Part shown: positions 1 through 60,821 of the stretch, piece after piece | Numbering within the stretch: the stretch's first letter is position 1 | Layout of the letters: each line of letters opens with the position of its first letter | Assembly: GCA_020056635.1 (NCBI GenBank) | Contig: JAGVHI010000018.1 | Span: 1-60,821, forward strand | Direction of reading: 5' to 3' | Length of the DNA stretch: 60,821 nt | DNA from: an archaeon | Lineage (GTDB): Archaea > Micrarchaeota > Micrarchaeia > Anstonellales > Anstonellaceae | Notes under the pieces: generated by a model | Seen by the model: the letters and a program-made list of their open reading frames with translations, nothing else | Databases searched by the model: none | Told to the model about the DNA's origin: nothing | Translations under genes and position numbers: made by a program

Positions 1-51
1 AATTGCAAGCTCGCCATCCGGCGTCGTTACCATAGTGCCTGCGCCAAAGCA
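1..51 (-). other. Hint/intein N-terminal block A motif
   Basis: CFGAGTMVTTPDGELAI matches C-F-x-x-G-T-x-V-x-T-x-D-G-x-x-x-I; the rest of the domain is outside the window. Confidence 0.75.
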
Positions 52-2904
52 CGTGTAGTTGCAGGTAATGCTGCCGCCTGCGCAGCAGTCTGCTGCCACT
101 GAACACGCTCCTGCTCCAGTGGTTCCGGTTGGATAGCAGCATTTGCTAGAAGTGCAGGTAGTGGTGTCGACGCCGCCTTGGCAGCAGTCTGCCACAACAG
201 AGCATCCTGTTGCTTGTGTCGCGTAGCAGCATTTGCTCCCGCTGCACGAGATGCTGCCGCCTGCGCAGCACTGGCTTGCAGAACTGCATCCACCATACTG
301 GGTTGCTATGCAGCACTTGCTCGAGGTGCATGTTATGTTGCCTGCCGCGGTTCCGCAGCAGCAGTCGCTAACTGAAGAGCAGCTCGTGCTCGCGAGCGGG
401 ATGCAGCATTTGCTTGATGTGCTGCAAAGACCTGCCCCTACACCGTTTGCGCATGTCGAGGAGCAGCAATATGAGGCGCCTGAACCTGGGCAGGATGCCT
501 GATTTGCCTGGCAGGTGCATACTCCACCCGAGCACAGACCGGAGCAGCATTGCGAGTTGTTCGAGCAGGAATTGCCGTTCGGGTTGCATGCGCATGCTCC
601 GCCTGTACAATAATTGGTGCAGCATTGAGAGTTTCCGGTGCATGAGTTGCCAGTGGGCGTGCATGCGCACACGGTGCCGTTCAGGTAGCCCGAGCAGCAT
701 AGGGACGAATTGCCGGAGGACTGCCCATTGTCAAAGCAATCGGCGCACAGATTCGAGGAGTTGCATATCTCAGAGCAGCAGTTCACATTTGTGGAGCAGG
801 ACTCGCCAAGAGCGGTGCACGCACATGCCCCATTGGAGCAAATGTTTGAGCAGCATTCAAAAGTGTTGTTGCATGCCTCGCCCTCGCCATAGCACTCGGC
901 GCATTGGAGATCATGGCAATGACCAGAGCAGCACGTGACGCTGTAATAGCATGGTGAGCCAGTATACCTGCATAAACAATTGAATCCGTTGCACAAGTTG
1001 GTGCAGCAGTTCTGGTCATATGTGCATGAGGCCCCTACGTCCTCGCACGCAGCAGAGCATGTGCTAGTATACACGTTGCAGTAGCCAGAACAGCAGCTGT
1101 AGTCGTCTGGTTCTCCTGGAGTGCATGCTTCGCCGTTTGCAGCGCATGGACCGCATGTGCCTAAAACGCAATAAGTGGATTGGCAGTCGCCCCCGCCGTC
1201 ACAGCTATGCCCATCTGGGTAGAGGGCGCACAAGCCGTTTTCGCAGTATTGCGGGTTGGGGCAATATGCCGCGCCGCCGGGCGGGCATGGGTCGCCTATT
1301 GAGGGCCACTGGCACATGCCGCCCGAGCAGTTGCCTGTGCAGCACTGTGAACCATCGGTGCAGGTGTTGTTGAGCGGTGCACAGGCGCACGCATTGCTGT
1401 AGCAGTAGTTCGAACAGCAGGTTGAGTTGCCTGTGCAGGTGCCTGCGTTGCTTCGGCAGGAGGCGCACGTCCCATTGTCGCAGATGTTCGTGCCGCACTG
1501 CGAATCAGAGCCGCAGGAAAGCCCGTTGGGCTTTAGCGTGCATGCGCCGTTTGTGCAAAGCCCGGAGCAGCAGTCTGAATTAGAGCCGCAGGATTCTGAG
1601 GTTGCCCGGCACGAGGTGCAGGCTCCCCCGGAGCAGATTCCGGAGCAGCAGCTGGAGTCCGCAGTGCAGTTGCCCCCAGCCGCAAGGCATGAGACGCATT
1701 GGCTCGTGGTTGCGTTGCATGCGTTCGAGCAGCAGTTCCTATTCTCGCTGCATTCGTGGCCTGCAGGATAGCAGCCGCATGCCTCCAGAGTATCATACGA
1801 GCAGATGCCAGAGCAGCAATCATCGCCGCTTGTGCAGTATTGCGAATTGCTGGCGCACGAAGAGCACTGGCCCAATAGGCTGCAGTAGCCGGAATCACAT
1901 TCAACGCCCGAGCTGCAGCCATCGCCCACTGACCCGACGCATGAGCCTGCTGAGCAGGAGCCTGAGCAGCATTCATTGGGAGATGAGCAGGAGTTCCCGT
2001 TGGATGTGCATTCCGAACACACCCCATCGTCGCACGAGCCAGTGCAGCATTCCGCCGCTGCAGCGCACGTGTTCCCGTTTGATTTGCATGAGGCGCAAAT
2101 CCCATTCGAACAATAGAGACCAGTGTCACAATCCGTATCGTTCGAGCAAGCATAGCCCGAGGCTGAGCTGCATATCCCTGCATCGCAGAGCGTGCCGCAG
2201 CATTCTGATGAGGAAGAGCATTCCTGCCCACTTGGCTTGCAAGCGCAAATCCCTGCTTCGCAGTAGGTCGAGCAGCAGTCGGAATTGATGGAGCATGGGA
2301 GGCTGTTTGAGCGGCATGCGCAGCCTTCAGATATGCACTCGCACTTGCCAGTGCCCGCATAGCACGTGAGTGAAGGGGTGCTGGTGCAGCAGTCGGAACT
2401 GTCCAGGCATGAGTTGCCCTGCCCAACGCAGCCAGGGGGCTTCACAAACAGGCTTTCTGCGCCATATTGGGTCTTTGATAGGCTGCTTCCGGCAAGCGTG
2501 TACACGAACCTTATTTTGAACGGGCAGTCCGCGTCCCCGATGCAGCTTGTGTAGTCGGAATCGACATCCACAGTCGCCTTCCCGCCTGGGCTGATTAGCG
2601 CGGGCGAAGAGAGATGAGTGGTGGTTTCCGAGCTTGCAAGCTGGTTCATGACCACCACATCAGTGAGCAGTATCTGGCGCGGGCCGTTGTTGCGAAGCGT
2701 AAGCCGGACTTTTTCCTGCAGCGACGACCAGCCGGTGATTGCAATCGGCCTTGCGCTTTCCCAGTAAATTTGCGATTGGGTGACGCGGGATGAACCAAGC
2801 GGGCGCGAAAAGGAGAGAAGCGACATAGCTGCGATGCCGACAAGAAGCACTACTGCAAAAAGAATCACGAATTCGGTTGCTGCCTGACCCCTTTTCCGGC
2901 CCAA
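1..2904 (-). CDS. Giant pilin-like surface protein with class III signal peptide, about 29 Cys-rich knottin-like repeats and the start of a Hint domain; runs off the window (partial)
   Basis: Manual translation is open from TTG 2904 (GGGGT SD-like upstream) to base 1. It begins MGRKRGQAATEFVILFAVVLLVGIAAM, carries C-x6-C-x5-CC-x3-C-x4-C repeats and ends CFGAGTMVTTPDGELAI. It is absent from the ORF track because there is no stop in the window. Confidence 0.92.
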   Translation of the reverse strand, partial: MGRKRGQAATEFVILFAVVLLVGIAAMSLLSFSRPLGSSRVTQSQIYWESARPIAITGWSSLQEKVRLTLRNNGPRQILLTDVVVMNQLASSETTTHLSSPALISPGGKATVDVDSDYTSCIGDADCPFKIRFVYTLAGSSLSKTQYGAESLFVKPPGCVGQGNSCLDSSDCCTSTPSLTCYAGTGKCECISEGCACRSNSLPCSINSDCCSTYCEAGICACKPSGQECSSSSECCGTLCDAGICSSASGYACSNDTDCDTGLYCSNGICASCKSNGNTCAAAAECCTGSCDDGVCSECTSNGNSCSSPNECCSGSCSAGSCVGSVGDGCSSGVECDSGYCSLLGQCSSCASNSQYCTSGDDCCSGICSYDTLEACGCYPAGHECSENRNCCSNACNATTSQCVSCLAAGGNCTADSSCCSGICSGGACTSCRATSESCGSNSDCCSGLCTNGACTLKPNGLSCGSDSQCGTNICDNGTCASCRSNAGTCTGNSTCCSNYCYSNACACAPLNNTCTDGSQCCTGNCSGGMCQWPSIGDPCPPGGAAYCPNPQYCENGLCALYPDGHSCDGGGDCQSTYCVLGTCGPCAANGEACTPGEPDDYSCCSGYCNVYTSTCSAACEDVGASCTYDQNCCTNLCNGFNCLCRYTGSPCYYSVTCCSGHCHDLQCAECYGEGEACNNTFECCSNICSNGACACTALGESCSTNVNCCSEICNSSNLCADCFDNGQSSGNSSLCCSGYLNGTVCACTPTGNSCTGNSQCCTNYCTGGACACNPNGNSCSNNSQCCSGLCSGGVCTCQANQASCPGSGASYCCSSTCANGVGAGLCSTSSKCCIPLASTSCSSVSDCCCGTAAGNITCTSSKCCIATQYGGCSSASQCCAGGSISCSGSKCCYATQATGCSVVADCCQGGVDTTTCTSSKCCYPTGTTGAGACSVAADCCAGGSITCNYTCFGAGTMVTTPDGELAI
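52..2430 (-). repeat. Tandem array of about 29 Cys-rich units of 25-30 aa (C-C-CC-C-C framework)
   Basis: Example units: CKSNGNTCAAAAECCTGSCDDGVC, CTPTGNSCTGNSQCCTNYCTGGAC, CNPNGNSCSNNSQCCSGLCSGGVC. Confidence 0.9.
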
Positions 2905-2945
2905 ATGGATTACCCCAATACAAATATGCTCGAACCTTATATATA

Positions 2946-5900
2946 TTATGTGGATGCGGGCGAATCGGGGCCCTGCTTTGGCATTTTCCGCTTCCCCTCC
3001 TGCTTATTTTTTCCTTTTCCAAACAGCAGCCATGCCCCAAGCATAACAAGCAGCAGCGTGGAAACCGCGAGCATTGCAATGGATAAAGATGAATCCTGGG
3101 AAGGGGGGAGCGAGGAGATTGAAGCGAGCGCTTTTCTTGAAAGCAAAATCGACTCCGCAAATTTTCCATCGTCAAGCTTGGATTTGGCCTCTGAAATGAC
3201 TGCTTTTATCTCGCGCAGCTGCGTGCCGTCCCGAAGTGAGGATTTGGAGAGCGCGGCATCCGCAAGCGAATACGAAGATTCGGCTGAATTCGAAAGCGAG
3301 GCAAGCGATGAGTTCAGCTGCAAAACAAGCGCGCGCGAGTTCTCAAGAAGGAGGAGCGAGTCAGTTTCAAGAGAGGAGGAAATGTTCTTTGCAAGCGATT
3401 TTTCAAGCGTGCCGCGCCTCTTTTCAAGCGCGGCGATATCGGATTTGACCTGTGATGGCGTCTTTGGCATGCTTGCTTTTGCAGACCTACCAAGCGCAGA
3501 GTATTCAGTTGAATAATGCGATTGCACAAGTGTTGCCCCTTCGAGGGAAAGCCTAGCCTGCAGAAGGGTTTCTGATATGTTTGAGCGCTTGGATTCAAGC
3601 ATTGAGGAATACGCCCGCTCAAGCTCTGCATCAGTGGCGCCAAGCGAAAGAAGCTTTTCAAGAGCAGGGTCAGAAAATCCGCTTGCAAGGTAAGCAAGCC
3701 TTATTTTTGAGGAATTGGTTTGGGGCGCAGGCCGCTTGGCTTGGAGTTGTGATGCCGCCTCTTGCTTTTTTTCCTCTTCTTGCAAGTGCCCAGATATTTC
3801 AGCGTCGAGAGCAAGGTACTGCGCATACGCCTCATCAAATTTGCCCTGCGAGTAGAGCGAATGCGCCTTGGAATAAAGCGAAAGGATTTGAGGCTTGAGG
3901 GTTTTTGCCGCCTCCGCCCCAAGAGTTTCGTCTAGGGGCCCAAGCGAGCCTATTTCGTAGGAGATTGCGAATTTTGTTCCGCTCCCAGGAGTTATCGGGC
4001 CTGTTTCAAGCGACACGAGCAAATCCTCGCCGTTTTCGGATTTTGAGAACACGCGTGCGGAGGAGCCGGAGAGGGGCGCAACCGCATAGTTCACTGCTTT
4101 TGCAGCGCCAGGCTCGCGAAGCGCAATTGACGCTTTTGGGATCATGATTTTTGCATTGGAGATTGATAGGATATAGGAGAGCCCCATATGCGATGCAGCC
4201 TGCTTAGTGGATGCGGATTCCCTTGCGATTGTGAATGGGAATGGGATGGAATATTTTACCCCGATGGAATGCTTCCCTTTGCTGATGCCGTGTAATGAAA
4301 TAGCAATGCCGCCTGCATTTGCAAAAGATGCGGCGCCAAGCCTGCCTGAGTCAATTGAAATTATTGACGAGCTGGACGGAGCGCCCAATTCGAGGATTGC
4401 ATTTTCAATTTCATTCTTCGCATCAAAAGAAACCGTTTTTTCAACCATGGCTATTTCAGAGTCCGCGTATTGCACTTCTGTGCTCTCTGATATTATTGGG
4501 AGCAGAGCAGTCTCCTTTTCGATTGAGAATGAGTACATGGAATTTGCGCCCGCCCCATGTGCGATGAAGGCTGTTTGCGCCCCGTTTGCCCTTGCGCCAG
4601 AAATCCAATCCCCATCAAGAATGTCAGAATCGGATGGCTGAAATGGCAGGGATGCGAGAAATTCAATTTCCCCGTCATATGCTATTGGCAGCGAGTTTGC
4701 AGTCGTTATGAGCAGCTTCCTTGGCTGGGACTTTCCCACGATCACCTGCTCATCTGACCGGTCTTCAACAATTGCGTTGCGGCTAAATTCCGCCCCAAGT
4801 ATTGCAGGCGCAAGCTCATTTGTTTTCTGCGAAAGCGCCAAAAGGTCTTTTCTTGCTGGCGCGAGCTTCCCAAGGGCGGCAGGCTGGGCTTGCCCGGAAA
4901 CAAAATAAGCCGAGTATGATTCGAGCTTCTGGCCAAGAGAGGGGAGGCGGGAGGCATAATATTTTGCAATCGATTCCAGCTCGGCAGTTTTCGCAGGAAT
5001 GTCCGAGTATTCAAGCGATGCGGCTGAAAGAAGAGATTCGATATTCGCTTGTGCGACCTGCGCCCCAAGTGATGGGTCTAAAGTGGCGTCTGACTGTAGC
5101 CGCTTGAGAAGGGAGAGGTCCTGCTCAGCGAAGAACGTGTCAAGCCCGTCCTGTTTTGCAAGCGAGATTGCGTGGGCAAGCGAATTTATAGAAGCTGAAG
5201 CTTCCAGTTCCTGTGACCTGGATGCTATTCCTTCAGATGATGCAAGCTCGGATGCTTTTCTTGCAAGGCGCGCGGCACCGGAGTAATGCACAAACCGCTC
5301 TCCAACAGAGGCTGCAATTTCTGCCTTCTCGAATTCCTCTTTTGCCTTTTTCAGCTCGGCACTTGCAGAAAGAAGCGCAGACGTTGCAGTTGATTGCAAT
5401 TTTTTCTGGAGCCCTATTTCCTCAGTTGCGTCCAAAATCCATTTTTCCGCGTCATGCAGTGCATTTTGTTCAGCATCCTCCGCCTCCTCAAGCGCAGCTT
5501 GCGCAAGCGAGGCTGATTGGCTTGCAATGTAAAAACAATCCGAGTATTTGTCAAGGGACACTGAGATGTAATGGAGTTTTTTTGATGTGAATGCCGATTG
5601 TGCCGCCGAACATTCCGCTTCCGCCCTCGAAAGAAGCTTTTGAGCGTACGAAAGTTTTGCAGATGGACCTAGAGGTTCAATCGACACCTCGATTCCCTCA
5701 TCTGAAAAAAAAGCAATTGCAGATGGGGTGACAAGCTCTGATCGTGCATCTTGCGCCTGCAAGAGCGCTTTTTTCGCAATGCCTATTTTGCCAGATGAGA
5801 TTAAAGATGCATTTTCAATTTCCGAATGTGCCAAAGCAATGAGAGCCCCGTATTGCGCGTGAAGCGTCGCTGCCCTTGGGATTGAGCCGTTTTTCCCTGC

Positions 5901-6692
5901 CACAAGCCAGTAGAATGTTGCATCTGGGAATTGGGCAATGTGAGGGGCGCGCAAGAGGTATTCAATTATTTGGGAATTCGCGACTGATGCGGATTCTGAG
6001 AAAGTGGAGTCCAGCCCGCCAGCCTGGCGCGTGGAGGTTTCGGATATGAAATCGATAGCCCCCTGCCTTGCAACGCCGCGGTAATCAGATGAGAGCAGAC
6101 CTGCGCGCTCAAGCTCCACCCTGTCATCGGACAACGCGAGGAATGCCTGGTTTGCAGATTCGCAGTAGTATGCATATGAAGCGAAATAATCCGAGAGTGC
6201 GCCTGCCCATTCTGATTGGTATTGCTCCGCATAGTCCTTGAGCTCTATTGCTTCTGGCATGCCAGCGAGAATGAGGTTTGGGTAGGAAAGCGAGAGTGAG
6301 AGTGCGCCTGCGCTTGCAAGCGAGATGCTAAAGGCATTTTGGTGCAGCAGTTTCGCATTTGAATAATGGGCCCTTGCAGACTCGAGATGCTCCCTCCCTT
6401 TCTGCGCGTTCTGCGCGGCATGCTCGAATCTTTCATTCTGCAATGAAGTGCCAAGCGAATCCCGGATGGTGAGTGCGGAAACCGGCTCCTGCGATTCTAT
6501 CTGGAGCGAATCGAGGCTTAATTGGAAATAGCCCGCCATTATGCGCATGCCCCCAGCATTGAGGATATATGGGTTTGAGCCAAGCCATTGGGATTGGTTC
6601 CAGAACTGCCTGAAATCGGAACCGAGGTGCGGCAGCGCAAAAACAGTAGGCAGCAGGAGAAAAAGAAGGGCAAGGAGCCTCCCTAGTTTCAC
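2946..6692 (-). CDS. Large secreted, C-terminally anchored protein with coiled-coil and beta-rich segments; function unknown
   Basis: Probable start is GTG 6692 after GGGGTG. Signal peptide KLGRLLALLFLLLPTVFA, Ala/Glu-rich helices, C-terminal TM helix and basic tail. Confidence 0.8.
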   Translation of the reverse strand: MKLGRLLALLFLLLPTVFALPHLGSDFRQFWNQSQWLGSNPYILNAGGMRIMAGYFQLSLDSLQIESQEPVSALTIRDSLGTSLQNERFEHAAQNAQKGREHLESARAHYSNAKLLHQNAFSISLASAGALSLSLSYPNLILAGMPEAIELKDYAEQYQSEWAGALSDYFASYAYYCESANQAFLALSDDRVELERAGLLSSDYRGVARQGAIDFISETSTRQAGGLDSTFSESASVANSQIIEYLLRAPHIAQFPDATFYWLVAGKNGSIPRAATLHAQYGALIALAHSEIENASLISSGKIGIAKKALLQAQDARSELVTPSAIAFFSDEGIEVSIEPLGPSAKLSYAQKLLSRAEAECSAAQSAFTSKKLHYISVSLDKYSDCFYIASQSASLAQAALEEAEDAEQNALHDAEKWILDATEEIGLQKKLQSTATSALLSASAELKKAKEEFEKAEIAASVGERFVHYSGAARLARKASELASSEGIASRSQELEASASINSLAHAISLAKQDGLDTFFAEQDLSLLKRLQSDATLDPSLGAQVAQANIESLLSAASLEYSDIPAKTAELESIAKYYASRLPSLGQKLESYSAYFVSGQAQPAALGKLAPARKDLLALSQKTNELAPAILGAEFSRNAIVEDRSDEQVIVGKSQPRKLLITTANSLPIAYDGEIEFLASLPFQPSDSDILDGDWISGARANGAQTAFIAHGAGANSMYSFSIEKETALLPIISESTEVQYADSEIAMVEKTVSFDAKNEIENAILELGAPSSSSIISIDSGRLGAASFANAGGIAISLHGISKGKHSIGVKYSIPFPFTIARESASTKQAASHMGLSYILSISNAKIMIPKASIALREPGAAKAVNYAVAPLSGSSARVFSKSENGEDLLVSLETGPITPGSGTKFAISYEIGSLGPLDETLGAEAAKTLKPQILSLYSKAHSLYSQGKFDEAYAQYLALDAEISGHLQEEEKKQEAASQLQAKRPAPQTNSSKIRLAYLASGFSDPALEKLLSLGATDAELERAYSSMLESKRSNISETLLQARLSLEGATLVQSHYSTEYSALGRSAKASMPKTPSQVKSDIAALEKRRGTLEKSLAKNISSSLETDSLLLLENSRALVLQLNSSLASLSNSAESSYSLADAALSKSSLRDGTQLREIKAVISEAKSKLDDGKFAESILLSRKALASISSLPPSQDSSLSIAMLAVSTLLLVMLGAWLLFGKGKNKQEGKRKMPKQGPDSPAST

Positions 6693-6812
6693 CAAATCCC
6701 ACCCCGATACGGTTCTTCGAGCGCCCCAATTAAAAACAATTCCCCGCGCGCTTTTGTAAATCATTTTTAAACAGTTTGATGCACAATTGGAACAACTATT
6801 TGAGGTGGGTCA

Positions 6813-7427
6813 ATGGAAGGAAGCGACGGGAGGCTGTATTTTGCATTTGAGAAGCTATGCGGCGACACAGTAAGGCAAGATGGCCATAAGCCGCCTGCAT
6901 ACATGGCTGCAGAAAATCCGGATGATTTCATTTATAGCAAAGATGGCAGCGGGTACGTGAAGATCGGGGGCATAAAAAGCGAAACGCTGTTGCTGCCAAT
7001 CGAAGTCACCGGCAAACGCCCAGAGGAAATTGCCGTATTATTCAGGCTTGCAAGGGTGGCTGCGCTTCTTGGGGATGCAAGCAAGGGGGTGCTTACAAAT
7101 TACGGCGATGTGCGCGACTCTATAATCTGGTTCTCTGACAGAAGAGGGCCGATGTACGAGCTGCTCAAGGAGAGCGAGCCTGCGCTGCTTGCTGCTGTTG
7201 AGAGGTTTGCAAGGGGCGAGGAGAGGGATTTTGGCGTTATTGTAGGGGAGCCTGCAACCTGGGGCAAGGTAGTAGGAAGGGCCAATGAGAGGCGCAGACA
7301 GATGCTCCGCGAGCAAGCGTTGATTTTCGCCCGTTCAAACGCAGCTACCCTTCAAAGCGACCACCGGGTCTTATTTGCAGAGCAGAATTCGCGCATTGGC
7401 TCAATGGGCAGGCTGGCAGCGAGATAG
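6813..7427 (+). CDS. Hypothetical protein
   Basis: 204-aa ORF with GAGGTG SD that fills the gap between genes. Confidence 0.7.
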   Translation: MEGSDGRLYFAFEKLCGDTVRQDGHKPPAYMAAENPDDFIYSKDGSGYVKIGGIKSETLLLPIEVTGKRPEEIAVLFRLARVAALLGDASKGVLTNYGDVRDSIIWFSDRRGPMYELLKESEPALLAAVERFARGEERDFGVIVGEPATWGKVVGRANERRRQMLREQALIFARSNAATLQSDHRVLFAEQNSRIGSMGRLAAR

Positions 7428-7462
7428 ACATTCTATTAAAAAAGCCGTGCCAATATAACATT

Positions 7463-8341
7463 ATGGAGGCCCAAATAGGCAACAAGCTACTTCTGGTCAC
7501 CCCTAATTGCGCTGATTTGGCAAAGCCGAATGTCGAGATTAAGCGCTTCCCAGATGGGGAGACGTATGTGCGGATTGACGAGGAGACCGAGGGCAAGCAC
7601 GTGACTGTGCTGCACCGCTGCTACCCGAAGCAGGATTCCTCATTGCTGCAGCTGTTGCTGATTGGCAACGCGGTTGCGCCCTTTGCAAAATCCCTCACAG
7701 CGGTTGTGCCGTACCTCCCTTATGCGCGCCAGGACAAAGCGTGGAAAACAGGCGAGGTGAAAAGCGCGGAGATAGTGTGCAACTTGCTTGTGAGCTCGGG
7801 CTACACCAATTTGGTCACGTATGACTGCCATTTTTTGAAAAAAGGCGGGGAACACAAGCGCGACAAGCTGACCATACTCAACAAGTCGATGGGCAAAATG
7901 CTTGAGGATTACCTCTCAAGGCAGATTGCAGACGACCCGGTGATAGTCTCGCCGGATTCTGGGGCAGGCTACCTGGTGGAGGGGCGCGGGCATGCGATGA
8001 AAAAGGTGCGTGGCGAGTATGTTACGGATGACAAGACCGCGTACCGCGAGGTGAAGGAGCTTTCGATGGACTTCTCGGTGAATGGCCGGGAGGTAATAGT
8101 GCTTGATGACATGATTGCGGGCGGCGGGACTATGGAGCGCGCAGTGCGGCTCTGCATTGAGGCTGGCGCAAAAACTGTGCGGTGCGGTGCGACCCACGGG
8201 CTTTTTTTGAATTTTGCAGACCAGAGGATCAAGGAGGCAGGGGCGCAAGAGGTCATTGCCTCTGACACTGTGCAGTGCCCGTATTCAAAGGTGTCGATAA
8301 AGGAGCAGCTGTTCACTGCGCCGCTCTCATCGTTCTTCTAG
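7463..8341 (+). CDS. prs: Ribose-phosphate pyrophosphokinase
   Basis: Motifs RFPDGETYVRI, PYLPYARQDK, VSPDSGA, LDDMIAGGGT, ATHG. Confidence 0.95.
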   Translation: MEAQIGNKLLLVTPNCADLAKPNVEIKRFPDGETYVRIDEETEGKHVTVLHRCYPKQDSSLLQLLLIGNAVAPFAKSLTAVVPYLPYARQDKAWKTGEVKSAEIVCNLLVSSGYTNLVTYDCHFLKKGGEHKRDKLTILNKSMGKMLEDYLSRQIADDPVIVSPDSGAGYLVEGRGHAMKKVRGEYVTDDKTAYREVKELSMDFSVNGREVIVLDDMIAGGGTMERAVRLCIEAGAKTVRCGATHGLFLNFADQRIKEAGAQEVIASDTVQCPYSKVSIKEQLFTAPLSSFF

Positions 8342-8415
8342 GGGTGTTTCCTGCCAGGATGCATTTCCCCCTGGCTGCTTTTTGGAACGCTTAGCTTTTG
8401 ATGGGCTGCTAGGGC

Positions 8416-9597
8416 TTATTGGAGTTTTGCCTGCTTCCTGGAATGAGCACCCGGTTTCTTTCGCGCATGCCTTGCCTGCGGCAATTTCTTGTGGGCAGCT
8501 GCGTGCCCTGCCTGCTCGATTTGGGCATGATGCGCCATAGCACGCTCTGTTCCAGCCGCATATTCAGGTGGCTTGTGCACCCTCACCCTTGCAAGAAGCT
8601 TCCAGAAGATGAATGCGGCAAATGAGATTCCAGCAATTGCTGCGATTGCTATCCCGGCAAGCACCAGCGGGAGAGGGAGCGTTTCCTTTGCAGATGGTTG
8701 GGGCTCGGCAAAAGGAGGCTGCACTGAAGGCTTCGGGGCGCTTGGGGCCGACGCGTTCTCATTCGGCCTTGCAAAAGATGTGAATGTTGTGTTTTCGAAC
8801 TTGAATGAATAGGCTCCGGCATCGACCGCAGTGATGCTTGCTTTCCCATCGGAATCCGACACTAAGGTGGTTTTGCCGGCAGGGGTGGTGGCTTCTATTG
8901 AGGCGCCCGGGGCAGGCTTGCCGCCCCTTGTAACGGAAACCGAAATCACACCGCCCTGCTCTGCGGCAAGCGTCCCTGAGATTTTAGGGGTCGTGTCCTC
9001 GGGAACAGGAGGCTGCATCTTGTTTAACGTGATGAAAAGGAGCTTTGCTTCCGCGTCCTCAAGTGTGGCCTCCCCGGTATAATAGTACTCTCCGCGGGTA
9101 ATGTTAATCATGTAGGTGCCTGGCGATAGCGAGGTTATCACGAACTGCCCGTCGGGCATCACTTCCCCCCATTTTGCCGAATTGCCCTTCCAGAAGTAGA
9201 TTCTGCCCTCAAGCGGCACTGGCGCAGTTATCTTACCATATGCCGAACCAGGAGAGGTGCTGTCGGTAAACAGCTTGGACATCACTATGTCAAGCGAATC
9301 GCCGCTAATCGCGATTGCGGTCGCATTCACGATGCGCACGTGCGTCGCATAGTTGTACCGGCTCGCACGCAGTATGTATATGCCATCTGGGACGTTTTCA
9401 AAAGTGTATCGCGCGTAATCGAGCTTGCCGCTTGCAGCAGTCGTTTCCATGAAAAGCGCGCCCTCGGACAAAAGCTCCACCTTTGCGCCCGGGAGCATGG
9501 TGTTGTAGCCTGCCACTGTGCCGGTGATGGTTATGGCAGATAGTGATGAAAATGCAATAAGCAAAAGTGCAAGTGGCAATATGACGCGGTTTGACAA
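8416..9597 (-). CDS. Membrane-anchored surface protein with carboxypeptidase-regulatory-like (prealbumin-like) domains
   Basis: TTG 9597 after AGGTGA; signal peptide; ITGTV...PGAKVEL...YTFENVPDGIYILRAS; Pro linker; C-terminal TM. Confidence 0.75.
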   Translation of the reverse strand: MSNRVILPLALLLIAFSSLSAITITGTVAGYNTMLPGAKVELLSEGALFMETTAASGKLDYARYTFENVPDGIYILRASRYNYATHVRIVNATAIAISGDSLDIVMSKLFTDSTSPGSAYGKITAPVPLEGRIYFWKGNSAKWGEVMPDGQFVITSLSPGTYMINITRGEYYYTGEATLEDAEAKLLFITLNKMQPPVPEDTTPKISGTLAAEQGGVISVSVTRGGKPAPGASIEATTPAGKTTLVSDSDGKASITAVDAGAYSFKFENTTFTSFARPNENASAPSAPKPSVQPPFAEPQPSAKETLPLPLVLAGIAIAAIAGISFAAFIFWKLLARVRVHKPPEYAAGTERAMAHHAQIEQAGHAAAHKKLPQARHARKKPGAHSRKQAKLQ

Positions 9598-9702
9598 TCC
9601 ATCACCTGCTGTGAGAGAGATGCTCCAAACAATATAAAACTTCGTTTTTCGACGTCGGTTGCGCAACAACGTTTTTAATTTCCCAGCAGCCAATCGCCGC
9701 AT

Positions 9703-10878
9703 ATGCTAAAACTAGCCCCCAGGATGGAGCAGGTGAAATACGAGATACGCGACATAGTGGTGCGCGCAAAGCAGGTAGAAAAGAAAGGGAAGAAGATGCA
9801 CTGGCTCAATATTGGCGACCCTAACCAGTTCGATTTCCTCCCACCCGAGCACGTGAGGAAAGCCGCGGCAGAGGCTGCGGCAAGCGGCAAATACAGCGCA
9901 TACTGCCCATCGCAGGGGGACGAGGAACTCAGAGTGGCGGTTGGAAAGATTGAGGGGGTGCCTGCAGAACACACGTTCATCACTTCAGGGCTGTCCGAGG
10001 GAATTGATTTCCTGTTCACGGCACTTATCGGGATAGGGGAGGAGGCGCTTTTGCCAAACCCGACCTATCCGCTCTACGTTTCGAAAGCAAGGGTGCATGG
10101 GGCAAGCGATGCGTATTACCCGTCTGATTCGGATTTCATCCCGGTCGCAGAGGAACTCAGGAAGAGCGTGACTGGCAAAACCCGCTCCATTGTGGTGATT
10201 AACCCGAACAACCCAACTGGTGCAACCTACCCAAGGAAGGTGCTGCAAGAGATTGCGGATGTGGCAGCTGAGTTCAAGCTCCCGCTCATTGCTGATGAGA
10301 TTTATGACCAGCTCACGCTTGACGAGGACCATTCGATAAACATGCGCGATGTTGCAGGGGATGACGTGCTCCTGATTACCGGGAACGGAATTTCAAAGAA
10401 CTACCTTTATCCTGGAGCAAGAGTAGGGTACCTTGCGGTGAGGGGGCCTGGAGCAGAAGAGCTTTCCTCTGCCCTGCTCAAGCTTTGCAATGCCCGCCTG
10501 TCGGTGAATTGGGAGATGCAGCGCGCCGCGCTTGCAGCGTTCACAGGCCCGAAAACACACCTTGCTGAAACCAAGAGGAAGCTTCGCGAGAGGCGCGATG
10601 TGATGATGAAGCGCTTTTCGGAAATGGGAGGGGTGCATTGCGCTAGGCCCACTGCAGCTTTCTATGCCCTCCCGAAATTCGAGGGGCTCAAGTTCAAGGA
10701 CGACAAGGAGTTCGTTTACTCGATGATTGAGGAGACGGGCATTGTGATGGTCCCAGGCTCGGCGTTCTCTCCGCATTTGGATGGCATTTATGCGCGGCTT
10801 GTTTTCCTGCCAAAGCCAGATGAGCTCAATGAGGCGATGGACAAGCTGGGAGACTTTTTGAAAAAGAGCAGAAAATGA
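9703..10878 (+). CDS. PLP-dependent class I/II aminotransferase (alanine aminotransferase-like)
   Basis: Motifs LNIGDP, INPNNPTG, ADEIYD, GISKNYLYPGARVGY. Confidence 0.9.
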   Translation: MLKLAPRMEQVKYEIRDIVVRAKQVEKKGKKMHWLNIGDPNQFDFLPPEHVRKAAAEAAASGKYSAYCPSQGDEELRVAVGKIEGVPAEHTFITSGLSEGIDFLFTALIGIGEEALLPNPTYPLYVSKARVHGASDAYYPSDSDFIPVAEELRKSVTGKTRSIVVINPNNPTGATYPRKVLQEIADVAAEFKLPLIADEIYDQLTLDEDHSINMRDVAGDDVLLITGNGISKNYLYPGARVGYLAVRGPGAEELSSALLKLCNARLSVNWEMQRAALAAFTGPKTHLAETKRKLRERRDVMMKRFSEMGGVHCARPTAAFYALPKFEGLKFKDDKEFVYSMIEETGIVMVPGSAFSPHLDGIYARLVFLPKPDELNEAMDKLGDFLKKSRK

Positions 10879-10884
10879 ATTCCC

Positions 10885-11463
10885 TTACTTTATCTCCCCG
10901 CCTTTTGCGTGAGTGTTGCACAGGTCGCGCTCAAACGCGCGGTCGGATGTGTTGAATGAAAGGCAGATTGCAGGGTCGCGGATGAGCTGCGCGAGGTTGA
11001 TCACGCATTCGTGCCTGAATTCTTCGGATTCGATTAATGTGCAGACTGAAATTTCGCGCCTGTCCAATGCCTGCCCCTGCAGGCACGCGTCGCGCACTTC
11101 TGGAATCCTGCTGCGGTAGCACTCTGCATACTGCTGCGCCACCTCAGTCCGGTTCTCAGTTGTGTTTTGAACCTGCTCAGGTGAGATAGTAGTTATGGTG
11201 GGCTGCTTTGGGACAGGCGGCTTTTTTAGCTTCTTTTTTGCCGTCTCGTCTGTTGAATCCGAGAGGCAGGTGGAGCGGAGCTCCTGCTTTTCAATGTTAT
11301 AGCACCTGAAAGGCTCCTGCGCAATAACCGATTCCCGGTAAACACAGCTCTCCTTCCCAGCGCCTGCAGGAATTGAGGAACAGGCATCAGGAACCTGGTT
11401 CTGCGCGCAGCCCGATAGGAATATGACCGCTGCAGCGATTAATACAAGAAGCGCTAGCCTCAT
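10885..11463 (-). CDS. Putative lipoprotein with Cys-paired helical repeats
   Basis: Lipobox-like FLSGC; repeated C-x(9-11)-C units. Confidence 0.7.
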   Translation of the reverse strand: MRLALLVLIAAAVIFLSGCAQNQVPDACSSIPAGAGKESCVYRESVIAQEPFRCYNIEKQELRSTCLSDSTDETAKKKLKKPPVPKQPTITTISPEQVQNTTENRTEVAQQYAECYRSRIPEVRDACLQGQALDRREISVCTLIESEEFRHECVINLAQLIRDPAICLSFNTSDRAFERDLCNTHAKGGEIK

Positions 11464-11502
11464 GTAGTTAGTTCTCCCCTGCAAGTTCATAAATGTTGGT
11501 GG

Positions 11503-12066
11503 CTAGAGCGCAAAAAGCAGCGCGGTTGCCGCAAGCGAAACAGTGATATTGTCGTCAATGCCAAGCTCGAGGCTTTCAACAAGCGCGCAAACTGCAGAGG
11601 CAACGAGCGCCATCCAGCCTGCGATCGCAACCGAAATTGAGGAGAAGACGAAGAATGCAAACGTGCCAAGCATTGTTTTCTTGGGGTTGTAAGGGAGCTT
11701 CCTTTTCCCATGCAGCCCGAAAAGGGTGGAGGCGGAATCGCCCACCGCGAGAATGAACACTGCGGCTGCAGCCTGCTCCGGGTAGGGAAGGATTGAGAGC
11801 GGGAGCAGGAGCCCTGCGGAATACCAAATCGCGCCCTCGAAATGGTTCGCGCCCCTGCGCTCGAACAGCGAGAGAAGCGACCAGAGCGCGCAAGATAGCG
11901 TGCCTGATTTTTTCGCATGGTGCTTTGCATAATAGGAAAGGAGCATGAACCCCAGCAGCAGCGAGAATGCAGCGGCTGCTGCCCAGACCTGCCCGAAAAG
12001 CCAAAGCGTTGCAAGCATGAGAAGGCCGATGTTCAGGTGCGCCAATTGCCTGTCTATTTCGTTCAT
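11503..12066 (-). CDS. SEC59/phytol kinase-like (CTP-dependent polyprenol kinase) membrane protein
   Basis: RQLAH, LAVGDSASTLFG, KKTMLG, IDDNITV; multiple TM helices. Confidence 0.8.
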   Translation of the reverse strand: MNEIDRQLAHLNIGLLMLATLWLFGQVWAAAAAFSLLLGFMLLSYYAKHHAKKSGTLSCALWSLLSLFERRGANHFEGAIWYSAGLLLPLSILPYPEQAAAAVFILAVGDSASTLFGLHGKRKLPYNPKKTMLGTFAFFVFSSISVAIAGWMALVASAVCALVESLELGIDDNITVSLAATALLFAL

Positions 12067-12112
12067 TCTGCCCACCCAGAGTTTGCTCCTGGCCAAATCC
12101 GCCGATATTCGT

Positions 12113-12604
12113 TCATTTTATCCTCCGTGAGTATTTGTCTGCCAGCCTTGCTGATGCAAGAGCTACAAACGCAAGCGCAAGAGATGCGGCTATTTGAATG
12201 AATGAATGCACCCCCAGGTACATCCTGCTAAACGAAACCAGGAGCGCGATTGCAATGAAAATTGGGAAGGATTTGCGCTCGTGGAGCGCAAGCGCGAATG
12301 CGAATGCTATGATTGCATGCCCCGAGGGAGTGCCAAAATCCGCAGGGCAGGGGACCTTGGAATCGATTTGAGGGCAGGGGCGCGCCTGCGCGAGCAGCGG
12401 CTTTGCCCCAAGCGAAATAAGCAGCGCAAACGCAGCGGTTATTGCAAGGAAGCGCGTTGCATCAAGCTCGCGGAAAACTGATGCGATTGCGAAGAAGAGC
12501 AGCACAAGAATGACCATAAACATTCTATAGTTTGAGACGAACACTGAGAGCGAAGTGAGCAGAGGGGCGTCAAGCGAGAAGGCAAGCTGCATTATCGGGT
12601 CCAT
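12113..12604 (-). CDS. PAP2 family phosphatase
   Basis: K-x6-RP, PSGH and SRMYLGVH motifs. Confidence 0.88.
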   Translation of the reverse strand: MDPIMQLAFSLDAPLLTSLSVFVSNYRMFMVILVLLFFAIASVFRELDATRFLAITAAFALLISLGAKPLLAQARPCPQIDSKVPCPADFGTPSGHAIIAFAFALALHERKSFPIFIAIALLVSFSRMYLGVHSFIQIAASLALAFVALASARLADKYSRRIK

Positions 12605-12656
12605 TGATTTGGATTTGGGGCTGCGGTTAAAAAAGGTAGCAACTGCAAATCCGCAC

Positions 12657-13319
12657 ATGAAGCTGCGCGGCGCGAGAGCCATCCTATTTGACATTGACGA
12701 TACGCTTTTCCCTACAACCGAGTTTGCGCAGAGGGCACGCAAGAGCGCAGTGCGAGCCATGGTCAAGGCAGGGCTCAATGCGGCAGGGGCGCAGGCGTAC
12801 TCCACGCTTAGGGGGATAGTGCGCAACAAAAGCTCGAATTACCAGTACCACCTTGATGATTTGTGCGTGCGGTTCAACCATAAGCGCGACCCGAAAATCA
12901 TTGCTGCCGGGATCGCGGCTTACCACGTAGCAAAGGCGGGAATCCGGCCCTTCCCAAGAGTGCGCAAAGCATTGCTCGCTCTCCGGAAAAGAGGCTATGG
13001 GATTTATGCCGCATCAGAGGGGAAGGCGCTTAAGCAGTGGGACAAGCTCTATAGGCTGGGGCTGCATAACGTGCTGCAGGGCGCATTCATTTCCGAGGAG
13101 CTGGGGTGCGATAAAGGGAAGGCGTTTTATGTGAAAATTGCGCGAATTCTTCACATGCCTGCCGCTTCTGTTCTTATGGTGGGGGATAGGGAGGGGAAGG
13201 ACATAATCCCTGCGAAAGAGGCAGGGATGAAAACCGCGCGAGTCTGCAAAAAGGGAGCGAAAAGCGAGGCTGATGCGAAAATTGCGGACTTGTCAGGGCT
13301 CCTCAAGCTTCTCAGATGA
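12657..13319 (+). CDS. HAD-superfamily hydrolase
   Basis: FDIDDTL motif I; MVGD...DI. Confidence 0.9.
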   Translation: MKLRGARAILFDIDDTLFPTTEFAQRARKSAVRAMVKAGLNAAGAQAYSTLRGIVRNKSSNYQYHLDDLCVRFNHKRDPKIIAAGIAAYHVAKAGIRPFPRVRKALLALRKRGYGIYAASEGKALKQWDKLYRLGLHNVLQGAFISEELGCDKGKAFYVKIARILHMPAASVLMVGDREGKDIIPAKEAGMKTARVCKKGAKSEADAKIADLSGLLKLLR

Positions 13320-13349
13320 TCTTGCGCGCAAAAGCGGCGGCAGGTGAGC

Positions 13350-13694
13350 TCAGATGAATTTTACGCCGCAGGCAGGGCAGGAGAGCATGTAGTAGTCCGC
13401 GCGGTAGGCGCAAAGCGGGCAGACAAACGTGCTCCCTGGCACGGTTGGGGCAGAGGGCATGAACGATTTCCCGCACTTGGAGCATGAGAGCGCATTGATT
13501 GGGTTGTTTTCCTTGCAGCTGGGGCATTCTACCCTGAACATTGTGGATATGTGCGTGCCGCAGCCTGGGCAGCGCTCCATGTCAAGCGTCACCGGCTTTT
13601 TGCATTTGGGGCACTTTAGGTCCTTTCCGCCCTTGATTTGGACGTTGCCGCCCTGGCCCTTGACAACGTTTTTCAGGAGCTCCATCATCCCCAT
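13350..13694 (-). CDS. Multi zinc-ribbon protein
   Basis: Six CxxC motifs forming three ribbons in 114 aa. Confidence 0.8.
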   Translation of the reverse strand: MGMMELLKNVVKGQGGNVQIKGGKDLKCPKCKKPVTLDMERCPGCGTHISTMFRVECPSCKENNPINALSCSKCGKSFMPSAPTVPGSTFVCPLCAYRADYYMLSCPACGVKFI

Positions 13695-13747
13695 AAGGGG
13701 ACTAATGCGAGAAACTGGTTAAAAAACCGCACTTGCATTATACCTGC

Positions 13748-14317
13748 ATGATTTTCATAATCGAGAACGGGTCGCAGTACACGCACGTGATTTGGAGGAG
13801 CGTGCGGGATCTGGGGTTCGAGGCGAAAATAGTTGCGAACAAGGAGAGGATGGACACGCTTGCAGATGCCCAAGCGTTCATAATGGGGGGCGGGCCAGGC
13901 TCATCGTATCTTGACAAGTACCCTCTTTGCGAGGAAATAGTGCATAAAGCTGCAGAAGGGAAATTAGGGAAACCGGTGCTTGGGATTTGCCTTGGGCAGC
14001 AGATAATTGGGCATTTGCTTGGGGGAAAAGTCGAGAAAGGGCCTTCGGCAGAGTACGGGCTTGCGCAAGTGGAAGTGGATAAGGAGGGGGTTCTGCTTAG
14101 GGGGCTTCCTGCAAAATTCAATGTGTGGGTATCGCATTTTGACGAGGTTGTGAAGGAACCAGTTGGATTCTTGGTGCTTGCTCACTCGGATACTTGCAAA
14201 ATAGAGGCTATGGAAAACGTGAAGCGGGAATTGTTCGCTACGCAGTTCCATCCTGAAGTCTGGCACACCGAGCACGGGGAGGAGATTTTGAAAAACTTCC
14301 TTTCGCGCTGCAAATGA
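13748..14317 (+). CDS. guaAA: GMP synthase glutaminase subunit A
   Basis: GSQYTH, GICLGQQ, SHFDEV, QFHPEV. Confidence 0.92.
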   Translation: MIFIIENGSQYTHVIWRSVRDLGFEAKIVANKERMDTLADAQAFIMGGGPGSSYLDKYPLCEEIVHKAAEGKLGKPVLGICLGQQIIGHLLGGKVEKGPSAEYGLAQVEVDKEGVLLRGLPAKFNVWVSHFDEVVKEPVGFLVLAHSDTCKIEAMENVKRELFATQFHPEVWHTEHGEEILKNFLSRCK

Positions 14318-14354
14318 GGCAGGAATAAAAAGCGTTTGAGCACTAAATAATGCC

Positions 14355-14470
14355 GCAGGGATGGCGGAGCCCGGTCAATCGCGTCAGACTCAAGATCACG
14401 TCTCTTCGCAAACGCGCGATGGGATATCTGATGACTTAGGTCTTCGGGAGTTCAAATCTCCCTCCCTGCA
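14355..14470 (+). tRNA. tRNA-Leu(CAA) with a 31-nt intron at 37/38 (14395-14425)
   Basis: Acceptor GCAGGGA/TCCCTGC, anticodon stem TCAGA/TCTGA, long variable arm, T-loop TTCAAAT, BHB helix CTCA/TGGG with 3-nt bulges. Confidence 0.92.
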
Positions 14471-14498
14471 CTCTGTATCAGCGGTTCGGGGGAGACGC

Positions 14499-15059
14499 AT
14501 GAAAAACGTTTTCATTTTCTACGGAACTGCCGGCCATCCTGGGGAGAACTGGTTCCCGTGGCTGAAAGGGGAGCTTGAGAAGAAAGGGTTTAGGGCCATA
14601 ATCCCAAAGTTTCCAAGCCCGGAAAACCAGACATTGGAGAATTGGTTCGCTGTTTTTGAGAAATACAAGAAAGAGTTCACAGAGGATACAATACTTGTTG
14701 GGCATAGCTTAGGCGGCACGTTTGCGCTGCGGGTCATGGAAAAAAGCCAAGTCAGGATTAAGGCGCTATTTCTTGTGGCTGCCGCAATCGGGATACCGCC
14801 TCTGAAAAACTATGAGACAGACAGGCCGTTTGTGGAAAAGCCTTTTAACTGGGAAAAAATTAGGGGGAAATGCGGAAAAATAGTTGTATTTCACTCGGAT
14901 GACGATCCCATTGTTTTTGTGGGCAATGGAATCGAGATTGCCAAGAACTTGGATGCAGAATTCGTCAGGTCGCCCACTGGGGGCCATTTCAATGCAAAAG
15001 CCGGGTATTTGAAGTTCCCATTATTGAGAGACAGAATATTGGATATGGAGCCCGCCTGA
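14499..15059 (+). CDS. RBBP9/YdeN family alpha/beta hydrolase
   Basis: NWFPWL, GHSLG, SDDDP, GGHFN; the longer track ORF overlaps the tRNA. Confidence 0.88.
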   Translation: MKNVFIFYGTAGHPGENWFPWLKGELEKKGFRAIIPKFPSPENQTLENWFAVFEKYKKEFTEDTILVGHSLGGTFALRVMEKSQVRIKALFLVAAAIGIPPLKNYETDRPFVEKPFNWEKIRGKCGKIVVFHSDDDPIVFVGNGIEIAKNLDAEFVRSPTGGHFNAKAGYLKFPLLRDRILDMEPA

Positions 15060-15062
15060 TTG

Positions 15063-16337
15063 TCAGTATTCGTCTTTTTTCTTCAGGATAAGGAAATAGC
15101 CTGCAACCATTGCGATTATTGCCGCCCCAACGCCAGCGTATACTGTTGTGGGGTCGAACCCGAATATCTTGTCGCCATCAGGGGTCGTTCCAGTGCCGTT
15201 TTGGCCAGTTCCGCCACCAGGGGGCTTGGGCTTCGTGCCAGAAGGCACTATGTACTCCCCAAGCGCCTTGTTCGAGTTGCCCTCCTTGTCGCTTATTGTT
15301 ATCGAAAAGCTCACATATGTGTTGGGTGGCTGCACAGGTATGTCCGCCTGGTAGGTCCCGCGCTTGAGCGTGTACATCGATGCGTCCCGCTCGCGGCCCT
15401 TCACCCTGTAGCGCACCACGAAGTGGGAGTTCTCGTCAAAGCCGCTTGCATAGGCCCCCTCATCCGCAACCTCTATAGTAACCCTGCCAAGCCCGTCAAC
15501 CAGCTCGACTGTCGGCAGGCTCCTAAACACCGGCTTGTGCGTGTCGATCACTATTGTGAGCGATTCCTGAACTGAGAAGTCCGCCACCAGCTTTTTCTCG
15601 CGGCGCCCATACGTGGCCGCAACTTCAGCAGAGGCAAGCGGGGTTTTTGGGAATTGGGCGGTCCCGTTCACATCAGTCTGAATTTCCATGTCGCCGGCGC
15701 GCACGGTTGCGTTGAGGGGCGCACCCCGGTCGTCAATCACTTTCACCCTGGGGGAATAGATTGGCCAGATCACTTGCTCGTTCGTATCGTTGACCATGGT
15801 AAAGGAGCGCGTAGACTCAAAGCCGAGCTTGCGCAGGGTGATGTTTATTTTACCGCCCCCCACCTGGAGGAATGCATTGCCCGATGAATCGGTGGTTGCG
15901 GCAGAATTCTCGAACTGCACTGTGGTGTTTGGGTGCGGCTGGCGGGTTTGGTCAAACAGCTTGAGGTAAAGGGCGTATGACGTGACATGCATAGGGTACG
16001 GGTCCTCGCGTATTACGGGTGTGCTGCTGTGGGAGAATGATTGCGATACTGAAGAAGAGCCGAACTTCACATAGACTGTGTAATCGTTCTTTGTCCTGGA
16101 GCCGGAGGGGTCGTAGTTGAAGTATTTTATCGTGACGGTCCCGTTCGCCCCAGTTATCAGCTTGCTCGTGTTCGCCTTTAGTTCGTAGCGTATCCAGTAT
16201 TCCGCCCATACGGTTGCGCCCGGGACAGGCCTGCCAAGCTGGTCAACCACGATAATGTTTATCGATTCAGAGTATTCCGCGAAAAGCGGGAGCGCAAGGA
16301 GCAGAATGAATATGGCAGGCAGCAGCGGGTTTCGCAT
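15063..16337 (-). CDS. Secreted, membrane-anchored protein with repeated carboxypeptidase-regulatory-like domains
   Basis: Signal peptide; three V(V/I)D..G.P...ATV...T..NG-like units; C-terminal TM. Confidence 0.78.
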   Translation of the reverse strand: MRNPLLPAIFILLLALPLFAEYSESINIIVVDQLGRPVPGATVWAEYWIRYELKANTSKLITGANGTVTIKYFNYDPSGSRTKNDYTVYVKFGSSSVSQSFSHSSTPVIREDPYPMHVTSYALYLKLFDQTRQPHPNTTVQFENSAATTDSSGNAFLQVGGGKINITLRKLGFESTRSFTMVNDTNEQVIWPIYSPRVKVIDDRGAPLNATVRAGDMEIQTDVNGTAQFPKTPLASAEVAATYGRREKKLVADFSVQESLTIVIDTHKPVFRSLPTVELVDGLGRVTIEVADEGAYASGFDENSHFVVRYRVKGRERDASMYTLKRGTYQADIPVQPPNTYVSFSITISDKEGNSNKALGEYIVPSGTKPKPPGGGTGQNGTGTTPDGDKIFGFDPTTVYAGVGAAIIAMVAGYFLILKKKDEY

Positions 16338-16392
16338 AGAATTCCCTTGGGGGGATGGATATTAAAATCATGCCGGAGTATAGCCGGTTTGT

Positions 16393-17715
16393 ATGGCAGT
16401 GTCTCCACTTGAGGACCGGTACAAAACCGAGATGAACGCGATTTTTGAGGACAAGGCAAAGCTTGGCTACTGGATGGCAGTTGAAGTTGCCCTTGCGCAC
16501 GCGCATGCGAAGCTCGGGGACATTCCAAAAGACGCGCCTTCCGAGATTGAGAAGGCATCCAAAAAGGTGGAGCTTTCCAGAGTGCTTGAGATTGAGGCGT
16601 CTACGCACCATGATTTGATGGCGATGGTCAAGGCGCTCACTGAAAAGTGCCAGGGGAAGTCTGGAGCCCATGTGCATTTGGGGGCGACAAGCTATGATAT
16701 TGAGGACACCGCCACCGCGCTGCAGTTCCGGGATGCGATAGCGCTCATCAGGAAGCACTCGCTTGAGCTTTGCAAGGTGCTCCGCTCGCTTGCGGTTGCG
16801 CACAAGCGGACAGTGTGCGTGGGCAGGACACACGGGCAGCATGCGGTGCCCACAACATATGGGATGAAGTTCGCGCTCTATTACACTGAAATGCGGAGGA
16901 ATTTGGAAAGGCTGGATTCTGCGCTTGCAAGGATATCAGTGGGCAAAATGTCAGGTGCCACAGGCACGATGGCAACGTTTTGGGGAAAGGGAAGGCAGAT
17001 TCAGGCGCTTGTGATGGCCGAGCTTGGGCTGCAGGCTGCCAAAGTGTCGAACCAGGTGGTGCAGCGGGACCGGCATGCGGAAGTGCTGTTCGTGATTTCA
17101 CTGATTGGGGCAACGCTTGAGAAAATTGCAAAAGAAATCCGGAATTTGCAGCGGAGCGAAATAATGGAAGTGGCTGAGCCTTTCGCAAGCACGCAAGTTG
17201 GCTCGTCCACCATGCCGCAGAAGAGGAACCCGCACAAATCAGAGAGGATTTGCTCGCTTGCGAGGGTGCTTCGGGCGAATGTGCAGACCGCGCTTGAGAA
17301 CATAGCGCTTGAGCACGAGAGGGATTTGAGCAACTCCGCAAATGAGAGGTACATTTTCGCTGAATCGTTCATAACCTGTGACTATATGCTGAAGCAAACG
17401 GCATCCATACTTTCGGGGCTTGAGTTCTTCCCGGAAAACATCAAGCGGAACCTTGAGTCCTCGGACGGGCGCGTGATGGCTGAGAGGGTGATGATAGCGC
17501 TTGCAAAAAAGGGGATGGGCAGGCAGGATGCGCATGAGATCATCAGGGCCGCCAGCATCGAATCGTTCAGGAAAAACAGGCCGTTGCTCGAGGTGCTCTC
17601 TGCGAACAAAACGGTTGCAAAGCACTTGACGCGCGCAGAGCTTTCAAAGCTGTTCGATTACGCAACTTACATTGGAGAAGCGCCGCAAATAGTCGAGGAA
17701 GCGGCAAAGGAGTAG
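16393..17715 (+). CDS. purB: Adenylosuccinate lyase
   Basis: HLGATSYDI, GRTHGQHA, GSSTMPQKRNP. Confidence 0.96.
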   Translation: MAVSPLEDRYKTEMNAIFEDKAKLGYWMAVEVALAHAHAKLGDIPKDAPSEIEKASKKVELSRVLEIEASTHHDLMAMVKALTEKCQGKSGAHVHLGATSYDIEDTATALQFRDAIALIRKHSLELCKVLRSLAVAHKRTVCVGRTHGQHAVPTTYGMKFALYYTEMRRNLERLDSALARISVGKMSGATGTMATFWGKGRQIQALVMAELGLQAAKVSNQVVQRDRHAEVLFVISLIGATLEKIAKEIRNLQRSEIMEVAEPFASTQVGSSTMPQKRNPHKSERICSLARVLRANVQTALENIALEHERDLSNSANERYIFAESFITCDYMLKQTASILSGLEFFPENIKRNLESSDGRVMAERVMIALAKKGMGRQDAHEIIRAASIESFRKNRPLLEVLSANKTVAKHLTRAELSKLFDYATYIGEAPQIVEEAAKE

Positions 17716-17730
17716 GCTCTTGTTCATTTT

Positions 17731-18738
17731 TCAGGTGCAAACGTTGCCTGCACAATTATTTGAGCAGCAGTGCGAATTAGAGGAACATGTTTCCCCTGCC
17801 ACGTTGCAGCAGTGCCCGTCCTGGCAAACCGAAACATGGATTCCGGTGGTGGAATCATAGCAGCAGTCATCATCGGAGCTGCAGCTTGGCTTCCCCTGCG
17901 TAGTTGAGGATTTGCAGCAGATCTTTTTTCCTGTGACTGCAGATGAGAACGGTTGGGTTGGGGAGCAGCAGTTCGGGCTAGCGGCGGATAGGTTGCCAGT
18001 GAATTCCGGATGGCAGCATTTGCTTTCGCATGCCTGCACCCCGCCTGACTGGCAGCACTCGGACGCAGAGCCGCAATTTTGGTCGTTGGCTGTGCACGCG
18101 CAGGAGCTGGATATGCATGAGCCTGAGCAGCATTGCGAGCCTGCAGTGCATGCAGTCCCCTCGTACCTGCAGCATGTAGAAAATAGGCACGTGTCGTTTT
18201 GCGAGCAACATTGCAATTCGCTTGCGCAGCCCGATTGGCCTTCAGAATAGGCGCAGCCGTAGCGCGGGTCGATTTCGCCTGGGCAGACCACCATGAAATC
18301 CCGAGCCCCAGCCTGGACAAGGCTGCCAAATGCCGCAGTGCCATATGTGAAGGAGAGCGGGAATTCGCACATCCCAATTGGAGAGCTTATGTTTGCAGGA
18401 ACTGCAATGATGATACCTGCCCCTGGGCTCAGATATATGTGCGGAGAAAGCGGGTATGCGGTCCCGGAAACCGAAGCTGAGCTTAGCGTGACTGATTCGA
18501 CTGCGTTGTTCTGTATTTTCATCGCAAGCGTGCCGTTCGGGTAGACTTTTGCGTCAAGCACCGCAAGAGGGTGCGCCGCCCCGCGCCAGTACGCCTGACT
18601 TTGCTTCAGCTTGACGTGCAGCGCGGTTCCGGGGTTCCATGTGAGAAGCGCAGTTGCGGTGAGCAGCACCATGAGCACCACTGCGGCAAGAATCATGTAT
18701 TCGACCACTGCCTGCCCGCGTCCTTTGTCCACTGCCAC
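17731..18738 (-). CDS. Pilin-like (class III signal peptide) protein with about 6 Cys-rich knottin-like repeats; paralogue of 1..2904
   Basis: KGRGQAVVEY plus hydrophobic helix; SQAYW..A.P domain; C-x6-C-x5-CC-x3-C-x4-C units. Confidence 0.85.
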   Translation of the reverse strand: MAVDKGRGQAVVEYMILAAVVLMVLLTATALLTWNPGTALHVKLKQSQAYWRGAAHPLAVLDAKVYPNGTLAMKIQNNAVESVTLSSASVSGTAYPLSPHIYLSPGAGIIIAVPANISSPIGMCEFPLSFTYGTAAFGSLVQAGARDFMVVCPGEIDPRYGCAYSEGQSGCASELQCCSQNDTCLFSTCCRYEGTACTAGSQCCSGSCISSSCACTANDQNCGSASECCQSGGVQACESKCCHPEFTGNLSAASPNCCSPTQPFSSAVTGKKICCKSSTTQGKPSCSSDDDCCYDSTTGIHVSVCQDGHCCNVAGETCSSNSHCCSNNCAGNVCT

Positions 18739-18837
18739 GCAAAAGCCTGCGAACTGCTGGGTTATAAATGTTTATCGAGAAATGATGTGGGAGTTAGTCA
18801 AGTATGTTGCTAATTTCATTATCGAATCGGCGGGTGG

Positions 18838-20232
18838 TTGGATGGCAGTTGCACAGACTCCGCAGAGAACCAGAATGACAAGGGAGCAGATAAGATAAGA
18901 GCATTTGAGAATGAATTTTGCAGGTTTGGGCTGGGGGCGCGTCCCACGCTTGAAGTGACAGACCCTATAATTAAGACTCGGATTCGGGATGAAGAAACGC
19001 GCCAGCGGGTGACGCTTGGGCTGATACCTTCAGAGAACATCGCATCGTCCGCAGTATTCGAGGCCGTTGGGAGCATTTTAATGTCGAAATATGCCGAAGG
19101 GCTTCCGGACGCTAGATATTATCCGGGCTGCGGGGTTGTAGACCAAGTTGAGAACACCGCGATAGAGAGGGCAAAGAGCGCATTTGGGGTGAAGTTTGCA
19201 AACGTGCAGCCGCATGCAGGCGCACAGGCAAACATGGCTGCTTATGCAGGCATCATAAAATACCGGAAACTGGGCAAAGAGCCGCTAAAGAATTTCAGGG
19301 TTCTTGGGCTCGACTTGAAAAATGGGGGGCACTTGACTCATGGAGCAAAAGTCAATTTTTCAGGCAGCTGGTTCGCTTCGTTCACTTATGAAGTGGACCC
19401 GGAAACGCAGAGGTTCAATTTTGACAGGATAGCGGCGCAAGCGCTTGAGGTGAAGCCGCACGTAATAGTTGCAGGAGCAACTGCATACCCCTGCGTTATT
19501 GATTTTGGAAAATTCCGCGAAATTGCAGACTCTGCGGGCGCGCTTTTGATGGTTGATATGGCGCATATAGCTGGATTGATTGCAGGTGGGGCGCACCCAA
19601 GCCCAGTCCCATATGCGGATATAATCACGAGCACCACGCACAAGACATTGCGCGGCACTAGGGGAGGGATGGTGCTTGTCCCTTCCAATGAGGAACTTGC
19701 AGCGGCAGTCAACAAGGCAGTTTTCCCCTTCCTGCAGGGCGGCCCGCTGATGCATGAGATTGCAGGGAAAGCGGTAGCTCTCCGCGAGGCCAGTGAGCCG
19801 GAATTCGCAGCATACGCACAGGCAATAGTGCAGAATTCCAGGGTGCTTGCAGAAAGCCTTCTTGGGCATGGGTTTAGGCTTGTTGCCGGCGGCAGCGAAA
19901 ACCATCTCATGCTGATTGACCTGCGGGAAACTGAAATGACCGGGAAACAGGCACAGGATGCGCTTCAGGAGGCAGGCATAATAGCGAACATGAATACTGT
20001 GCCTGGAGACCCGCGCAAGGCGGATGAAACTTCAGGAGTCCGGCTCGGGACTCCGCTTGTAACTACTAGGGGAATGGGCCCGGATGAGATGAAGAGCATA
20101 GCCGGTTTCATAAAGGAAGTGCTTGCCAATCCGATTGAGCAAACGATTAGAAGGGTAAGGGCCGACGTTGGGGAATTTGCCTCCTCTTTCCCGCTGTTCC
20201 ACCCCGAATGGATTGGCTTGCCGGTTGAATAG
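18838..20232 (+). CDS. glyA: Serine hydroxymethyltransferase, copy 1 (5' end possibly frameshifted)
   Basis: [35 protein letters not shown]. Confidence 0.88.
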   Translation: MDGSCTDSAENQNDKGADKIRAFENEFCRFGLGARPTLEVTDPIIKTRIRDEETRQRVTLGLIPSENIASSAVFEAVGSILMSKYAEGLPDARYYPGCGVVDQVENTAIERAKSAFGVKFANVQPHAGAQANMAAYAGIIKYRKLGKEPLKNFRVLGLDLKNGGHLTHGAKVNFSGSWFASFTYEVDPETQRFNFDRIAAQALEVKPHVIVAGATAYPCVIDFGKFREIADSAGALLMVDMAHIAGLIAGGAHPSPVPYADIITSTTHKTLRGTRGGMVLVPSNEELAAAVNKAVFPFLQGGPLMHEIAGKAVALREASEPEFAAYAQAIVQNSRVLAESLLGHGFRLVAGGSENHLMLIDLRETEMTGKQAQDALQEAGIIANMNTVPGDPRKADETSGVRLGTPLVTTRGMGPDEMKSIAGFIKEVLANPIEQTIRRVRADVGEFASSFPLFHPEWIGLPVE

Positions 20233-20275
20233 CGGAAGTTATAAACCTTGATTAGGAAATCTTTTAGTGGGATTC

Positions 20276-21523
20276 ATGGCATCATTCCTCCAGAGCACTG
20301 ACCCTGCGATTTATGATATTGCGAGAAAGGAGCTTGCGCGCCAGCGCACCGGGCTTGAGATGATCCCATCGGAGAATTTCTGCTCGCTTGCGGTGATGGA
20401 AGCGCAGGGAAGCGTGCTCACGAACAAGTATTCTGAGGGGTATCCGGGAAAAAGGTATTACGGCGGGAACGAGTTCATAGACCAGTCCGAATCGCTTGCA
20501 ATCGAGCGGGCGAAGAAACTTTTTGGCGCGTTTGCGGCAAACGTGCAGCCGCATGCAGGCTCGCAAGCGAATATGGCAGCATACTTTGCAGCATTGGAGG
20601 TCGGGCAGTCGATAATGGGCTTGAACCTCTCGCATGGCGGGCATTTGACACATGGAAGCCCGGTCAATTTTTCCGGGAAATGGTACAAAATCGTTGCGTA
20701 TAATGTTGAAAAGGAGACGCATTTGCTTGATTATGATGCGATAAAAAAGCAGGCAATTGAGCAAAAGCCGAACCTCATTCTCTGCGGTTATACTGCTTAC
20801 CCGAGGACGATTGATTTTGCGGCATTTAGGGAAATTGCGGATGCGTGCGGCGCAATCCTGATGACCGATATGGCGCACATTGCAGGATTGGTTGCGGGGG
20901 GGGCGCACCCAAATCCGATTCCCTACTCAGATATTGTAACCAGCACCACGCACAAAACGCTGCGTGGCCCGAGGGGTGCGATTATACTTTCCACTGAGAA
21001 GTTTGCGCAAAAAGTGGATAAGGCTGTTTTCCCTGGATTGCAGGGGGGCCCGTTCGAGCATGCGATTGCCGCGAAGGCGGTTTGCTTCCACGAGGCATTG
21101 CAGCCGGAATTTGCAACTTATGCACAAGCAATTGTTTCAAATGCAAAAGCGCTTGCGGATGAGCTCATGGCAAACGGATTCACACTTGTTTCAGGCGGAA
21201 CGGATAACCATTTGCTCCTAATAGACCTTACGAAAAAAGGGATTACTGGGAAGGAGGCGCAGCTTGCGCTTGATGAGGCGGGGATTACAGTGAACAAGAA
21301 TACGATCCCGTATGACACGCAATCCCCGTTCATCACTTCAGGGATAAGGTTGGGAACGCCCGCGCTCACCACAAGGGGAATGGGAAAGCAGGAGATGGCC
21401 GTGATAGCATCCCTGATGGCGCGAGTGATTTCAAACCCGAGCGATGCTGCAATGAAGCAGAAGGTGCGCGAGGAAGTGAAAGAACTCGCCATGCGGTTCC
21501 CGCTTTACCCTGAATTAGGCTAG
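20276..21523 (+). CDS. glyA: Serine hydroxymethyltransferase, copy 2
   Basis: [33 protein letters not shown]. Confidence 0.96.
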
Positions 21524-21556
21524 GGGTTAATATTTGGGCTCGTAAAAGTTCTCCTT

Positions 21557-21877
21557 ATGCAAACAGCGCAGGCACAAAAACCCGTGAAGGAAATAGTTTC
21601 AGAAAGAGTTTCAGTTCTTCTCTCGCTAGCTGAAAAAATATCGGATTCGAACCCCGAGCGCGCAAAAAGGTATATTGCGATCATGCGCGCGCTTTGCAAA
21701 AGGCACAATTACAGGCTGCCAAAAGAGATGAAACTGAAGTTCTGCAAAAAATGCGGCGCGTACTGGAAGGCAGGAAAAACAGCGAGAGTAAGATTGAATA
21801 AGAGAACAAAATGTGCGGAGTATGTTTGTATTTTGTGCGGGGCGAAGCGGACGCTAAGCTATGCGAAAAAAGCCTGA
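21557..21877 (+). CDS. rnp4: RNase P protein Rpp21
   Basis: A.RY helix, FCKKC...RVRL...CILCG zinc ribbon. Confidence 0.88.
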   Translation: MQTAQAQKPVKEIVSERVSVLLSLAEKISDSNPERAKRYIAIMRALCKRHNYRLPKEMKLKFCKKCGAYWKAGKTARVRLNKRTKCAEYVCILCGAKRTLSYAKKA

Positions 21878-21932
21878 GCCGCCATAGCGCTTGCGCTGAT
21901 TCAAAAAGAAAAACTGAAAAGAAAGAAAAAAA

Positions 21933-22670
21933 TCAAGCCCGCTTCCCGAGAAGCGCAAGCTCCTTTGAGACCAGCTCTTCAAGCACTTCCTTCGCAATGA
22001 CCCTTCTTCCGCCGATTTTCTCGTGCGGTATGCGGTTGCGGTCAAGCCTGCGCTCGAACGCGTTGCGCTTTATCTTAACGCCTTTCTTGAGCATGGTCCC
22101 GACAGCCTGGCTCACATCGTAGTAGTTCTTGTTGATGTAGCATAGGCCTTCAATCGCTTCGCGGGGCACCCAGCGCTGCGTCCCAATTTTTATCGAGGGG
22201 ATTGATGCCTTCTCAATCCTGCCGATGAAAGCGCGGAAGTTGATGTCCTCGGTCCGCTTAAGCTCGTTGTATGCCTGCTTCACAGAGTAGTAGTCGCGGT
22301 GAAGCGAAATCCAATCGTGTATGGTGTGCCTTGGGATAAGCCTTTTCTTGCCTATTTTCTCGGAGCGTATTGAGCGCCTCTCCACACGGCCCCCGAATGC
22401 CCTAAACGAGATTGGGATGCCCGCCTTTTTGACCTCCTCGTACGCCTCTTCGATTGTAAGCAGGCCCATGTTCCGCGCCTGTTCGCGCTCAAGCCGCTTT
22501 TGCGTTGAAAGCTCCTGCGCCTGCAAAACAACGGCTGAAATTGATTCGTGGAGCTTCTCCTCCACCTTTGCGCGCCGCTCGACCATGTCAGGTATCTTTA
22601 TTGCCTTGACTTTAGTGATGACGGGGTCTTTGACTGGCCTCTCTATGACTATTTTTTTGCCGCGGGGCAT
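21933..22670 (-). CDS. DNA-binding protein with three tandem excisionase/MerR-like HTH domains
   Basis: Three units of about 55 aa: (L/Y)(T/S/D)(I/V).(E/Q)A...AF..R.....I...KIG..R.(I/V). Confidence 0.75.
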   Translation of the reverse strand: MPRGKKIVIERPVKDPVITKVKAIKIPDMVERRAKVEEKLHESISAVVLQAQELSTQKRLEREQARNMGLLTIEEAYEEVKKAGIPISFRAFGGRVERRSIRSEKIGKKRLIPRHTIHDWISLHRDYYSVKQAYNELKRTEDINFRAFIGRIEKASIPSIKIGTQRWVPREAIEGLCYINKNYYDVSQAVGTMLKKGVKIKRNAFERRLDRNRIPHEKIGGRRVIAKEVLEELVSKELALLGKRA

Positions 22671-22902
22671 ACTGGGTCACCTTCATGGCGGAATAATATC
22701 CAACTACTTTTTACCACCATACTTATACATGATACTATTCATAAAGCTTTCGGTATCTTCGCCTATTGGCATCGGTAAATTGTCCCAGTATATTTAAAAA
22801 GATTGGTTCAAAGAGCTCAGATGGTATTTCATGTGAATGATAAACAGGTGGATGCGAAAAGTTTTCCGTCAACGCTTTTGCGAGCGAGCGCAGAGCGGGA
22901 GC

Positions 22903-22958
22903 GACCGGAAAACGCCGAAGCGTTTCACGGGCGTATTCCTGCGAAGCAGGAATCACGA
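22903..22958 (+). repeat. Family-1 hairpin element
   Basis: GACCGGAAAACGCCGAAGCGTTTCACGGGCGTATTCCTGCGAAGCAGGAATCACGA; related copies at 25235 and 33583. Confidence 0.75.
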
Positions 22959-22967
22959 GCAAAAGGG

Positions 22968-23747
22968 TTGCGTGTGGAGGTTGAATTGGATGTGCGCAGG
23001 AGCGCCATGGAAAACGCTTCCGCCTGCTTTGAGCTTGCAAAAAAAGCCGCCGCGAAGAGAAACGGGGCAAGAGAGGCCATTGAAAAAACGCAAAAGGAGA
23101 TTGCGCAGGCAAAAGAAGGGGCGCTAGTAGAGGGAGCGAAGGCAAAGGGCATCAAAATGAAGCGCAAGCGCGAGTGGTTTGAGGCTTTCCGGTGGTTCTA
23201 TACCTCGGGCGGCAGGCTGGTTCTTGCAGGAAGGGATGCAAAGCAGAACGATTTGCTTTATGCAAGGCACCTTGAGGATGGCGATTTGTTCTTCCATGCG
23301 GACATACAGGGCGCGCCTGCGGTTGTGCTCAAAGACGGCGCAAAGGCGGGCGATGGGGAGAAGCTGCAGGCGGCAAAATTCGCAGCCTCGTTTTCCTCTG
23401 CCTGGAAAATTGGCGCAGCAGAAGTTGATTCGTATTGTGTGAAAAAATCGCAGCTTGGCAAGCATGCGCAAGGGGGCTTTGTAGGCAAGGGGGGGTTTGC
23501 GATAGAGGGCGCAAGGGAATGGTTCAGGAAAATGAAAATTGAAACATATATTGGATTGCAAAGGGGGCTTGTGGCTTGCGCGCCAGAGCAAGGGCTGCTG
23601 GAAAAGGCGATAAGGGTATTGCCAGGCGGGGACGAGAAGGGCAGGGCGGCAAAATTCCTCGCAAAGAAGCTCTCGTGTGATGAGAGCGATGTCCTGTCAG
23701 CCCTTCCGAGCGGGAAAATAAAGATAATGCTTCTTGGGGAAAAATGA
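22968..23747 (+). CDS. NFACT-R (DUF814) RNA-binding protein, Rqc2/NEMF C-terminal-like
   Basis: WFEAFRWF...LAGRDAKQND, FFHADIQGAP, S.AWK; start uncertain. Confidence 0.85.
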   Translation: MRVEVELDVRRSAMENASACFELAKKAAAKRNGAREAIEKTQKEIAQAKEGALVEGAKAKGIKMKRKREWFEAFRWFYTSGGRLVLAGRDAKQNDLLYARHLEDGDLFFHADIQGAPAVVLKDGAKAGDGEKLQAAKFAASFSSAWKIGAAEVDSYCVKKSQLGKHAQGGFVGKGGFAIEGAREWFRKMKIETYIGLQRGLVACAPEQGLLEKAIRVLPGGDEKGRAAKFLAKKLSCDESDVLSALPSGKIKIMLLGEK

Positions 23748-23762
23748 GCCTGGGCTGTTTTT

Positions 23763-24311
23763 ATGGAACCAATATTCCAGGGAATACTGCTATTGCGCGA
23801 CGGGCGCGACCTGTGCTCGAACGCCTATGTGGTGAGGGCGAGGGACGGGAGCGAGAAAATATTGCTCGTTGATTCGGGGGATGGGAAATTGGAGGGCGTT
23901 GCAGGGCTGGAGCCTGAGCTCGTGCTCCTCACGCACGGGCATTTCGACCATACAGGTGGCGTAAAAAAAAGGTGGAGGGCGCTCCTGCACGAGGGGGATT
24001 TTTTAGGGGACAGGTTCATACGCGCGCCTGCTCATGCGGAAAAATACCCCCTTGAGATGCGGGTGAGGTGGAGGGATTGGAATTTTGAAATAATCCACAC
24101 GCCCGGGCACACCCCAGGGAGCGTTAGCATATTTGAGAGGAAGAGCGGCGTGCTGTTCTCCGGTGACACGCTCTTCTCAGAAGGGATTTTGGGCAGGACG
24201 GACCTTGGGTTCGGGTCGCAGGAGCAGATTGAGCAAAGCAGGGATGATTTGCTGGCGCTTGACTATTCCGTGCTCTGCCCTGGGCACGATGGGATAGAGA
24301 GGAGGAGATAG
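23763..24311 (+). CDS. MBL-fold metallo-hydrolase (glyoxalase II-like)
   Basis: THGHFDH, HTPGHT, SGDTLF, PGH. Confidence 0.9.
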   Translation: MEPIFQGILLLRDGRDLCSNAYVVRARDGSEKILLVDSGDGKLEGVAGLEPELVLLTHGHFDHTGGVKKRWRALLHEGDFLGDRFIRAPAHAEKYPLEMRVRWRDWNFEIIHTPGHTPGSVSIFERKSGVLFSGDTLFSEGILGRTDLGFGSQEQIEQSRDDLLALDYSVLCPGHDGIERRR

Positions 24312-24342
24312 GAAAACAGGCTTTGGAAGAGGGGGATAAAAA

Positions 24343-24987
24343 ATGAAAATACCAAGAGAGTCACATGAGAAATTGCAAAGCTCGTACAAGGAGCAAAAGC
24401 AAAAAATAATTGAGAGGCTTGCCCATTTCGAATCAGTCGGGAAGCTGCCCCGCGAAAAACTCTTTGAGGAGTTTACTTTCTGCATCTTCACCCCGCAGTC
24501 GAAAGCGCTTGCATGCGATGCGGCTGTGAAAAGGCTGTGCGAAAAGGAGCTCCTCAATTCCGGGAAAGAAGAGGAGATTGCCCCGCATCTTTGCGAGCTT
24601 GGGGTGCGGTTCCATAGGAACAAGGCACGGTACCTTGTGAAGGCGCGATTGGAGTTCGACGAGCACATGCAGGCTGTTGAGGGCGCGGAGGACGATTTCG
24701 TGGCGCGCAACTACCTTGCGGACAACGTGCTTGGGTTCGGGCACAAGGAAGCCGGGCATTTTTTGAGGAACATAGGGCGCGCAAGAAGGATTGCGATACT
24801 GGACAGGCACATACTGAAAAACCTGAAATTACACGGGGCGATAAGGGAGATCCCAAAAAGCCTGAGCAGGAAAAAATATTTCGAGATTGAGAGGAAGATG
24901 CAGGAGTTTTCCCAGGCGCTAGGGATTGACATGCAGCATGTGGACTTGCTTTTCTGGTCCGCGGAAACCGGCGGGATTTTCAAGTAG
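24343..24987 (+). CDS. ogg: 8-oxoguanine N-glycosylase/DNA lyase (OGG2 type)
   Basis: FCIFTPQS, RFHRNKA, GFGHKEAGHFLRNIG, ILDRHIL, DLLFW..ETG.IFK. Confidence 0.9.
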   Translation: MKIPRESHEKLQSSYKEQKQKIIERLAHFESVGKLPREKLFEEFTFCIFTPQSKALACDAAVKRLCEKELLNSGKEEEIAPHLCELGVRFHRNKARYLVKARLEFDEHMQAVEGAEDDFVARNYLADNVLGFGHKEAGHFLRNIGRARRIAILDRHILKNLKLHGAIREIPKSLSRKKYFEIERKMQEFSQALGIDMQHVDLLFWSAETGGIFK

Positions 24988-25033
24988 GCGATTCTTTTTA
25001 TACCCGCGATTGCCAATTGGCGTGAGTTGAAAA

Positions 25034-25378
25034 ATGGCAGAGGAAGAGAAAAAATCCGCGTGGGTGGACAAGGGCATATGCATCGGCTGCTGCCTGTGCG
25101 CCAGCCTTGCCCCAGGAGTCTACCGCATGAGGCAGGCGGACGGAAAAAGCGAGGTATACAACCCAGACGGGGCGTCCGTTGCCGAGGTGCAGAACACAAT
25201 TAGTTCCTGCCCTGTGGCCGCGATATCGTGGCAGGACCGGAAAACCGACGGCAGCTTTGCTGCCGGACGTATTTCGCGAAGCGAAATCACGGAAGGCTTT
25301 ACAGGCGTATCACGAAGCGATCACGAGAGGAAAAAGGTTGAAGAAGACATAGCGCAGCAGAAGGAGGAGGGCAGATGA
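25034..25378 (+). CDS. Single-cluster ferredoxin with an element-derived C-terminal insert
   Basis: CIGCCLC...CPVAAI. Confidence 0.85.
   Translation: MAEEEKKSAWVDKGICIGCCLCASLAPGVYRMRQADGKSEVYNPDGASVAEVQNTISSCPVAAISWQDRKTDGSFAAGRISRSEITEGFTGVSRSDHERKKVEEDIAQQKEEGR
25235..25326 (+). repeat. Family-1 hairpin element containing a nested second copy, in-frame in ferredoxin
   Basis: GACCGGAAAACCGA[CGGCAGCTTTGCTGCCGGACGTATTTCGCGAAGCGAAATCACGGA]AGGCTTTACAGGCGTATCACGAAGCGATCACGA. Confidence 0.75.
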
Positions 25379-26076
25379 GCGTGCGGGCTAAGGCAGCGTT
25401 TGCAGCAGTGCTGGTTGTTCTCCTTTTGGGATGCGTCATCCTGCCCCCTCCTAAGCCCGAGGTCAAGCAGAATGGTGGGGTGCAGGGCAATGTTTCCGTA
25501 GAGGAGATCGCAGCCCAGGAGCGTGCGCTTGCCGCGTTCAAGGAGGTTGCAGGAAAGAGGGCGCAACTTGCTTACAAGGCGGTATATTTTTCCAGCAGCG
25601 GCAACCAGAGTTCCGAGCAGACATGGTATGTGAAGCAGCCAACGCAGAAGGTGGAGGACAGGCTAAGCCCGAACAGCAGGATTATGGTCCTTGAGGATGG
25701 CGCAGCGTCGTATAGGTGCGATGCAGACGAGCTCGATGAGGTATGCTTCCGCATGCCAGCAGGCTCGATTGAGATGCTTCGGCCAGAAACCCTGCGCCAC
25801 GAGCTTGCTGCAGTGAGGTCGCCTGACCTTTTCAAGGTGCTTTTGGCTGGTTCCGCCCCAAGCTCTGTAGGAGAGCTGGCGGCGCAATGCTTCACTCTTA
25901 TTTCCACAGGCTCCAAGATGATTGCGTGCTACACAGCAGAAGGGGTCCCCTCGTACATAAAGCTCGAGGGCGCCGGGGCGGTGAGCGAAACGATGCTTCG
26001 CGCCACAAGCCCGGCAAGCGACTCGGACTTTGCGCCGCCTGCACAAATACAGCAGGAGCTGCCCGGTGCAGGATAG
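25375..26076 (+). CDS. Putative lipoprotein, paralogue of 58046 and 58923
   Basis: LLGC lipobox-like; CF...CYTAEGVPSYIK...DSDFAPPA. Confidence 0.75.
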   Translation: MSVRAKAAFAAVLVVLLLGCVILPPPKPEVKQNGGVQGNVSVEEIAAQERALAAFKEVAGKRAQLAYKAVYFSSSGNQSSEQTWYVKQPTQKVEDRLSPNSRIMVLEDGAASYRCDADELDEVCFRMPAGSIEMLRPETLRHELAAVRSPDLFKVLLAGSAPSSVGELAAQCFTLISTGSKMIACYTAEGVPSYIKLEGAGAVSETMLRATSPASDSDFAPPAQIQQELPGAG

Positions 26077-26091
26077 CTGCAAAATTAGGCT

Positions 26092-26853
26092 TCATTTTTT
26101 GCGTGCATTGTGCACAGCATCTGCAATCGCAGCCATGTTCGCCTTCTGCTCAAGCGCGGTGCCTATCTGGACAATGTCGCCCCCTGTTGCGATTATCGAT
26201 TTTGCCTGCTCTGGCGTCCGGATGCCGCCCGCGACTATGTAAGGGACATCAATTGCGGATGCAACTGCCTTGACCATCTCAAGGGGCACGTGCCCCTCTT
26301 TTGGGTTGCTGCCCGTGTCAGTGAGCACAAAGCGGTCTCCCGAGTACTGCGCGGCAAGCGCAAGCGCGGCTGCAATTTGCGGCTTTTCGCGCGGGACAAG
26401 ATTCACATCCCCGACCCAGCCGACCGTTCCACCGGGCGACACTACAATGTAGCCCACCGGGAGCGGCTCGACTTTCATCTGCGCCACAGTGCTTGCGGCA
26501 AGCATCTGCGCCTGCGAAATCCAATACGGGTTCCGCGAGTTTAGGAGAGTCATGAAATAGATCGCATCCGCATATTTTGTGACTGTTGATATGTTTCCCG
26601 GGAAAAGCACCACCGGGACGCTTGCATGGGACTTGATTTCCTTGGCAACGGTGTCGAGAAGCTCGCCCTGCACCCCCATGCTCCCGCCTATCAGAACTAC
26701 ATCCGCCCCGGCATCCGCGGAGTATTTGCCGGATTTTATCGCAAGCTCTGGGGACTTGTAATCCACCGGGTCGACTAGCGAGAAGAGAAGCCCGCTCTTC
26801 TTCTCCAGAGACTCAAGAATGTATTTTTCCGTCTTTCCGATTTGCATGTACAT
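26092..26853 (-). CDS. Geranylgeranylglyceryl phosphate synthase
   Basis: LVDP, IGGS, PVVLFPG, LLNSRNPYWI, YIVVSPG, IVAGGIR. Confidence 0.9.
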   Translation of the reverse strand: MYMQIGKTEKYILESLEKKSGLLFSLVDPVDYKSPELAIKSGKYSADAGADVVLIGGSMGVQGELLDTVAKEIKSHASVPVVLFPGNISTVTKYADAIYFMTLLNSRNPYWISQAQMLAASTVAQMKVEPLPVGYIVVSPGGTVGWVGDVNLVPREKPQIAAALALAAQYSGDRFVLTDTGSNPKEGHVPLEMVKAVASAIDVPYIVAGGIRTPEQAKSIIATGGDIVQIGTALEQKANMAAIADAVHNARKK

Positions 26854-26859
26854 CCCCCG

Positions 26860-27966
26860 CTATTTCACAATTCCCTCGCTTTTGAGGAACTCCCCTGCCA
26901 TTTGGTTTATCCCGTCACCCAATTTAACCCTTGCCGTCCAGCCCAATTTTTTTTGCGCACGGGCGGGCGAGATTCGCCTGTCGGAAGAGAGTATTTCCAC
27001 GTACTCGGGCTGCATTTTAGGCCGCTTGCCAAAAAGCCTAGCGCCATGCGCCATGGCGCTTGCGGCAACCCACGCAAGCCTTGCATCCGTATGCCTTGTG
27101 GGGGGGGCTGCGCCCACCGCTTCTGCCGCAAGCTTGAGGATTTGAGATTGCGATAGGGTTTCATTCTGCACAATATTGTAAATTTCCATCCCGGGCGTGC
27201 AGCTTTTCGCTCCAGCCGCAAGCATGATTGCATCCGCAACATCGTCCGCATGCACGAATGGGATTATGTTGCCGCCTGCGCCAAGTATGCGCATTTTGCC
27301 TTTTTTTAGCATCCGGAAAACCGCCATGTACCCGTCGTTGAACCCAGGGCCGTAGACCACTCCTATACGAAGCGCGGTTATGCGCATTCTGCTTGAGAAG
27401 TTGGATGCCGACTGCTCGGAAGCAAGCTTGCTTGCCCCGTAATCCGTGGTGGGAACGGTTGGGGAATTTTCGTCTATTTTCTCCCCTGCGATGTTCTTGC
27501 CATAAACAGAAATCGAGCTTGCGAGTATGAAGTGCTTCACTCCGGCATCTGAGGCTGCGTTTGCGATGTTTTCCGTCCCTGTGGAGTTTATTGCAAATAG
27601 TTTTTCCCGGCCGCCCATGAAATCAAGCGAGGCTGCAAGGTGAATTACTGTATCCACCCCCTTGCAAGCGCCAGAAAGCGATTTTGCATCAGTGACATCG
27701 CCAACGAACGGCTCAACGCCCTTTTGGAGCAGGTGCTCGTTTCCTTGGACGCGCCAACCACTTTCGCGAGCGGCTAAAAAACCATCTTGCACCTTCGGTG
27801 CAAGCTCGTAAAGCCGCTTCGCAGCTTTCCAACCGCTCACTCGACCCTGCGAAAAACCCGTCATCGCGCCCTTCCGCACTAGCGCCCTTGTTTTGAATCC
27901 CTTTTGCAGCAGCCTGCGGCAAACAGCCTGGCCTAGCCTGCCTGTTGCCCCGGTGACAAGGATCAT
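26860..27966 (-). CDS. NAD-dependent epimerase/dehydratase with a 41-aa element-derived insert
   Basis: ILVTGATGRLG, VIHLAA, SSISVYG, YGASK. Confidence 0.9.
   Translation of the reverse strand: MILVTGATGRLGQAVCRRLLQKGFKTRALVRKGAMTGFSQGRVSGWKAAKRLYELAPKVQDGFLAARESGWRVQGNEHLLQKGVEPFVGDVTDAKSLSGACKGVDTVIHLAASLDFMGGREKLFAINSTGTENIANAASDAGVKHFILASSISVYGKNIAGEKIDENSPTVPTTDYGASKLASEQSASNFSSRMRITALRIGVVYGPGFNDGYMAVFRMLKKGKMRILGAGGNIIPFVHADDVADAIMLAAGAKSCTPGMEIYNIVQNETLSQSQILKLAAEAVGAAPPTRHTDARLAWVAASAMAHGARLFGKRPKMQPEYVEILSSDRRISPARAQKKLGWTARVKLGDGINQMAGEFLKSEGIVK
27748..27870 (-). repeat. Family-2 39-nt hairpin element interrupted by an 84-nt branched hairpin
   Basis: GGCGCGATGACGGGTTTTTCGCAGGGT[84 nt]GGTTGGCGCGTC; related to 53380 and 60216. 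Confidence 0.75.
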
Positions 27967-28016
27967 GGATTGGTTTCTCGTTTGGTATTTAAATCCCAAG
28001 CGGGAAAGGTGCCAGT

Positions 28017-29606
28017 ATGGAATCCAAAATGGTTTTCGTTTGCGACACGTCGGTCATAGTGGATGGCAGGATACTTGACTTGGTGCGGGAAGGGAAAGTG
28101 TCTGGCAGGGTGGTGGTACCGCGCGCCTCTGTCGCGGAGCTTGAGCACCAGGCGAATTCGAAAAAGGAGACAGGGTTTGCGGGATTGGACGTGCTCCAGA
28201 AATTGCGCGAGCTGCAAAAGGATTTTGACATCGAGCTGTCGTTTGACGGGGAGAGGCCGACCGGGTTTGAGATTGGGCACGCGAAATCCGGGGAGATTGA
28301 TGCGAAAATCCGCAATCTTGCAGGCGAGATTGGGGCGACATTGGTCACAGGGGACAAGGTGCAGCACGAGGTTGCGCTTGTCGAGGGCATTTCGGTAATC
28401 TACTTGCGCTCGCACGAGGAAACCAAGGGGCTTTCATTTGAGCAGTATTTCGCGCCTGACACGATGTCGGTCCACATAAAAGAAGGCCAGCCGGTCGTTT
28501 CAAAGTCCGGAAAGCCCGGCTCGGTTGTGGTGAAGGAGGTTGGCGCTGCGCTCTCAACCAATGAGGTCCGGGACATTGCGAAAGAGATTGTTGAGGCTAC
28601 AGAGAGGAACAGGGACTACTATTTTGAAATCGAGCGGGAGGGCGCGACTGTGATACAGATGGGCAAATACAGGATTGTGATTACGAAACCGCCGTTCTCG
28701 GACGGGTTTGAAATCACGCTGGTCAGGCCGATTGCAAAATTCAAGTTGGCTGATTATGAAATGTCAGACAGGCTGCGCGGAAGGCTCACTGGAGCTGCCG
28801 AGGGGATAATAATCTGCGGCCCTCCGGGAAGCGGGAAAAGCACGTTTGCAGCAGCGCTTGCAAACCACTACTACTCACTTGGGAAAGTGGTGAAAACGAT
28901 GGAGAGCCCAAGGGACCTGCAGGTGGATGACGGGATTACACAGTACGGGCCGCTGGAGGGGAGCTTTGAGCTCACCAATGACATCATGCTGCTCGTGCGA
29001 CCGGATTACTCGGTCTATGATGAGATGAGGAAGACTGTTGATTTTGCGGTGTATGCGGACATGAGGATGGCAGGGATTGGATTGGTGGGAGTGCTGCATG
29101 CGAACAAGGCGATTGATGCGGTGCAGCGGTTCATCAATAGAGTTGAGCTCGGGATGATTCCGAATATAATTGATACCATTGTGCTCATCAAGGGGGGCCG
29201 GGTCGCAAAAGTGTATTCAATGGGATTGCTCGTGCGCGTTCCTACTGGCATGATTGAGGAGGATTTGGCAAGGCCGGTAATTGAGGTTCGGGATTTTGAC
29301 ACTGATAAGCTGGAATATGAGATTTACAAATTCGGAGAGGAGACTGTAGTGCTGCCCATTACGCAGGAGATGGTCGCAAAGCAGCAAAAGCTAAGCGAGC
29401 CGATTGATGAGGAGCGGGTAAGCGCTGCGCTTGAGAAGCTGCTTGCGAAAATTGTGCGCAGGGATTTCCAGATAGAGTTTGAGGGAAGAAAGGCGGTGCT
29501 TTTGCTTGATGAGAGGGACATGGCATCAGTGATTGGAAAGGGCGGGAAAAACATCTCGCAGCTTGAGAAGAAGGCCGGTGTGAAAATAGACGTGAGGCAG
29601 CTTTAG
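28017..29606 (+). CDS. PIN-domain ATPase with C-terminal KH domain (PINA family)
   Basis: [11 protein letters not shown]; GPPGSGKST; ESPRDL; DEMR; VIGKGGKNI. Confidence 0.92.
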
Positions 29607-29643
29607 CATTCTTTCTTAACTTCGCTTAGCCATAGAACAGCAG

Positions 29644-30000
29644 ATGCGCCAACTCCGCGTGAAATTGATGCGATGGGGCGAGGATCTAGGCAATGTGCCA
29701 ATTATTCTTGTGCGCGAGAGGCGCGCTGGAATGAGCCAAATGGGGCTCGCTTTTTTCCGCGCGTTTCGGGACTCTAAAGACCTGTGGAGCAGGGCATGCG
29801 TCTTCTGTGGGGCAATGGAGTTCGTGAGTGGGGGCGGCGCCAATGCATCAGACCAGAAAATGGTTGCAACCGAGGCTGCGCTGCTTGAGATACGCGTGAG
29901 GGCGGATGAGAAGATTCCTGTTGAGGAAAAGGCGCTTATTTTCAGGGAATCCGGACTTGCAAAGCTCAACCCGCGCCTGTCCAATGCAGTGCATTTGTAG
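29644..30000 (+). CDS. Hypothetical protein
   Basis: 118-aa ORF that fills the gap between co-oriented genes. Confidence 0.5.
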   Translation: MRQLRVKLMRWGEDLGNVPIILVRERRAGMSQMGLAFFRAFRDSKDLWSRACVFCGAMEFVSGGGANASDQKMVATEAALLEIRVRADEKIPVEEKALIFRESGLAKLNPRLSNAVHL

Positions 30001-30052
30001 CTTGCGCCCCTTCTGGCATTGATTTATAGCTTCTGTTTTCCAAATCGGAAGC

Positions 30053-31081
30053 ATGGTTTCCACATTCGAGGCTACCCCGAATATTGCGCTAATCAAGTAC
30101 TGGGGCAAGCGGGATTCGAAGCTCGTGCTGCCGCAGAACAGCAGCATATCCTTTACGCTTGGCAATTCGGTTAAGACAGTTACAAGCGTGCTTTTTTCGG
30201 ACAGGTTGAAAGAAGATGTTGCGTGGCTGAACCGGAAAAAAACATCTGGGGAGGAGCTTGCGAGGATGCTCCTGATAGCCGATTTGGTAAGGCAGAAGGC
30301 CAGCATTTCCTCCAAGGTTGCGATTGCGTCCGAAAACAATTTTCCGACTGCAGCAGGCATCGCATCCTCAGCTTCGGGCTTTGCAGCCCTTGCGTGCGCC
30401 GCATCCGACGCGGCAGGGCTGGGATTGAACCCAACCGAGCTGTCGATACTTGCAAGAATGGCATCTGGCTCTGCTTGCCGGAGCGTACTAGGGGGCTTTG
30501 TGGAGTGGAAGAAGGGCGAGGAGAAGGATGGGGGCGATTCGCATGCTGTGCAGATAGCGCCCGCATCCCACTGGCCTGAGCTGCATGATTTGATTGCGGT
30601 TGCTGAGAGCGGAAGAAAAAAAATCGGGTCGAGCGCCGGGATGGACCGGACCGTGAAAACAAGCGGCCTGTATGCAAAAAGGATTTTGGACCTGCCTTCC
30701 AGGATTGCAAAAATGCGGCAGGCGATAATGCTTCGGGATTCGCAAACCGTATTCGCGCTCTCCATGGAGGACTCGATGAACATGCATGCTACCATGCTTG
30801 ACACCAAGCCCCCAATACTATACTTGAATGAACGCTCGATGGGGATAATTGAAGCTATAGAGGAGCTTAATGCAAGCGAGGGGAAGCTTGTGTGCGGCTA
30901 CACGTTTGACGCAGGCCCGAACGCACACCTAATTTGCGAGGGGAAGGATGTTGCGAAGGTGAAGAAGAGCGTTGCCAAACTCCATGGGATTGAAAAGTTC
31001 TACGATTGCATCGTTGGGGCCGGGCCAATTAAGCTTGCTGCAAAGGAGAGCCTGCTTTCTGAGGCTGGAAAGCCTGTATGA
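30053..31081 (+). CDS. mvaD: Diphosphomevalonate decarboxylase
   Basis: NIALIKYWGK, PTAAGIASSASG, SGSACRS, YTFDAGPN. Confidence 0.92.
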   Translation: MVSTFEATPNIALIKYWGKRDSKLVLPQNSSISFTLGNSVKTVTSVLFSDRLKEDVAWLNRKKTSGEELARMLLIADLVRQKASISSKVAIASENNFPTAAGIASSASGFAALACAASDAAGLGLNPTELSILARMASGSACRSVLGGFVEWKKGEEKDGGDSHAVQIAPASHWPELHDLIAVAESGRKKIGSSAGMDRTVKTSGLYAKRILDLPSRIAKMRQAIMLRDSQTVFALSMEDSMNMHATMLDTKPPILYLNERSMGIIEAIEELNASEGKLVCGYTFDAGPNAHLICEGKDVAKVKKSVAKLHGIEKFYDCIVGAGPIKLAAKESLLSEAGKPV

Positions 31082-31091
31082 GGTGCGCGAT

Positions 31092-32084
31092 ATGAGGGGG
31101 ATAGCAGCTATAGTTGCAATCGCAGTTATTGCATCCGCATTCTTGGCAGGATGCGCTGGAAATGGGGAAGGCGCAATTCAGGTTGGAGATAACCGAACTA
31201 TTGCTGCGAATGGAACTGAAAAAAGCATCTCATTGTACCAGGCGATCGCAGAGGTCCGTGGCAACAGGAGTTATGAAGCATGCGGGAGCGTGCCAAGGGA
31301 GGATGCAGGGGTTTGCTACACTTACGCAGCACTTACGATAGACGGGGCGCTCTGCGACCAGGCAAGGGATCAGGACGCACAGACTTACTGCAAAAAGGCG
31401 ATTTCGATTTTCGGGGGGAAGCTGGATTTGTGCAGCAGGCTATCTGAGCTTGGCCCAAGGAACGGCTGCAATTCAAAGGTGATACTTTCCACGAATGCAT
31501 TTGGCAGGTCTGCGGACCATGCGCTTGCGGCAGGCAGGGTGCAGGGCGCGTTTGAAGCAGCATACTCAGACCTTGATTACAAGAGCATGAAATCATCGGT
31601 TTTTGAATGGGGCGATTCGTGCGTTGCGCAGACGATTGGGACTGGAGTGCTGCTTGGGTGCGACGGGGAAAAATGCGACAGGAACGCAATCACATATGCA
31701 TTGGTGGCATGCGGAGAAAATATGAGCGTGCGGGATGTTGCGCAAAGCGGGCGCGGCTCTGTATTCGAAAGGATGGAATTTGCAAACCTGGTTTCCCAGC
31801 CAAAGCGGGCAGAAAAGGGGTTTCCGTTGAAACTGAAAAATGAAACTTGGTATAGTGATGGGAATGCGACTGTCGCATATTATTCAGTTAGGTCATCGGA
31901 TGATTTGGCGTATTCATACTGGGAATTCCTGGTGCCATCAGGGCAGTATTACGCTTATGGGAGCATGCTGCACGAGCAAGTCACCTTGAACGGGCCTGCC
32001 CCGTCGGACAAGTTCATGGCCGGCTTCGAATCGCTTTACGGAAACATGACAGGGGGGGCGCTCTCAAATGCAACTGAAGAGTAA
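31092..32084 (+). CDS. Putative lipoprotein with Cys-paired repeats
   Basis: FLAGC lipobox-like after GAGGTG SD. Confidence 0.72.
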   Translation: MRGIAAIVAIAVIASAFLAGCAGNGEGAIQVGDNRTIAANGTEKSISLYQAIAEVRGNRSYEACGSVPREDAGVCYTYAALTIDGALCDQARDQDAQTYCKKAISIFGGKLDLCSRLSELGPRNGCNSKVILSTNAFGRSADHALAAGRVQGAFEAAYSDLDYKSMKSSVFEWGDSCVAQTIGTGVLLGCDGEKCDRNAITYALVACGENMSVRDVAQSGRGSVFERMEFANLVSQPKRAEKGFPLKLKNETWYSDGNATVAYYSVRSSDDLAYSYWEFLVPSGQYYAYGSMLHEQVTLNGPAPSDKFMAGFESLYGNMTGGALSNATEE

Positions 32085-32688
32085 AGGGAAGACCATTCCG
32101 GTTTCCAAGTTCGATGCCGCCCTGCAGAAGGCAAAGGAGGCGATTGCAAAGGGCCGGGCAGTAATCTACCCGACAGATACGCTCTACGGAATCGGCTGCG
32201 ACGCAACAAGCAAGAAGGCCGTTGGGGGGATTTATCGCATAAAATCCCGCGAGCCAAAAAAGCCCCTCTCCATTCTTGTTTCTGACTTGCCGATGGCGAA
32301 AAAATATTGTGAAATATCGCCAAGGCAGGAACAGGTTCTCACGGCTCTCCTGCCAGGCCCGTATACCTTCCTGCTCAAGCTGAAAATCCCCCTGCCAGTA
32401 ACCGACAGCAAACTTGTGGGGGTGCGGGTGCCGGAACACATGTTCATGCGCACTGTTTCCAGGCAGCTGGGAATCCCGATTGTGACAACAAGCGCGAATA
32501 GGAGCGGGGGGAAGGACGCTGCTGAGATTGGCGAGATTGAGGAGGGGATTTTGAATTCAAAAGAAGTTTCCTTGATTGTTGATGGCGGAAGGTGCAAGTA
32601 CGCGCAGGGCTCAACTGTAATTGACCTTGTGGACATGAGGGTTGCGCGCAAAGGGGCAGTGAGAGAAGGCGATAAGATTGAATTCTGA
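32068..32688 (+). CDS. Threonylcarbamoyl-AMP synthase (TsaC/YrdC-type, no SUA5 domain)
   Basis: YPTDTLYG, IK.R...KPL, PGPYT, TSAN.SG, STVID. Confidence 0.92.
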   Translation: MQLKSKGKTIPVSKFDAALQKAKEAIAKGRAVIYPTDTLYGIGCDATSKKAVGGIYRIKSREPKKPLSILVSDLPMAKKYCEISPRQEQVLTALLPGPYTFLLKLKIPLPVTDSKLVGVRVPEHMFMRTVSRQLGIPIVTTSANRSGGKDAAEIGEIEEGILNSKEVSLIVDGGRCKYAQGSTVIDLVDMRVARKGAVREGDKIEF

Positions 32689-32701
32689 TGCGGTGCTTTG
32701 A

Positions 32702-34687
32702 GTGGATTTGAATTTGATTGAGTATGATAGGTTGAAACTCTCCATTTTGCCTACTGTTTATCCTCCAGCGGAGGACTCGTTTTTGCTTGCAAAGTGGGCT
32801 GCAAGGCTTGTGCGCGGAGCGGTGCTTGAGGTCGGGTGCGGATGCGCTCTTGCATCGCTTGCGTGCGCACGGGAAAATGAAGCTGGGAAAGTGCTCGGGG
32901 TTGATGTCAATCCCTATGCAGTCAAATGCTCAAGGGAGAATGCCATTGCAAACAAAATCAAGAATGCGAAATTTCTCGAATCTGATTTGTTTTCTGCGGT
33001 GAATGGGAAAAAATTCGACTGGCTGCTTTTCAACCCGCCGTATCTTCCTACTGGAAAAAAAGAGAGGATGGCAGATGAAAACGAGAATGCAGCATACGAT
33101 GGAAGGAAGTCTGGCAGAAAAATAGTTGATGCGTTCCTTTCCCAATTTGAAAAATACCTTGCAAAAAATGGCTCGCTATTGCTCGTCTCAAGCTCGATTT
33201 CGGGCACAGAGAAAACAGTTGAGGGATTGGAACGGAAAGGATTCCGAACAAGAGTGCTTGAAACAGCCCCATTTTTCTTCGAGAAGCTTTCGCTGATTTG
33301 CGCAACAAAAAGAAAGCTTGATTATTCCGCTGCGCTCTGGGAAATAAGGTCGCTGGAATTGTTTGGGATGAAGCTTGGGCTATCGCGCATGCAGAAAATC
33401 CTTTCCGCGCTCGGGGAGCCGCAGAAACAGTTCCGCGTGATTGCAGTTGCAGGAACGAATGGGAAGGGCTCGGTTGCCACGATGGTTGCAAGCGTTTTGC
33501 AGGAAGCTGGATTTTGCGTTGGGCTCTACACTTCGCCGCACGTTGATGATTTTAGGGAAAGGTTCTTGGTGCAGGGAAAGATGACCGGAAAGCGGAGCTT
33601 TTCGGGCTCCTGCAGCTCGGCTGCAGGGCATATTCCGCGAAGCGGAATCATGATGCAACGAAGTTGCATGATTTCGGAGGATGAGTTTGTGCGTGAGTAT
33701 GCAAAAGTGGATGTGATTGCGCAAAAAATGGCCGACAGACCGACCTTTTTTGAGGTTACCACAGCGCTTGCACTCAATTGGTTTGCAAGCAAGAATGTTG
33801 AGTTTGCAGTGCTTGAAGTCGGTTTGGGCGGCAGGCTTGATGCGACCAATGCAGCGGATGCGGAAGTGGTTGTGGTCACTGGCATAGGCATTGAGCACGC
33901 AAAGGAGCTTGGTGGCACGCTTGAGAAAATTGCCAATGAAAAAGCCGGGATAATAAAACAGGGGAGCTCGGTCGTGGTTGGGAAGATGGAGAAGGAGGCG
34001 CTGGATGCGATAGTTGCAGCTGCAAAGGAGAAGAATGCAAAAAAAATTCTTATTTATGGGGAGGATTTCGATGCAGCCGAAATTGCATGCAGGAGCAATT
34101 ACTCGGAATTCGATTATAGGATTGGGAATGTGAAGTTCCCTTTTGAACTGTCGCTTTTCGGGAGATTCCAGGGGCAGAATGCCGCGTGCGCCATTGCCGC
34201 AGTGTCGCTTTTGCCTGAGAAAGATAAGATTGGAATTGGGAAGCTACTTTCCGGGCTGAAAAAAGCGCGCATTGGCGCCAGGCTTGAAACTGTATCCCTC
34301 AGCCCCTTGGTTGTGATGGATGCTGCCCACAACCCCCAGGCAATGGAGAAGCTTGCGCAATCGCTTCCATTGTTCAAGTACAAGCGGCTGGTTTTGGTGT
34401 TCGGCGCCATGGCTGATAAGGACATTGAGGGGGTGCTGAGTGCGATAGGCCCAAAGGCAGGCGAAATAATTGTGAACCAGCCGAAAGTGGCGCGCGCTGC
34501 AAACGCCGAGTGGGTTGCAAAAATTGCGGGCAAGTATTGCAAAAAAGTCTACGTAATTCCTGATGTGAAAAAATCAGTTGCGCATGCAAAAAAAATGGCG
34601 CGCAAAGGGGATATGGTTCTTATAGCAGGCTCCATATACATGATAGCTGAGGCAAGGGGCAAGGACAGGCTCGGAATATCGATGTGA
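32702..34687 (+). CDS. folC: Fusion of HemK2/PrmC-like SAM methyltransferase and folylpolyglutamate synthase FolC
   Basis: N-terminal VYPPAEDSFLL, LEVGCG, FNPPY; C-terminal AGTNGKGS, YTSPH, EVGLGGRLDATN, DAAHNP, AGSIY. Confidence 0.9.
   Translation: MDLNLIEYDRLKLSILPTVYPPAEDSFLLAKWAARLVRGAVLEVGCGCALASLACARENEAGKVLGVDVNPYAVKCSRENAIANKIKNAKFLESDLFSAVNGKKFDWLLFNPPYLPTGKKERMADENENAAYDGRKSGRKIVDAFLSQFEKYLAKNGSLLLVSSSISGTEKTVEGLERKGFRTRVLETAPFFFEKLSLICATKRKLDYSAALWEIRSLELFGMKLGLSRMQKILSALGEPQKQFRVIAVAGTNGKGSVATMVASVLQEAGFCVGLYTSPHVDDFRERFLVQGKMTGKRSFSGSCSSAAGHIPRSGIMMQRSCMISEDEFVREYAKVDVIAQKMADRPTFFEVTTALALNWFASKNVEFAVLEVGLGGRLDATNAADAEVVVVTGIGIEHAKELGGTLEKIANEKAGIIKQGSSVVVGKMEKEALDAIVAAAKEKNAKKILIYGEDFDAAEIACRSNYSEFDYRIGNVKFPFELSLFGRFQGQNAACAIAAVSLLPEKDKIGIGKLLSGLKKARIGARLETVSLSPLVVMDAAHNPQAMEKLAQSLPLFKYKRLVLVFGAMADKDIEGVLSAIGPKAGEIIVNQPKVARAANAEWVAKIAGKYCKKVYVIPDVKKSVAHAKKMARKGDMVLIAGSIYMIAEARGKDRLGISM
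33583..33671 (+). repeat. Family-1 hairpin element plus an extra hairpin, 87 nt in-frame in FolC
   Basis: GACCGGAAAGCGGAGCTTTTCGG...GGGCATATTCCGCGAAGCGGAATCATGA followed by TGCAACGAAGTTGCA; ATGA at both ends. Confidence 0.78.
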
Positions 34688-34691
34688 TTCG

Positions 34692-35264
34692 ATGAAAAAA
34701 CTGCTTCGAATTCAGGCAAAGGCGATGAGGCAGGTCTACCATGCGATCACTGGGAAAGAGGCAAGCGCGCTTGTGGAAAAGAAGGTGCTCTCGCTCCAGG
34801 AGTATACGCGCGCAAAATGCGTGCTCCTCTACTGCTCGAACTGGAGCGAAGTGATGACTGAGGGGCTTATTGCAAAAACCATTTCGAAAAAGGGGTTCTG
34901 CGCGCTCCCTTATGTCGAGGGAAAGACGCTTGGGATTGCAAAAATTTTCGACATGTCAAAGCTTGTGTTCGGGAAGTTTGGCATACGCGAGCCCCCAAGG
35001 GAGAGCATAGTGACCCCCGAGGAAGTTGATTTTGCGCTTGTGCCAGGGGTTGCATTCGATCATGAAGGCAGCAGGCTGGGGTACGGGCACGGGTACTATG
35101 ATAGGCTGCTTCGAAAGCTCTCATGCCCGATTGTCGGGCTTGCGTACGAGGTGCAGATACTCGACCGCATTCCGTGCGAGGACTGCGATGTGCCAGTGCA
35201 GAGGATTGTCACAGAAAACCGCACCATCGAGTGCTATAAGAGGCAGCCTGTGTTGCCAAGGTAG
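34692..35264 (+). CDS. 5-formyltetrahydrofolate cyclo-ligase
   Basis: FGIREP, VPGVAFD..G.RLGYG.GYYDR. Confidence 0.92.
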   Translation: MKKLLRIQAKAMRQVYHAITGKEASALVEKKVLSLQEYTRAKCVLLYCSNWSEVMTEGLIAKTISKKGFCALPYVEGKTLGIAKIFDMSKLVFGKFGIREPPRESIVTPEEVDFALVPGVAFDHEGSRLGYGHGYYDRLLRKLSCPIVGLAYEVQILDRIPCEDCDVPVQRIVTENRTIECYKRQPVLPR

Positions 35265-35297
35265 AGGGCAAGAATACATTGAGAAGGGCGTGATAGT

Positions 35298-35918
35298 ATG
35301 AACAAAACGATTAGGATTGCAGTGTTCGCCTCTGGGAGGGGCTCCGATTTCCAGTCCATAATAGATGGAGTTGCAAAGGGAGAAGTGAATGCGAAAATCG
35401 AATTGTTAGTTACGGACAACCCTTCCGCATATGCAATAGAGCGGGCAAAACAAGCCGGAATCGCATACGTGGTTTTTGAGCCGAAAAACTATGCAACCCG
35501 AGAGCAGTTTGATGAGGCAATAATGACAAAAGTCGATTCGATTTCGCCTGATTTGGTAGTGCTTGCTGGCTACATGAGGATAATTCGGAGCAAGGAGTTT
35601 TTGCAGAAATATTCTGGAAAAATACTCAACATACACCCTTCTCTGCTCCCAAAATACCCCGGTGCGCATGCGCAAAAGGATGCGTTTGAAGCTGGGGAGA
35701 AGGTTTCCGGGCTCACCATACATTTCGTTGATGATTCGCTTGACGGCGGACCCATAATATACCAGGAGAAGGTGGACATTTCGGATTGCAAATCCGCTGA
35801 CGAGGTTTCCGCAAAAATACTTGGGAGGGAGCACGATGCGCTCCCGAAAATTGTGGATTCGTTCTCGAAAGGGAAGTACATGATTGAGGGGAAGAAAGTA
35901 AAATACGAAAAACGGTGA
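35298..35918 (+). CDS. purN: Phosphoribosylglycinamide formyltransferase
   Basis: FASGRGS, LAGYMRI, NIHPSLLP, HFVD..LDGGPII. Confidence 0.95.
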   Translation: MNKTIRIAVFASGRGSDFQSIIDGVAKGEVNAKIELLVTDNPSAYAIERAKQAGIAYVVFEPKNYATREQFDEAIMTKVDSISPDLVVLAGYMRIIRSKEFLQKYSGKILNIHPSLLPKYPGAHAQKDAFEAGEKVSGLTIHFVDDSLDGGPIIYQEKVDISDCKSADEVSAKILGREHDALPKIVDSFSKGKYMIEGKKVKYEKR

Positions 35919-36886
35919 GCCAAATCCCAGTGTCAAAAGGGAAAGGAATTGACGTAAAAAGGCTTCCGGTGAGCCAAAAGCTCATCCTAAAGGGAATGAT
36001 AATCTGGGTTTCGGCCTTCATCGCCGTTATGGCAGTCTTCTTTGCAGTGGCGCTCTCGGAAAAAAAGATCGGGTGGGCGCACCTCTCAGTCCTGCTCTCA
36101 GGCGCGTTCTCGACTGCTGCAGTTGCGTTTTTCTACCACCAATGGTCCCTGGAGGCATCCTCATATGAACTGAGGGGAAGCGCGCTTTTTGTGCGAAAGG
36201 GCCTTGTTTTCCCAATCGGGCTTTCAATCCCGCTCCAATCTGTCGAGAGGGTTTTCATAGACCGCGGCCCGCTGGACATCGTGCTCGGGCTGTATTCGCT
36301 CAAGCTGCAGATTGCAACTCCGGGCAGGGAAGAGGGGAAGAGGCATGGGCGCACACCAATGGTTCGCAGCCTTCGTGAGGCATACCGGAGCGCCAAATGG
36401 AAGGTGCTTGGCGAGCTTGAGGAAAAAGTGGCAGTGATTGAAGGGCTGGATAAAGATGGGGCGGAAGTCATGTATGACATGTTTTCCTCAAAAATAGGCG
36501 GGGATGGGGCATCCGTAGCCCCGGTTTTGATAGACGTTGCGAAAATGCCGCTGTTGGGAAGCAAGCGGTTCATGCAGATGCTAAACCCGCTTTTTTCCCC
36601 GGAATCCATTGCTTTCGGGCCCATGCACACGTCCCCAAGCGTCAAGCTTGGGGGGCATCTTTTGAAGCTGTCCATCCCGCTAATTGCTGCTGGGATGATC
36701 ATGGGGGGGTCTGTTTCCGGCCTTGGCTTGTTTGCCCTCGTGCTTGGAGCCCTCCTGAACATATTCCACAGCAGGATAGATGATGAGCTTTCTGTGTGCA
36801 CCACCTACCTCAATGACAAGGACCAGCTCCTGCTGGGCATTGTGATTGCCCTTTTCTTTTGCCTGCTTGCGCTATTGTTTGCGTAA
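35915..36886 (+). CDS. Bacterial PH-domain membrane protein
   Basis: Two TM helices, then Y.L....L.VRKG....IPL..V..V.I.RGPL....GL; more TMs at the C-terminus. Confidence 0.7.
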   Translation: MSQIPVSKGKGIDVKRLPVSQKLILKGMIIWVSAFIAVMAVFFAVALSEKKIGWAHLSVLLSGAFSTAAVAFFYHQWSLEASSYELRGSALFVRKGLVFPIGLSIPLQSVERVFIDRGPLDIVLGLYSLKLQIATPGREEGKRHGRTPMVRSLREAYRSAKWKVLGELEEKVAVIEGLDKDGAEVMYDMFSSKIGGDGASVAPVLIDVAKMPLLGSKRFMQMLNPLFSPESIAFGPMHTSPSVKLGGHLLKLSIPLIAAGMIMGGSVSGLGLFALVLGALLNIFHSRIDDELSVCTTYLNDKDQLLLGIVIALFFCLLALLFA

Positions 36887-36911
36887 AAAAGGAAAAAAGA
36901 AGGAAGATTGT

Positions 36912-37358
36912 CTACTTCATGTTCAGGGCAACAGCAGCGCCGATTACCGCAACCACTATCGCGATTACAGTGCCGATTATTGCTCCGGTGACCAGTGCCG
37001 CGAACACGATGCCTGCTGCAAGCGCGCCCACTGCTGCGCCGCCTGGCGTATTAGCCATTGCTGCTGCAGATGCGCTTATGCCAGCCATGGACAGGGCCAT
37101 GCCGATTATGAGCGAGAGTATCCCGTTCACAACCCCCAGAATCGCGCCGCCGGCTGCAGAATCAACATAGTCGAACTTGAACTGCTTCACCCCGTTGTAG
37201 CCCAGCCAGAAGTTTATTCCAAGCCCCACAACAAAGGCGAGCAGGCCTATTAGCACCCCAATCACCGGGATCAACCCAAGCGCTGCTGTGACCACAGTGA
37301 GCACGAGCATTGCGATAATCGGAATCTTTGACCCTTCCCAGATTTTCTTGAAATCCAA
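36912..37358 (-). CDS. Small Gly/Ala-rich membrane protein
   Basis: TTG start after GGGGTG; about four hydrophobic helices. Confidence 0.72.
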   Translation of the reverse strand: MDFKKIWEGSKIPIIAMLVLTVVTAALGLIPVIGVLIGLLAFVVGLGINFWLGYNGVKQFKFDYVDSAAGGAILGVVNGILSLIIGMALSMAGISASAAAMANTPGGAAVGALAAGIVFAALVTGAIIGTVIAIVVAVIGAAVALNMK

Positions 37359-37425
37359 GCAAACCACCCCTTCGGGAAGGGTTCGAGGGCAGGCAATATA
37401 AGGTTTATGAGGGTTCGCACGGCAA

Positions 37426-37860
37426 ATGGCGAACATGCCAAACTTTGAGAAGAAGCTCGTTGCAGTAGTGAACGGCTCGCTTGATACCGGAAAGGCCATG
37501 AACGCGCTTTCGCACGCGATGCTTGGGTTCGGAAAAGGTGTGATTTCGGATGAGGATGCACATTTGAACCGCTACGATGATGTGGATAATGGTGCGCACC
37601 CAAACATTTCCGAGATGGCGATTGTGGTGCTGCAAGCGAACAGTGATGAGATACGTGGGCTTCGAAAATTTGCAATTGAGAACAACTTGCAGTTCGTCGA
37701 TTTCGTAGACACAATGAGCGCTGGCGAGTACGAATATGAGTACCGGCTCACGAAAGGAAAGAAGGATTCCGAGCTTGAATATTGGTGCATTGTGCTGTTT
37801 GGGAAGAAGGAGATTGTGAGCAAGGGGACCGGAAAGCTGAAATTGTATAGGGGAAAATGA
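37426..37860 (+). CDS. DUF2000 family protein (PTH2-like fold)
   Basis: G.AMNALSH...G, Y.D.D.G.HPNIS....VVL, DF..TM, LFG. Confidence 0.7.
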   Translation: MANMPNFEKKLVAVVNGSLDTGKAMNALSHAMLGFGKGVISDEDAHLNRYDDVDNGAHPNISEMAIVVLQANSDEIRGLRKFAIENNLQFVDFVDTMSAGEYEYEYRLTKGKKDSELEYWCIVLFGKKEIVSKGTGKLKLYRGK

Positions 37861-37881
37861 CGCCGTGCTCGCCGATACCTA

Positions 37882-38066
37882 TTTAAACCCCTGTCGCAAT
37901 ATCTTCCATTTACCTAATTACAGGGGTGACACTCCCGTGAATACGGGAAATCATCCATCGAGGGTTCGCGCATTTTTTCGCGCGCTCCCGAGAAGTCTGC
38001 CCTGTAAGTGTTTAGTTAGGTCACGTGATGCTTAGGGATTCAGTCCCTTAGGATAGGTAATCTCAG
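37882..38066 (+). promoter_or_regulatory. TATA box (TTTAAA at 37882) and structured 5' leader of the rpl3 operon
   Basis: Stems ACCTAA/TTAGGT and TTACAGGG/CCCTGTAA; hairpins TCCCGTGAATACGGGA and AGGGATTCAGTCCCT. Confidence 0.6.
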
Positions 38067-39029
38067 ATGGCAAATGTGCACAAGCACAGGAAAGGCTCGC
38101 TTGCATTCCGCCCGCGAAAGAGGGCGGAGAGCCAGAAGCCGCGAATCGGCGCGTGGGCAGCGGATGCGACTAAGGGGCTGCTCGGGTTTGCAGGCTACAA
38201 GGCTGGGATGACGCATTTCTCTTATATTGATGACACTGAAACCCCGACAAAGGGGCTGGAAGTGTCCGCTGCCGCAACAGTTGTGGAAGCCCCGCCGATG
38301 TATGTTTATGGTGTAAGGGCGTACAAGCGGGGGATTTGCATCGGCGATGTGCTGTGCGATGATGCAAAAAAGCTGGAAGATATCGGGATAACAAAGCATC
38401 CTGAAAGTTCGAAGAATAAGGAAAAATTGAAAGCTGAGAATGTGGATGATGTTTTTGTGCTTGCATTCTCGCAACCCGAAAAGACCGGGTTTGGGAAAAA
38501 AAGCCCGGAGCCCATGGAGATTGCGGTGGGCGGTGGGGATGCTGCTGAAAAGCTGGAATTTGCTTTTTCTGTGCTTGGAAAGGAGGTTTCTGCAACTGAC
38601 GTTTTCAAGGCTGGGGAATTTGTTGACACTATATCCATTACTAAGGGGAAGGGCTGGCAGGGCGCGGTAAAGCGGTTCGGGGTCGCAAAGCAGAGGAGAA
38701 AGGCGACTGGAAGGGTAAGGCACGTTGGGACATTGGGCCCGTGGCACCCTGCATATGTCATGTACACAGTCCCTATGGCAGGGCAGATGGGGTATCATAA
38801 GAGAACTGCGCTCAATGCAAGAGTGATGCAGATTGGGAAACCTGAGGGCATAAACCCAAAAGGCGGCTTTCCCCACTATGGAGTGCTTAAGAATGATTAT
38901 ATTTTGCTCAAAGGGTCGGTCGGCGGGCCCCCAAAAAGATTGGTGAGGCTGAGAAAAGCGGTAAGGAAAGCAGGCATGAAAGTGGCAACTCCGGCAATAA
39001 AGGGAGTGTCATTGGTAAGCAAGCAGTAA
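38067..39029 (+). CDS. rpl3: 50S ribosomal protein L3
   Basis: GSLAFRPRKRA, AGYKAGMTH, GQMGYHKRT. Confidence 0.97.
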   Translation: MANVHKHRKGSLAFRPRKRAESQKPRIGAWAADATKGLLGFAGYKAGMTHFSYIDDTETPTKGLEVSAAATVVEAPPMYVYGVRAYKRGICIGDVLCDDAKKLEDIGITKHPESSKNKEKLKAENVDDVFVLAFSQPEKTGFGKKSPEPMEIAVGGGDAAEKLEFAFSVLGKEVSATDVFKAGEFVDTISITKGKGWQGAVKRFGVAKQRRKATGRVRHVGTLGPWHPAYVMYTVPMAGQMGYHKRTALNARVMQIGKPEGINPKGGFPHYGVLKNDYILLKGSVGGPPKRLVRLRKAVRKAGMKVATPAIKGVSLVSKQ

Positions 39030-39038
39030 GTGATATTT

Positions 39039-39827
39039 ATGAAGAGCGTTCAGATGGTTGGGATGGATGGGAAGCCCCAGGGTGAGCTTAAGCTGCCTTC
39101 GGTGTTCTCCACAGAGGTGAACGAGGGGCTTGTGGCGCGTGCCGCAATCTCCGACCAGACCAAAAAGTACCAGCCCAAGGGAAGCTACATCTGGGCAGGG
39201 CTGGAAACGTCTGCCAGATACAGGGGGAGAAAAGAGGACTACGGCTCAAATAAGAACCGGGGCATGGCAAAGCTGCCGCACGAAATCCAGCCTGGCGGAA
39301 AGTTCGGCAAAGTGAAGAGAATCCCGTCGGCTGTGAAGGGGCGCAGGGCGTTCCCGCCGAAAGTGGAAACGAGGATAATTGAGGAGATTAACAAAAAGGA
39401 GTATGCTGTTGCGTTAAAGAGCGCGATTGCGGCAACCGCAAACGAGAACCTGGTGAAGGCAAGGGGGCATGCGCTTGGGAGCGTGAAAGTGCCAATTGTC
39501 GTTTCAAAGGATGCGGAGAATGTGGCGAAGACAAAGGATGTGCAAAAGATGCTTCTTGCAATCGGGATTGGGGCTGATTTGGAGCGCGCGCGCAAGGTCC
39601 GCAGAAGGAGCGGAGTGGGCTCAAGAAAGGGCGGGAAGAGGTACCCCAAGAGCGCGATTGTGATTGCAACAAAGGATTCAAAATTGCTCAAAGCTGCGAG
39701 GAATATTGCAGGAGTGGATGTTGCGGATGTGGAAAAGCTAAGCGTGCTTTCGCTTGCTCCTGGCGCAAAGGCGGGGAGATTGGCGATTTACACGCAAGGG
39801 GCGATTGAGAAACTGTCTGCGATGTGA
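39039..39827 (+). CDS. rpl4: 50S ribosomal protein L4
   Basis: GRRAFPPK, EEINKKE, ARNIAGVDV, LAPG...GRL. Confidence 0.95.
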   Translation: MKSVQMVGMDGKPQGELKLPSVFSTEVNEGLVARAAISDQTKKYQPKGSYIWAGLETSARYRGRKEDYGSNKNRGMAKLPHEIQPGGKFGKVKRIPSAVKGRRAFPPKVETRIIEEINKKEYAVALKSAIAATANENLVKARGHALGSVKVPIVVSKDAENVAKTKDVQKMLLAIGIGADLERARKVRRRSGVGSRKGGKRYPKSAIVIATKDSKLLKAARNIAGVDVADVEKLSVLSLAPGAKAGRLAIYTQGAIEKLSAM

Positions 39828-39831
39828 GAAA

Positions 39832-40080
39832 ATGGCAATAATGTATCCAATCACAACGGAAAAGGCAATCGGCCTGGTGGAATTGCAGAACACCATACAG
39901 TTCGTGGTGGACATGAAGGCCACAAAGCCCGAAATAAAGAAGGAAGTGGAAGAGACCTTCTCCGTGAAAGTGCAGTCCGTGAACACCTATGTGACCCCCA
40001 AGGGGGAAAAGAGAGCGTACGTGAAGCTGAAAAAGGAGTTCAAGGCTGATGACATTGCGGCAAAGCTCAAGATGGTTTGA
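39832..40080 (+). CDS. rpl23: 50S ribosomal protein L23
   Basis: PITTEKA, VNT, KRAYVKL. Confidence 0.95.
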   Translation: MAIMYPITTEKAIGLVELQNTIQFVVDMKATKPEIKKEVEETFSVKVQSVNTYVTPKGEKRAYVKLKKEFKADDIAAKLKMV

Positions 40081-40085
40081 TAGAT

Positions 40086-40856
40086 ATGGGTAAGCTACTG
40101 AAACAGCAGAGGAGGGGCAAAGGTTCCCCGGCATACCGCGCGCCTAGCCACAGGTACAAGGTGGATTTGGTATACAGGCCGTATGATGAGTTGGAAAGGA
40201 CCGGCTTCATGCGCGGGCAGGTGCTTTCGTTTGTAGACGACCCAGGAAGGCATGCGGTGCTGATGGAAGTGCTGTTTGAGAACAGCCAGAAATCCATGCT
40301 CCTTGCGCCAGAGGGAATCGCAGTGGGAGACCATATGGGGACGGGTGGGGCTGGGACCAGCCTGGCGCTTGGCTCGGTGCTGCCGCTCTCAAAAATTCCG
40401 GACGGGGCTTACATTTACAATATTGAGATGAGGGCAGGGGACGGCGGAAGGCTGGTCCGCACGCCCGGCGCTTATGCAACAATCGTTTCAAGGGAAGGGA
40501 ACAAGGTGTTTGTGAGGCTCCCAAGCAAGGTGACCAAGGTGCTTTTGGATAAGTGCAGGGCGCAGCTTGGGATTGTCTGCGGCGGAGGCCGATTGGAGAG
40601 GCCGCTTATGAAGGCGGGAAATTCACACTACAAAAAGCACGCGCAGAACAGGAAATGGCCGGTGAACCGCGGAGTGCACATGTCAGCATATACCCACCCG
40701 TTCGGCGGAAAGCAGCACCACAAGGGGCGCGGGAGCGCAACTGCAAGGGGCGCGCCGCCTGGAAGGAAGGTCGGGCACATTGCCGCGCGCAGCACTGGCA
40801 GGAAGAAGGTGCATGTAGAGGAGCAGAAGCTCGAGCAGAGGCAGAGTTGGGAATAG
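40086..40856 (+). CDS. rpl2: 50S ribosomal protein L2
   Basis: MGK....QRRGKG, HPFGG, PPGRKVGHIAAR. Confidence 0.97.
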   Translation: MGKLLKQQRRGKGSPAYRAPSHRYKVDLVYRPYDELERTGFMRGQVLSFVDDPGRHAVLMEVLFENSQKSMLLAPEGIAVGDHMGTGGAGTSLALGSVLPLSKIPDGAYIYNIEMRAGDGGRLVRTPGAYATIVSREGNKVFVRLPSKVTKVLLDKCRAQLGIVCGGGRLERPLMKAGNSHYKKHAQNRKWPVNRGVHMSAYTHPFGGKQHHKGRGSATARGAPPGRKVGHIAARSTGRKKVHVEEQKLEQRQSWE

Positions 40857-40870
40857 GCAGGCGATGGAAT

Positions 40871-41275
40871 ATGGTCAGGATAGAAAAGGTAAGGGGAAAG
40901 ACAGAGGCCGAGATGAAATCGCTCACAATCGAGCAGGCGATGCCGCTTTTCACTTCGCGCGCAAGAAGGGCAGTGAAGCGGGCGGTAAACAAGTCCATTG
41001 AATTCAAAAAATTGCTAAAGAAGGTTGCAAAACTTCAGAAGGCAGGCAAGGGGGAGAAGCCGATAAGGACGCAAGTAAGGGAAGCAGTCATTCTGCCTGA
41101 CTGGATCGGGCTTACGTTTGCAGTGCATGCCGGGAAGGAATGGAAACCGGTAAAGGTCACATTCGATAAAGTTGGGTACAGGCTAGGGGATTTCGCGCAC
41201 ACCACCGGGAGGGTATTGCACTCCGGGCCGGGAGTGGGCGCAACCCGCGGGTCGAAGTTCATCCCGCTCAAGTGA
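40871..41275 (+). CDS. rps19: 30S ribosomal protein S19
   Basis: RARR, IRT, GY.LGDF, PGVGATRGSKFIPLK. Confidence 0.95.
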   Translation: MVRIEKVRGKTEAEMKSLTIEQAMPLFTSRARRAVKRAVNKSIEFKKLLKKVAKLQKAGKGEKPIRTQVREAVILPDWIGLTFAVHAGKEWKPVKVTFDKVGYRLGDFAHTTGRVLHSGPGVGATRGSKFIPLK

Positions 41276-41280
41276 GCAAT

Positions 41281-41982
41281 ATGGAACACAACTATGCTTT
41301 CAAGGCAAACCGGCGCGGTCGCGTCGTTTCCCTAGCAAACGGCGGGGAGATGGCGAAAGCCAGCAAGCGCGGCGTAGACGCGTCGTACAAGGATTTGTGC
41401 GAAGTGTGCTCGAACGTGCGGGGCATGGATGCGCAGTCCGCGCTCGCGTTCCTTGAGCTTGCGGCAAAAAAAGAGGTTGCAATCAGGTTCTACCGGCACA
41501 ATGCGGGAATGGGGCACAGGAAGCAGCTGGGCGGCGCAAAAGGAGGCTGGCCAGTGAAATCCGTGAAAATTGTGAAAGAGGTGCTTGAGAACGCGATTGC
41601 AAATGGGAAGAGCCTTGCAAGCCCGTATGTCGCCCACATCCAGGCGAACAAGCAGGATATCCTGCCAAGGATGTCGCCGAAGGGAAGAAGGATGAGGATG
41701 GATTACGAGACTGCGTTTGTTGAGATTGTGCTCCTGGAACGGCCCGGGGCGAAGAAGGGGGCGGATGAGAAAAAAGCGAAACCGGAAAAGAAGGAAACTA
41801 AAACTGAAATGAAAATCGAAAAGGACAAGGTAGTGGTCAGCGAGAAGAAATCCGAAGAGGAGAAAGAGACTGAGCAGAAGAAAGAGGAAAAAGCGGCTGA
41901 AAAGCTGGCGCAGAAAGCCGAGGATGCGGCATCGAAGTCCGCAGTCCACACGTCTCAGCATGTTCCAAAGAAACCGATGTAG
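41281..41982 (+). CDS. rpl22: 50S ribosomal protein L22 with a Lys/Glu-rich C-terminal tail
   Basis: SYK...EVC..VRGM, GHRK, G.WPVK, NAIAN; operon position. Confidence 0.93.
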   Translation: MEHNYAFKANRRGRVVSLANGGEMAKASKRGVDASYKDLCEVCSNVRGMDAQSALAFLELAAKKEVAIRFYRHNAGMGHRKQLGGAKGGWPVKSVKIVKEVLENAIANGKSLASPYVAHIQANKQDILPRMSPKGRRMRMDYETAFVEIVLLERPGAKKGADEKKAKPEKKETKTEMKIEKDKVVVSEKKSEEEKETEQKKEEKAAEKLAQKAEDAASKSAVHTSQHVPKKPM

Positions 41983-41996
41983 ATTGAGGGGAAATA

Positions 41997-42737
41997 ATGG
42001 GAATAGAAAAGAAATTCATTGAGGATGCAATCACAAGGTACCGCGTGTCCAACTTCCTTGAGGGGGAGCTTGACAGGGCGGGCTTTTCGCGCGTGGACAT
42101 ACAGAGGACGCCGATGGTCACAAGAGTCGCAGTTGAGGTGACAAACCCGGGAAAAGTGATTGGGAAAAAGGGAAAGAGCATCCGGGACCTGACTGAGCTC
42201 ATACAAAGGGAATTCAAGATTGACAACCCGCAGATTTCGGTGATTGAGACCCCGAGGCCAGAGCTTGAGCCGAGGCTGATTGCGAAGAAAGCGTGCAGGT
42301 ACATTGAGATGGGCAAGAAAGTGCGCGCCATTTTGCACTTTTTGCTCCGCGACATCATGAGGAATGGGGCGCTTGGGGCGGAAATAGTAGCGTCGGGAAA
42401 GATTGCGGCAAAAGGCGCGCGCAGCAAGAAGTTTAGGGTGTTTGCGGGCTATATCCCGAAAGCCGGGGAGCCTGCAAGGCTTGTGGCAGAGGACCACGTT
42501 ACCGCTTACCCGAAGTCCGGGGCAATCGGGGTGCTGGTAAGGATAGTGCTTCCGGGCACCGTGTTCCCGGACAAGAAGCCAGTTGCAAAGATTGAGATTC
42601 CGAAAATCATCGCAAGCGCCGCGGACGTGACTGACAGGACTCCGCGCGAGGCGACTGGGGAGGAGAAAAAGCAGATTACTGCGCCCCCGAAGCGGGAGTT
42701 TGACAGGAGAAGGGGGCCGCCAAGAAGGAGAAGGTAA
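41997..42737 (+). CDS. rps3: 30S ribosomal protein S3
   Basis: PGKVIGKKG KH motif, GALGAEI..SGK, G.IGV.V.I. Confidence 0.96.
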   Translation: MGIEKKFIEDAITRYRVSNFLEGELDRAGFSRVDIQRTPMVTRVAVEVTNPGKVIGKKGKSIRDLTELIQREFKIDNPQISVIETPRPELEPRLIAKKACRYIEMGKKVRAILHFLLRDIMRNGALGAEIVASGKIAAKGARSKKFRVFAGYIPKAGEPARLVAEDHVTAYPKSGAIGVLVRIVLPGTVFPDKKPVAKIEIPKIIASAADVTDRTPREATGEEKKQITAPPKREFDRRRGPPRRRR

Positions 42738-42742
42738 TTGGA

Positions 42743-42985
42743 ATGGCAATACTAAGGTCCAATCAGATCCGGGAAATGGCAGATGCGGAAGCCGCAGCGA
42801 AGCTCACTGAAGTGAAAAACGAGCTTTCGCTTGAGAGGGGAAGGGTAAGGCGCGGAGGGAAATCGACGAACTCGGGCCGGATTTCCGAGCTTGCGCGCAC
42901 AGTTGCAAGGATGATGACAATCATGCACGAAAAGAAGAAGGGAATCGTGCGGAAGATAAGGGAGAGAAAAAAGAAAACAGGATGA
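42743..42985 (+). CDS. rpl29: 50S ribosomal protein L29
   Basis: MAILR...IREM, GRI....RTVARMMT. Confidence 0.93.
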   Translation: MAILRSNQIREMADAEAAAKLTEVKNELSLERGRVRRGGKSTNSGRISELARTVARMMTIMHEKKKGIVRKIRERKKKTG

Positions 42986-42991
42986 GGAGGA

Positions 42992-43330
42992 TTGAGTGGA
43001 TTGGCAGAACTTTGCCCGAAATGCGGACTGATGAAGGAGATATGTGCCTGCGACATTCTCGAAAAGGAGGATGTGCAGAAAATCAGGGCGTTTGCAACCA
43101 AGAAAAACTTCCGCAAGCTCGTGACCATTGTCGAGGGGCTGGATGAGGCGCGGCTTGAGAAGACCGCAAAGGAGCTCAAGACAAGGCTTGCGTGCGGCGG
43201 GACTGCCAAGGATGGGATCATAGTGCTGCAGGGGGACCACACAGGCAAGCTCAAGAAAATGCTGGTGGACATCGGGTACCCCGAAGGGAGCATCACAGTG
43301 GTGCCGTACGTGAATGAGAGAAGGAGATGA
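42992..43330 (+). CDS. Translation initiation factor SUI1 (aIF1)
   Basis: CPKCGL...IC.C, LK..LACGGT.K, LQGDH. Confidence 0.93.
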   Translation: MSGLAELCPKCGLMKEICACDILEKEDVQKIRAFATKKNFRKLVTIVEGLDEARLEKTAKELKTRLACGGTAKDGIIVLQGDHTGKLKKMLVDIGYPEGSITVVPYVNERRR

Positions 43331-43602
43331 TTGCAAAAATGAGGGAAATCGAAGTGCACGAACTGATCGGGCTGAGTGTGAAAGTCGTGAAAGCGGCTTC
43401 ATTGGACCTGGTTGGGGTATCCGGCGTGGTGGTCGACGAGACCAAGAACACGCTTGTGGTGCAAACCAAATCAGGCGGGAAAATTGTGCCCAAGGAGGGA
43501 AGCACGTTCGAATTCCAATTCAGGGGGAAATCGGAACTATTGGACGGGGGAAGAATTTGCTTTCGCCCGGAAGACCGGCTGAAAAAAGTGAAAAAGGGAT
43601 GA
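43327..43602 (+). CDS. rnp1: RNase P protein Rpp29
   Basis: HELIGL.V.V, G.VVDETKNT, VPK, RPEDR. Confidence 0.93.
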   Translation: MIAKMREIEVHELIGLSVKVVKAASLDLVGVSGVVVDETKNTLVVQTKSGGKIVPKEGSTFEFQFRGKSELLDGGRICFRPEDRLKKVKKG

Positions 43603-43605
43603 AGT

Positions 43606-44007
43606 ATGGTTGCAGTTGAAAACGAAAAGGGAACGCAGAACGCCTCGCGGCCGCTCTCGCTTCGCGGGCATGTGACCGAGGGGACAGTGGTTTCGGACAA
43701 GAACAAGCTCACAGTGATTGTGGAGAAGCCCACGCTCACGTACATCTCAAAGTACAAGCGATATGCACGGACGCATTCGCGGATTCCGGCGCACAACCCG
43801 CTTGAGATCGGCGCAAAGCTCGGGGACCTGGTGAAGATTGCCGAATGCAGGCGCATCTCAAAGACCAAGGCATGGATCGTGACTGAGATTGTGCGCAAAG
43901 CGGGCGAGCTTGAGGCGGTCCAGGCATCAAAGATTGAGAAGAAGCGCGAGGAGCGGGTGCAGAAGAGGCACAAGGAAGAGGAAAAAGGCGGGGAGAAGAA
44001 GGAGTAA
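43606..44007 (+). CDS. rps17: 30S ribosomal protein S17
   Basis: G.VVS.K, KYKRY, AHNP, ECRRISKTK. Confidence 0.95.
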   Translation: MVAVENEKGTQNASRPLSLRGHVTEGTVVSDKNKLTVIVEKPTLTYISKYKRYARTHSRIPAHNPLEIGAKLGDLVKIAECRRISKTKAWIVTEIVRKAGELEAVQASKIEKKREERVQKRHKEEEKGGEKKE

Positions 44008-44030
44008 ACAGTCATAGTGGCGTGGTTTGC

Positions 44031-44429
44031 ATGAAAGGATTGGGCTCAACCGTAACAAAGGCGATTTGCGTTGGCACGCAGCTTGTGTGCAACGACAACT
44101 CCGGCGCCAAGATAGTCGAGGTCATAGGCGTTGACGGGTACCGCGCAAAGCGCGGCATGATTCCCAAGGCAGGCGTGTCAGAGGTAGTCACTTGCGCAGT
44201 CAAGAAAGGGACGCAGGCAATGAAGAAGAAAGTGGTCAAGGCAGTCATAGTCCGGCAGAGAAAGGAATTCAGAAGGCCTAACGGCACCCGGATTTCATTT
44301 GAGGACAATGCAGCAGTGCTGGTGGACGACCAGGGACTGCCTGTCGGAACGGAGATCAAGGGTGCAGTGGCGCGCGAGGTTGCCGACCGGTTCCCGAAAG
44401 TGGCCGCGATTGCAGCAGCAGTAGTGTAA
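44031..44429 (+). CDS. rpl14: 50S ribosomal protein L14
   Basis: DNSGAK, RQRKEFRR, FEDNAAV. Confidence 0.96.
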   Translation: MKGLGSTVTKAICVGTQLVCNDNSGAKIVEVIGVDGYRAKRGMIPKAGVSEVVTCAVKKGTQAMKKKVVKAVIVRQRKEFRRPNGTRISFEDNAAVLVDDQGLPVGTEIKGAVAREVADRFPKVAAIAAAVV

Positions 44430-44441
44430 GATGTGATAGTT

Positions 44442-44765
44442 ATGCAGAAAACAACACAGCCAAGGAAGCAGAGGAAAAGGAGGGCCCTTGCGCCCATGCA
44501 CATCCGAAAGAAGCTCATGTGCGCGAATGTGGCAAAGGAATTGCGGGCTGCGCTTGGCGGGCGCTCGTCTACTGTGCACAAAGGGGACAGGGTGAAAGTG
44601 CTTGTGGGCAGGAAAAAGGGGCACACTGGAAAAGTGATACGCTGCGATTACAATGACCTGAAAGTGTACATCGAAGGGCTAAGCGCGCGCAATGCGAAGG
44701 GAACTGAGAAGCTGATCCCAGTCGCGCCGTGCAACGTGCAGATAATCGAGAGGGAGAAGCAGTAA
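44442..44765 (+). CDS. rpl24: 50S ribosomal protein L24
   Basis: QPRKQRK, KGDRVKV..G KOW motif. Confidence 0.94.
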   Translation: MQKTTQPRKQRKRRALAPMHIRKKLMCANVAKELRAALGGRSSTVHKGDRVKVLVGRKKGHTGKVIRCDYNDLKVYIEGLSARNAKGTEKLIPVAPCNVQIIEREKQ

Positions 44766-44776
44766 GGTGGATGATT

Positions 44777-45475
44777 ATGGCAAGAAAAGGACCGTCAAAG
44801 CACCTGGCGCGGCTCACAGTCCCGGCAAGCCTGCCAGTAAAAGGGAAGAAGCAGAACATGTGGCTCTCAATGCCACGGCCCGGGCCTCACAAGAAGCACG
44901 AGAGCATCACCCTGCTGGTGCTGCTTAGGGATGTGATCGGGATTGCAAAGAACGCATACGAGGCAAAGAATGCAATCAAGTCCGGCTTTGTGCTTGTGGA
45001 TGGGAGGAGAGTGAATGACGAGAGGATCCCAATCGGGCTCATGGATGTAATTGCGTTCCCTGCGGAGAAGAAAGCGTATGAGATGGTGATTAGGAAGGGG
45101 AAGATGGTCCCGGTGCAGCACGAGGCAAAGCACCAGAAGCTCTGCAAGGTGGTTGGCAAGCACACCATTGCGGGCGGGAAAACGGTGCTAACACTGCATG
45201 ATGGCAGGAACTGCCTTGCGGACGACAAGATATCAGTGGGGGACTCAGTCACGTTTGATTTTGTCGGGAAGAAGATAACCGCGGTGCACAAGCTTGCGCC
45301 CGGCTGCCGCTGTCTTGTGGTGGACGGAAAGCACGCAGGCGCGGTCGCAGAGCTTGAGTCTGTGCTCGAGAGGAAGGGCTCGATGGGCAACGATGCAAAG
45401 ATGAAGGGAGAAACAGGAGAGTTCATCACCGCATTGAAGTACCTGTTCGTGGTGGATGAGAAGTTCAAGCAGTGA
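44777..45475 (+). CDS. rps4e: 30S ribosomal protein S4e
   Basis: KHL.RL, PGPH, VDG, GLMDVI, LHDGRN. Confidence 0.95.
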   Translation: MARKGPSKHLARLTVPASLPVKGKKQNMWLSMPRPGPHKKHESITLLVLLRDVIGIAKNAYEAKNAIKSGFVLVDGRRVNDERIPIGLMDVIAFPAEKKAYEMVIRKGKMVPVQHEAKHQKLCKVVGKHTIAGGKTVLTLHDGRNCLADDKISVGDSVTFDFVGKKITAVHKLAPGCRCLVVDGKHAGAVAELESVLERKGSMGNDAKMKGETGEFITALKYLFVVDEKFKQ

Positions 45476-45499
45476 ATCATAATTGAGTAGGGATGGAAC

Positions 45500-46015
45500 A
45501 TGGAAAGCAACCCGATGAAGGAAGTGGGAATCGAAAAGGTCACGCTGAACATCGGCGTGGGCGGAGCAGGAGCTGCGCTTGAGAACGCAAAAGTGCTCCT
45601 TGAGAGGCTCACCGGGAGGAAGGCAGTGAACACGCTTGCAAGGGTGCGAAACCCAGTATTCAAAATAAAGCGGGGCGACCCGATTGGCGCAAAAGTGACG
45701 ATTCGGGGCACAGACGCGCTCGAATTTGCGAAAAAGGCGCTTGTTGCGCGCGACGGGAAGCTCTCGGGCAGGAGCTTTGACCGGACTGGGAATTTCTCAT
45801 TCGGGGTCCCGGAGTACATTGATTTCCCAGGCGCGAAGTACGACCCGAAAATCGGAATCATTGGGTTTGATGTGTGCGTCACGCTGCGCAGGAAGGGCGG
45901 CTATAGGATTGTAAAGAGGAGGAGGGCCGCATCCAGGATAGGGAGGCATCATGTGGTGACAAAGGACGAGGCAATTTCATTTGCGCAAGCCCGCTTGGGC
46001 GCGCAGGTTTCATGA
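45500..46015 (+). CDS. rpl5: 50S ribosomal protein L5
   Basis: NPM, KV.LNIGVG, GNFSFG, YDP.IGI.G. Confidence 0.96.
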   Translation: MESNPMKEVGIEKVTLNIGVGGAGAALENAKVLLERLTGRKAVNTLARVRNPVFKIKRGDPIGAKVTIRGTDALEFAKKALVARDGKLSGRSFDRTGNFSFGVPEYIDFPGAKYDPKIGIIGFDVCVTLRRKGGYRIVKRRRAASRIGRHHVVTKDEAISFAQARLGAQVS

Positions 46016-46024
46016 GGTGTAGGG

Positions 46025-46180
46025 ATGGCCATTGCACTTGAACACAGATACAAGGGAAAGGGGAAGAGGAAATGCCGGTTCTGCGGCGGGGCGCGCGGGC
46101 TGATCCGCTCGTACGGGCTGCAGACATGCCGAAGATGCTTTAGGGAAGTAGGGGAAGAGATAGGGTTCAGGAAATATTGA
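46025..46180 (+). CDS. rps14: 30S ribosomal protein S14 (zinc type; below ORF-track cutoff)
   Basis: 51 aa: [11 protein letters not shown]...[16 protein letters not shown]...IGFRKY. Confidence 0.95.
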
Positions 46181-46192
46181 AGGGATGATGAT

Positions 46193-46579
46193 ATGACAAA
46201 TGATCCACTCGCAGACGCGCTCAACACAATAAAGACCCATGAGATGTACGGGATGAAGGAGTGCGTAGTTCGGCCTTCTAGGCTTGTGCGCGAAACTCTC
46301 CGCATACTCCAGGTCCGCGGCTACGTCGGCGAGTTTGAATATGTGGATGACGGGAGAAGCGGGTTCTTCAAAGTGAGGCTGCTTGGGAAAATCAACCAGA
46401 CAGGGTGCATAAAGCCCCGGTTCCCTGTGAAAAAGGGGGAATGGAGCGGCTGGGAGCAGAAATTCATCCCTGGGGAGGGATTCGGATTCCTCATAGTTTC
46501 AACCCCCAAGGGGCTGATGACTAATGAGGAGGCAAAGTCCCAGAATTCAGGCGGAAGATTGATTGCATTCGTATATTGA
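46193..46579 (+). CDS. rps8: 30S ribosomal protein S8
   Basis: DPLADAL, DDGRSG, IKPRF, VSTPKG, GGRLIAFVY. Confidence 0.96.
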   Translation: MTNDPLADALNTIKTHEMYGMKECVVRPSRLVRETLRILQVRGYVGEFEYVDDGRSGFFKVRLLGKINQTGCIKPRFPVKKGEWSGWEQKFIPGEGFGFLIVSTPKGLMTNEEAKSQNSGGRLIAFVY

Positions 46580-46589
46580 AGTGAGCTAC

Positions 46590-47078
46590 ATGGAAATCCC
46601 AACTGGAGTAAATGTGAAAGTCGAGCCCGGCAGGATTACGGTTCGGGGGCCAAAGGGCGAAGTGAGCGCACCCTTCAAGACAAGGGAGGCGAAGGTCACC
46701 TTAAAGGGCAGCGAGCTTGAGGTAGAGGCTGAAAAACGGCTTGCGAACACGATACTGTCGCACGTGCGCAACATGATTCTCGGGGTCACACAAGGGTATT
46801 CGAAGAAACTAAAGGCGCTCTACTCGCACTTCCCGCTTTCAATGGAGGTAAAGGGGAAGGAAGTCATGATAAAGAATTTCCTTGGGGAAAAGCAGCCGCG
46901 CAAAGTGAACATTGTGGGCGCGACCAAGGTTGAAGTGAAGGGGCAGGAGATGACAGTTTGGGGCCCGTCAAAGGAGGATGTGGGCCAGACGCTTGCAAAC
47001 ATCAAGACCGCGACAAAAATCAAGAACCGCGACCACCGCGTGTTCCAGGATGGGCTGTATGCGGTTGCGGAACTGTAA
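46590..47078 (+). CDS. rpl6: 50S ribosomal protein L6
   Basis: V.GPKG, HFP, NFLGEK, D.RVFQDG.Y. Confidence 0.95.
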   Translation: MEIPTGVNVKVEPGRITVRGPKGEVSAPFKTREAKVTLKGSELEVEAEKRLANTILSHVRNMILGVTQGYSKKLKALYSHFPLSMEVKGKEVMIKNFLGEKQPRKVNIVGATKVEVKGQEMTVWGPSKEDVGQTLANIKTATKIKNRDHRVFQDGLYAVAEL

Positions 47079-47090
47079 AATGTGATAGAT

Positions 47091-47456
47091 ATGGCAATTC
47101 AGAAGAAAAAGCACCCGAAGTTCCTTCGCCCGAATTATGGCCGAAGCTCCAGGAGCCGGATCGGCTTGGCATGGAGGGCGCCCCGCGGCATTGACAACAA
47201 GAAAAGGCGCAAGGTCGAATATATGGGCGCATCGCCCTCAATCGGCCACCGGAACGCAAAGAAAGTGAGGGGGAAGAGGAAGGACGACGGGCTGCGGGAG
47301 AGGCTTGTGCACAATGTGAATGAAGCTGAGGCTGTGCTAAAAGAGAAGGATGCAGCCAAATTGTATTTCGTGAAAATTGCAGGCGGGGTGGGAAAGAAGA
47401 AGAGGGAGGCAGTGCGCTCGAAATGCGCATCTGTTGGAGTGAAGGTTTCAAACTGA
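47091..47456 (+). CDS. rpl32e: 50S ribosomal protein L32e
   Basis: PKF.R, WR.PRGIDNK.R, LVHNV.E. Confidence 0.94.
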   Translation: MAIQKKKHPKFLRPNYGRSSRSRIGLAWRAPRGIDNKKRRKVEYMGASPSIGHRNAKKVRGKRKDDGLRERLVHNVNEAEAVLKEKDAAKLYFVKIAGGVGKKKREAVRSKCASVGVKVSN

Positions 47457-47466
47457 TCTAGAGGTC

Positions 47467-47919
47467 ATGGCTATGTCACTTAAAACTGCAAGGAGGATTG
47501 CGGCGCAGGCGCTTGGGGCAGGGGAAGCAAGAATCCGGTTCAAGCCCGACTCGCTTACCAAGGCGTCCGAAGCCCTTACAAGGGAAGACATACGCGGCCT
47601 GGTCAAGGATGGTGGGATATATGCGCTCCCGCAGACAGGGCAGACGAGACTGCGCGGGCAGCATTACCATGCGCAGAGGAAAAAGGGCAGGAAGCTGGGA
47701 AGAGGGAATAAGAAGGGGAAGATGTACTCGCGCGTTTCACAAAAGGAGGATTGGATGCTCAAAGTGCGCGCCCAGAGGGCGTACCTTGCAAAGCTCAAGG
47801 AAGAGAAGAAGATTGAGAGCGCAGATGCACGGCACATTTACCTGATGATAAAGGGGCGCGCATTTAGGGGCAGGTCTGCGCTTGAGGCGCATCTTAGGGA
47901 GAAGAAAATCATAAAGTGA
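47467..47919 (+). CDS. rpl19e: 50S ribosomal protein L19e
   Basis: RRIAA..LG.G..RI, A.TREDIR, W...VRAQR, Y..IKG. Confidence 0.94.
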   Translation: MAMSLKTARRIAAQALGAGEARIRFKPDSLTKASEALTREDIRGLVKDGGIYALPQTGQTRLRGQHYHAQRKKGRKLGRGNKKGKMYSRVSQKEDWMLKVRAQRAYLAKLKEEKKIESADARHIYLMIKGRAFRGRSALEAHLREKKIIK

Positions 47920-47924
47920 TCAAT

Positions 47925-48488
47925 ATGCCAAAAGCAACAGGACCGGTGTACCAAGTCGCATTTAGGCGAAGGCTGAGCGGCGTCACCGACTACAAAAAGA
48001 GGCTTGCGCTAGTCAAAGCAGGCATACCCCGCATGGTAGTCCGCAAATCGGGCAGGGGGGTTCTTGTGCAGTTTGTGGAGTTCGCGCCCGAAGGGGACAG
48101 GACGCTTGCAAGCTTCGCATCCAGGCTGCTTTCCGAGAAGCACGGCTGGCCTGCAAAGGCAAACGCCCCGACTGCATACCTGGCCGGATTTGCATGCGCA
48201 AAAGCAGCGAAGGGAAAAGGGGTAACGGACTTCGTGCTTGATGTCGGGATGAATGCTGCATCAAAAGGGGCGGTAATTTATGCTGCGCTCCAGGGTGCCA
48301 TAGATGCGGGGCTGAAGACGAATTACCCGCAGAAGATGATTGACGATGATTCGATTACAGGCAAGAAGATTGCCGAGTATGCAAAGGCGCGAAACGGGTC
48401 GGGAAAGCAGTTCTCCGCTTATGGCGCGGATGTTTCCAAGCTGCCAGAGCTGTTTGCGCAGGTGAAAGCAAAACTGCAGAGTTCGTGA
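47925..48488 (+). CDS. rpl18: 50S ribosomal protein L18
   Basis: FRRR..G.TDY..RL, R.VVRKS, AYL.G, LD.G, GA.DAGL. Confidence 0.95.
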   Translation: MPKATGPVYQVAFRRRLSGVTDYKKRLALVKAGIPRMVVRKSGRGVLVQFVEFAPEGDRTLASFASRLLSEKHGWPAKANAPTAYLAGFACAKAAKGKGVTDFVLDVGMNAASKGAVIYAALQGAIDAGLKTNYPQKMIDDDSITGKKIAEYAKARNGSGKQFSAYGADVSKLPELFAQVKAKLQSS

Positions 48489-48499
48489 GAAGTGATAAC

Positions 48500-49174
48500 A
48501 TGGGATTTGACAGGGACAGGAGGCCGCGAAGGCGCGAGCAAGAGGAGAAGCCAGAGTGGATTCCAAAAACATCGATTGGAACCAAGGTCAAGAGCAAGGA
48601 AATACTCACAGTTGAAGAGATTTTCGCGCTTGGAAAGCCGATTACCGAGTCCGAGATAGTAGACGTTTTGCTCCCTGACCTTGAGGAGGATACACTCGAG
48701 GTTTCATCCACGCAGAGGATGACTGACAACGGCAGGAAGATGCAGTTTAGGGCTATTGTGCTTGTGGGGGACAGGAAAGGGCACTTCGGGATTGGGGCTG
48801 GCAAATCAGAGGAAGTGAAGCCCGCAATCGAGTCTGCGGTAAAGGATGCAAAAAGGAAAATTATATCGGTTCCGCTTGGGTGCGGCTCCTGGGAGTGCGG
48901 ATGCAAGCAGAAGCATTCAGTTCCAATCCAGGTGCTTGGGAAAAACGGCTCTGTGAAAGTGCTGCTCAAGCCTGCGCCGCGCGGGCTTGGGATTGCGGCA
49001 AACAAGGTTGTAAAGAAGGTGCTTACGTTTGCCGGTATAAAGGATGCGTGGAGCTTCTCGCGCGGGCATACATCGAGCATATACAATACCGCGATGGCGG
49101 TTTCAAACGCGCTTGACTCGCTCAATTCCATGAGGTATTCTGGTAATTGGGAAGGCAAGAGGAAGGCTGAGTGA
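48500..49174 (+). CDS. rps5: 30S ribosomal protein S5
   Basis: WIPKT, TQRMTD.GR, GCGSWECGC, PAPRGLGI. Confidence 0.96.
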   Translation: MGFDRDRRPRRREQEEKPEWIPKTSIGTKVKSKEILTVEEIFALGKPITESEIVDVLLPDLEEDTLEVSSTQRMTDNGRKMQFRAIVLVGDRKGHFGIGAGKSEEVKPAIESAVKDAKRKIISVPLGCGSWECGCKQKHSVPIQVLGKNGSVKVLLKPAPRGLGIAANKVVKKVLTFAGIKDAWSFSRGHTSSIYNTAMAVSNALDSLNSMRYSGNWEGKRKAE

Positions 49175-49179
49175 TATTT

Positions 49180-49629
49180 ATGGCGAAAATTGCAATAGTT
49201 CGCGTGAAAGGGCTGTTTGGAGTAAAGCCCGCAGTCAAGACCACGCTTGCGTCCCTTAGGCTGCACCGGCTCAACCACTGCGTGGTCTTCGAGGACAGCC
49301 CGAGCTTGCGAGGGATGATTCAGGTCGCAAAGGACTATATTTGCTGGGGGGCGGTAAAGGATGAAACGCTTAGGGCAGTGACCGAGAAGAGGGGGAACTT
49401 GCTAGATAAGAAACGGGAGCTTGAGTCCACTTCCCAGAACGTGAAATCCGATGCCAAGGGCGAAAAGGGAAAGGCGGAAAGCAAGAAGCCTGAAAAGAAA
49501 ACCAATAATATGCTCTTTGCATTGCACGCACCTCGCGGCGGGTGGAATGGGACGATAAAGAAGAGGTTCCCACACGGGGCTGCAGGGCCAAGGGATGATA
49601 TTGATGCATTGTTAATTGCGATGAGTTGA
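49180..49629 (+). CDS. rpl30: 50S ribosomal protein L30
   Basis: AIVRV.G, TL..L.L.R.NHCV, KDYI.WG, L..PRGG. Confidence 0.93.
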   Translation: MAKIAIVRVKGLFGVKPAVKTTLASLRLHRLNHCVVFEDSPSLRGMIQVAKDYICWGAVKDETLRAVTEKRGNLLDKKRELESTSQNVKSDAKGEKGKAESKKPEKKTNNMLFALHAPRGGWNGTIKKRFPHGAAGPRDDIDALLIAMS

Positions 49630-49634
49630 TTTGG

Positions 49635-50090
49635 ATGGTAGTGAAGAGATTGGGAAAGCGCAACCGGAAATTCTTCGGGACCCGCAACCACGGGAAGGGG
49701 AATGCCAAGAACAAGAGGGGGAAGGGCGGAAGGGGAGGCTGGGGAGGCGCTGGATTGCACAAGCACAGGTTCACGTTCATTACCGCTTATGATAAGAAGC
49801 ATTTCGGGGTGCATGGATTTGCAAGCATACACAGGGAAAAGGTCAAAACTATCAACCTGTGGCAGGTTGAGAACATGCTTCTTTCCGGGAAATTGAAGAG
49901 CGAGAATGGGAAATTTACGCTTGATTTCGAGGGGAAAGTGCTAGGGAGCGGGTTTGTGACAAAACCGGTTAAGATTACTGCTGATTTTGCATCAGAAGGC
50001 GCTGCCGAGAAGATAAAGAAAGCGGGCGGCGAGCTTATTTTGAGGGAAGGGAAAGAGGAAGAGCCTGTGAAGGAAGAGAAGAAAGAGTAA
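49635..50090 (+). CDS. rpl15: 50S ribosomal protein L15
   Basis: G.R.HG.G, GGRGG.G.AG..KH, KVLG.G. Confidence 0.95.
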   Translation: MVVKRLGKRNRKFFGTRNHGKGNAKNKRGKGGRGGWGGAGLHKHRFTFITAYDKKHFGVHGFASIHREKVKTINLWQVENMLLSGKLKSENGKFTLDFEGKVLGSGFVTKPVKITADFASEGAAEKIKKAGGELILREGKEEEPVKEEKKE

Positions 50091-50094
50091 AGGC

Positions 50095-50604
50095 TTAGCT
50101 GCACTTCACTACCAGGTTCCTTGAGCCGATTTGCTTTAGGTTCGAAATTGACGGCGTATCGTAAGTGAACGTTATTTCCGAAAATTCCCGGATTTCGCCC
50201 TCGGTGCAGGTTTTGACTTTGAATGTTGCGGTGTAGCCAGGCACTTTTCCAGGCGCAAATGTTGTTCCGGAAAGGGTGGCATTGGAAAGGGAGCCGCTGG
50301 AATATCCATCGCGCAGGGAGAGGCTCTTTAGTGTCATAGTGTCGGGCGCGTTGTTGCACGGGACCAGAACAAGCGTTCCGTCAGGCACGAGGCGGAAATA
50401 GGTAAGTGAGAATGGCGAAGTGCCGCCGTTGCAGTGGAGGCCAGAGGGGATTGGGACAGTTGTTTCGGGAACAGGCTGCCCTTCGGTTTGCAGGATTGGG
50501 GCAGGCTTCTCTCGCGCGCCCATAGCAAGGAAGGAAAAGGCGATTACCAGGATGATTAGGGCAAGCGAGATTGCGCCAAGCACGATGAGGTCGGGTTTTG
50601 CCAT
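50095..50604 (-). CDS. Membrane-anchored protein with the same beta domain as the pilin-like proteins
   Basis: N-terminal TM; PDGTLVL..CNN....TL, F.PG, FTY......LKQIG...LVVKC aligns by eye with 17731. Confidence 0.7.
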   Translation of the reverse strand: MAKPDLIVLGAISLALIILVIAFSFLAMGAREKPAPILQTEGQPVPETTVPIPSGLHCNGGTSPFSLTYFRLVPDGTLVLVPCNNAPDTMTLKSLSLRDGYSSGSLSNATLSGTTFAPGKVPGYTATFKVKTCTEGEIREFSEITFTYDTPSISNLKQIGSRNLVVKCS

Positions 50605-50737
50605 GCTTCGACTTTTGCCCCGGGATAAATAAGCTTTGTGGTCTTACCCGCAACGCAGGCTAACATTTGAACTAGTTTTATAAATACCAATTGCCCAAGC
50701 CTTGCTACTTGGAAGACAGTTTGATTAAGGTGAATAT

Positions 50738-52255
50738 GTGAGCTCGCTCGATTTCCTAAAGCCGATAATCCATTTGCTGCCCGAGGTGAAAAGCCCGGAG
50801 AAGCCAGTCCCCCTAAATGAGAAATTGATGTGGACTGGGGCTGCGCTAATATTGTTCTTTGTGATGTACCACACGCTTGCAATAGGCGTCCGGCACTCCG
50901 CAAGCGGGCTTGATTTCCTGCAGGTGGTCACTGCTTCGAGGATCGGGTCACTCCTTACAGTCGGAATCGGGCCGATTGTGCTTGCAAGCATATTCCTGCA
51001 GCTGTTCGTTGGTGCAAAAATCATCAACCTGGACATGACCGACCCTGAGCAGAGGAAAACGTTCCACGGGGCGCAAAAAATACTTGCGATACTGCTCTGC
51101 TTCTTTGAGGCAGCGGTGTTCGTGATGACGAGCAGAGTTATACTTGCTCCACTGTTCCCTGGAATGGGAGAGGGGTTCGCGCTTGATGCGGCAGGCAACC
51201 AGATTGTCAGCGCGCCGTATACAGAAGTGATTGTGATTCTGCAGATTGCGCTGGGCTCGCTGATTCTGCTGTTCCTGGATGAGGTGGTGTCAAAGCACGG
51301 GATTGGAAGCGGGGTTTCGCTGTTCATTGCTGCAGGAGTTGCGCTCTCCATAGTGGGCGGCACGATAAGCCTGTTCATGGCCCCATCAACAGGAGTGGTT
51401 GCAGTGATGCAGAGCGGGGGCGCGGAAGCCATACCGCTTGCGATAATGGCGCTGCTGCCGATATTTTTCACGCTCGTGGTGTTTGTGGTTGTGGTGTACG
51501 CAGAAGGGATAAAGGTCGAAATCCCGCTTGCGTTCGAGCGAGCAAGGGGGATTGGGGGAGGGTTCCCAATCAAGCTCATGTACGTATCCAATATCCCAGT
51601 CATACTAGCTTCAGCGCTGCTGCTAAACATGCAGCTCTTTTCAATCGGGCTCAATGGAAAGAATCTCTGCGTTGGGGGCGTGCTGGATGAGGCGACTGGC
51701 TCGTGCGGGGCAGGAATCAACCTAGTGCATATTTTAGGGGTGGTGGATTCCTCTGGCCAGCTGCGCGACGGGCTGCTTTACTTAATCTCGCCGATTTACC
51801 GTCCCATCGCAACCAATTACGGGGCGTATGCAAACCATTTGCTGTTTGGCACCACGCCTGCATTCGGGCTTCCTGAGATGCTCCATGTGATTTGCTACAT
51901 CCTCTTTATGGTAGTGCTGTGCGTGATATTCGGGAAATTCTGGGTCGAGACAGCGAACATGGATGCAAAATCCGTGGCAACGCAGCTGGACAAGTCCGGA
52001 TTGCAGGTACCTGGTTTCAGGCGCGACCCGCGCGTGGTGGAAAAGGTGCTTGAGAGGTATATTCCAACAATCACCATACTCGGGAGCATATTTGTCGGAT
52101 TGCTTGCAGGGTTTGCGGACCTGCTTGGGGCGCTGGGAACCGGAACTGGGATATTGCTTACGGTCGGCATACTGTACAAGATGTACCAGGATTTGGAGAA
52201 CCAGAGGCTGTTTGAAACCAACCCGATGCTTGCAAGCATGCTAGGGGAGGACTAG
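50738..52255 (+). CDS. secY: Preprotein translocase SecY
   Basis: LPEV..P, GIGPIV.ASI.LQL, GIGSG.SLFI, YVSNIPVIL, PGFRRD, GTGILL. Confidence 0.97.
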   Translation: MSSLDFLKPIIHLLPEVKSPEKPVPLNEKLMWTGAALILFFVMYHTLAIGVRHSASGLDFLQVVTASRIGSLLTVGIGPIVLASIFLQLFVGAKIINLDMTDPEQRKTFHGAQKILAILLCFFEAAVFVMTSRVILAPLFPGMGEGFALDAAGNQIVSAPYTEVIVILQIALGSLILLFLDEVVSKHGIGSGVSLFIAAGVALSIVGGTISLFMAPSTGVVAVMQSGGAEAIPLAIMALLPIFFTLVVFVVVVYAEGIKVEIPLAFERARGIGGGFPIKLMYVSNIPVILASALLLNMQLFSIGLNGKNLCVGGVLDEATGSCGAGINLVHILGVVDSSGQLRDGLLYLISPIYRPIATNYGAYANHLLFGTTPAFGLPEMLHVICYILFMVVLCVIFGKFWVETANMDAKSVATQLDKSGLQVPGFRRDPRVVEKVLERYIPTITILGSIFVGLLAGFADLLGALGTGTGILLTVGILYKMYQDLENQRLFETNPMLASMLGED

Positions 52256-52301
52256 GGTTTTTTATTCCCCTTTTTTCAAACCTCGTTGGGGGTAGTTTTT
52301 G

Positions 52302-52844
52302 ATGATAATAGTCATGGGCTTGCCTGGTGCCGGGAAATCGACCGTGCTTTCAGGCGTCGAGTGCGAAAAGGTGAATTGGGGCGACCTGATGTTCGAGCTT
52401 GCGAAAAAGAAGCACGGAATCGAGCATAGGGACGGGATTAGGAAGCTGCCGCCGACCGCGCAGAGCGAGATTCAGGAGCAGGTGGCAAATGAATTGGCAA
52501 AAAGGAAAGGGCAGTTCATACTCGATACGCATTGCTCTGTGCGCACTGAGAAGGGGTATTTGCCCGGAATCCCGTATAGGCTGCTCTCAAAATTGAAAGT
52601 GGATTACCTGGTGCTTGTGACTGCGCCAATCGAGCAGATAATGTCAAGGAGGAAGAAGGACATGGCTGGGAGCGCGGGCAGGGTGCGCGAGCTTGATGAG
52701 AGGGAAGCGAGAGAGCATGATGCGCACAATAGGGCTTTGCTTGCCGCTTATTCCGTACTATCGGGCGCGCCTGCGATGATTGTGCTAAACGAGGATAATG
52801 GGCTTGCAAGGGCGCAAGAGAGGATTCAAATCCTGCTTGCTTGA
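52302..52844 (+). CDS. adkA: Archaeal adenylate kinase
   Basis: GLPGAGKST, N.GD.M, RD..RKL, LDTH, GYLPG.P; follows secY. Confidence 0.92.
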   Translation: MIIVMGLPGAGKSTVLSGVECEKVNWGDLMFELAKKKHGIEHRDGIRKLPPTAQSEIQEQVANELAKRKGQFILDTHCSVRTEKGYLPGIPYRLLSKLKVDYLVLVTAPIEQIMSRRKKDMAGSAGRVRELDEREAREHDAHNRALLAAYSVLSGAPAMIVLNEDNGLARAQERIQILLA

Positions 52845-52863
52845 ATCGGGAAGGGATTGGATT

Positions 52864-53460
52864 ATGGTGAATGGGGAAATCGCGCTGTATGGGATATTCG
52901 GCATCGCTTGTGCCTACAGCCTGTTTGCAACCTACATACAGAACAGGTTCGGCGAGCGGGAGAAAAACATGAAGATACAGGCGGAGTTCAAGGAGCTCAA
53001 CAAGCAGATTGAGGAGGCGGTCAAGGCAAAGGACAAGAAGAGGATTGACGAGCTGTCCGAGAAGCAGAATAAGATGATGCCGCAGGTCATGGGCGCAAGT
53101 TTCACACAGCTTAAGCCACTTATTATAATACTTCCAGTGCTAATGATTGTCCCGCCAGTGCTGATGGGCGTGTTTGACAAATTCACAATCGACCTGCCGT
53201 TCAAGCTGCCGGTTTTCATAACCAACTTGCTCAACTTCGAGCTGCTGTTCGGAGATTTCAACACGTGGCTCAATTGGAGGAGCCATTTCGGGCCGATAGG
53301 GTGGTTCTGGATTTCGGTGCTGATATCGGCGCTGCTGGTAGGATTATTCAACAAGGCGAGGGAAGAATTGAAGAAGAGAGGCGTGATGACCAGTTCTTCG
53401 CAGGGTGGTCAGCACGCCTTAGGAGGTGTTATTGATGCCGGTTCCAAAAAACAGGTCTAG
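52864..53460 (+). CDS. DUF106/EMC3-TMCO1 family membrane insertase
   Basis: TM, coiled coil, then TMs; G..GWF; conserved position after adk. Confidence 0.85.
   Translation: MVNGEIALYGIFGIACAYSLFATYIQNRFGEREKNMKIQAEFKELNKQIEEAVKAKDKKRIDELSEKQNKMMPQVMGASFTQLKPLIIILPVLMIVPPVLMGVFDKFTIDLPFKLPVFITNLLNFELLFGDFNTWLNWRSHFGPIGWFWISVLISALLVGLFNKAREELKKRGVMTSSSQGGQHALGGVIDAGSKKQV
53380..53418 (+). repeat. Family-2 39-nt hairpin element, in-frame
   Basis: GGCGTGATGACCAGTTCTTCGCAGGGTGGTCAGCACGCC; 34/39 identical to 60216..60254. Confidence 0.8.
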
Positions 53461-53758
53461 CTCGGTTCGGAAAATCTTCCGCAAGACGCAGAAGGGCAAG
53501 GTTTCTATCCGCTACCGGAGGAAAAAGAAGGAGGGCACGCACCACTGCGCTGTGTGCGGCGCGATATTGCAGGGGGTCACCACTGCAAGGGGCCTTGCGC
53601 GAAGCGAGCGCGTGCCAAGCAGGAAATTTGCAGGGGTATTGTGCCATAATTGCGTGTCGCACGCAATCGTGCTTGCGAGCCGCCTGAAGTCCGGGTCGCT
53701 TCCGGCAGGCGAGGTTGAAGTGAGGTATAAAAGGTATGTTGATGCAGTGAAGCTCTGA
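53435..53758 (+). CDS. rpl34e: 50S ribosomal protein L34e
   Basis: RS.S.R....KT, CAVCG..L.GV, PSR.F.G.LC..C. Confidence 0.93.
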   Translation: MPVPKNRSSSVRKIFRKTQKGKVSIRYRRKKKEGTHHCAVCGAILQGVTTARGLARSERVPSRKFAGVLCHNCVSHAIVLASRLKSGSLPAGEVEVRYKRYVDAVKL

Positions 53759-53769
53759 AGTGACTTCCG

Positions 53770-54291
53770 ATGGCTATGAGAATTTGCATCTCTGGGTTTG
53801 CCGGCTGCGGGAAGAACACTGCTGGAGCCATAGTTGCAAGGGAGCTTGGGCTGCCGGTGGTAGATTTCACATTCAAGGGGATGGCTGCGAAGATGGGAAT
53901 CGGGCTTGAGGAGATGCAGCTCAAAGCTGCAAATGACAAGAAGTTCGACTTGCAGCTTGATGAGATGATTGTGAAGGAGGCAAGCGGCAAGGAATGCGTT
54001 GCAGTCACATGGCTTGCGCCCTGGATGGTAAAAAACGCGACGCTTCGCGTGTGGCTCAACTGCTCCGAGAAGGAGAGGGCAAGAAGGGTTGCAGGCAGGG
54101 ACAAGATGGGCGCGAGGGAAGCGCTAATGCATGTGAAAAAAAGGGATGCGCAGAACATTGGAAGGTACCAGAAGCTCTATGGCATAGACATCAGGGAGCA
54201 TGGGATATTCGATTTGGAAATAAGCTCGGAAAAATTCCGGCCGGAGCAGGTTGCGAAAATCATAATCTGCGCCGCGCTGGAGAAAAAATAG
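53770..54291 (+). CDS. cmk: Cytidylate kinase
   Basis: ISG.AGCGK, RA.RV..RD, RY..LYGID; operon context. Confidence 0.9.
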   Translation: MAMRICISGFAGCGKNTAGAIVARELGLPVVDFTFKGMAAKMGIGLEEMQLKAANDKKFDLQLDEMIVKEASGKECVAVTWLAPWMVKNATLRVWLNCSEKERARRVAGRDKMGAREALMHVKKRDAQNIGRYQKLYGIDIREHGIFDLEISSEKFRPEQVAKIIICAALEKK

Positions 54292-54309
54292 TTCGATAGG
54301 GGTGTTTGG

Positions 54310-54474
54310 ATGGCGGCGATAAAGGCAGGGACTGTCTGCATACTCAAGAAGGGGAGGCGGGCGGGCTCCAAAGTTACGGTCACCAAAGTGATTGACGACA
54401 TGTTCGTGGAAGTGCAGGATGAGAAGGGCAAGGTTCGCAGGTCCTCAATCATGCATCTTGAGCCTGTTGGGTAG
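54310..54474 (+). CDS. rpl14e: 50S ribosomal protein L14e (short, 54 aa; below ORF-track cutoff)
   Basis: G.VC..KKGRRAG.K......ID..FV......KVRR....HLEP. Confidence 0.9.
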   Translation: MAAIKAGTVCILKKGRRAGSKVTVTKVIDDMFVEVQDEKGKVRRSSIMHLEPVG

Positions 54475-54482
54475 GAAATCCC

Positions 54483-55436
54483 ATGCGGGTTTTGCAGGAA
54501 TGCGAAACGGATGCTTCTTTTGGCAAGCCCCCGAGCCAGCGGACGCTTGCGGAATTGCTTGAAAGCGGGATTGTGATAGTGGACAAGCCATGCGGCCCGT
54601 CATCGCACGAGGTGACAGCATTTGTCGGAAAGATATTGGGGACGAAAAAAAGCGGGCATGCGGGGACATTGGACCCGAACGTTTCAGGGGTATTGCCAGT
54701 TGCGCTTGGCAGGGCTACGAGGGTTTTGCAGTACATTGGCGTGGAGCGCAAAAAGTATGTGTGCATAATCCGGTTTGCAAAGGACATTCCTTTTGAGAAG
54801 GCAAGCACAGTGCTGCAATCATTTGTAGGCACAATTGTGCAAACGCCGCCTAAAATGTCCGCAGTAAAAAAAGTGGCAAGGCAAAGGAGCATCTATGCGC
54901 TAGGGGCGCTTGAAATGAAAGGGAGGGATTTGCTTTTCGAAGTGGAATGCGAATCTGGAACTTACATCCGGACACTTTGCGTTGATGCTGGAAAAAAAGT
55001 TGGAGGGGCTAGGATGCTTGAGCTGAGAAGAATTTCAGTGGGGGGCATTGCTGAGGGGAGTGCACACACATTGCAGGAGATTTCAGATGCTGCTTATTTT
55101 GCGAAAGAGACAGAAGATGAAACAGAAGTGAGGGCGATGGTGCAGCCAATTGAAAACCTGCTTGCAATCCCGAAAATTTCAATAAAGGATTCTGCAGTAG
55201 AGGCTATTTGCGCAGGCGCTCCGTTGAATGCGCCAGGGGTGTGTGCGATAGATGGCAAGTTTGAGCAGGGGGCATCTGTTGCGATAATGACTCTGAAGGG
55301 GGAGCTTGGGGCGATTGCAAAGGCTGCAGCGGCATCAGCTAGGATTGCGGGCATGCAAGGAGGGAAGGTTGCATCTGTTGAGCGGGTTTTCATGCAAAGG
55401 GGGACGTATCCAATAGGCTGGAAGCAAAGAGGGTGA
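54483..55436 (+). CDS. cbf5: H/ACA pseudouridine synthase Cbf5 with PUA domain
   Basis: DKP.GPSSHEV, GHAGTLDP, GTYIRTLC, ELRR. Confidence 0.95.
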   Translation: MRVLQECETDASFGKPPSQRTLAELLESGIVIVDKPCGPSSHEVTAFVGKILGTKKSGHAGTLDPNVSGVLPVALGRATRVLQYIGVERKKYVCIIRFAKDIPFEKASTVLQSFVGTIVQTPPKMSAVKKVARQRSIYALGALEMKGRDLLFEVECESGTYIRTLCVDAGKKVGGARMLELRRISVGGIAEGSAHTLQEISDAAYFAKETEDETEVRAMVQPIENLLAIPKISIKDSAVEAICAGAPLNAPGVCAIDGKFEQGASVAIMTLKGELGAIAKAAAASARIAGMQGGKVASVERVFMQRGTYPIGWKQRG

Positions 55437-55489
55437 TAAACAGCCCGCAAGCACAACCAATAATAATCTCGCCATCAAGATTACGGCGT

Positions 55490-56998
55490 ATGAATTTTCT
55501 GGACAAGGCGTCCCAAAACCATGTCTGGGGCAAGCTCCTTAATGTTGCGGCTATTGTTTTCTTCCTATTTTTCGTGCTCGGGCCGCTGTTTTTCATATTC
55601 AACCAAATGGGAAGCTTTAGGTTCTCTGAGCCGATGCTCGATGCATTGGTCACCTCGTTCTTTGTGGCTGGGGTAGTGACCGTTGTTGACCTGCTGTTTG
55701 GCATCCCGCTTGCGTGGCTGCTTGCGAAAAAGCAGTTTCCATTAAAGCCGCTGGTTGACGGCTTGGTTGATTTGCCCCTCATTATCCCCACAAGCGCGCT
55801 TGGGCTCTCGATCGCGCTTTTCTGGGGGCAAAGCGGGCTTGGGATTTTTGCGCCCGGGCTTGGGATGATTGTCGTGCTGCACATAGCATTCACTTTCCCT
55901 TATGTTGTGCGCACCACGCAGGCTGCCATAATGGAGATAGACTGCGACCTTGGAAGGGCGGCAAGCACTCTTGGGGCGTCTCCACTCCTATCGTTCCGCT
56001 CGGTCTGGCTCCCATTGTTCCGCACTGGCGCAATATCCGGAGCAATACTTGCATTCACCCGCTCGCTTGGGGAAACCGGAGCGACCATGATTGTGGCAGG
56101 CGCGCTTAGGACAGTGCCAGTCCTGGTGGTTTATTTCAAGAACTCTACTCCGGCGGACATGGATGCCGCTGTTTCTCTTTCCGCGATATTTCTCATGCTC
56201 TCAGCCATACTGTTCTTTATCGTGCACCACCAGAGCGGGATGAAGAGGTTTAGGCTCGGAAAAGTATATGCAGATGCGGAAAAGAGGCTTAGCAATTTCG
56301 GGTGGAGCTCGGATGCTGCCGGAGCCCTGTTCCTATTCCTAATCGTGCTGCTGCCGTCTTTCTATTTCCTCAAATTCACGGATTATAATTTCTTCTCGCC
56401 AAAAACAATGGATGCGATGCTGGTCTCGTTCGGGGTTGCCACCACTGCAATTGCGCTCTCGATAATATTCGGCCTGCCCCTTGCGCTCATCATAGCATCG
56501 AAAAAAAGCTATAGTGGGCTTCTGCGGCTCCTCGTTGAGATGAGCATGCTTATGCCCACAGTGACAATCGGACTTTCGCTCTCGCTTTTCTGGGCTGGCA
56601 AGCTTGATGAGGCGGTGGTGCTGGTCCTTGCGCACGCTGCGATAATATTCCCGTATTTTGTCAGCCCGGTGAGCGAAATCCTCTCGGACATGGACAAGAG
56701 CCTTGTGGAGGTTGCGCGCTCGCTCGGAGCCACTCCATTCTATGCATTCCGGACCATCACGCTCCCCCTCATAATGCCGACAGTGATTGCAGGCACAGTG
56801 ATTGCGTTCATGCACAGCATGAGCGAAACCGGCGGGACGCTTGCAGTCTCGAAAAACATCGCGACCATTCCGATATTGATTGTGGATCTCACCAAGGCCG
56901 GGCAGCAAGCGCAGGCTGCCTCTGCTGCAGTGCTGCTGCTTGCAATCTCGCTCGTGCTTGTGATTGTGCTTAGGATGAACCAGAGAAAAAAATGGTGA
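55490..56998 (+). CDS. ABC transporter permease with two fused MetI-like domains (molybdate/tungstate/sulfate-like)
   Basis: AA.TLGA and VARSLGA EAA loops; F.RSLGETGAT. Confidence 0.88.
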   Translation: MNFLDKASQNHVWGKLLNVAAIVFFLFFVLGPLFFIFNQMGSFRFSEPMLDALVTSFFVAGVVTVVDLLFGIPLAWLLAKKQFPLKPLVDGLVDLPLIIPTSALGLSIALFWGQSGLGIFAPGLGMIVVLHIAFTFPYVVRTTQAAIMEIDCDLGRAASTLGASPLLSFRSVWLPLFRTGAISGAILAFTRSLGETGATMIVAGALRTVPVLVVYFKNSTPADMDAAVSLSAIFLMLSAILFFIVHHQSGMKRFRLGKVYADAEKRLSNFGWSSDAAGALFLFLIVLLPSFYFLKFTDYNFFSPKTMDAMLVSFGVATTAIALSIIFGLPLALIIASKKSYSGLLRLLVEMSMLMPTVTIGLSLSLFWAGKLDEAVVLVLAHAAIIFPYFVSPVSEILSDMDKSLVEVARSLGATPFYAFRTITLPLIMPTVIAGTVIAFMHSMSETGGTLAVSKNIATIPILIVDLTKAGQQAQAASAAVLLLAISLVLVIVLRMNQRKKW

Positions 56999-57004
56999 TT
57001 CAAT

Positions 57005-58036
57005 ATGCCAGATATACGGGTAAGGGATGTGTCGAAGTATTATGGGAGCGTCCGTGCGCTTGCAAAAGTCGACTTGGCAATACATGACGGGGATTACACT
57101 GTGCTGCTTGGGCCCTCGGGCTGCGGGAAAACCACATTGCTCAAGATAATCGCCGGGATATTGGAACCGACCTCTGGGAATGTGAGAATTGGGGGGAAGA
57201 GTATGACAGGGCTTGCGCCAGAGGATAGGCACATTGGGTTTGTTTTCCAGAACTATGCCCTGTTCCCGCACCTCCCAGTAGTGGATAATGCCGCATATGG
57301 GCTGATTGCACGGGGCGAGAATCCTGACAAGGCACGGAGAATTGCAACAGACATGCTTGGGCTCGTGCACCTTGAAGAGAGGACCACTGCGATTCCCAGG
57401 GAATTGTCCGGCGGGATGCAGCAGAGGCTTGCAATGGCAAGAGCGCTTTCCACTGGATCAAAATTGCTCTTGCTTGATGAGCCCATGAATGCTCTTGATG
57501 CGTATATCCGAAAAGAGCTTCGGGTGGAGCTTCGCAAGATGGTGAAGAAGCTCGGGCTTACTGCTATTCATGTCACGCACGACCAGGAGGAGGCGATGGC
57601 GCTTGCTGACAAGGTCGTGATTATGCGGGATGGGAGGATAATGCAGGTCGGGACCCCACAAGAGGTGTACAACCACCCAATTAACCCGTTTGTTGCAAAC
57701 TTCCTTGGGGAAGCAAATTTCCTCCGCGTGCATTTTGAGAAAGGGAAGGCCAAGCTGCTCGGGGTGGAATTGAGTGAGGGCCTGTCGGGGGATTACATTG
57801 CGGCAATCAGGCCTGAAAACATGCACCTTGGTAATGAGGGGGCGAAAATAAAGGTAGCAAACTGCAGGCTTTTCGGCCCATACTACCGCTTCGAGATAGA
57901 TTACAATGGGATGCGGCTGCTGGTGCGCTCAAAATATGAGAACAATGATGCCAAGTGCGTCACGTTCGACCCTAAGGATGTGCTGCTTTTCAAGGAGCCT
58001 GAAGAGGGGCTGGAAAAATCCTTGAAAATTGAGTAA
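57005..58036 (+). CDS. ABC transporter ATP-binding protein (PotA/CysA-like)
   Basis: GPSGCGKTT, LSGGMQQR, LLLDEP, VTHDQEEA. Confidence 0.93.
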   Translation: MPDIRVRDVSKYYGSVRALAKVDLAIHDGDYTVLLGPSGCGKTTLLKIIAGILEPTSGNVRIGGKSMTGLAPEDRHIGFVFQNYALFPHLPVVDNAAYGLIARGENPDKARRIATDMLGLVHLEERTTAIPRELSGGMQQRLAMARALSTGSKLLLLDEPMNALDAYIRKELRVELRKMVKKLGLTAIHVTHDQEEAMALADKVVIMRDGRIMQVGTPQEVYNHPINPFVANFLGEANFLRVHFEKGKAKLLGVELSEGLSGDYIAAIRPENMHLGNEGAKIKVANCRLFGPYYRFEIDYNGMRLLVRSKYENNDAKCVTFDPKDVLLFKEPEEGLEKSLKIE

Positions 58037-58045
58037 TGAAACCCC

Positions 58046-58909
58046 CTATTGGTTGCAGTATAGCAGGCAGTCCTCCCTGTCCTGCCCGTCCATGTATTCG
58101 CATGTGGCGCACGCATCATAGGTCTCATCCGGCGACGTGTAATCGTAGTACGAGGGGAGCGCCTGCACAGGGCCGGGAAGCTCGAAATCAGAGCTGGAGA
58201 CTTGGGGCAAATATGCCACTGCGATAAGTTCCGCGAGCGTTCCGTCCGACTGCAATGAACGCAGGTAAAGAGGAACCCCTTGGGGGGAGAGGCATTCGCG
58301 GACAAAATCCTCGCCGTCGCGAAGGTCAAAGCACTTTGACGTGGTGCCCGCGATTTCCATAGTGCCGTTTTGAGCAGAGGATATTGTACTAAGGGAGGAC
58401 AGGAATGCTGAGTCTTCGTTGGGGAGCAATGAGTCGACCTCTGGGAGCCCCTCAAGGCTCATGCACGACCAGTTGCCGTTGTCATGCCCGCACATGAAAG
58501 AAGAATTTTCAAGTATGTATGTGCGGAGCGCTTGGCTCCCGGAAACTATGTCCGAGCGGAACAATGTTTTGTTGCCCAGGCGCGCGTAGTATTGTATGAT
58601 GGAGGAGTTTTGGAGCGCAGGGTCGCTTATGGAGAGCGAGGCGTAGGACACTGTCCAATTCGAGGACAGACCAAGCTTCACTAGGCGCTCGAACTCCGGG
58701 CTTGATTGGGGCTTTGGGGGGAGAGGGGCAGGCGCTGCGCTTGGAGCGGGCGCAGGAAGCACGGCTGGCTGCTTGGGTGTTTGGGGCGCGGCGCTTGTGG
58801 TATTGGGAATGGGTGAAAAATTAGGCCCTGGTTGCGTTCCTTGCTGCTGGGATGCACACCCCAGTAGCAGGATGGCGCACACTGCAATGATCAGCATTCT
58901 GCTCTCCAT
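58046..58909 (-). CDS. Putative lipoprotein (paralogue family)
   Basis: LLLGC; Pro linker; ECLSPQGVPLY; C-terminal C-x2-C-x10-C-x3-CNQ. Confidence 0.8.
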   Translation of the reverse strand: MESRMLIIAVCAILLLGCASQQQGTQPGPNFSPIPNTTSAAPQTPKQPAVLPAPAPSAAPAPLPPKPQSSPEFERLVKLGLSSNWTVSYASLSISDPALQNSSIIQYYARLGNKTLFRSDIVSGSQALRTYILENSSFMCGHDNGNWSCMSLEGLPEVDSLLPNEDSAFLSSLSTISSAQNGTMEIAGTTSKCFDLRDGEDFVRECLSPQGVPLYLRSLQSDGTLAELIAVAYLPQVSSSDFELPGPVQALPSYYDYTSPDETYDACATCEYMDGQDREDCLLYCNQ

Positions 58910-58922
58910 TGTTCGGCCCCGT

Positions 58923-59771
58923 TTACTGGTTGCAGGATGCAAGGCAGTCCGCCTTGTCCGCACCATCAAGGTAGTCGCAGTAGGCGCATGGGTCCACAGT
59001 GCCCCCCATCTGCCCTCCGAATGAGGGAAGTGTTTCTGCGACGGCTGGAAGCTCGAACACCGAGTCAGGGACGCTTGTTCCATAGTTTGTCGCAGTAAGC
59101 TCTGAGGTGAACGTGCCAGTGGAGGGGTTTGTTGCAGTTGATTTCACGTAGAGAGGAACGCCCTCTGCAGAGAAGCATGAGCGCGACTCGTGGCCTGTCG
59201 AGATTTCCGTGAGCTTGTAGCACGCTGCGCTCGTGCCTGCAACAGACATCGAGCCGTCCTTCACTATCGTGTACGTGTCCAGGTTTTTCGAGAAGTCTGC
59301 GGAGGCGAGTTCCGACATGTTGAGCGGGACGTCCATTTTGTAGCACTTCCATGCCCCACCCTGCATCATGCATGAGTAGAGGATGTCGGAGAGCATATAT
59401 GCCCTCGAATCCACCCCTTGCGACTTGGTGTCAATGCGGATTTTGCTCATGCCTTTTAGGTATTGGTCCATTTTTGTCACGCCAGCCGACATGGAGGTCG
59501 TTACGTCGTAGGAAACAAGGAATTCGGCAGTTTTCTGCCTGTTGTAAAGGTCTGAGAGCTCGCCGCGGGCATCAAGGGGCGGCATTGTTGAGGGGGGAGG
59601 GGTTGCGCCATTATCGCCACCTGTCGGAGGGTTGCCCCCGCTTGCGCCTGTCGGGACATTGCCTGCCCCGCCAGTGTTTCCTCCTGAGGGCGCAGCCTGG
59701 GGTTCAGATCCCGCACACCCGAATAGTAGTATCGCACATGCCAAAATAGCCAGAATTGCCTCTTTCATCAT
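58923..59771 (-). CDS. Putative lipoprotein (paralogue family)
   Basis: LLFGC; Gly/Pro linker; SCFSAEGVPLY; same 4-Cys tail. Confidence 0.8.
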   Translation of the reverse strand: MMKEAILAILACAILLFGCAGSEPQAAPSGGNTGGAGNVPTGASGGNPPTGGDNGATPPPSTMPPLDARGELSDLYNRQKTAEFLVSYDVTTSMSAGVTKMDQYLKGMSKIRIDTKSQGVDSRAYMLSDILYSCMMQGGAWKCYKMDVPLNMSELASADFSKNLDTYTIVKDGSMSVAGTSAACYKLTEISTGHESRSCFSAEGVPLYVKSTATNPSTGTFTSELTATNYGTSVPDSVFELPAVAETLPSFGGQMGGTVDPCAYCDYLDGADKADCLASCNQ

Positions 59772-59837
59772 CACACCTCCCGAGTTCGTTCCTCCCGCAA
59801 CCTTAATAAACCCTCAACGACAAAGTAAGCCCTGCGT

Positions 59838-60092
59838 GCCGGGATGGCAGAATCTGGTATCGCGTACGACTGGAAATCTCCCTTTTGAAAGAAATGAGGT
59901 ACAAGGGGAACGCAATCCGGTTATCGTATGCCCTCACGGGCTTATGGGTTCAGGCCCTTTTTCTTTCGCGCGACGAAAGAAAAAGCCCTTGGGTAAAAAG
60001 AAAGAGAAGGGACCAAAGAAAAAGACCCTCGGGTTAAAAAGAAAAAGTGAATCGCTGAGAAAATGGGCTGCCTATAAATCCCATTCCCGGCG
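59838..60092 (+). tRNA. tRNA-Ser(GGA) with two introns: 59876-59922 (37/38) and 59952-60075 (T-loop)
   Basis: Acceptor GCCGGGA/TCCCGGC plus G73; anticodon stem TACGA/TCGTA; variable arm GCCC/GGGC; T-stem ATGGG/CCCAT; the loop TTCAAAT is restored after splicing. Confidence 0.88.
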
Positions 60093-60116
60093 TTTTTAAT
60101 CAATAAAGGTGTATGA

Positions 60117-60821
60117 ATGGCTGAAAAGACAGAACCAAAAAAAGAGCATCAGGGGAAGCCTGCAGAACAGCATAAGCAGCAGCAAAAGCCGCAGGATTCG
60201 AAAGGCACCCAGCAGGGCGCGATGGCCAGTTCGTCGCAGGGCGGTCAGCACGTCCCACAAGGCGGGCAGGCAAAATCTCCTCAGCACGGAACGGCAGCTG
60301 CGCAGCACGCCGAGAGGAGCGATTTGAGGGGGATTGTCAGGATTGCGGGAAAGGACCTGCAGGGGCACGTGGCGCTCAAGCGCGCAATAACATATGTGAA
60401 GGGAGTGGGCTCGAATTATGGGGATGTGATTTCAACGATTGCCGCAAGGGAGCTTGCAGTGCAGCCGACAGTGGAAGTCGGAACCCTCTCCGAGCAGCAG
60501 ATTGAGAGGGTTGAATACATACTCACGCACCCGACGGAGTTTGGGGTGCCAAGATACCTGCTCAACAGGCAGAAGGATTTCACCACCGGCGCAGACAGGC
60601 ACATAATCGGGACCGATTTGGCTTTCACCGTGAAGCAGGATATTGAGCATGAGAAGGAGATTCTCTCGTGGAGAGGCTACAGGCATGCATATGGGCAGAA
60701 AGTGCGCGGCCAGCGCACGAGGACGGCCGGCAGGACAGGCATGACTGTCGGGGTCATCCGAAAGAGCATACTTGCAAAGGCCGGGGCTGGAGCGGTTACC
60801 GCAGCAGCTGGAGCACAGGCT
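60117..60821 (+). CDS. rps13: 30S ribosomal protein S13 with a long Gln-rich N-terminal extension (partial)
   Basis: IVRIAGKDL.G, KGVG, P.YLLNRQKD..TG, WRGYRH..GQKVRGQRTRT; runs off the window. Confidence 0.95.
   Translation, partial: MAEKTEPKKEHQGKPAEQHKQQQKPQDSKGTQQGAMASSSQGGQHVPQGGQAKSPQHGTAAAQHAERSDLRGIVRIAGKDLQGHVALKRAITYVKGVGSNYGDVISTIAARELAVQPTVEVGTLSEQQIERVEYILTHPTEFGVPRYLLNRQKDFTTGADRHIIGTDLAFTVKQDIEHEKEILSWRGYRHAYGQKVRGQRTRTAGRTGMTVGVIRKSILAKAGAGAVTAAAGAQA
60216..60254 (+). repeat. Family-2 39-nt hairpin element, in-frame in rps13
   Basis: GGCGCGATGGCCAGTTCGTCGCAGGGCGGTCAGCACGTC. Confidence 0.8.

What the first reader, a model, noticed from the sequence alone, without database searches (positions are those of the whole stretch)
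22903..33671. Family 1: GA-flanked GCGAAGC hairpin elements inserted in genes
Seen: copies at 22903-22958, 25235-25326 and 33583-33653 share GACCGGAAA-hairpin-GGCRTAT-hairpin(CGAAGC)-ATCAYGA. All are on the sense strand and bounded by GA. Net lengths are 54, 90 and 69 nt, all multiples of 3. In FolC, 29 extra residues split the expected ...GKM|ISEDEF. Established: d(GCGAAGC) is an exceptionally stable DNA mini-hairpin, Rickettsia palindromic elements insert in-frame in ORFs, and HUH transposases (IS200/IS605 TnpA, RAYT) recognise ssDNA hairpins. Inference: an apparently undescribed non-autonomous mini-element that creates new peptide loops. No mobiliser is visible in the window.
Basis: partly seen in the sequence, partly recalled or inferred. 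Interest (0 to 1): 0.82.

Follow-up and report, generated by a model that had tools for sequence, protein, structure and literature searches.

The report
Mobile double-hairpin repeats inside archaeal genes
A tiny archaeon carries about twenty copies of a 45-54-base two-hairpin repeat that sits between genes, inside other palindromes and, in frame, inside several enzyme genes, much like the palindromic elements known from Rickettsia.

Summary
They belong to a family ("H") of about 21 copies in this 1.1-Mb genome, which earlier scan notes call Micrarchaeota. A covariance model finds 20 copies and misses copy 2.

- **Anatomy:** two adjacent hairpins, 44-54 nt, 5' YCGG ... CAYGA 3', with sharp ends, strong covariation, no terminal inverted repeats and no target duplication.
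- **Distribution:** among 41 genomes of the same family, only the nearest genus carries it (3 copies).
- **Empty sites:** orthologues lack the folC insert (29 aa), a pyrC-like insert (16 aa, antisense copy) and an epimerase insert (~40 aa). The palindrome "U" that hosts copy 1 also occurs empty.
- **Corrections:** copy 1 most likely lies upstream of its gene. Copy 2 is in frame in the ferredoxin C-terminal tail. "GA-bounded", "always sense" and "GCGAAGC" do not generalise.
- **Mobiliser:** none found (Y1 transposase, OrfB_IS605 and reverse transcriptase searches were negative). No RNA data exist.

Best reading: a DNA-level, non-autonomous double-hairpin repeat whose in-frame survivors are translated as extra loops. 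It resembles Rickettsia palindromic elements and mitochondrial double-hairpin elements. The mechanism of spread is open.

The parts
22905..22958 (+). H copy 1, subtype B, 54 nt: CCGG, hairpin 1, ACGG, GCGTA, hairpin 2, CACGA.
   Evidence: Read. Model R1 scores it 39.3 bits. It is 53/55 identical to C25:16494-16547, with the similarity ending exactly at the element ends. DNA fold z = -5.09.
22862..22969 (+). Host palindrome 'U' around copy 1. Left arm TTTTCCGTCAACGCTTTTGCGAGCG at 22862-22886; right arm GAGCAAAAGGGTT at 22957-22969; the middle has diverged.
   Evidence: Empty U copies lie at C9:6139-6181 and C14:9618-9660. U is conserved in 17 of 42 genomes of the family.
22803..23747 (+). ORF P0001, an NFACT-R protein. 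Its real start is probably just after U, near 22968-22995.
   Evidence: Pfam NFACT-R_1 covers residues 129-236. Orthologues have open frames of 269-295 aa, and 4 of 5 align only from query residue 54-60.
25237..25326 (+). H copy 2, 90 nt. One full unit with an atypical first hairpin (about 25237-25292), then a 5'-truncated second unit (25293-25326).
   Evidence: Read. It matches copy 3 at 82% over 39 nt. R1 does not find it at E <= 1. DNA fold z = -3.25.
25034..25378 (+). Ferredoxin ORF P0002. Copy 2 sits in frame in its C-terminal tail.
   Evidence: Fer4_13 covers residues 11-66. The translation reads ...AISWQD[30 aa]ERKKVEEDIAQQKEEGR*.
33585..33671 (+). H copy 3, 87 nt, four hairpins. The last 18 nt (33654-33671) are a solo copy of the subtype-A second hairpin.
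   Evidence: Read. R1 scores it 35.2 bits although it was not in the training set. The last 18 nt match C25:16557-16600 at 18/18. DNA fold z = -5.95. A contig from the probable source run spans it with 0 differences.
32702..34687 (+). Methyltransferase-FolC ORF P0003, host of copy 3. The insert forms residues 295-323.
   Evidence: Pfam domains. The 29-aa insert is absent from 5 of 5 aligned orthologues. Split hits at residues 294/325 appear across relatives.
27785..27832 (-). H copy 4, subtype A, 48 nt.
   Evidence: R1 scores it 50.9 bits. DNA fold z = -4.94.
27724..27855 (-). Extra segment of about 40 aa in the epimerase ORF (26863-27966, minus strand): copy 4 plus an outer palindrome. The bounds are approximate.
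   Evidence: Absent from 5 of 5 orthologues. Fold of the segment. Pfam Epimerase.

Best explanation
The three copies belong to a lineage-restricted family of short, non-autonomous double-hairpin DNA repeats, which I call H. Each unit is 44-54 nt. It runs 5' [C/T]CGG, then stem-loop 1, then [A/T]CG[G/A], a 1-5-nt linker, stem-loop 2, and ends in CA[C/T]GA.

Copies have been inserted at the DNA level at unrelated places, without terminal inverted repeats and without target-site duplication. They usually lie between an A and a T. They often sit at the tip of a pre-existing palindrome, including four copies inside the conserved palindrome U, which in relatives is part of tRNA introns.

Most copies lie between genes or at gene ends. 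The few that persist inside coding sequence have a length divisible by three and no in-frame stop. They are most likely simply translated, adding a disordered loop or tail, as Rickettsia palindromic elements do.

Shown here: the family, its structure, its sharp ends, the empty sites, the narrow distribution and the in-frame status.

Inferred: that the inserts are translated, that hairpins in single-stranded DNA are what the insertion process recognises, and that the element is selfish. The agent that copies it is unknown.
For: - **Family size:** R1 finds 20 copies in the genome, 3 of them outside its training set. Copy 2 was added by eye.
- **Structure:** 94.5% of cells pair against 76.4% in shuffles (0 of 500 reach it). 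10 of 14 pairs show changes on both sides. Slid controls pair at only 24-45%.
- **Sharp ends:** similarity between copies at unlinked sites starts and stops at the element ends. Copy 1 against C25b is 53/55; C23 against C25a is 44/46.
- **Empty sites in proteins:** the folC insert is absent in 5 of 5 aligned orthologues, the epimerase insert in 5 of 5 and the pyrC insert in 24 of 24.
- **Empty sites in U:** U is empty at C9 and C14. It is filled at the same point GTGCCCA|TCTGG in C5 and C25 by different subtypes.
- **Distribution:** 1 clear case (G004, 3 hits) and 1 doubtful case among 41 genomes of the family. Exact-pattern scans gave 1 hit in genome contigs (the G004 contig), 0 in viral contigs and 1 in metagenome contigs.
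- **Flanks:** A on the left in 15 of 21 and T on the right in 14 of 21.
- **Palindromic targets:** the two flanks pair with each other better than at random sites (median -15.9 against -11.3 kcal/mol; p = 0.001).
- **Clustering:** 7 neighbouring pairs lie within 5 kb against 1.73 expected (P = 0.0008).
- **Loops:** 27 of 46 are C[GNA]G or C[GNNA]G, and GAA accounts for 18. This is the extraordinarily stable DNA mini-hairpin class (abstracts of PMC13037366 and PMC3201870).
- **No strand asymmetry:** 7 G-U against 6 A-C cells in the stems, as expected for a DNA-level palindrome.
- **Frame:** none of the 21 contexts I read looked like a gene split by an out-of-frame copy.
- **Predicted structure:** the pyrC model has pLDDT 93.5. 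Only the insert is of low confidence and without secondary structure (residues 305-312 below 50).
Against: - No mobilising enzyme was found. Y1_Tnp, OrfB_IS605 and RVT_1 are not found in G000 or G004. The Y2_Tnp search had no working control. The one 'TnpB-like' hit is ribosomal protein L37ae.
- The genome is only 78.8% complete.
- No presence/absence polymorphism within a species was seen, so recent movement is not shown.
- No RNA or protein data exist, so translation of the inserts is inferred.
- Low pLDDT in the insert is expected anyway, because the alignment has a gap there.
- Copies are related to each other, so the flank, length and clustering statistics overstate independence.
- Length is divisible by three in 19 of 21 copies by my motif-based ends. 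It is so in only 2 of the 4 copies whose ends are fixed by empty U sites.
- Junctions show 3-5 nt of microhomology in 3 of 6 resolved sites. That fits copying by template switching as well as it fits an enzyme.
Confidence: 0.7

Rival explanations
1. This is the same element, but it spreads without any dedicated enzyme. A replication fork stalls at a palindrome, the nascent strand switches to another hairpin-bearing template through a few bases of microhomology, copies a unit and switches back. Gene conversion between palindromes would act in the same way.
For: - No transposase, reverse transcriptase or HUH protein was found.
- Microhomology at resolved junctions: ATGA in folC, CCGGA in pyrC and CGA in copy 1.
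- Copies are mosaics: a truncated second unit in copy 2 and a solo second hairpin in copy 3.
- Copies cluster locally.
- Targets are themselves palindromic.
Against: - Near-identical copies lie on different contigs with exact, reproducible ends. Two different subtypes sit at exactly the same point of U. Both look like site-specific insertion.
- Three of the six resolved junctions have only 0-2 nt of microhomology.
Confidence: 0.2
2. The inserts are RNA-level introns. The broad-specificity epsilon-2 splicing endonuclease of Micrarchaeota would cut them out of mRNA and tRNA precursors, and they would spread like the 'jumping' tRNA introns.
For: - The genome is rich in long tRNA introns.
- The host palindrome U lies inside predicted tRNA introns: C8 and C9 here, and L102 in a relative.
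- ARMAN-type endonucleases cleave non-canonical motifs (abstracts of PMC3239211 and PMC12397907 in the listing).
- A weak H-like hairpin lies beside U in the C9 intron (15.2 bits).
Against: - At the registers that would restore the native protein, 0 of 4 inserts show a 4-bp central helix plus an outer helix. Only one off-register match appeared in 68 registers tested. By contrast, 4 of 6 control tRNA introns of this genome pass.
- The element folds on its own from end to end, which leaves nothing to pair with the exons.
- All intragenic copies are in frame and free of stops, which splicing would not require.
- No H copy lies in a tRNA intron.
- Triloops of the GNA type are a DNA stability motif, not an RNA one.
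Confidence: 0.06
3. The elements are host-serving hairpins, such as terminators, mRNA-end stabilisers or protein-binding sites, kept by selection in the way domesticated REP sequences are. On this view they are not selfish insertions.
For: - Several copies lie just after stop codons or in front of genes.
- About a quarter are followed by a run of T: C5:4666, C7:21884, C8:52327, C21:24342 and window 27785.
- Stems are maintained by compensatory changes.
Against: - The family is missing from 39 of 41 related genomes with the same genes.
- Copies occur in both orientations relative to genes and inside conserved enzymes.
- One T-run copy is inside an ORF.
- Compensatory changes are equally expected if hairpins are needed for spreading.
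Confidence: 0.12
4. Ribosomes hop over the inserts by programmed translational bypassing, as at T4 gene 60 or the 'byp' elements of Magnusiomyces mitochondria. The latter example is recalled, not read here.
For: Matching codons flank two inserts in frame: ATG ... ATG in folC and CGA ... CGA in the copy 1 ORF. The inserts are stable hairpins of 48-90 nt. A preprint listed (10.1101/2022.08.31.505936; abstract only) ties the gene 60 bypass sequence to a mobile element.
Against: There is no stop codon after the would-be take-off codon. All inserts are in frame and open, so bypassing is not needed. Copy 2 has no matching codons, and copy 1 is probably not coding at all.
Confidence: 0.03

Closest known systems
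Rickettsia palindromic elements (RPE; Ogata et al. 2000, as described in passages of the review PMC10969869)
   Same: Short palindromic selfish repeats with no gene of their own. They are found in frame inside unrelated housekeeping genes, where they add a peptide segment compatible with the fold.
   Different: RPEs are about 150 bp, and each family encodes a conserved peptide. H units are 44-54 nt, are read in different frames and in both orientations, have no conserved peptide, lie mostly outside genes, and occur in an archaeon.
Mitochondrial double-hairpin and repetitive hairpin elements: Allomyces DHEs (Paquin et al. 2000, cited in passages of PMC2800124 and PMC4478555), sponge RHEs and yeast GC clusters
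   Same: Units built of two hairpins. No flank duplications in the Allomyces case. They occur in spacers, in RNA genes and occasionally in protein genes. Units merge and shuffle. No known mobiliser.
   Different: Those are organellar. Yeast GC42 has an AG target duplication. There is no sequence relationship. H lives in a cellular archaeal genome and nests in a tRNA-intron-type palindrome.
REP/BIME repeats with RAYT, and IS200/IS605-derived palindrome-associated elements (REP superfamilies: abstract of PMC3733652; the rest recalled)
   Same: A hairpin with a conserved tetranucleotide head (here YCGG). No terminal inverted repeats and no target duplication. Probably recognised as single-stranded DNA.
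   Different: The defining Y1 HUH enzyme was not found in either H-bearing genome. IS200/IS605 transposase loci of related genomes carry no H-like ends. The head is neither GTAG nor CGTC.
Classical prokaryotic MITEs (review PMC10969869)
   Same: Small, multicopy, non-autonomous, sometimes intragenic with in-frame fusions.
   Different: H has no terminal inverted repeats, no target-site duplication and no parent insertion sequence.
Transposed bulge-helix-bulge tRNA introns (Thermoproteales; named in earlier scan note e1-2871056, paper not read)
   Same: Short structured units that appear at new sites in a small archaeal genome. The palindrome that hosts copy 1 is an intron module.
   Different: H copies show no bulge-helix-bulge at their junctions and none lies in a tRNA gene.

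Membership tests
Rickettsia palindromic elements (RPE-like) | Multicopy palindromic element with no gene of its own | tested here: met
   21 copies; covarying hairpins.
Rickettsia palindromic elements (RPE-like) | In-frame insertion in unrelated housekeeping ORFs, absent from orthologues | tested here: met
   The folC, pyrC and epimerase inserts are absent from 5/5, 24/24 and 5/5 orthologues. The ferredoxin tail insert is in frame.
Rickettsia palindromic elements (RPE-like) | Conserved peptide read in one fixed frame; unit of about 100-150 bp | tested here: not met
   Inserted peptides differ, one copy is read antisense, and units are 44-54 nt.
MITE | Terminal inverted repeats | tested here: not met
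   The 5' end YCGGAAAGCC and the 3' end GTTGCATGA or GGAATCACGA are not inverted copies of each other.
MITE | Target-site duplication | tested here: not met
   At six resolved junctions the repeated bases number 0, 1, 2, 3, 4 and 5, and where present they match the element's own conserved end.
MITE | Parent insertion sequence with the same ends | tested here: not met
   No longer element with H ends appeared in the model search. The genes between paired copies are housekeeping genes. The assembly is 78.8% complete.
REP / RAYT system | RAYT (Y1 HUH, PF01797) gene in the genome | tested here: not met
   0 hits in G000 and G004, while the control genomes and 12 of 41 relatives give hits.
REP / RAYT system | Palindrome with a conserved GTAG or CGTC head | tested here: not met
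   The head is CCGG or TCGG in 20 of 21 copies.
IS200/IS605-derived palindrome-associated element | TnpA (Y1) available in trans, and ends like those of a resident IS200/IS605 | tested here: not met
   R1 scores at most 8.6 bits near four TnpA genes of relatives.
IS200/IS605-derived palindrome-associated element | No inverted repeats, no duplication, insertion 3' of a fixed tetra- or pentanucleotide | tested here: inconclusive
   The first two features hold. The left flank ends in A in 15 of 21 copies (GA in 8, CA in 6), but no fixed 4-5-mer is seen.
Archaeal bulge-helix-bulge intron | Two 3-nt bulges around a 4-bp helix at the junctions, at a register that restores the gene | tested here: not met
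   0 of 4 inserts pass at native registers, while 4 of 6 control tRNA introns pass. The register rule is recalled, not taken from a paper read here.
Archaeal bulge-helix-bulge intron | Removed from the transcript | not testable with these tools
   No RNA run holds the locus.
Mitochondrial double-hairpin elements | Two-hairpin unit, no flank duplication, scattered in spacers and occasionally in coding regions | tested here: met
   This is a likeness in kind only; there is no sequence relationship, and the compartment is different.
Translational bypass element (gene 60 / byp) | Matched take-off and landing codons, with a stop or frame break that makes bypass necessary | tested here: not met
   Matched codons occur in 2 of 4 inserts, but there is no stop and no frame break.

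The most novel reading that the evidence does not exclude
H and its host palindrome U could be two parts of one so far unknown mobility system of ultra-small archaea. On this reading, intron-type structured modules and extra-stable DNA mini-hairpins colonise tRNA introns, untranslated regions and open reading frames without any recognisable transposase. Spread would go through hairpin tips in single-stranded DNA, or through RNA cut and rejoined by the broad-specificity splicing endonuclease. Some intragenic copies would then be removed or skipped during expression instead of being translated.
Probability: 0.12. Interest if true: 0.85.

Novelty: new variant of a known kind. Interest (0 to 1): 0.55.

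Why it matters
**Genome evolution.** Genomes of about 1 Mb in symbiotic archaea are usually thought of as streamlined. Here a selfish repeat of only about 45 nt has entered at least four conserved enzymes and several gene ends in one lineage. The enzymes are FolC, a dihydroorotase-like amidohydrolase, an epimerase and a ferredoxin. This is a clean natural experiment in how new loops and tails arise in proteins.

**Mechanism.** The element has no inverted repeats, makes no target duplication and has no visible enzyme. It uses the hairpin tops that are most stable in DNA, and it prefers the tips of other palindromes. That makes it a compact test case for mobility of single-stranded DNA hairpins or for template switching in archaea.

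**Annotation.** For annotators it explains odd insertions, N-terminal 'extensions' and C-terminal tails in this lineage.

**Side finding.** The conserved 43-nt palindrome U, shared by three genera and sitting at the 5' edge of tRNA introns, may be the more important unknown.

Tried and rejected
- **RNA evidence:** no RNA holder is listed for the folC stretch. The only run, a DNA run that is probably the source sample, carries the insert unchanged and shows no variant without it. This is not independent evidence.
- **Rfam and tRNA scan of the window:** no hit.
- **My first regex scan for hairpin 1** returned 0 because of a script flaw. It was redone.
- **The 'TnpB-like' hit on contig C10** is the zinc ribbon of ribosomal protein L37ae.
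- **PF04986 (Y2 transposase):** nothing found, but nothing rang in the control genomes either, so the result is uninformative.
- **Composite-transposon idea:** the genes between the paired copies on C5 and C7 are housekeeping genes.
- **G044 hit of R1** (E = 4.8e-4, 66 nt): it looks like ordinary coding sequence, and I do not count it as a copy.
- **Metagenome, viral and genome-collection pattern scans:** they gave only the G004 contig and one contig of a relative about 81% identical. No longer 'parent' element was found.
- **Ferredoxin orthologues:** only one weak match in 5 genomes, so no empty site could be shown for copy 2.
- **Earlier scan notes:** nothing resembles the copy 1 region.
- **Length as an intrinsic property:** length divisible by three is not established (2 of 4 copies with independently fixed ends).
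- **Literature:** no paper holds both 'Micrarchaeota' and 'miniature inverted-repeat'. None of the 15 papers listed mentions Micrarchaeota.
- **Supplements** of the ARMAN intron papers could not be opened. They might list protein-gene introns.

Full report
**1. The observation.**
Reading the window confirms three copies at 22903-22958, 25235-25326 and 33583-33671. They share GACCGGAAA, a variable hairpin, GGCRTAT, a hairpin topped by CGAAGC, and ATCAYGA.

- GACCGGAAA occurs 4 times against 0.48 expected, and 0 of 100 shuffles reach 4. The fourth site, 37827, has no element behind it.
- The heptamer GCGAAGC alone is not enriched: 19 matches against 20.5 expected.
- As single-stranded DNA the three copies, plus a fourth that I found at 27785-27832 on the minus strand, fold with z-scores of -5.09, -3.25, -5.95 and -4.94. 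None of 200 shuffles per copy does as well.

**2. The family.**
The window is contig C1 of a 1.10-Mb, 27-contig genome that is 78.8% complete. Earlier scan notes call it Micrarchaeota; I did not test the taxonomy.

I aligned 17 copies (A1) and built covariance model R1.

- R1 finds 20 copies in the genome. Three were not used to build it: the folC copy, C13:3653 and C8:52327.
- Copy 2 is not found at E <= 1, because its first hairpin is atypical. Counting it, there are 21 copies.
- The two helices are well supported. 94.5% of cells pair against 76.4% in shuffles (0 of 500 reach it). 10 of 14 pairs change on both sides. Slid controls pair at 24-45%.
- G-U and A-C cells are equally common (7 and 6). 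There is therefore no sign that one transcribed strand is under selection.
- In minimum-energy DNA folds of all 21 copies, 27 of 46 hairpin loops are C[GNA]G or C[GNNA]G, and GAA accounts for 18. This is the 'mini-hairpin DNA' class, GCGNAGC or GCGNNAGC (abstract of PMC13037366; d(GNA) loops in the abstract of PMC3201870).

**3. Discrete ends and empty sites.**
Pairwise comparison of all copies with 80-nt flanks shows that similarity begins at or one base before YCGG and stops at the terminal GA. Copy 1 against C25:16494-16547 is 53/55. C23:6423 against C25:16557 is 44/46.

Copy 1 is nested in a second repeat, a 52-nt palindrome that I call U (TTTTCCGTCAACGCTTTTGCGAGCGTGCCCA|TCTGGAGCGAGCAAAAGGGTT).

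- U is empty at C9:6139 and C14:9618-9660.
- U carries an H unit at exactly the same point (CCCA|TCTGG) in C5 and in C25, but of different subtypes.
- U carries a further unit after CGA in C25, and copy 1 after GGAGCGA in the window.
- All four H units lie in the same orientation relative to U.

Resolved junctions show 0, 1, 2, 3, 4 and 5 repeated bases. Where present, these match the element's own conserved end (CGA, ATGA, CCGGA). They are therefore not a target duplication of fixed length. The element has no terminal inverted repeats.

Over the 21 copies:

- The left flank ends in A in 15 (GA in 8, CA in 6).
- The right flank starts with T in 14.

Other properties of the insertion sites:

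- **Flank pairing:** the two flanks of a site pair with each other better than at 3000 random sites. The median is -15.9 against -11.3 kcal/mol, 5 of 19 sites fall below the random 5th percentile, and p = 0.001. The element therefore tends to sit at the tip of a larger palindrome.
- **Clustering:** 7 neighbouring pairs lie within 5 kb against 1.73 expected (P = 0.0008). Four copies lie within 10.7 kb of this window.

**4. Gene context.**

True intragenic, in-frame copies:

- **folC (copy 3).** 87 nt, 29 aa, between GKM and ISEDEF. It is absent from 5 of 5 orthologues that aligned there; a sixth locus did not align. The split of hits at residues 294/325 is seen across the 40 relatives.
- **A dihydroorotase-like amidohydrolase on C20.** 48 nt, 16 aa, with the element antisense to the gene. 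It is absent from 24 of 24 aligned orthologues. Five further loci were dropped beforehand as partial or outside my length limits.
- **The epimerase at 26863-27966.** H plus an outer palindrome, about 40 aa. It is absent from 5 of 5 orthologues.
- **The ferredoxin (copy 2).** The Fer4_13 domain ends at residue 66. The 90-nt insert follows in frame, and the tail ERKKVEEDIAQQKEEGR plus the stop, which overlaps the next start codon, are preserved. No orthologue good enough for an empty-site test was found.

Copies at ORF ends:

- The folD ORF on C13 reads through one copy.
- The nth ORF on C21 reads through two antisense copies.
- In neither case did I establish the native C-terminus.

Copies at 5' ends: copy 1 (NFACT-R protein), purF, a ribonucleotide reductase and priL.

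- For copy 1, orthologous open frames are 269-295 aa against 314 aa here.
- Four of five align only from query residue 54-60. The fifth aligns from residue 31 with a stop inside.
- The element (residues 35-52) is therefore most likely upstream of the true start.

The remaining copies are intergenic, and some are followed by a run of T. In none of the 21 contexts did I see a gene split by an out-of-frame copy.

An AlphaFold model of the dihydroorotase-like protein was built from 25 sequences.

- It is confident overall: pLDDT 93.5, pTM 0.93.
- The exception is the insert. Residues 305-312 are below 50, the two 10-residue blocks over the insert average 55 and 60, and there is no secondary structure from 303 to 322.
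- This fits a tolerated surface loop. Low confidence is expected where the alignment is gapped.

**5. Distribution and mobiliser.**

- Among 41 other genomes of the same family, R1 finds 3 copies in G004, a different genus and the closest by protein identity. These include both subtypes, at sites flanked by inverted repeats. It also finds one doubtful hit in G044.
- Exact-pattern scans found only the G004 contig among 185,579 species genomes, nothing in viral contigs, and one metagenome contig from a relative about 81% identical.
- Y1 HUH transposase (PF01797) was not found in G000 or G004, although it is present in 12 of the 41 relatives. Those transposase loci carry nothing H-like: best 8.6 bits over four loci.
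- OrfB_IS605 and reverse transcriptase were not found in G000 or G004.
- The Y2 search had no working control.
- The only 'TnpB-like' hit is ribosomal protein L37ae.

The specific HUH idea gains no support beyond the DNA-type loops.

**6. Splicing, bypass or translation.**
I applied a simple bulge-helix-bulge test at all registers within 8 nt of the junctions. It requires a 4-bp central helix and an outer helix; the rule is recalled. At registers that would restore the native protein, 0 of 4 inserts pass. There was one off-register match in 68 registers. By contrast, 4 of 6 short tRNA introns of the same genome pass.

All intragenic copies are in frame and free of stops, which neither splicing nor bypassing would require. 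No RNA run holds the locus. A contig from the probable source run spans the folC insert with no difference, which argues against a binning or assembly artefact but is not independent. Translation is therefore the best inference, not a demonstrated fact.

**7. Comparison with known kinds.**

- **Rickettsia palindromic elements** are the nearest functional analogue: selfish palindromes in frame inside housekeeping genes (passages of PMC10969869). H differs in size and lacks a conserved peptide and a fixed frame.
- **Mitochondrial double-hairpin and repetitive hairpin elements and yeast GC clusters** are the nearest analogues in anatomy: two hairpins, no flank duplication in Allomyces, merging and shuffling of units, and no known mobiliser (passages of PMC2800124 and PMC4478555).
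- **MITEs, REP/RAYT systems and IS200/IS605-derived elements** each fail on a defining feature tested here. The membership table gives the details.
- **Prior reports:** none of such an element in Micrarchaeota was found. I could not see supplements.

**8. Verdict.**
It lies mostly outside coding sequence, has no GA rule and shows no tie to a known transposase. I class it as a new variant of a known kind, a small palindromic selfish repeat with in-frame survivors. Its spreading mechanism is open, and its association with a conserved intron-type palindrome is intriguing.

Noticed in passing
window 22862-22969; G000 C9:6139-6181, C14:9618-9660, C8:~31720-31770, C5:1631-1726, C25:16470-16625; relatives L098-L103: Palindrome U, a 43-nt core, is present with at most 3 mismatches in 17 of 42 genomes of the family across three genera, at 1-4 copies each, with compensatory changes in its arms. 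ARAGORN -i places it inside predicted tRNA introns in G000 C8 and C9 and in L102. By eye it abuts tRNA 5' halves directly after the anticodon loop in L098 and L103. Elsewhere it lies just upstream of protein genes. Such conservation at 40-50% protein identity suggests a function. It has tandem G-A pairs on one strand.
   Followed up: partly
whole genome G000: ARAGORN -i predicts 32 tRNA genes. About twenty carry introns, ten of them 81-137 nt long. Several share a CTTTTCTTTC...GAAAGAAAAG module. That is a different family from H and U and is the one described in earlier scan note e1-2871056.
   Followed up: no
window 32702-34687: A HemK/MTS-type methyltransferase domain (residues 28-117) and FolC lie in one 661-aa ORF. 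In the relatives searched the two parts match separate loci. This is either a lineage-specific fusion or two genes with no stop between them.
   Followed up: no
G000 C5:57009-57053 and C23:6423-6467; C8:52327-52371 and metagenome locus L068:832-861: Some H copies share flanks as well. The C5 and C23 copies both show TGCCTCAGA...CTCATCAC.AA|H|TCAGAG. The C8 copy and the metagenome contig both show CGAGGGTTCGCGCA|H|TTTTTTCGCGCGCTCCCGAG. Larger composite palindromes with H at their tip are therefore also repeated or conserved.
   Followed up: partly
G000 C9:32489-32536 (minus strand): One H copy lies between the first ATG of the purF ORF and the catalytic Cys of CGIFG. It is either upstream of a TTG start or inside a propeptide that would be cleaved off anyway.
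   Followed up: no
G000 C9:6115-6176 (locus L020:166-227): The hairpin CGGAAAA...TTTTCCG next to U in the tRNA intron scores weakly with the H model (15.2 bits, E = 0.0045 over 9.4 kb). This is a possible distant link between H hairpin 1 and intron modules.
   Followed up: partly
relatives G045, G056, G013, G019 and others (loci L069-L072): IS200/IS605-type Y1 transposase genes occur in 12 of 41 genomes of this Micrarchaeota family, up to 3 per genome.
   Followed up: no
window 37827-37835: A fourth GACCGGAAA is not followed by hairpins and is not an element copy.
   Followed up: yes
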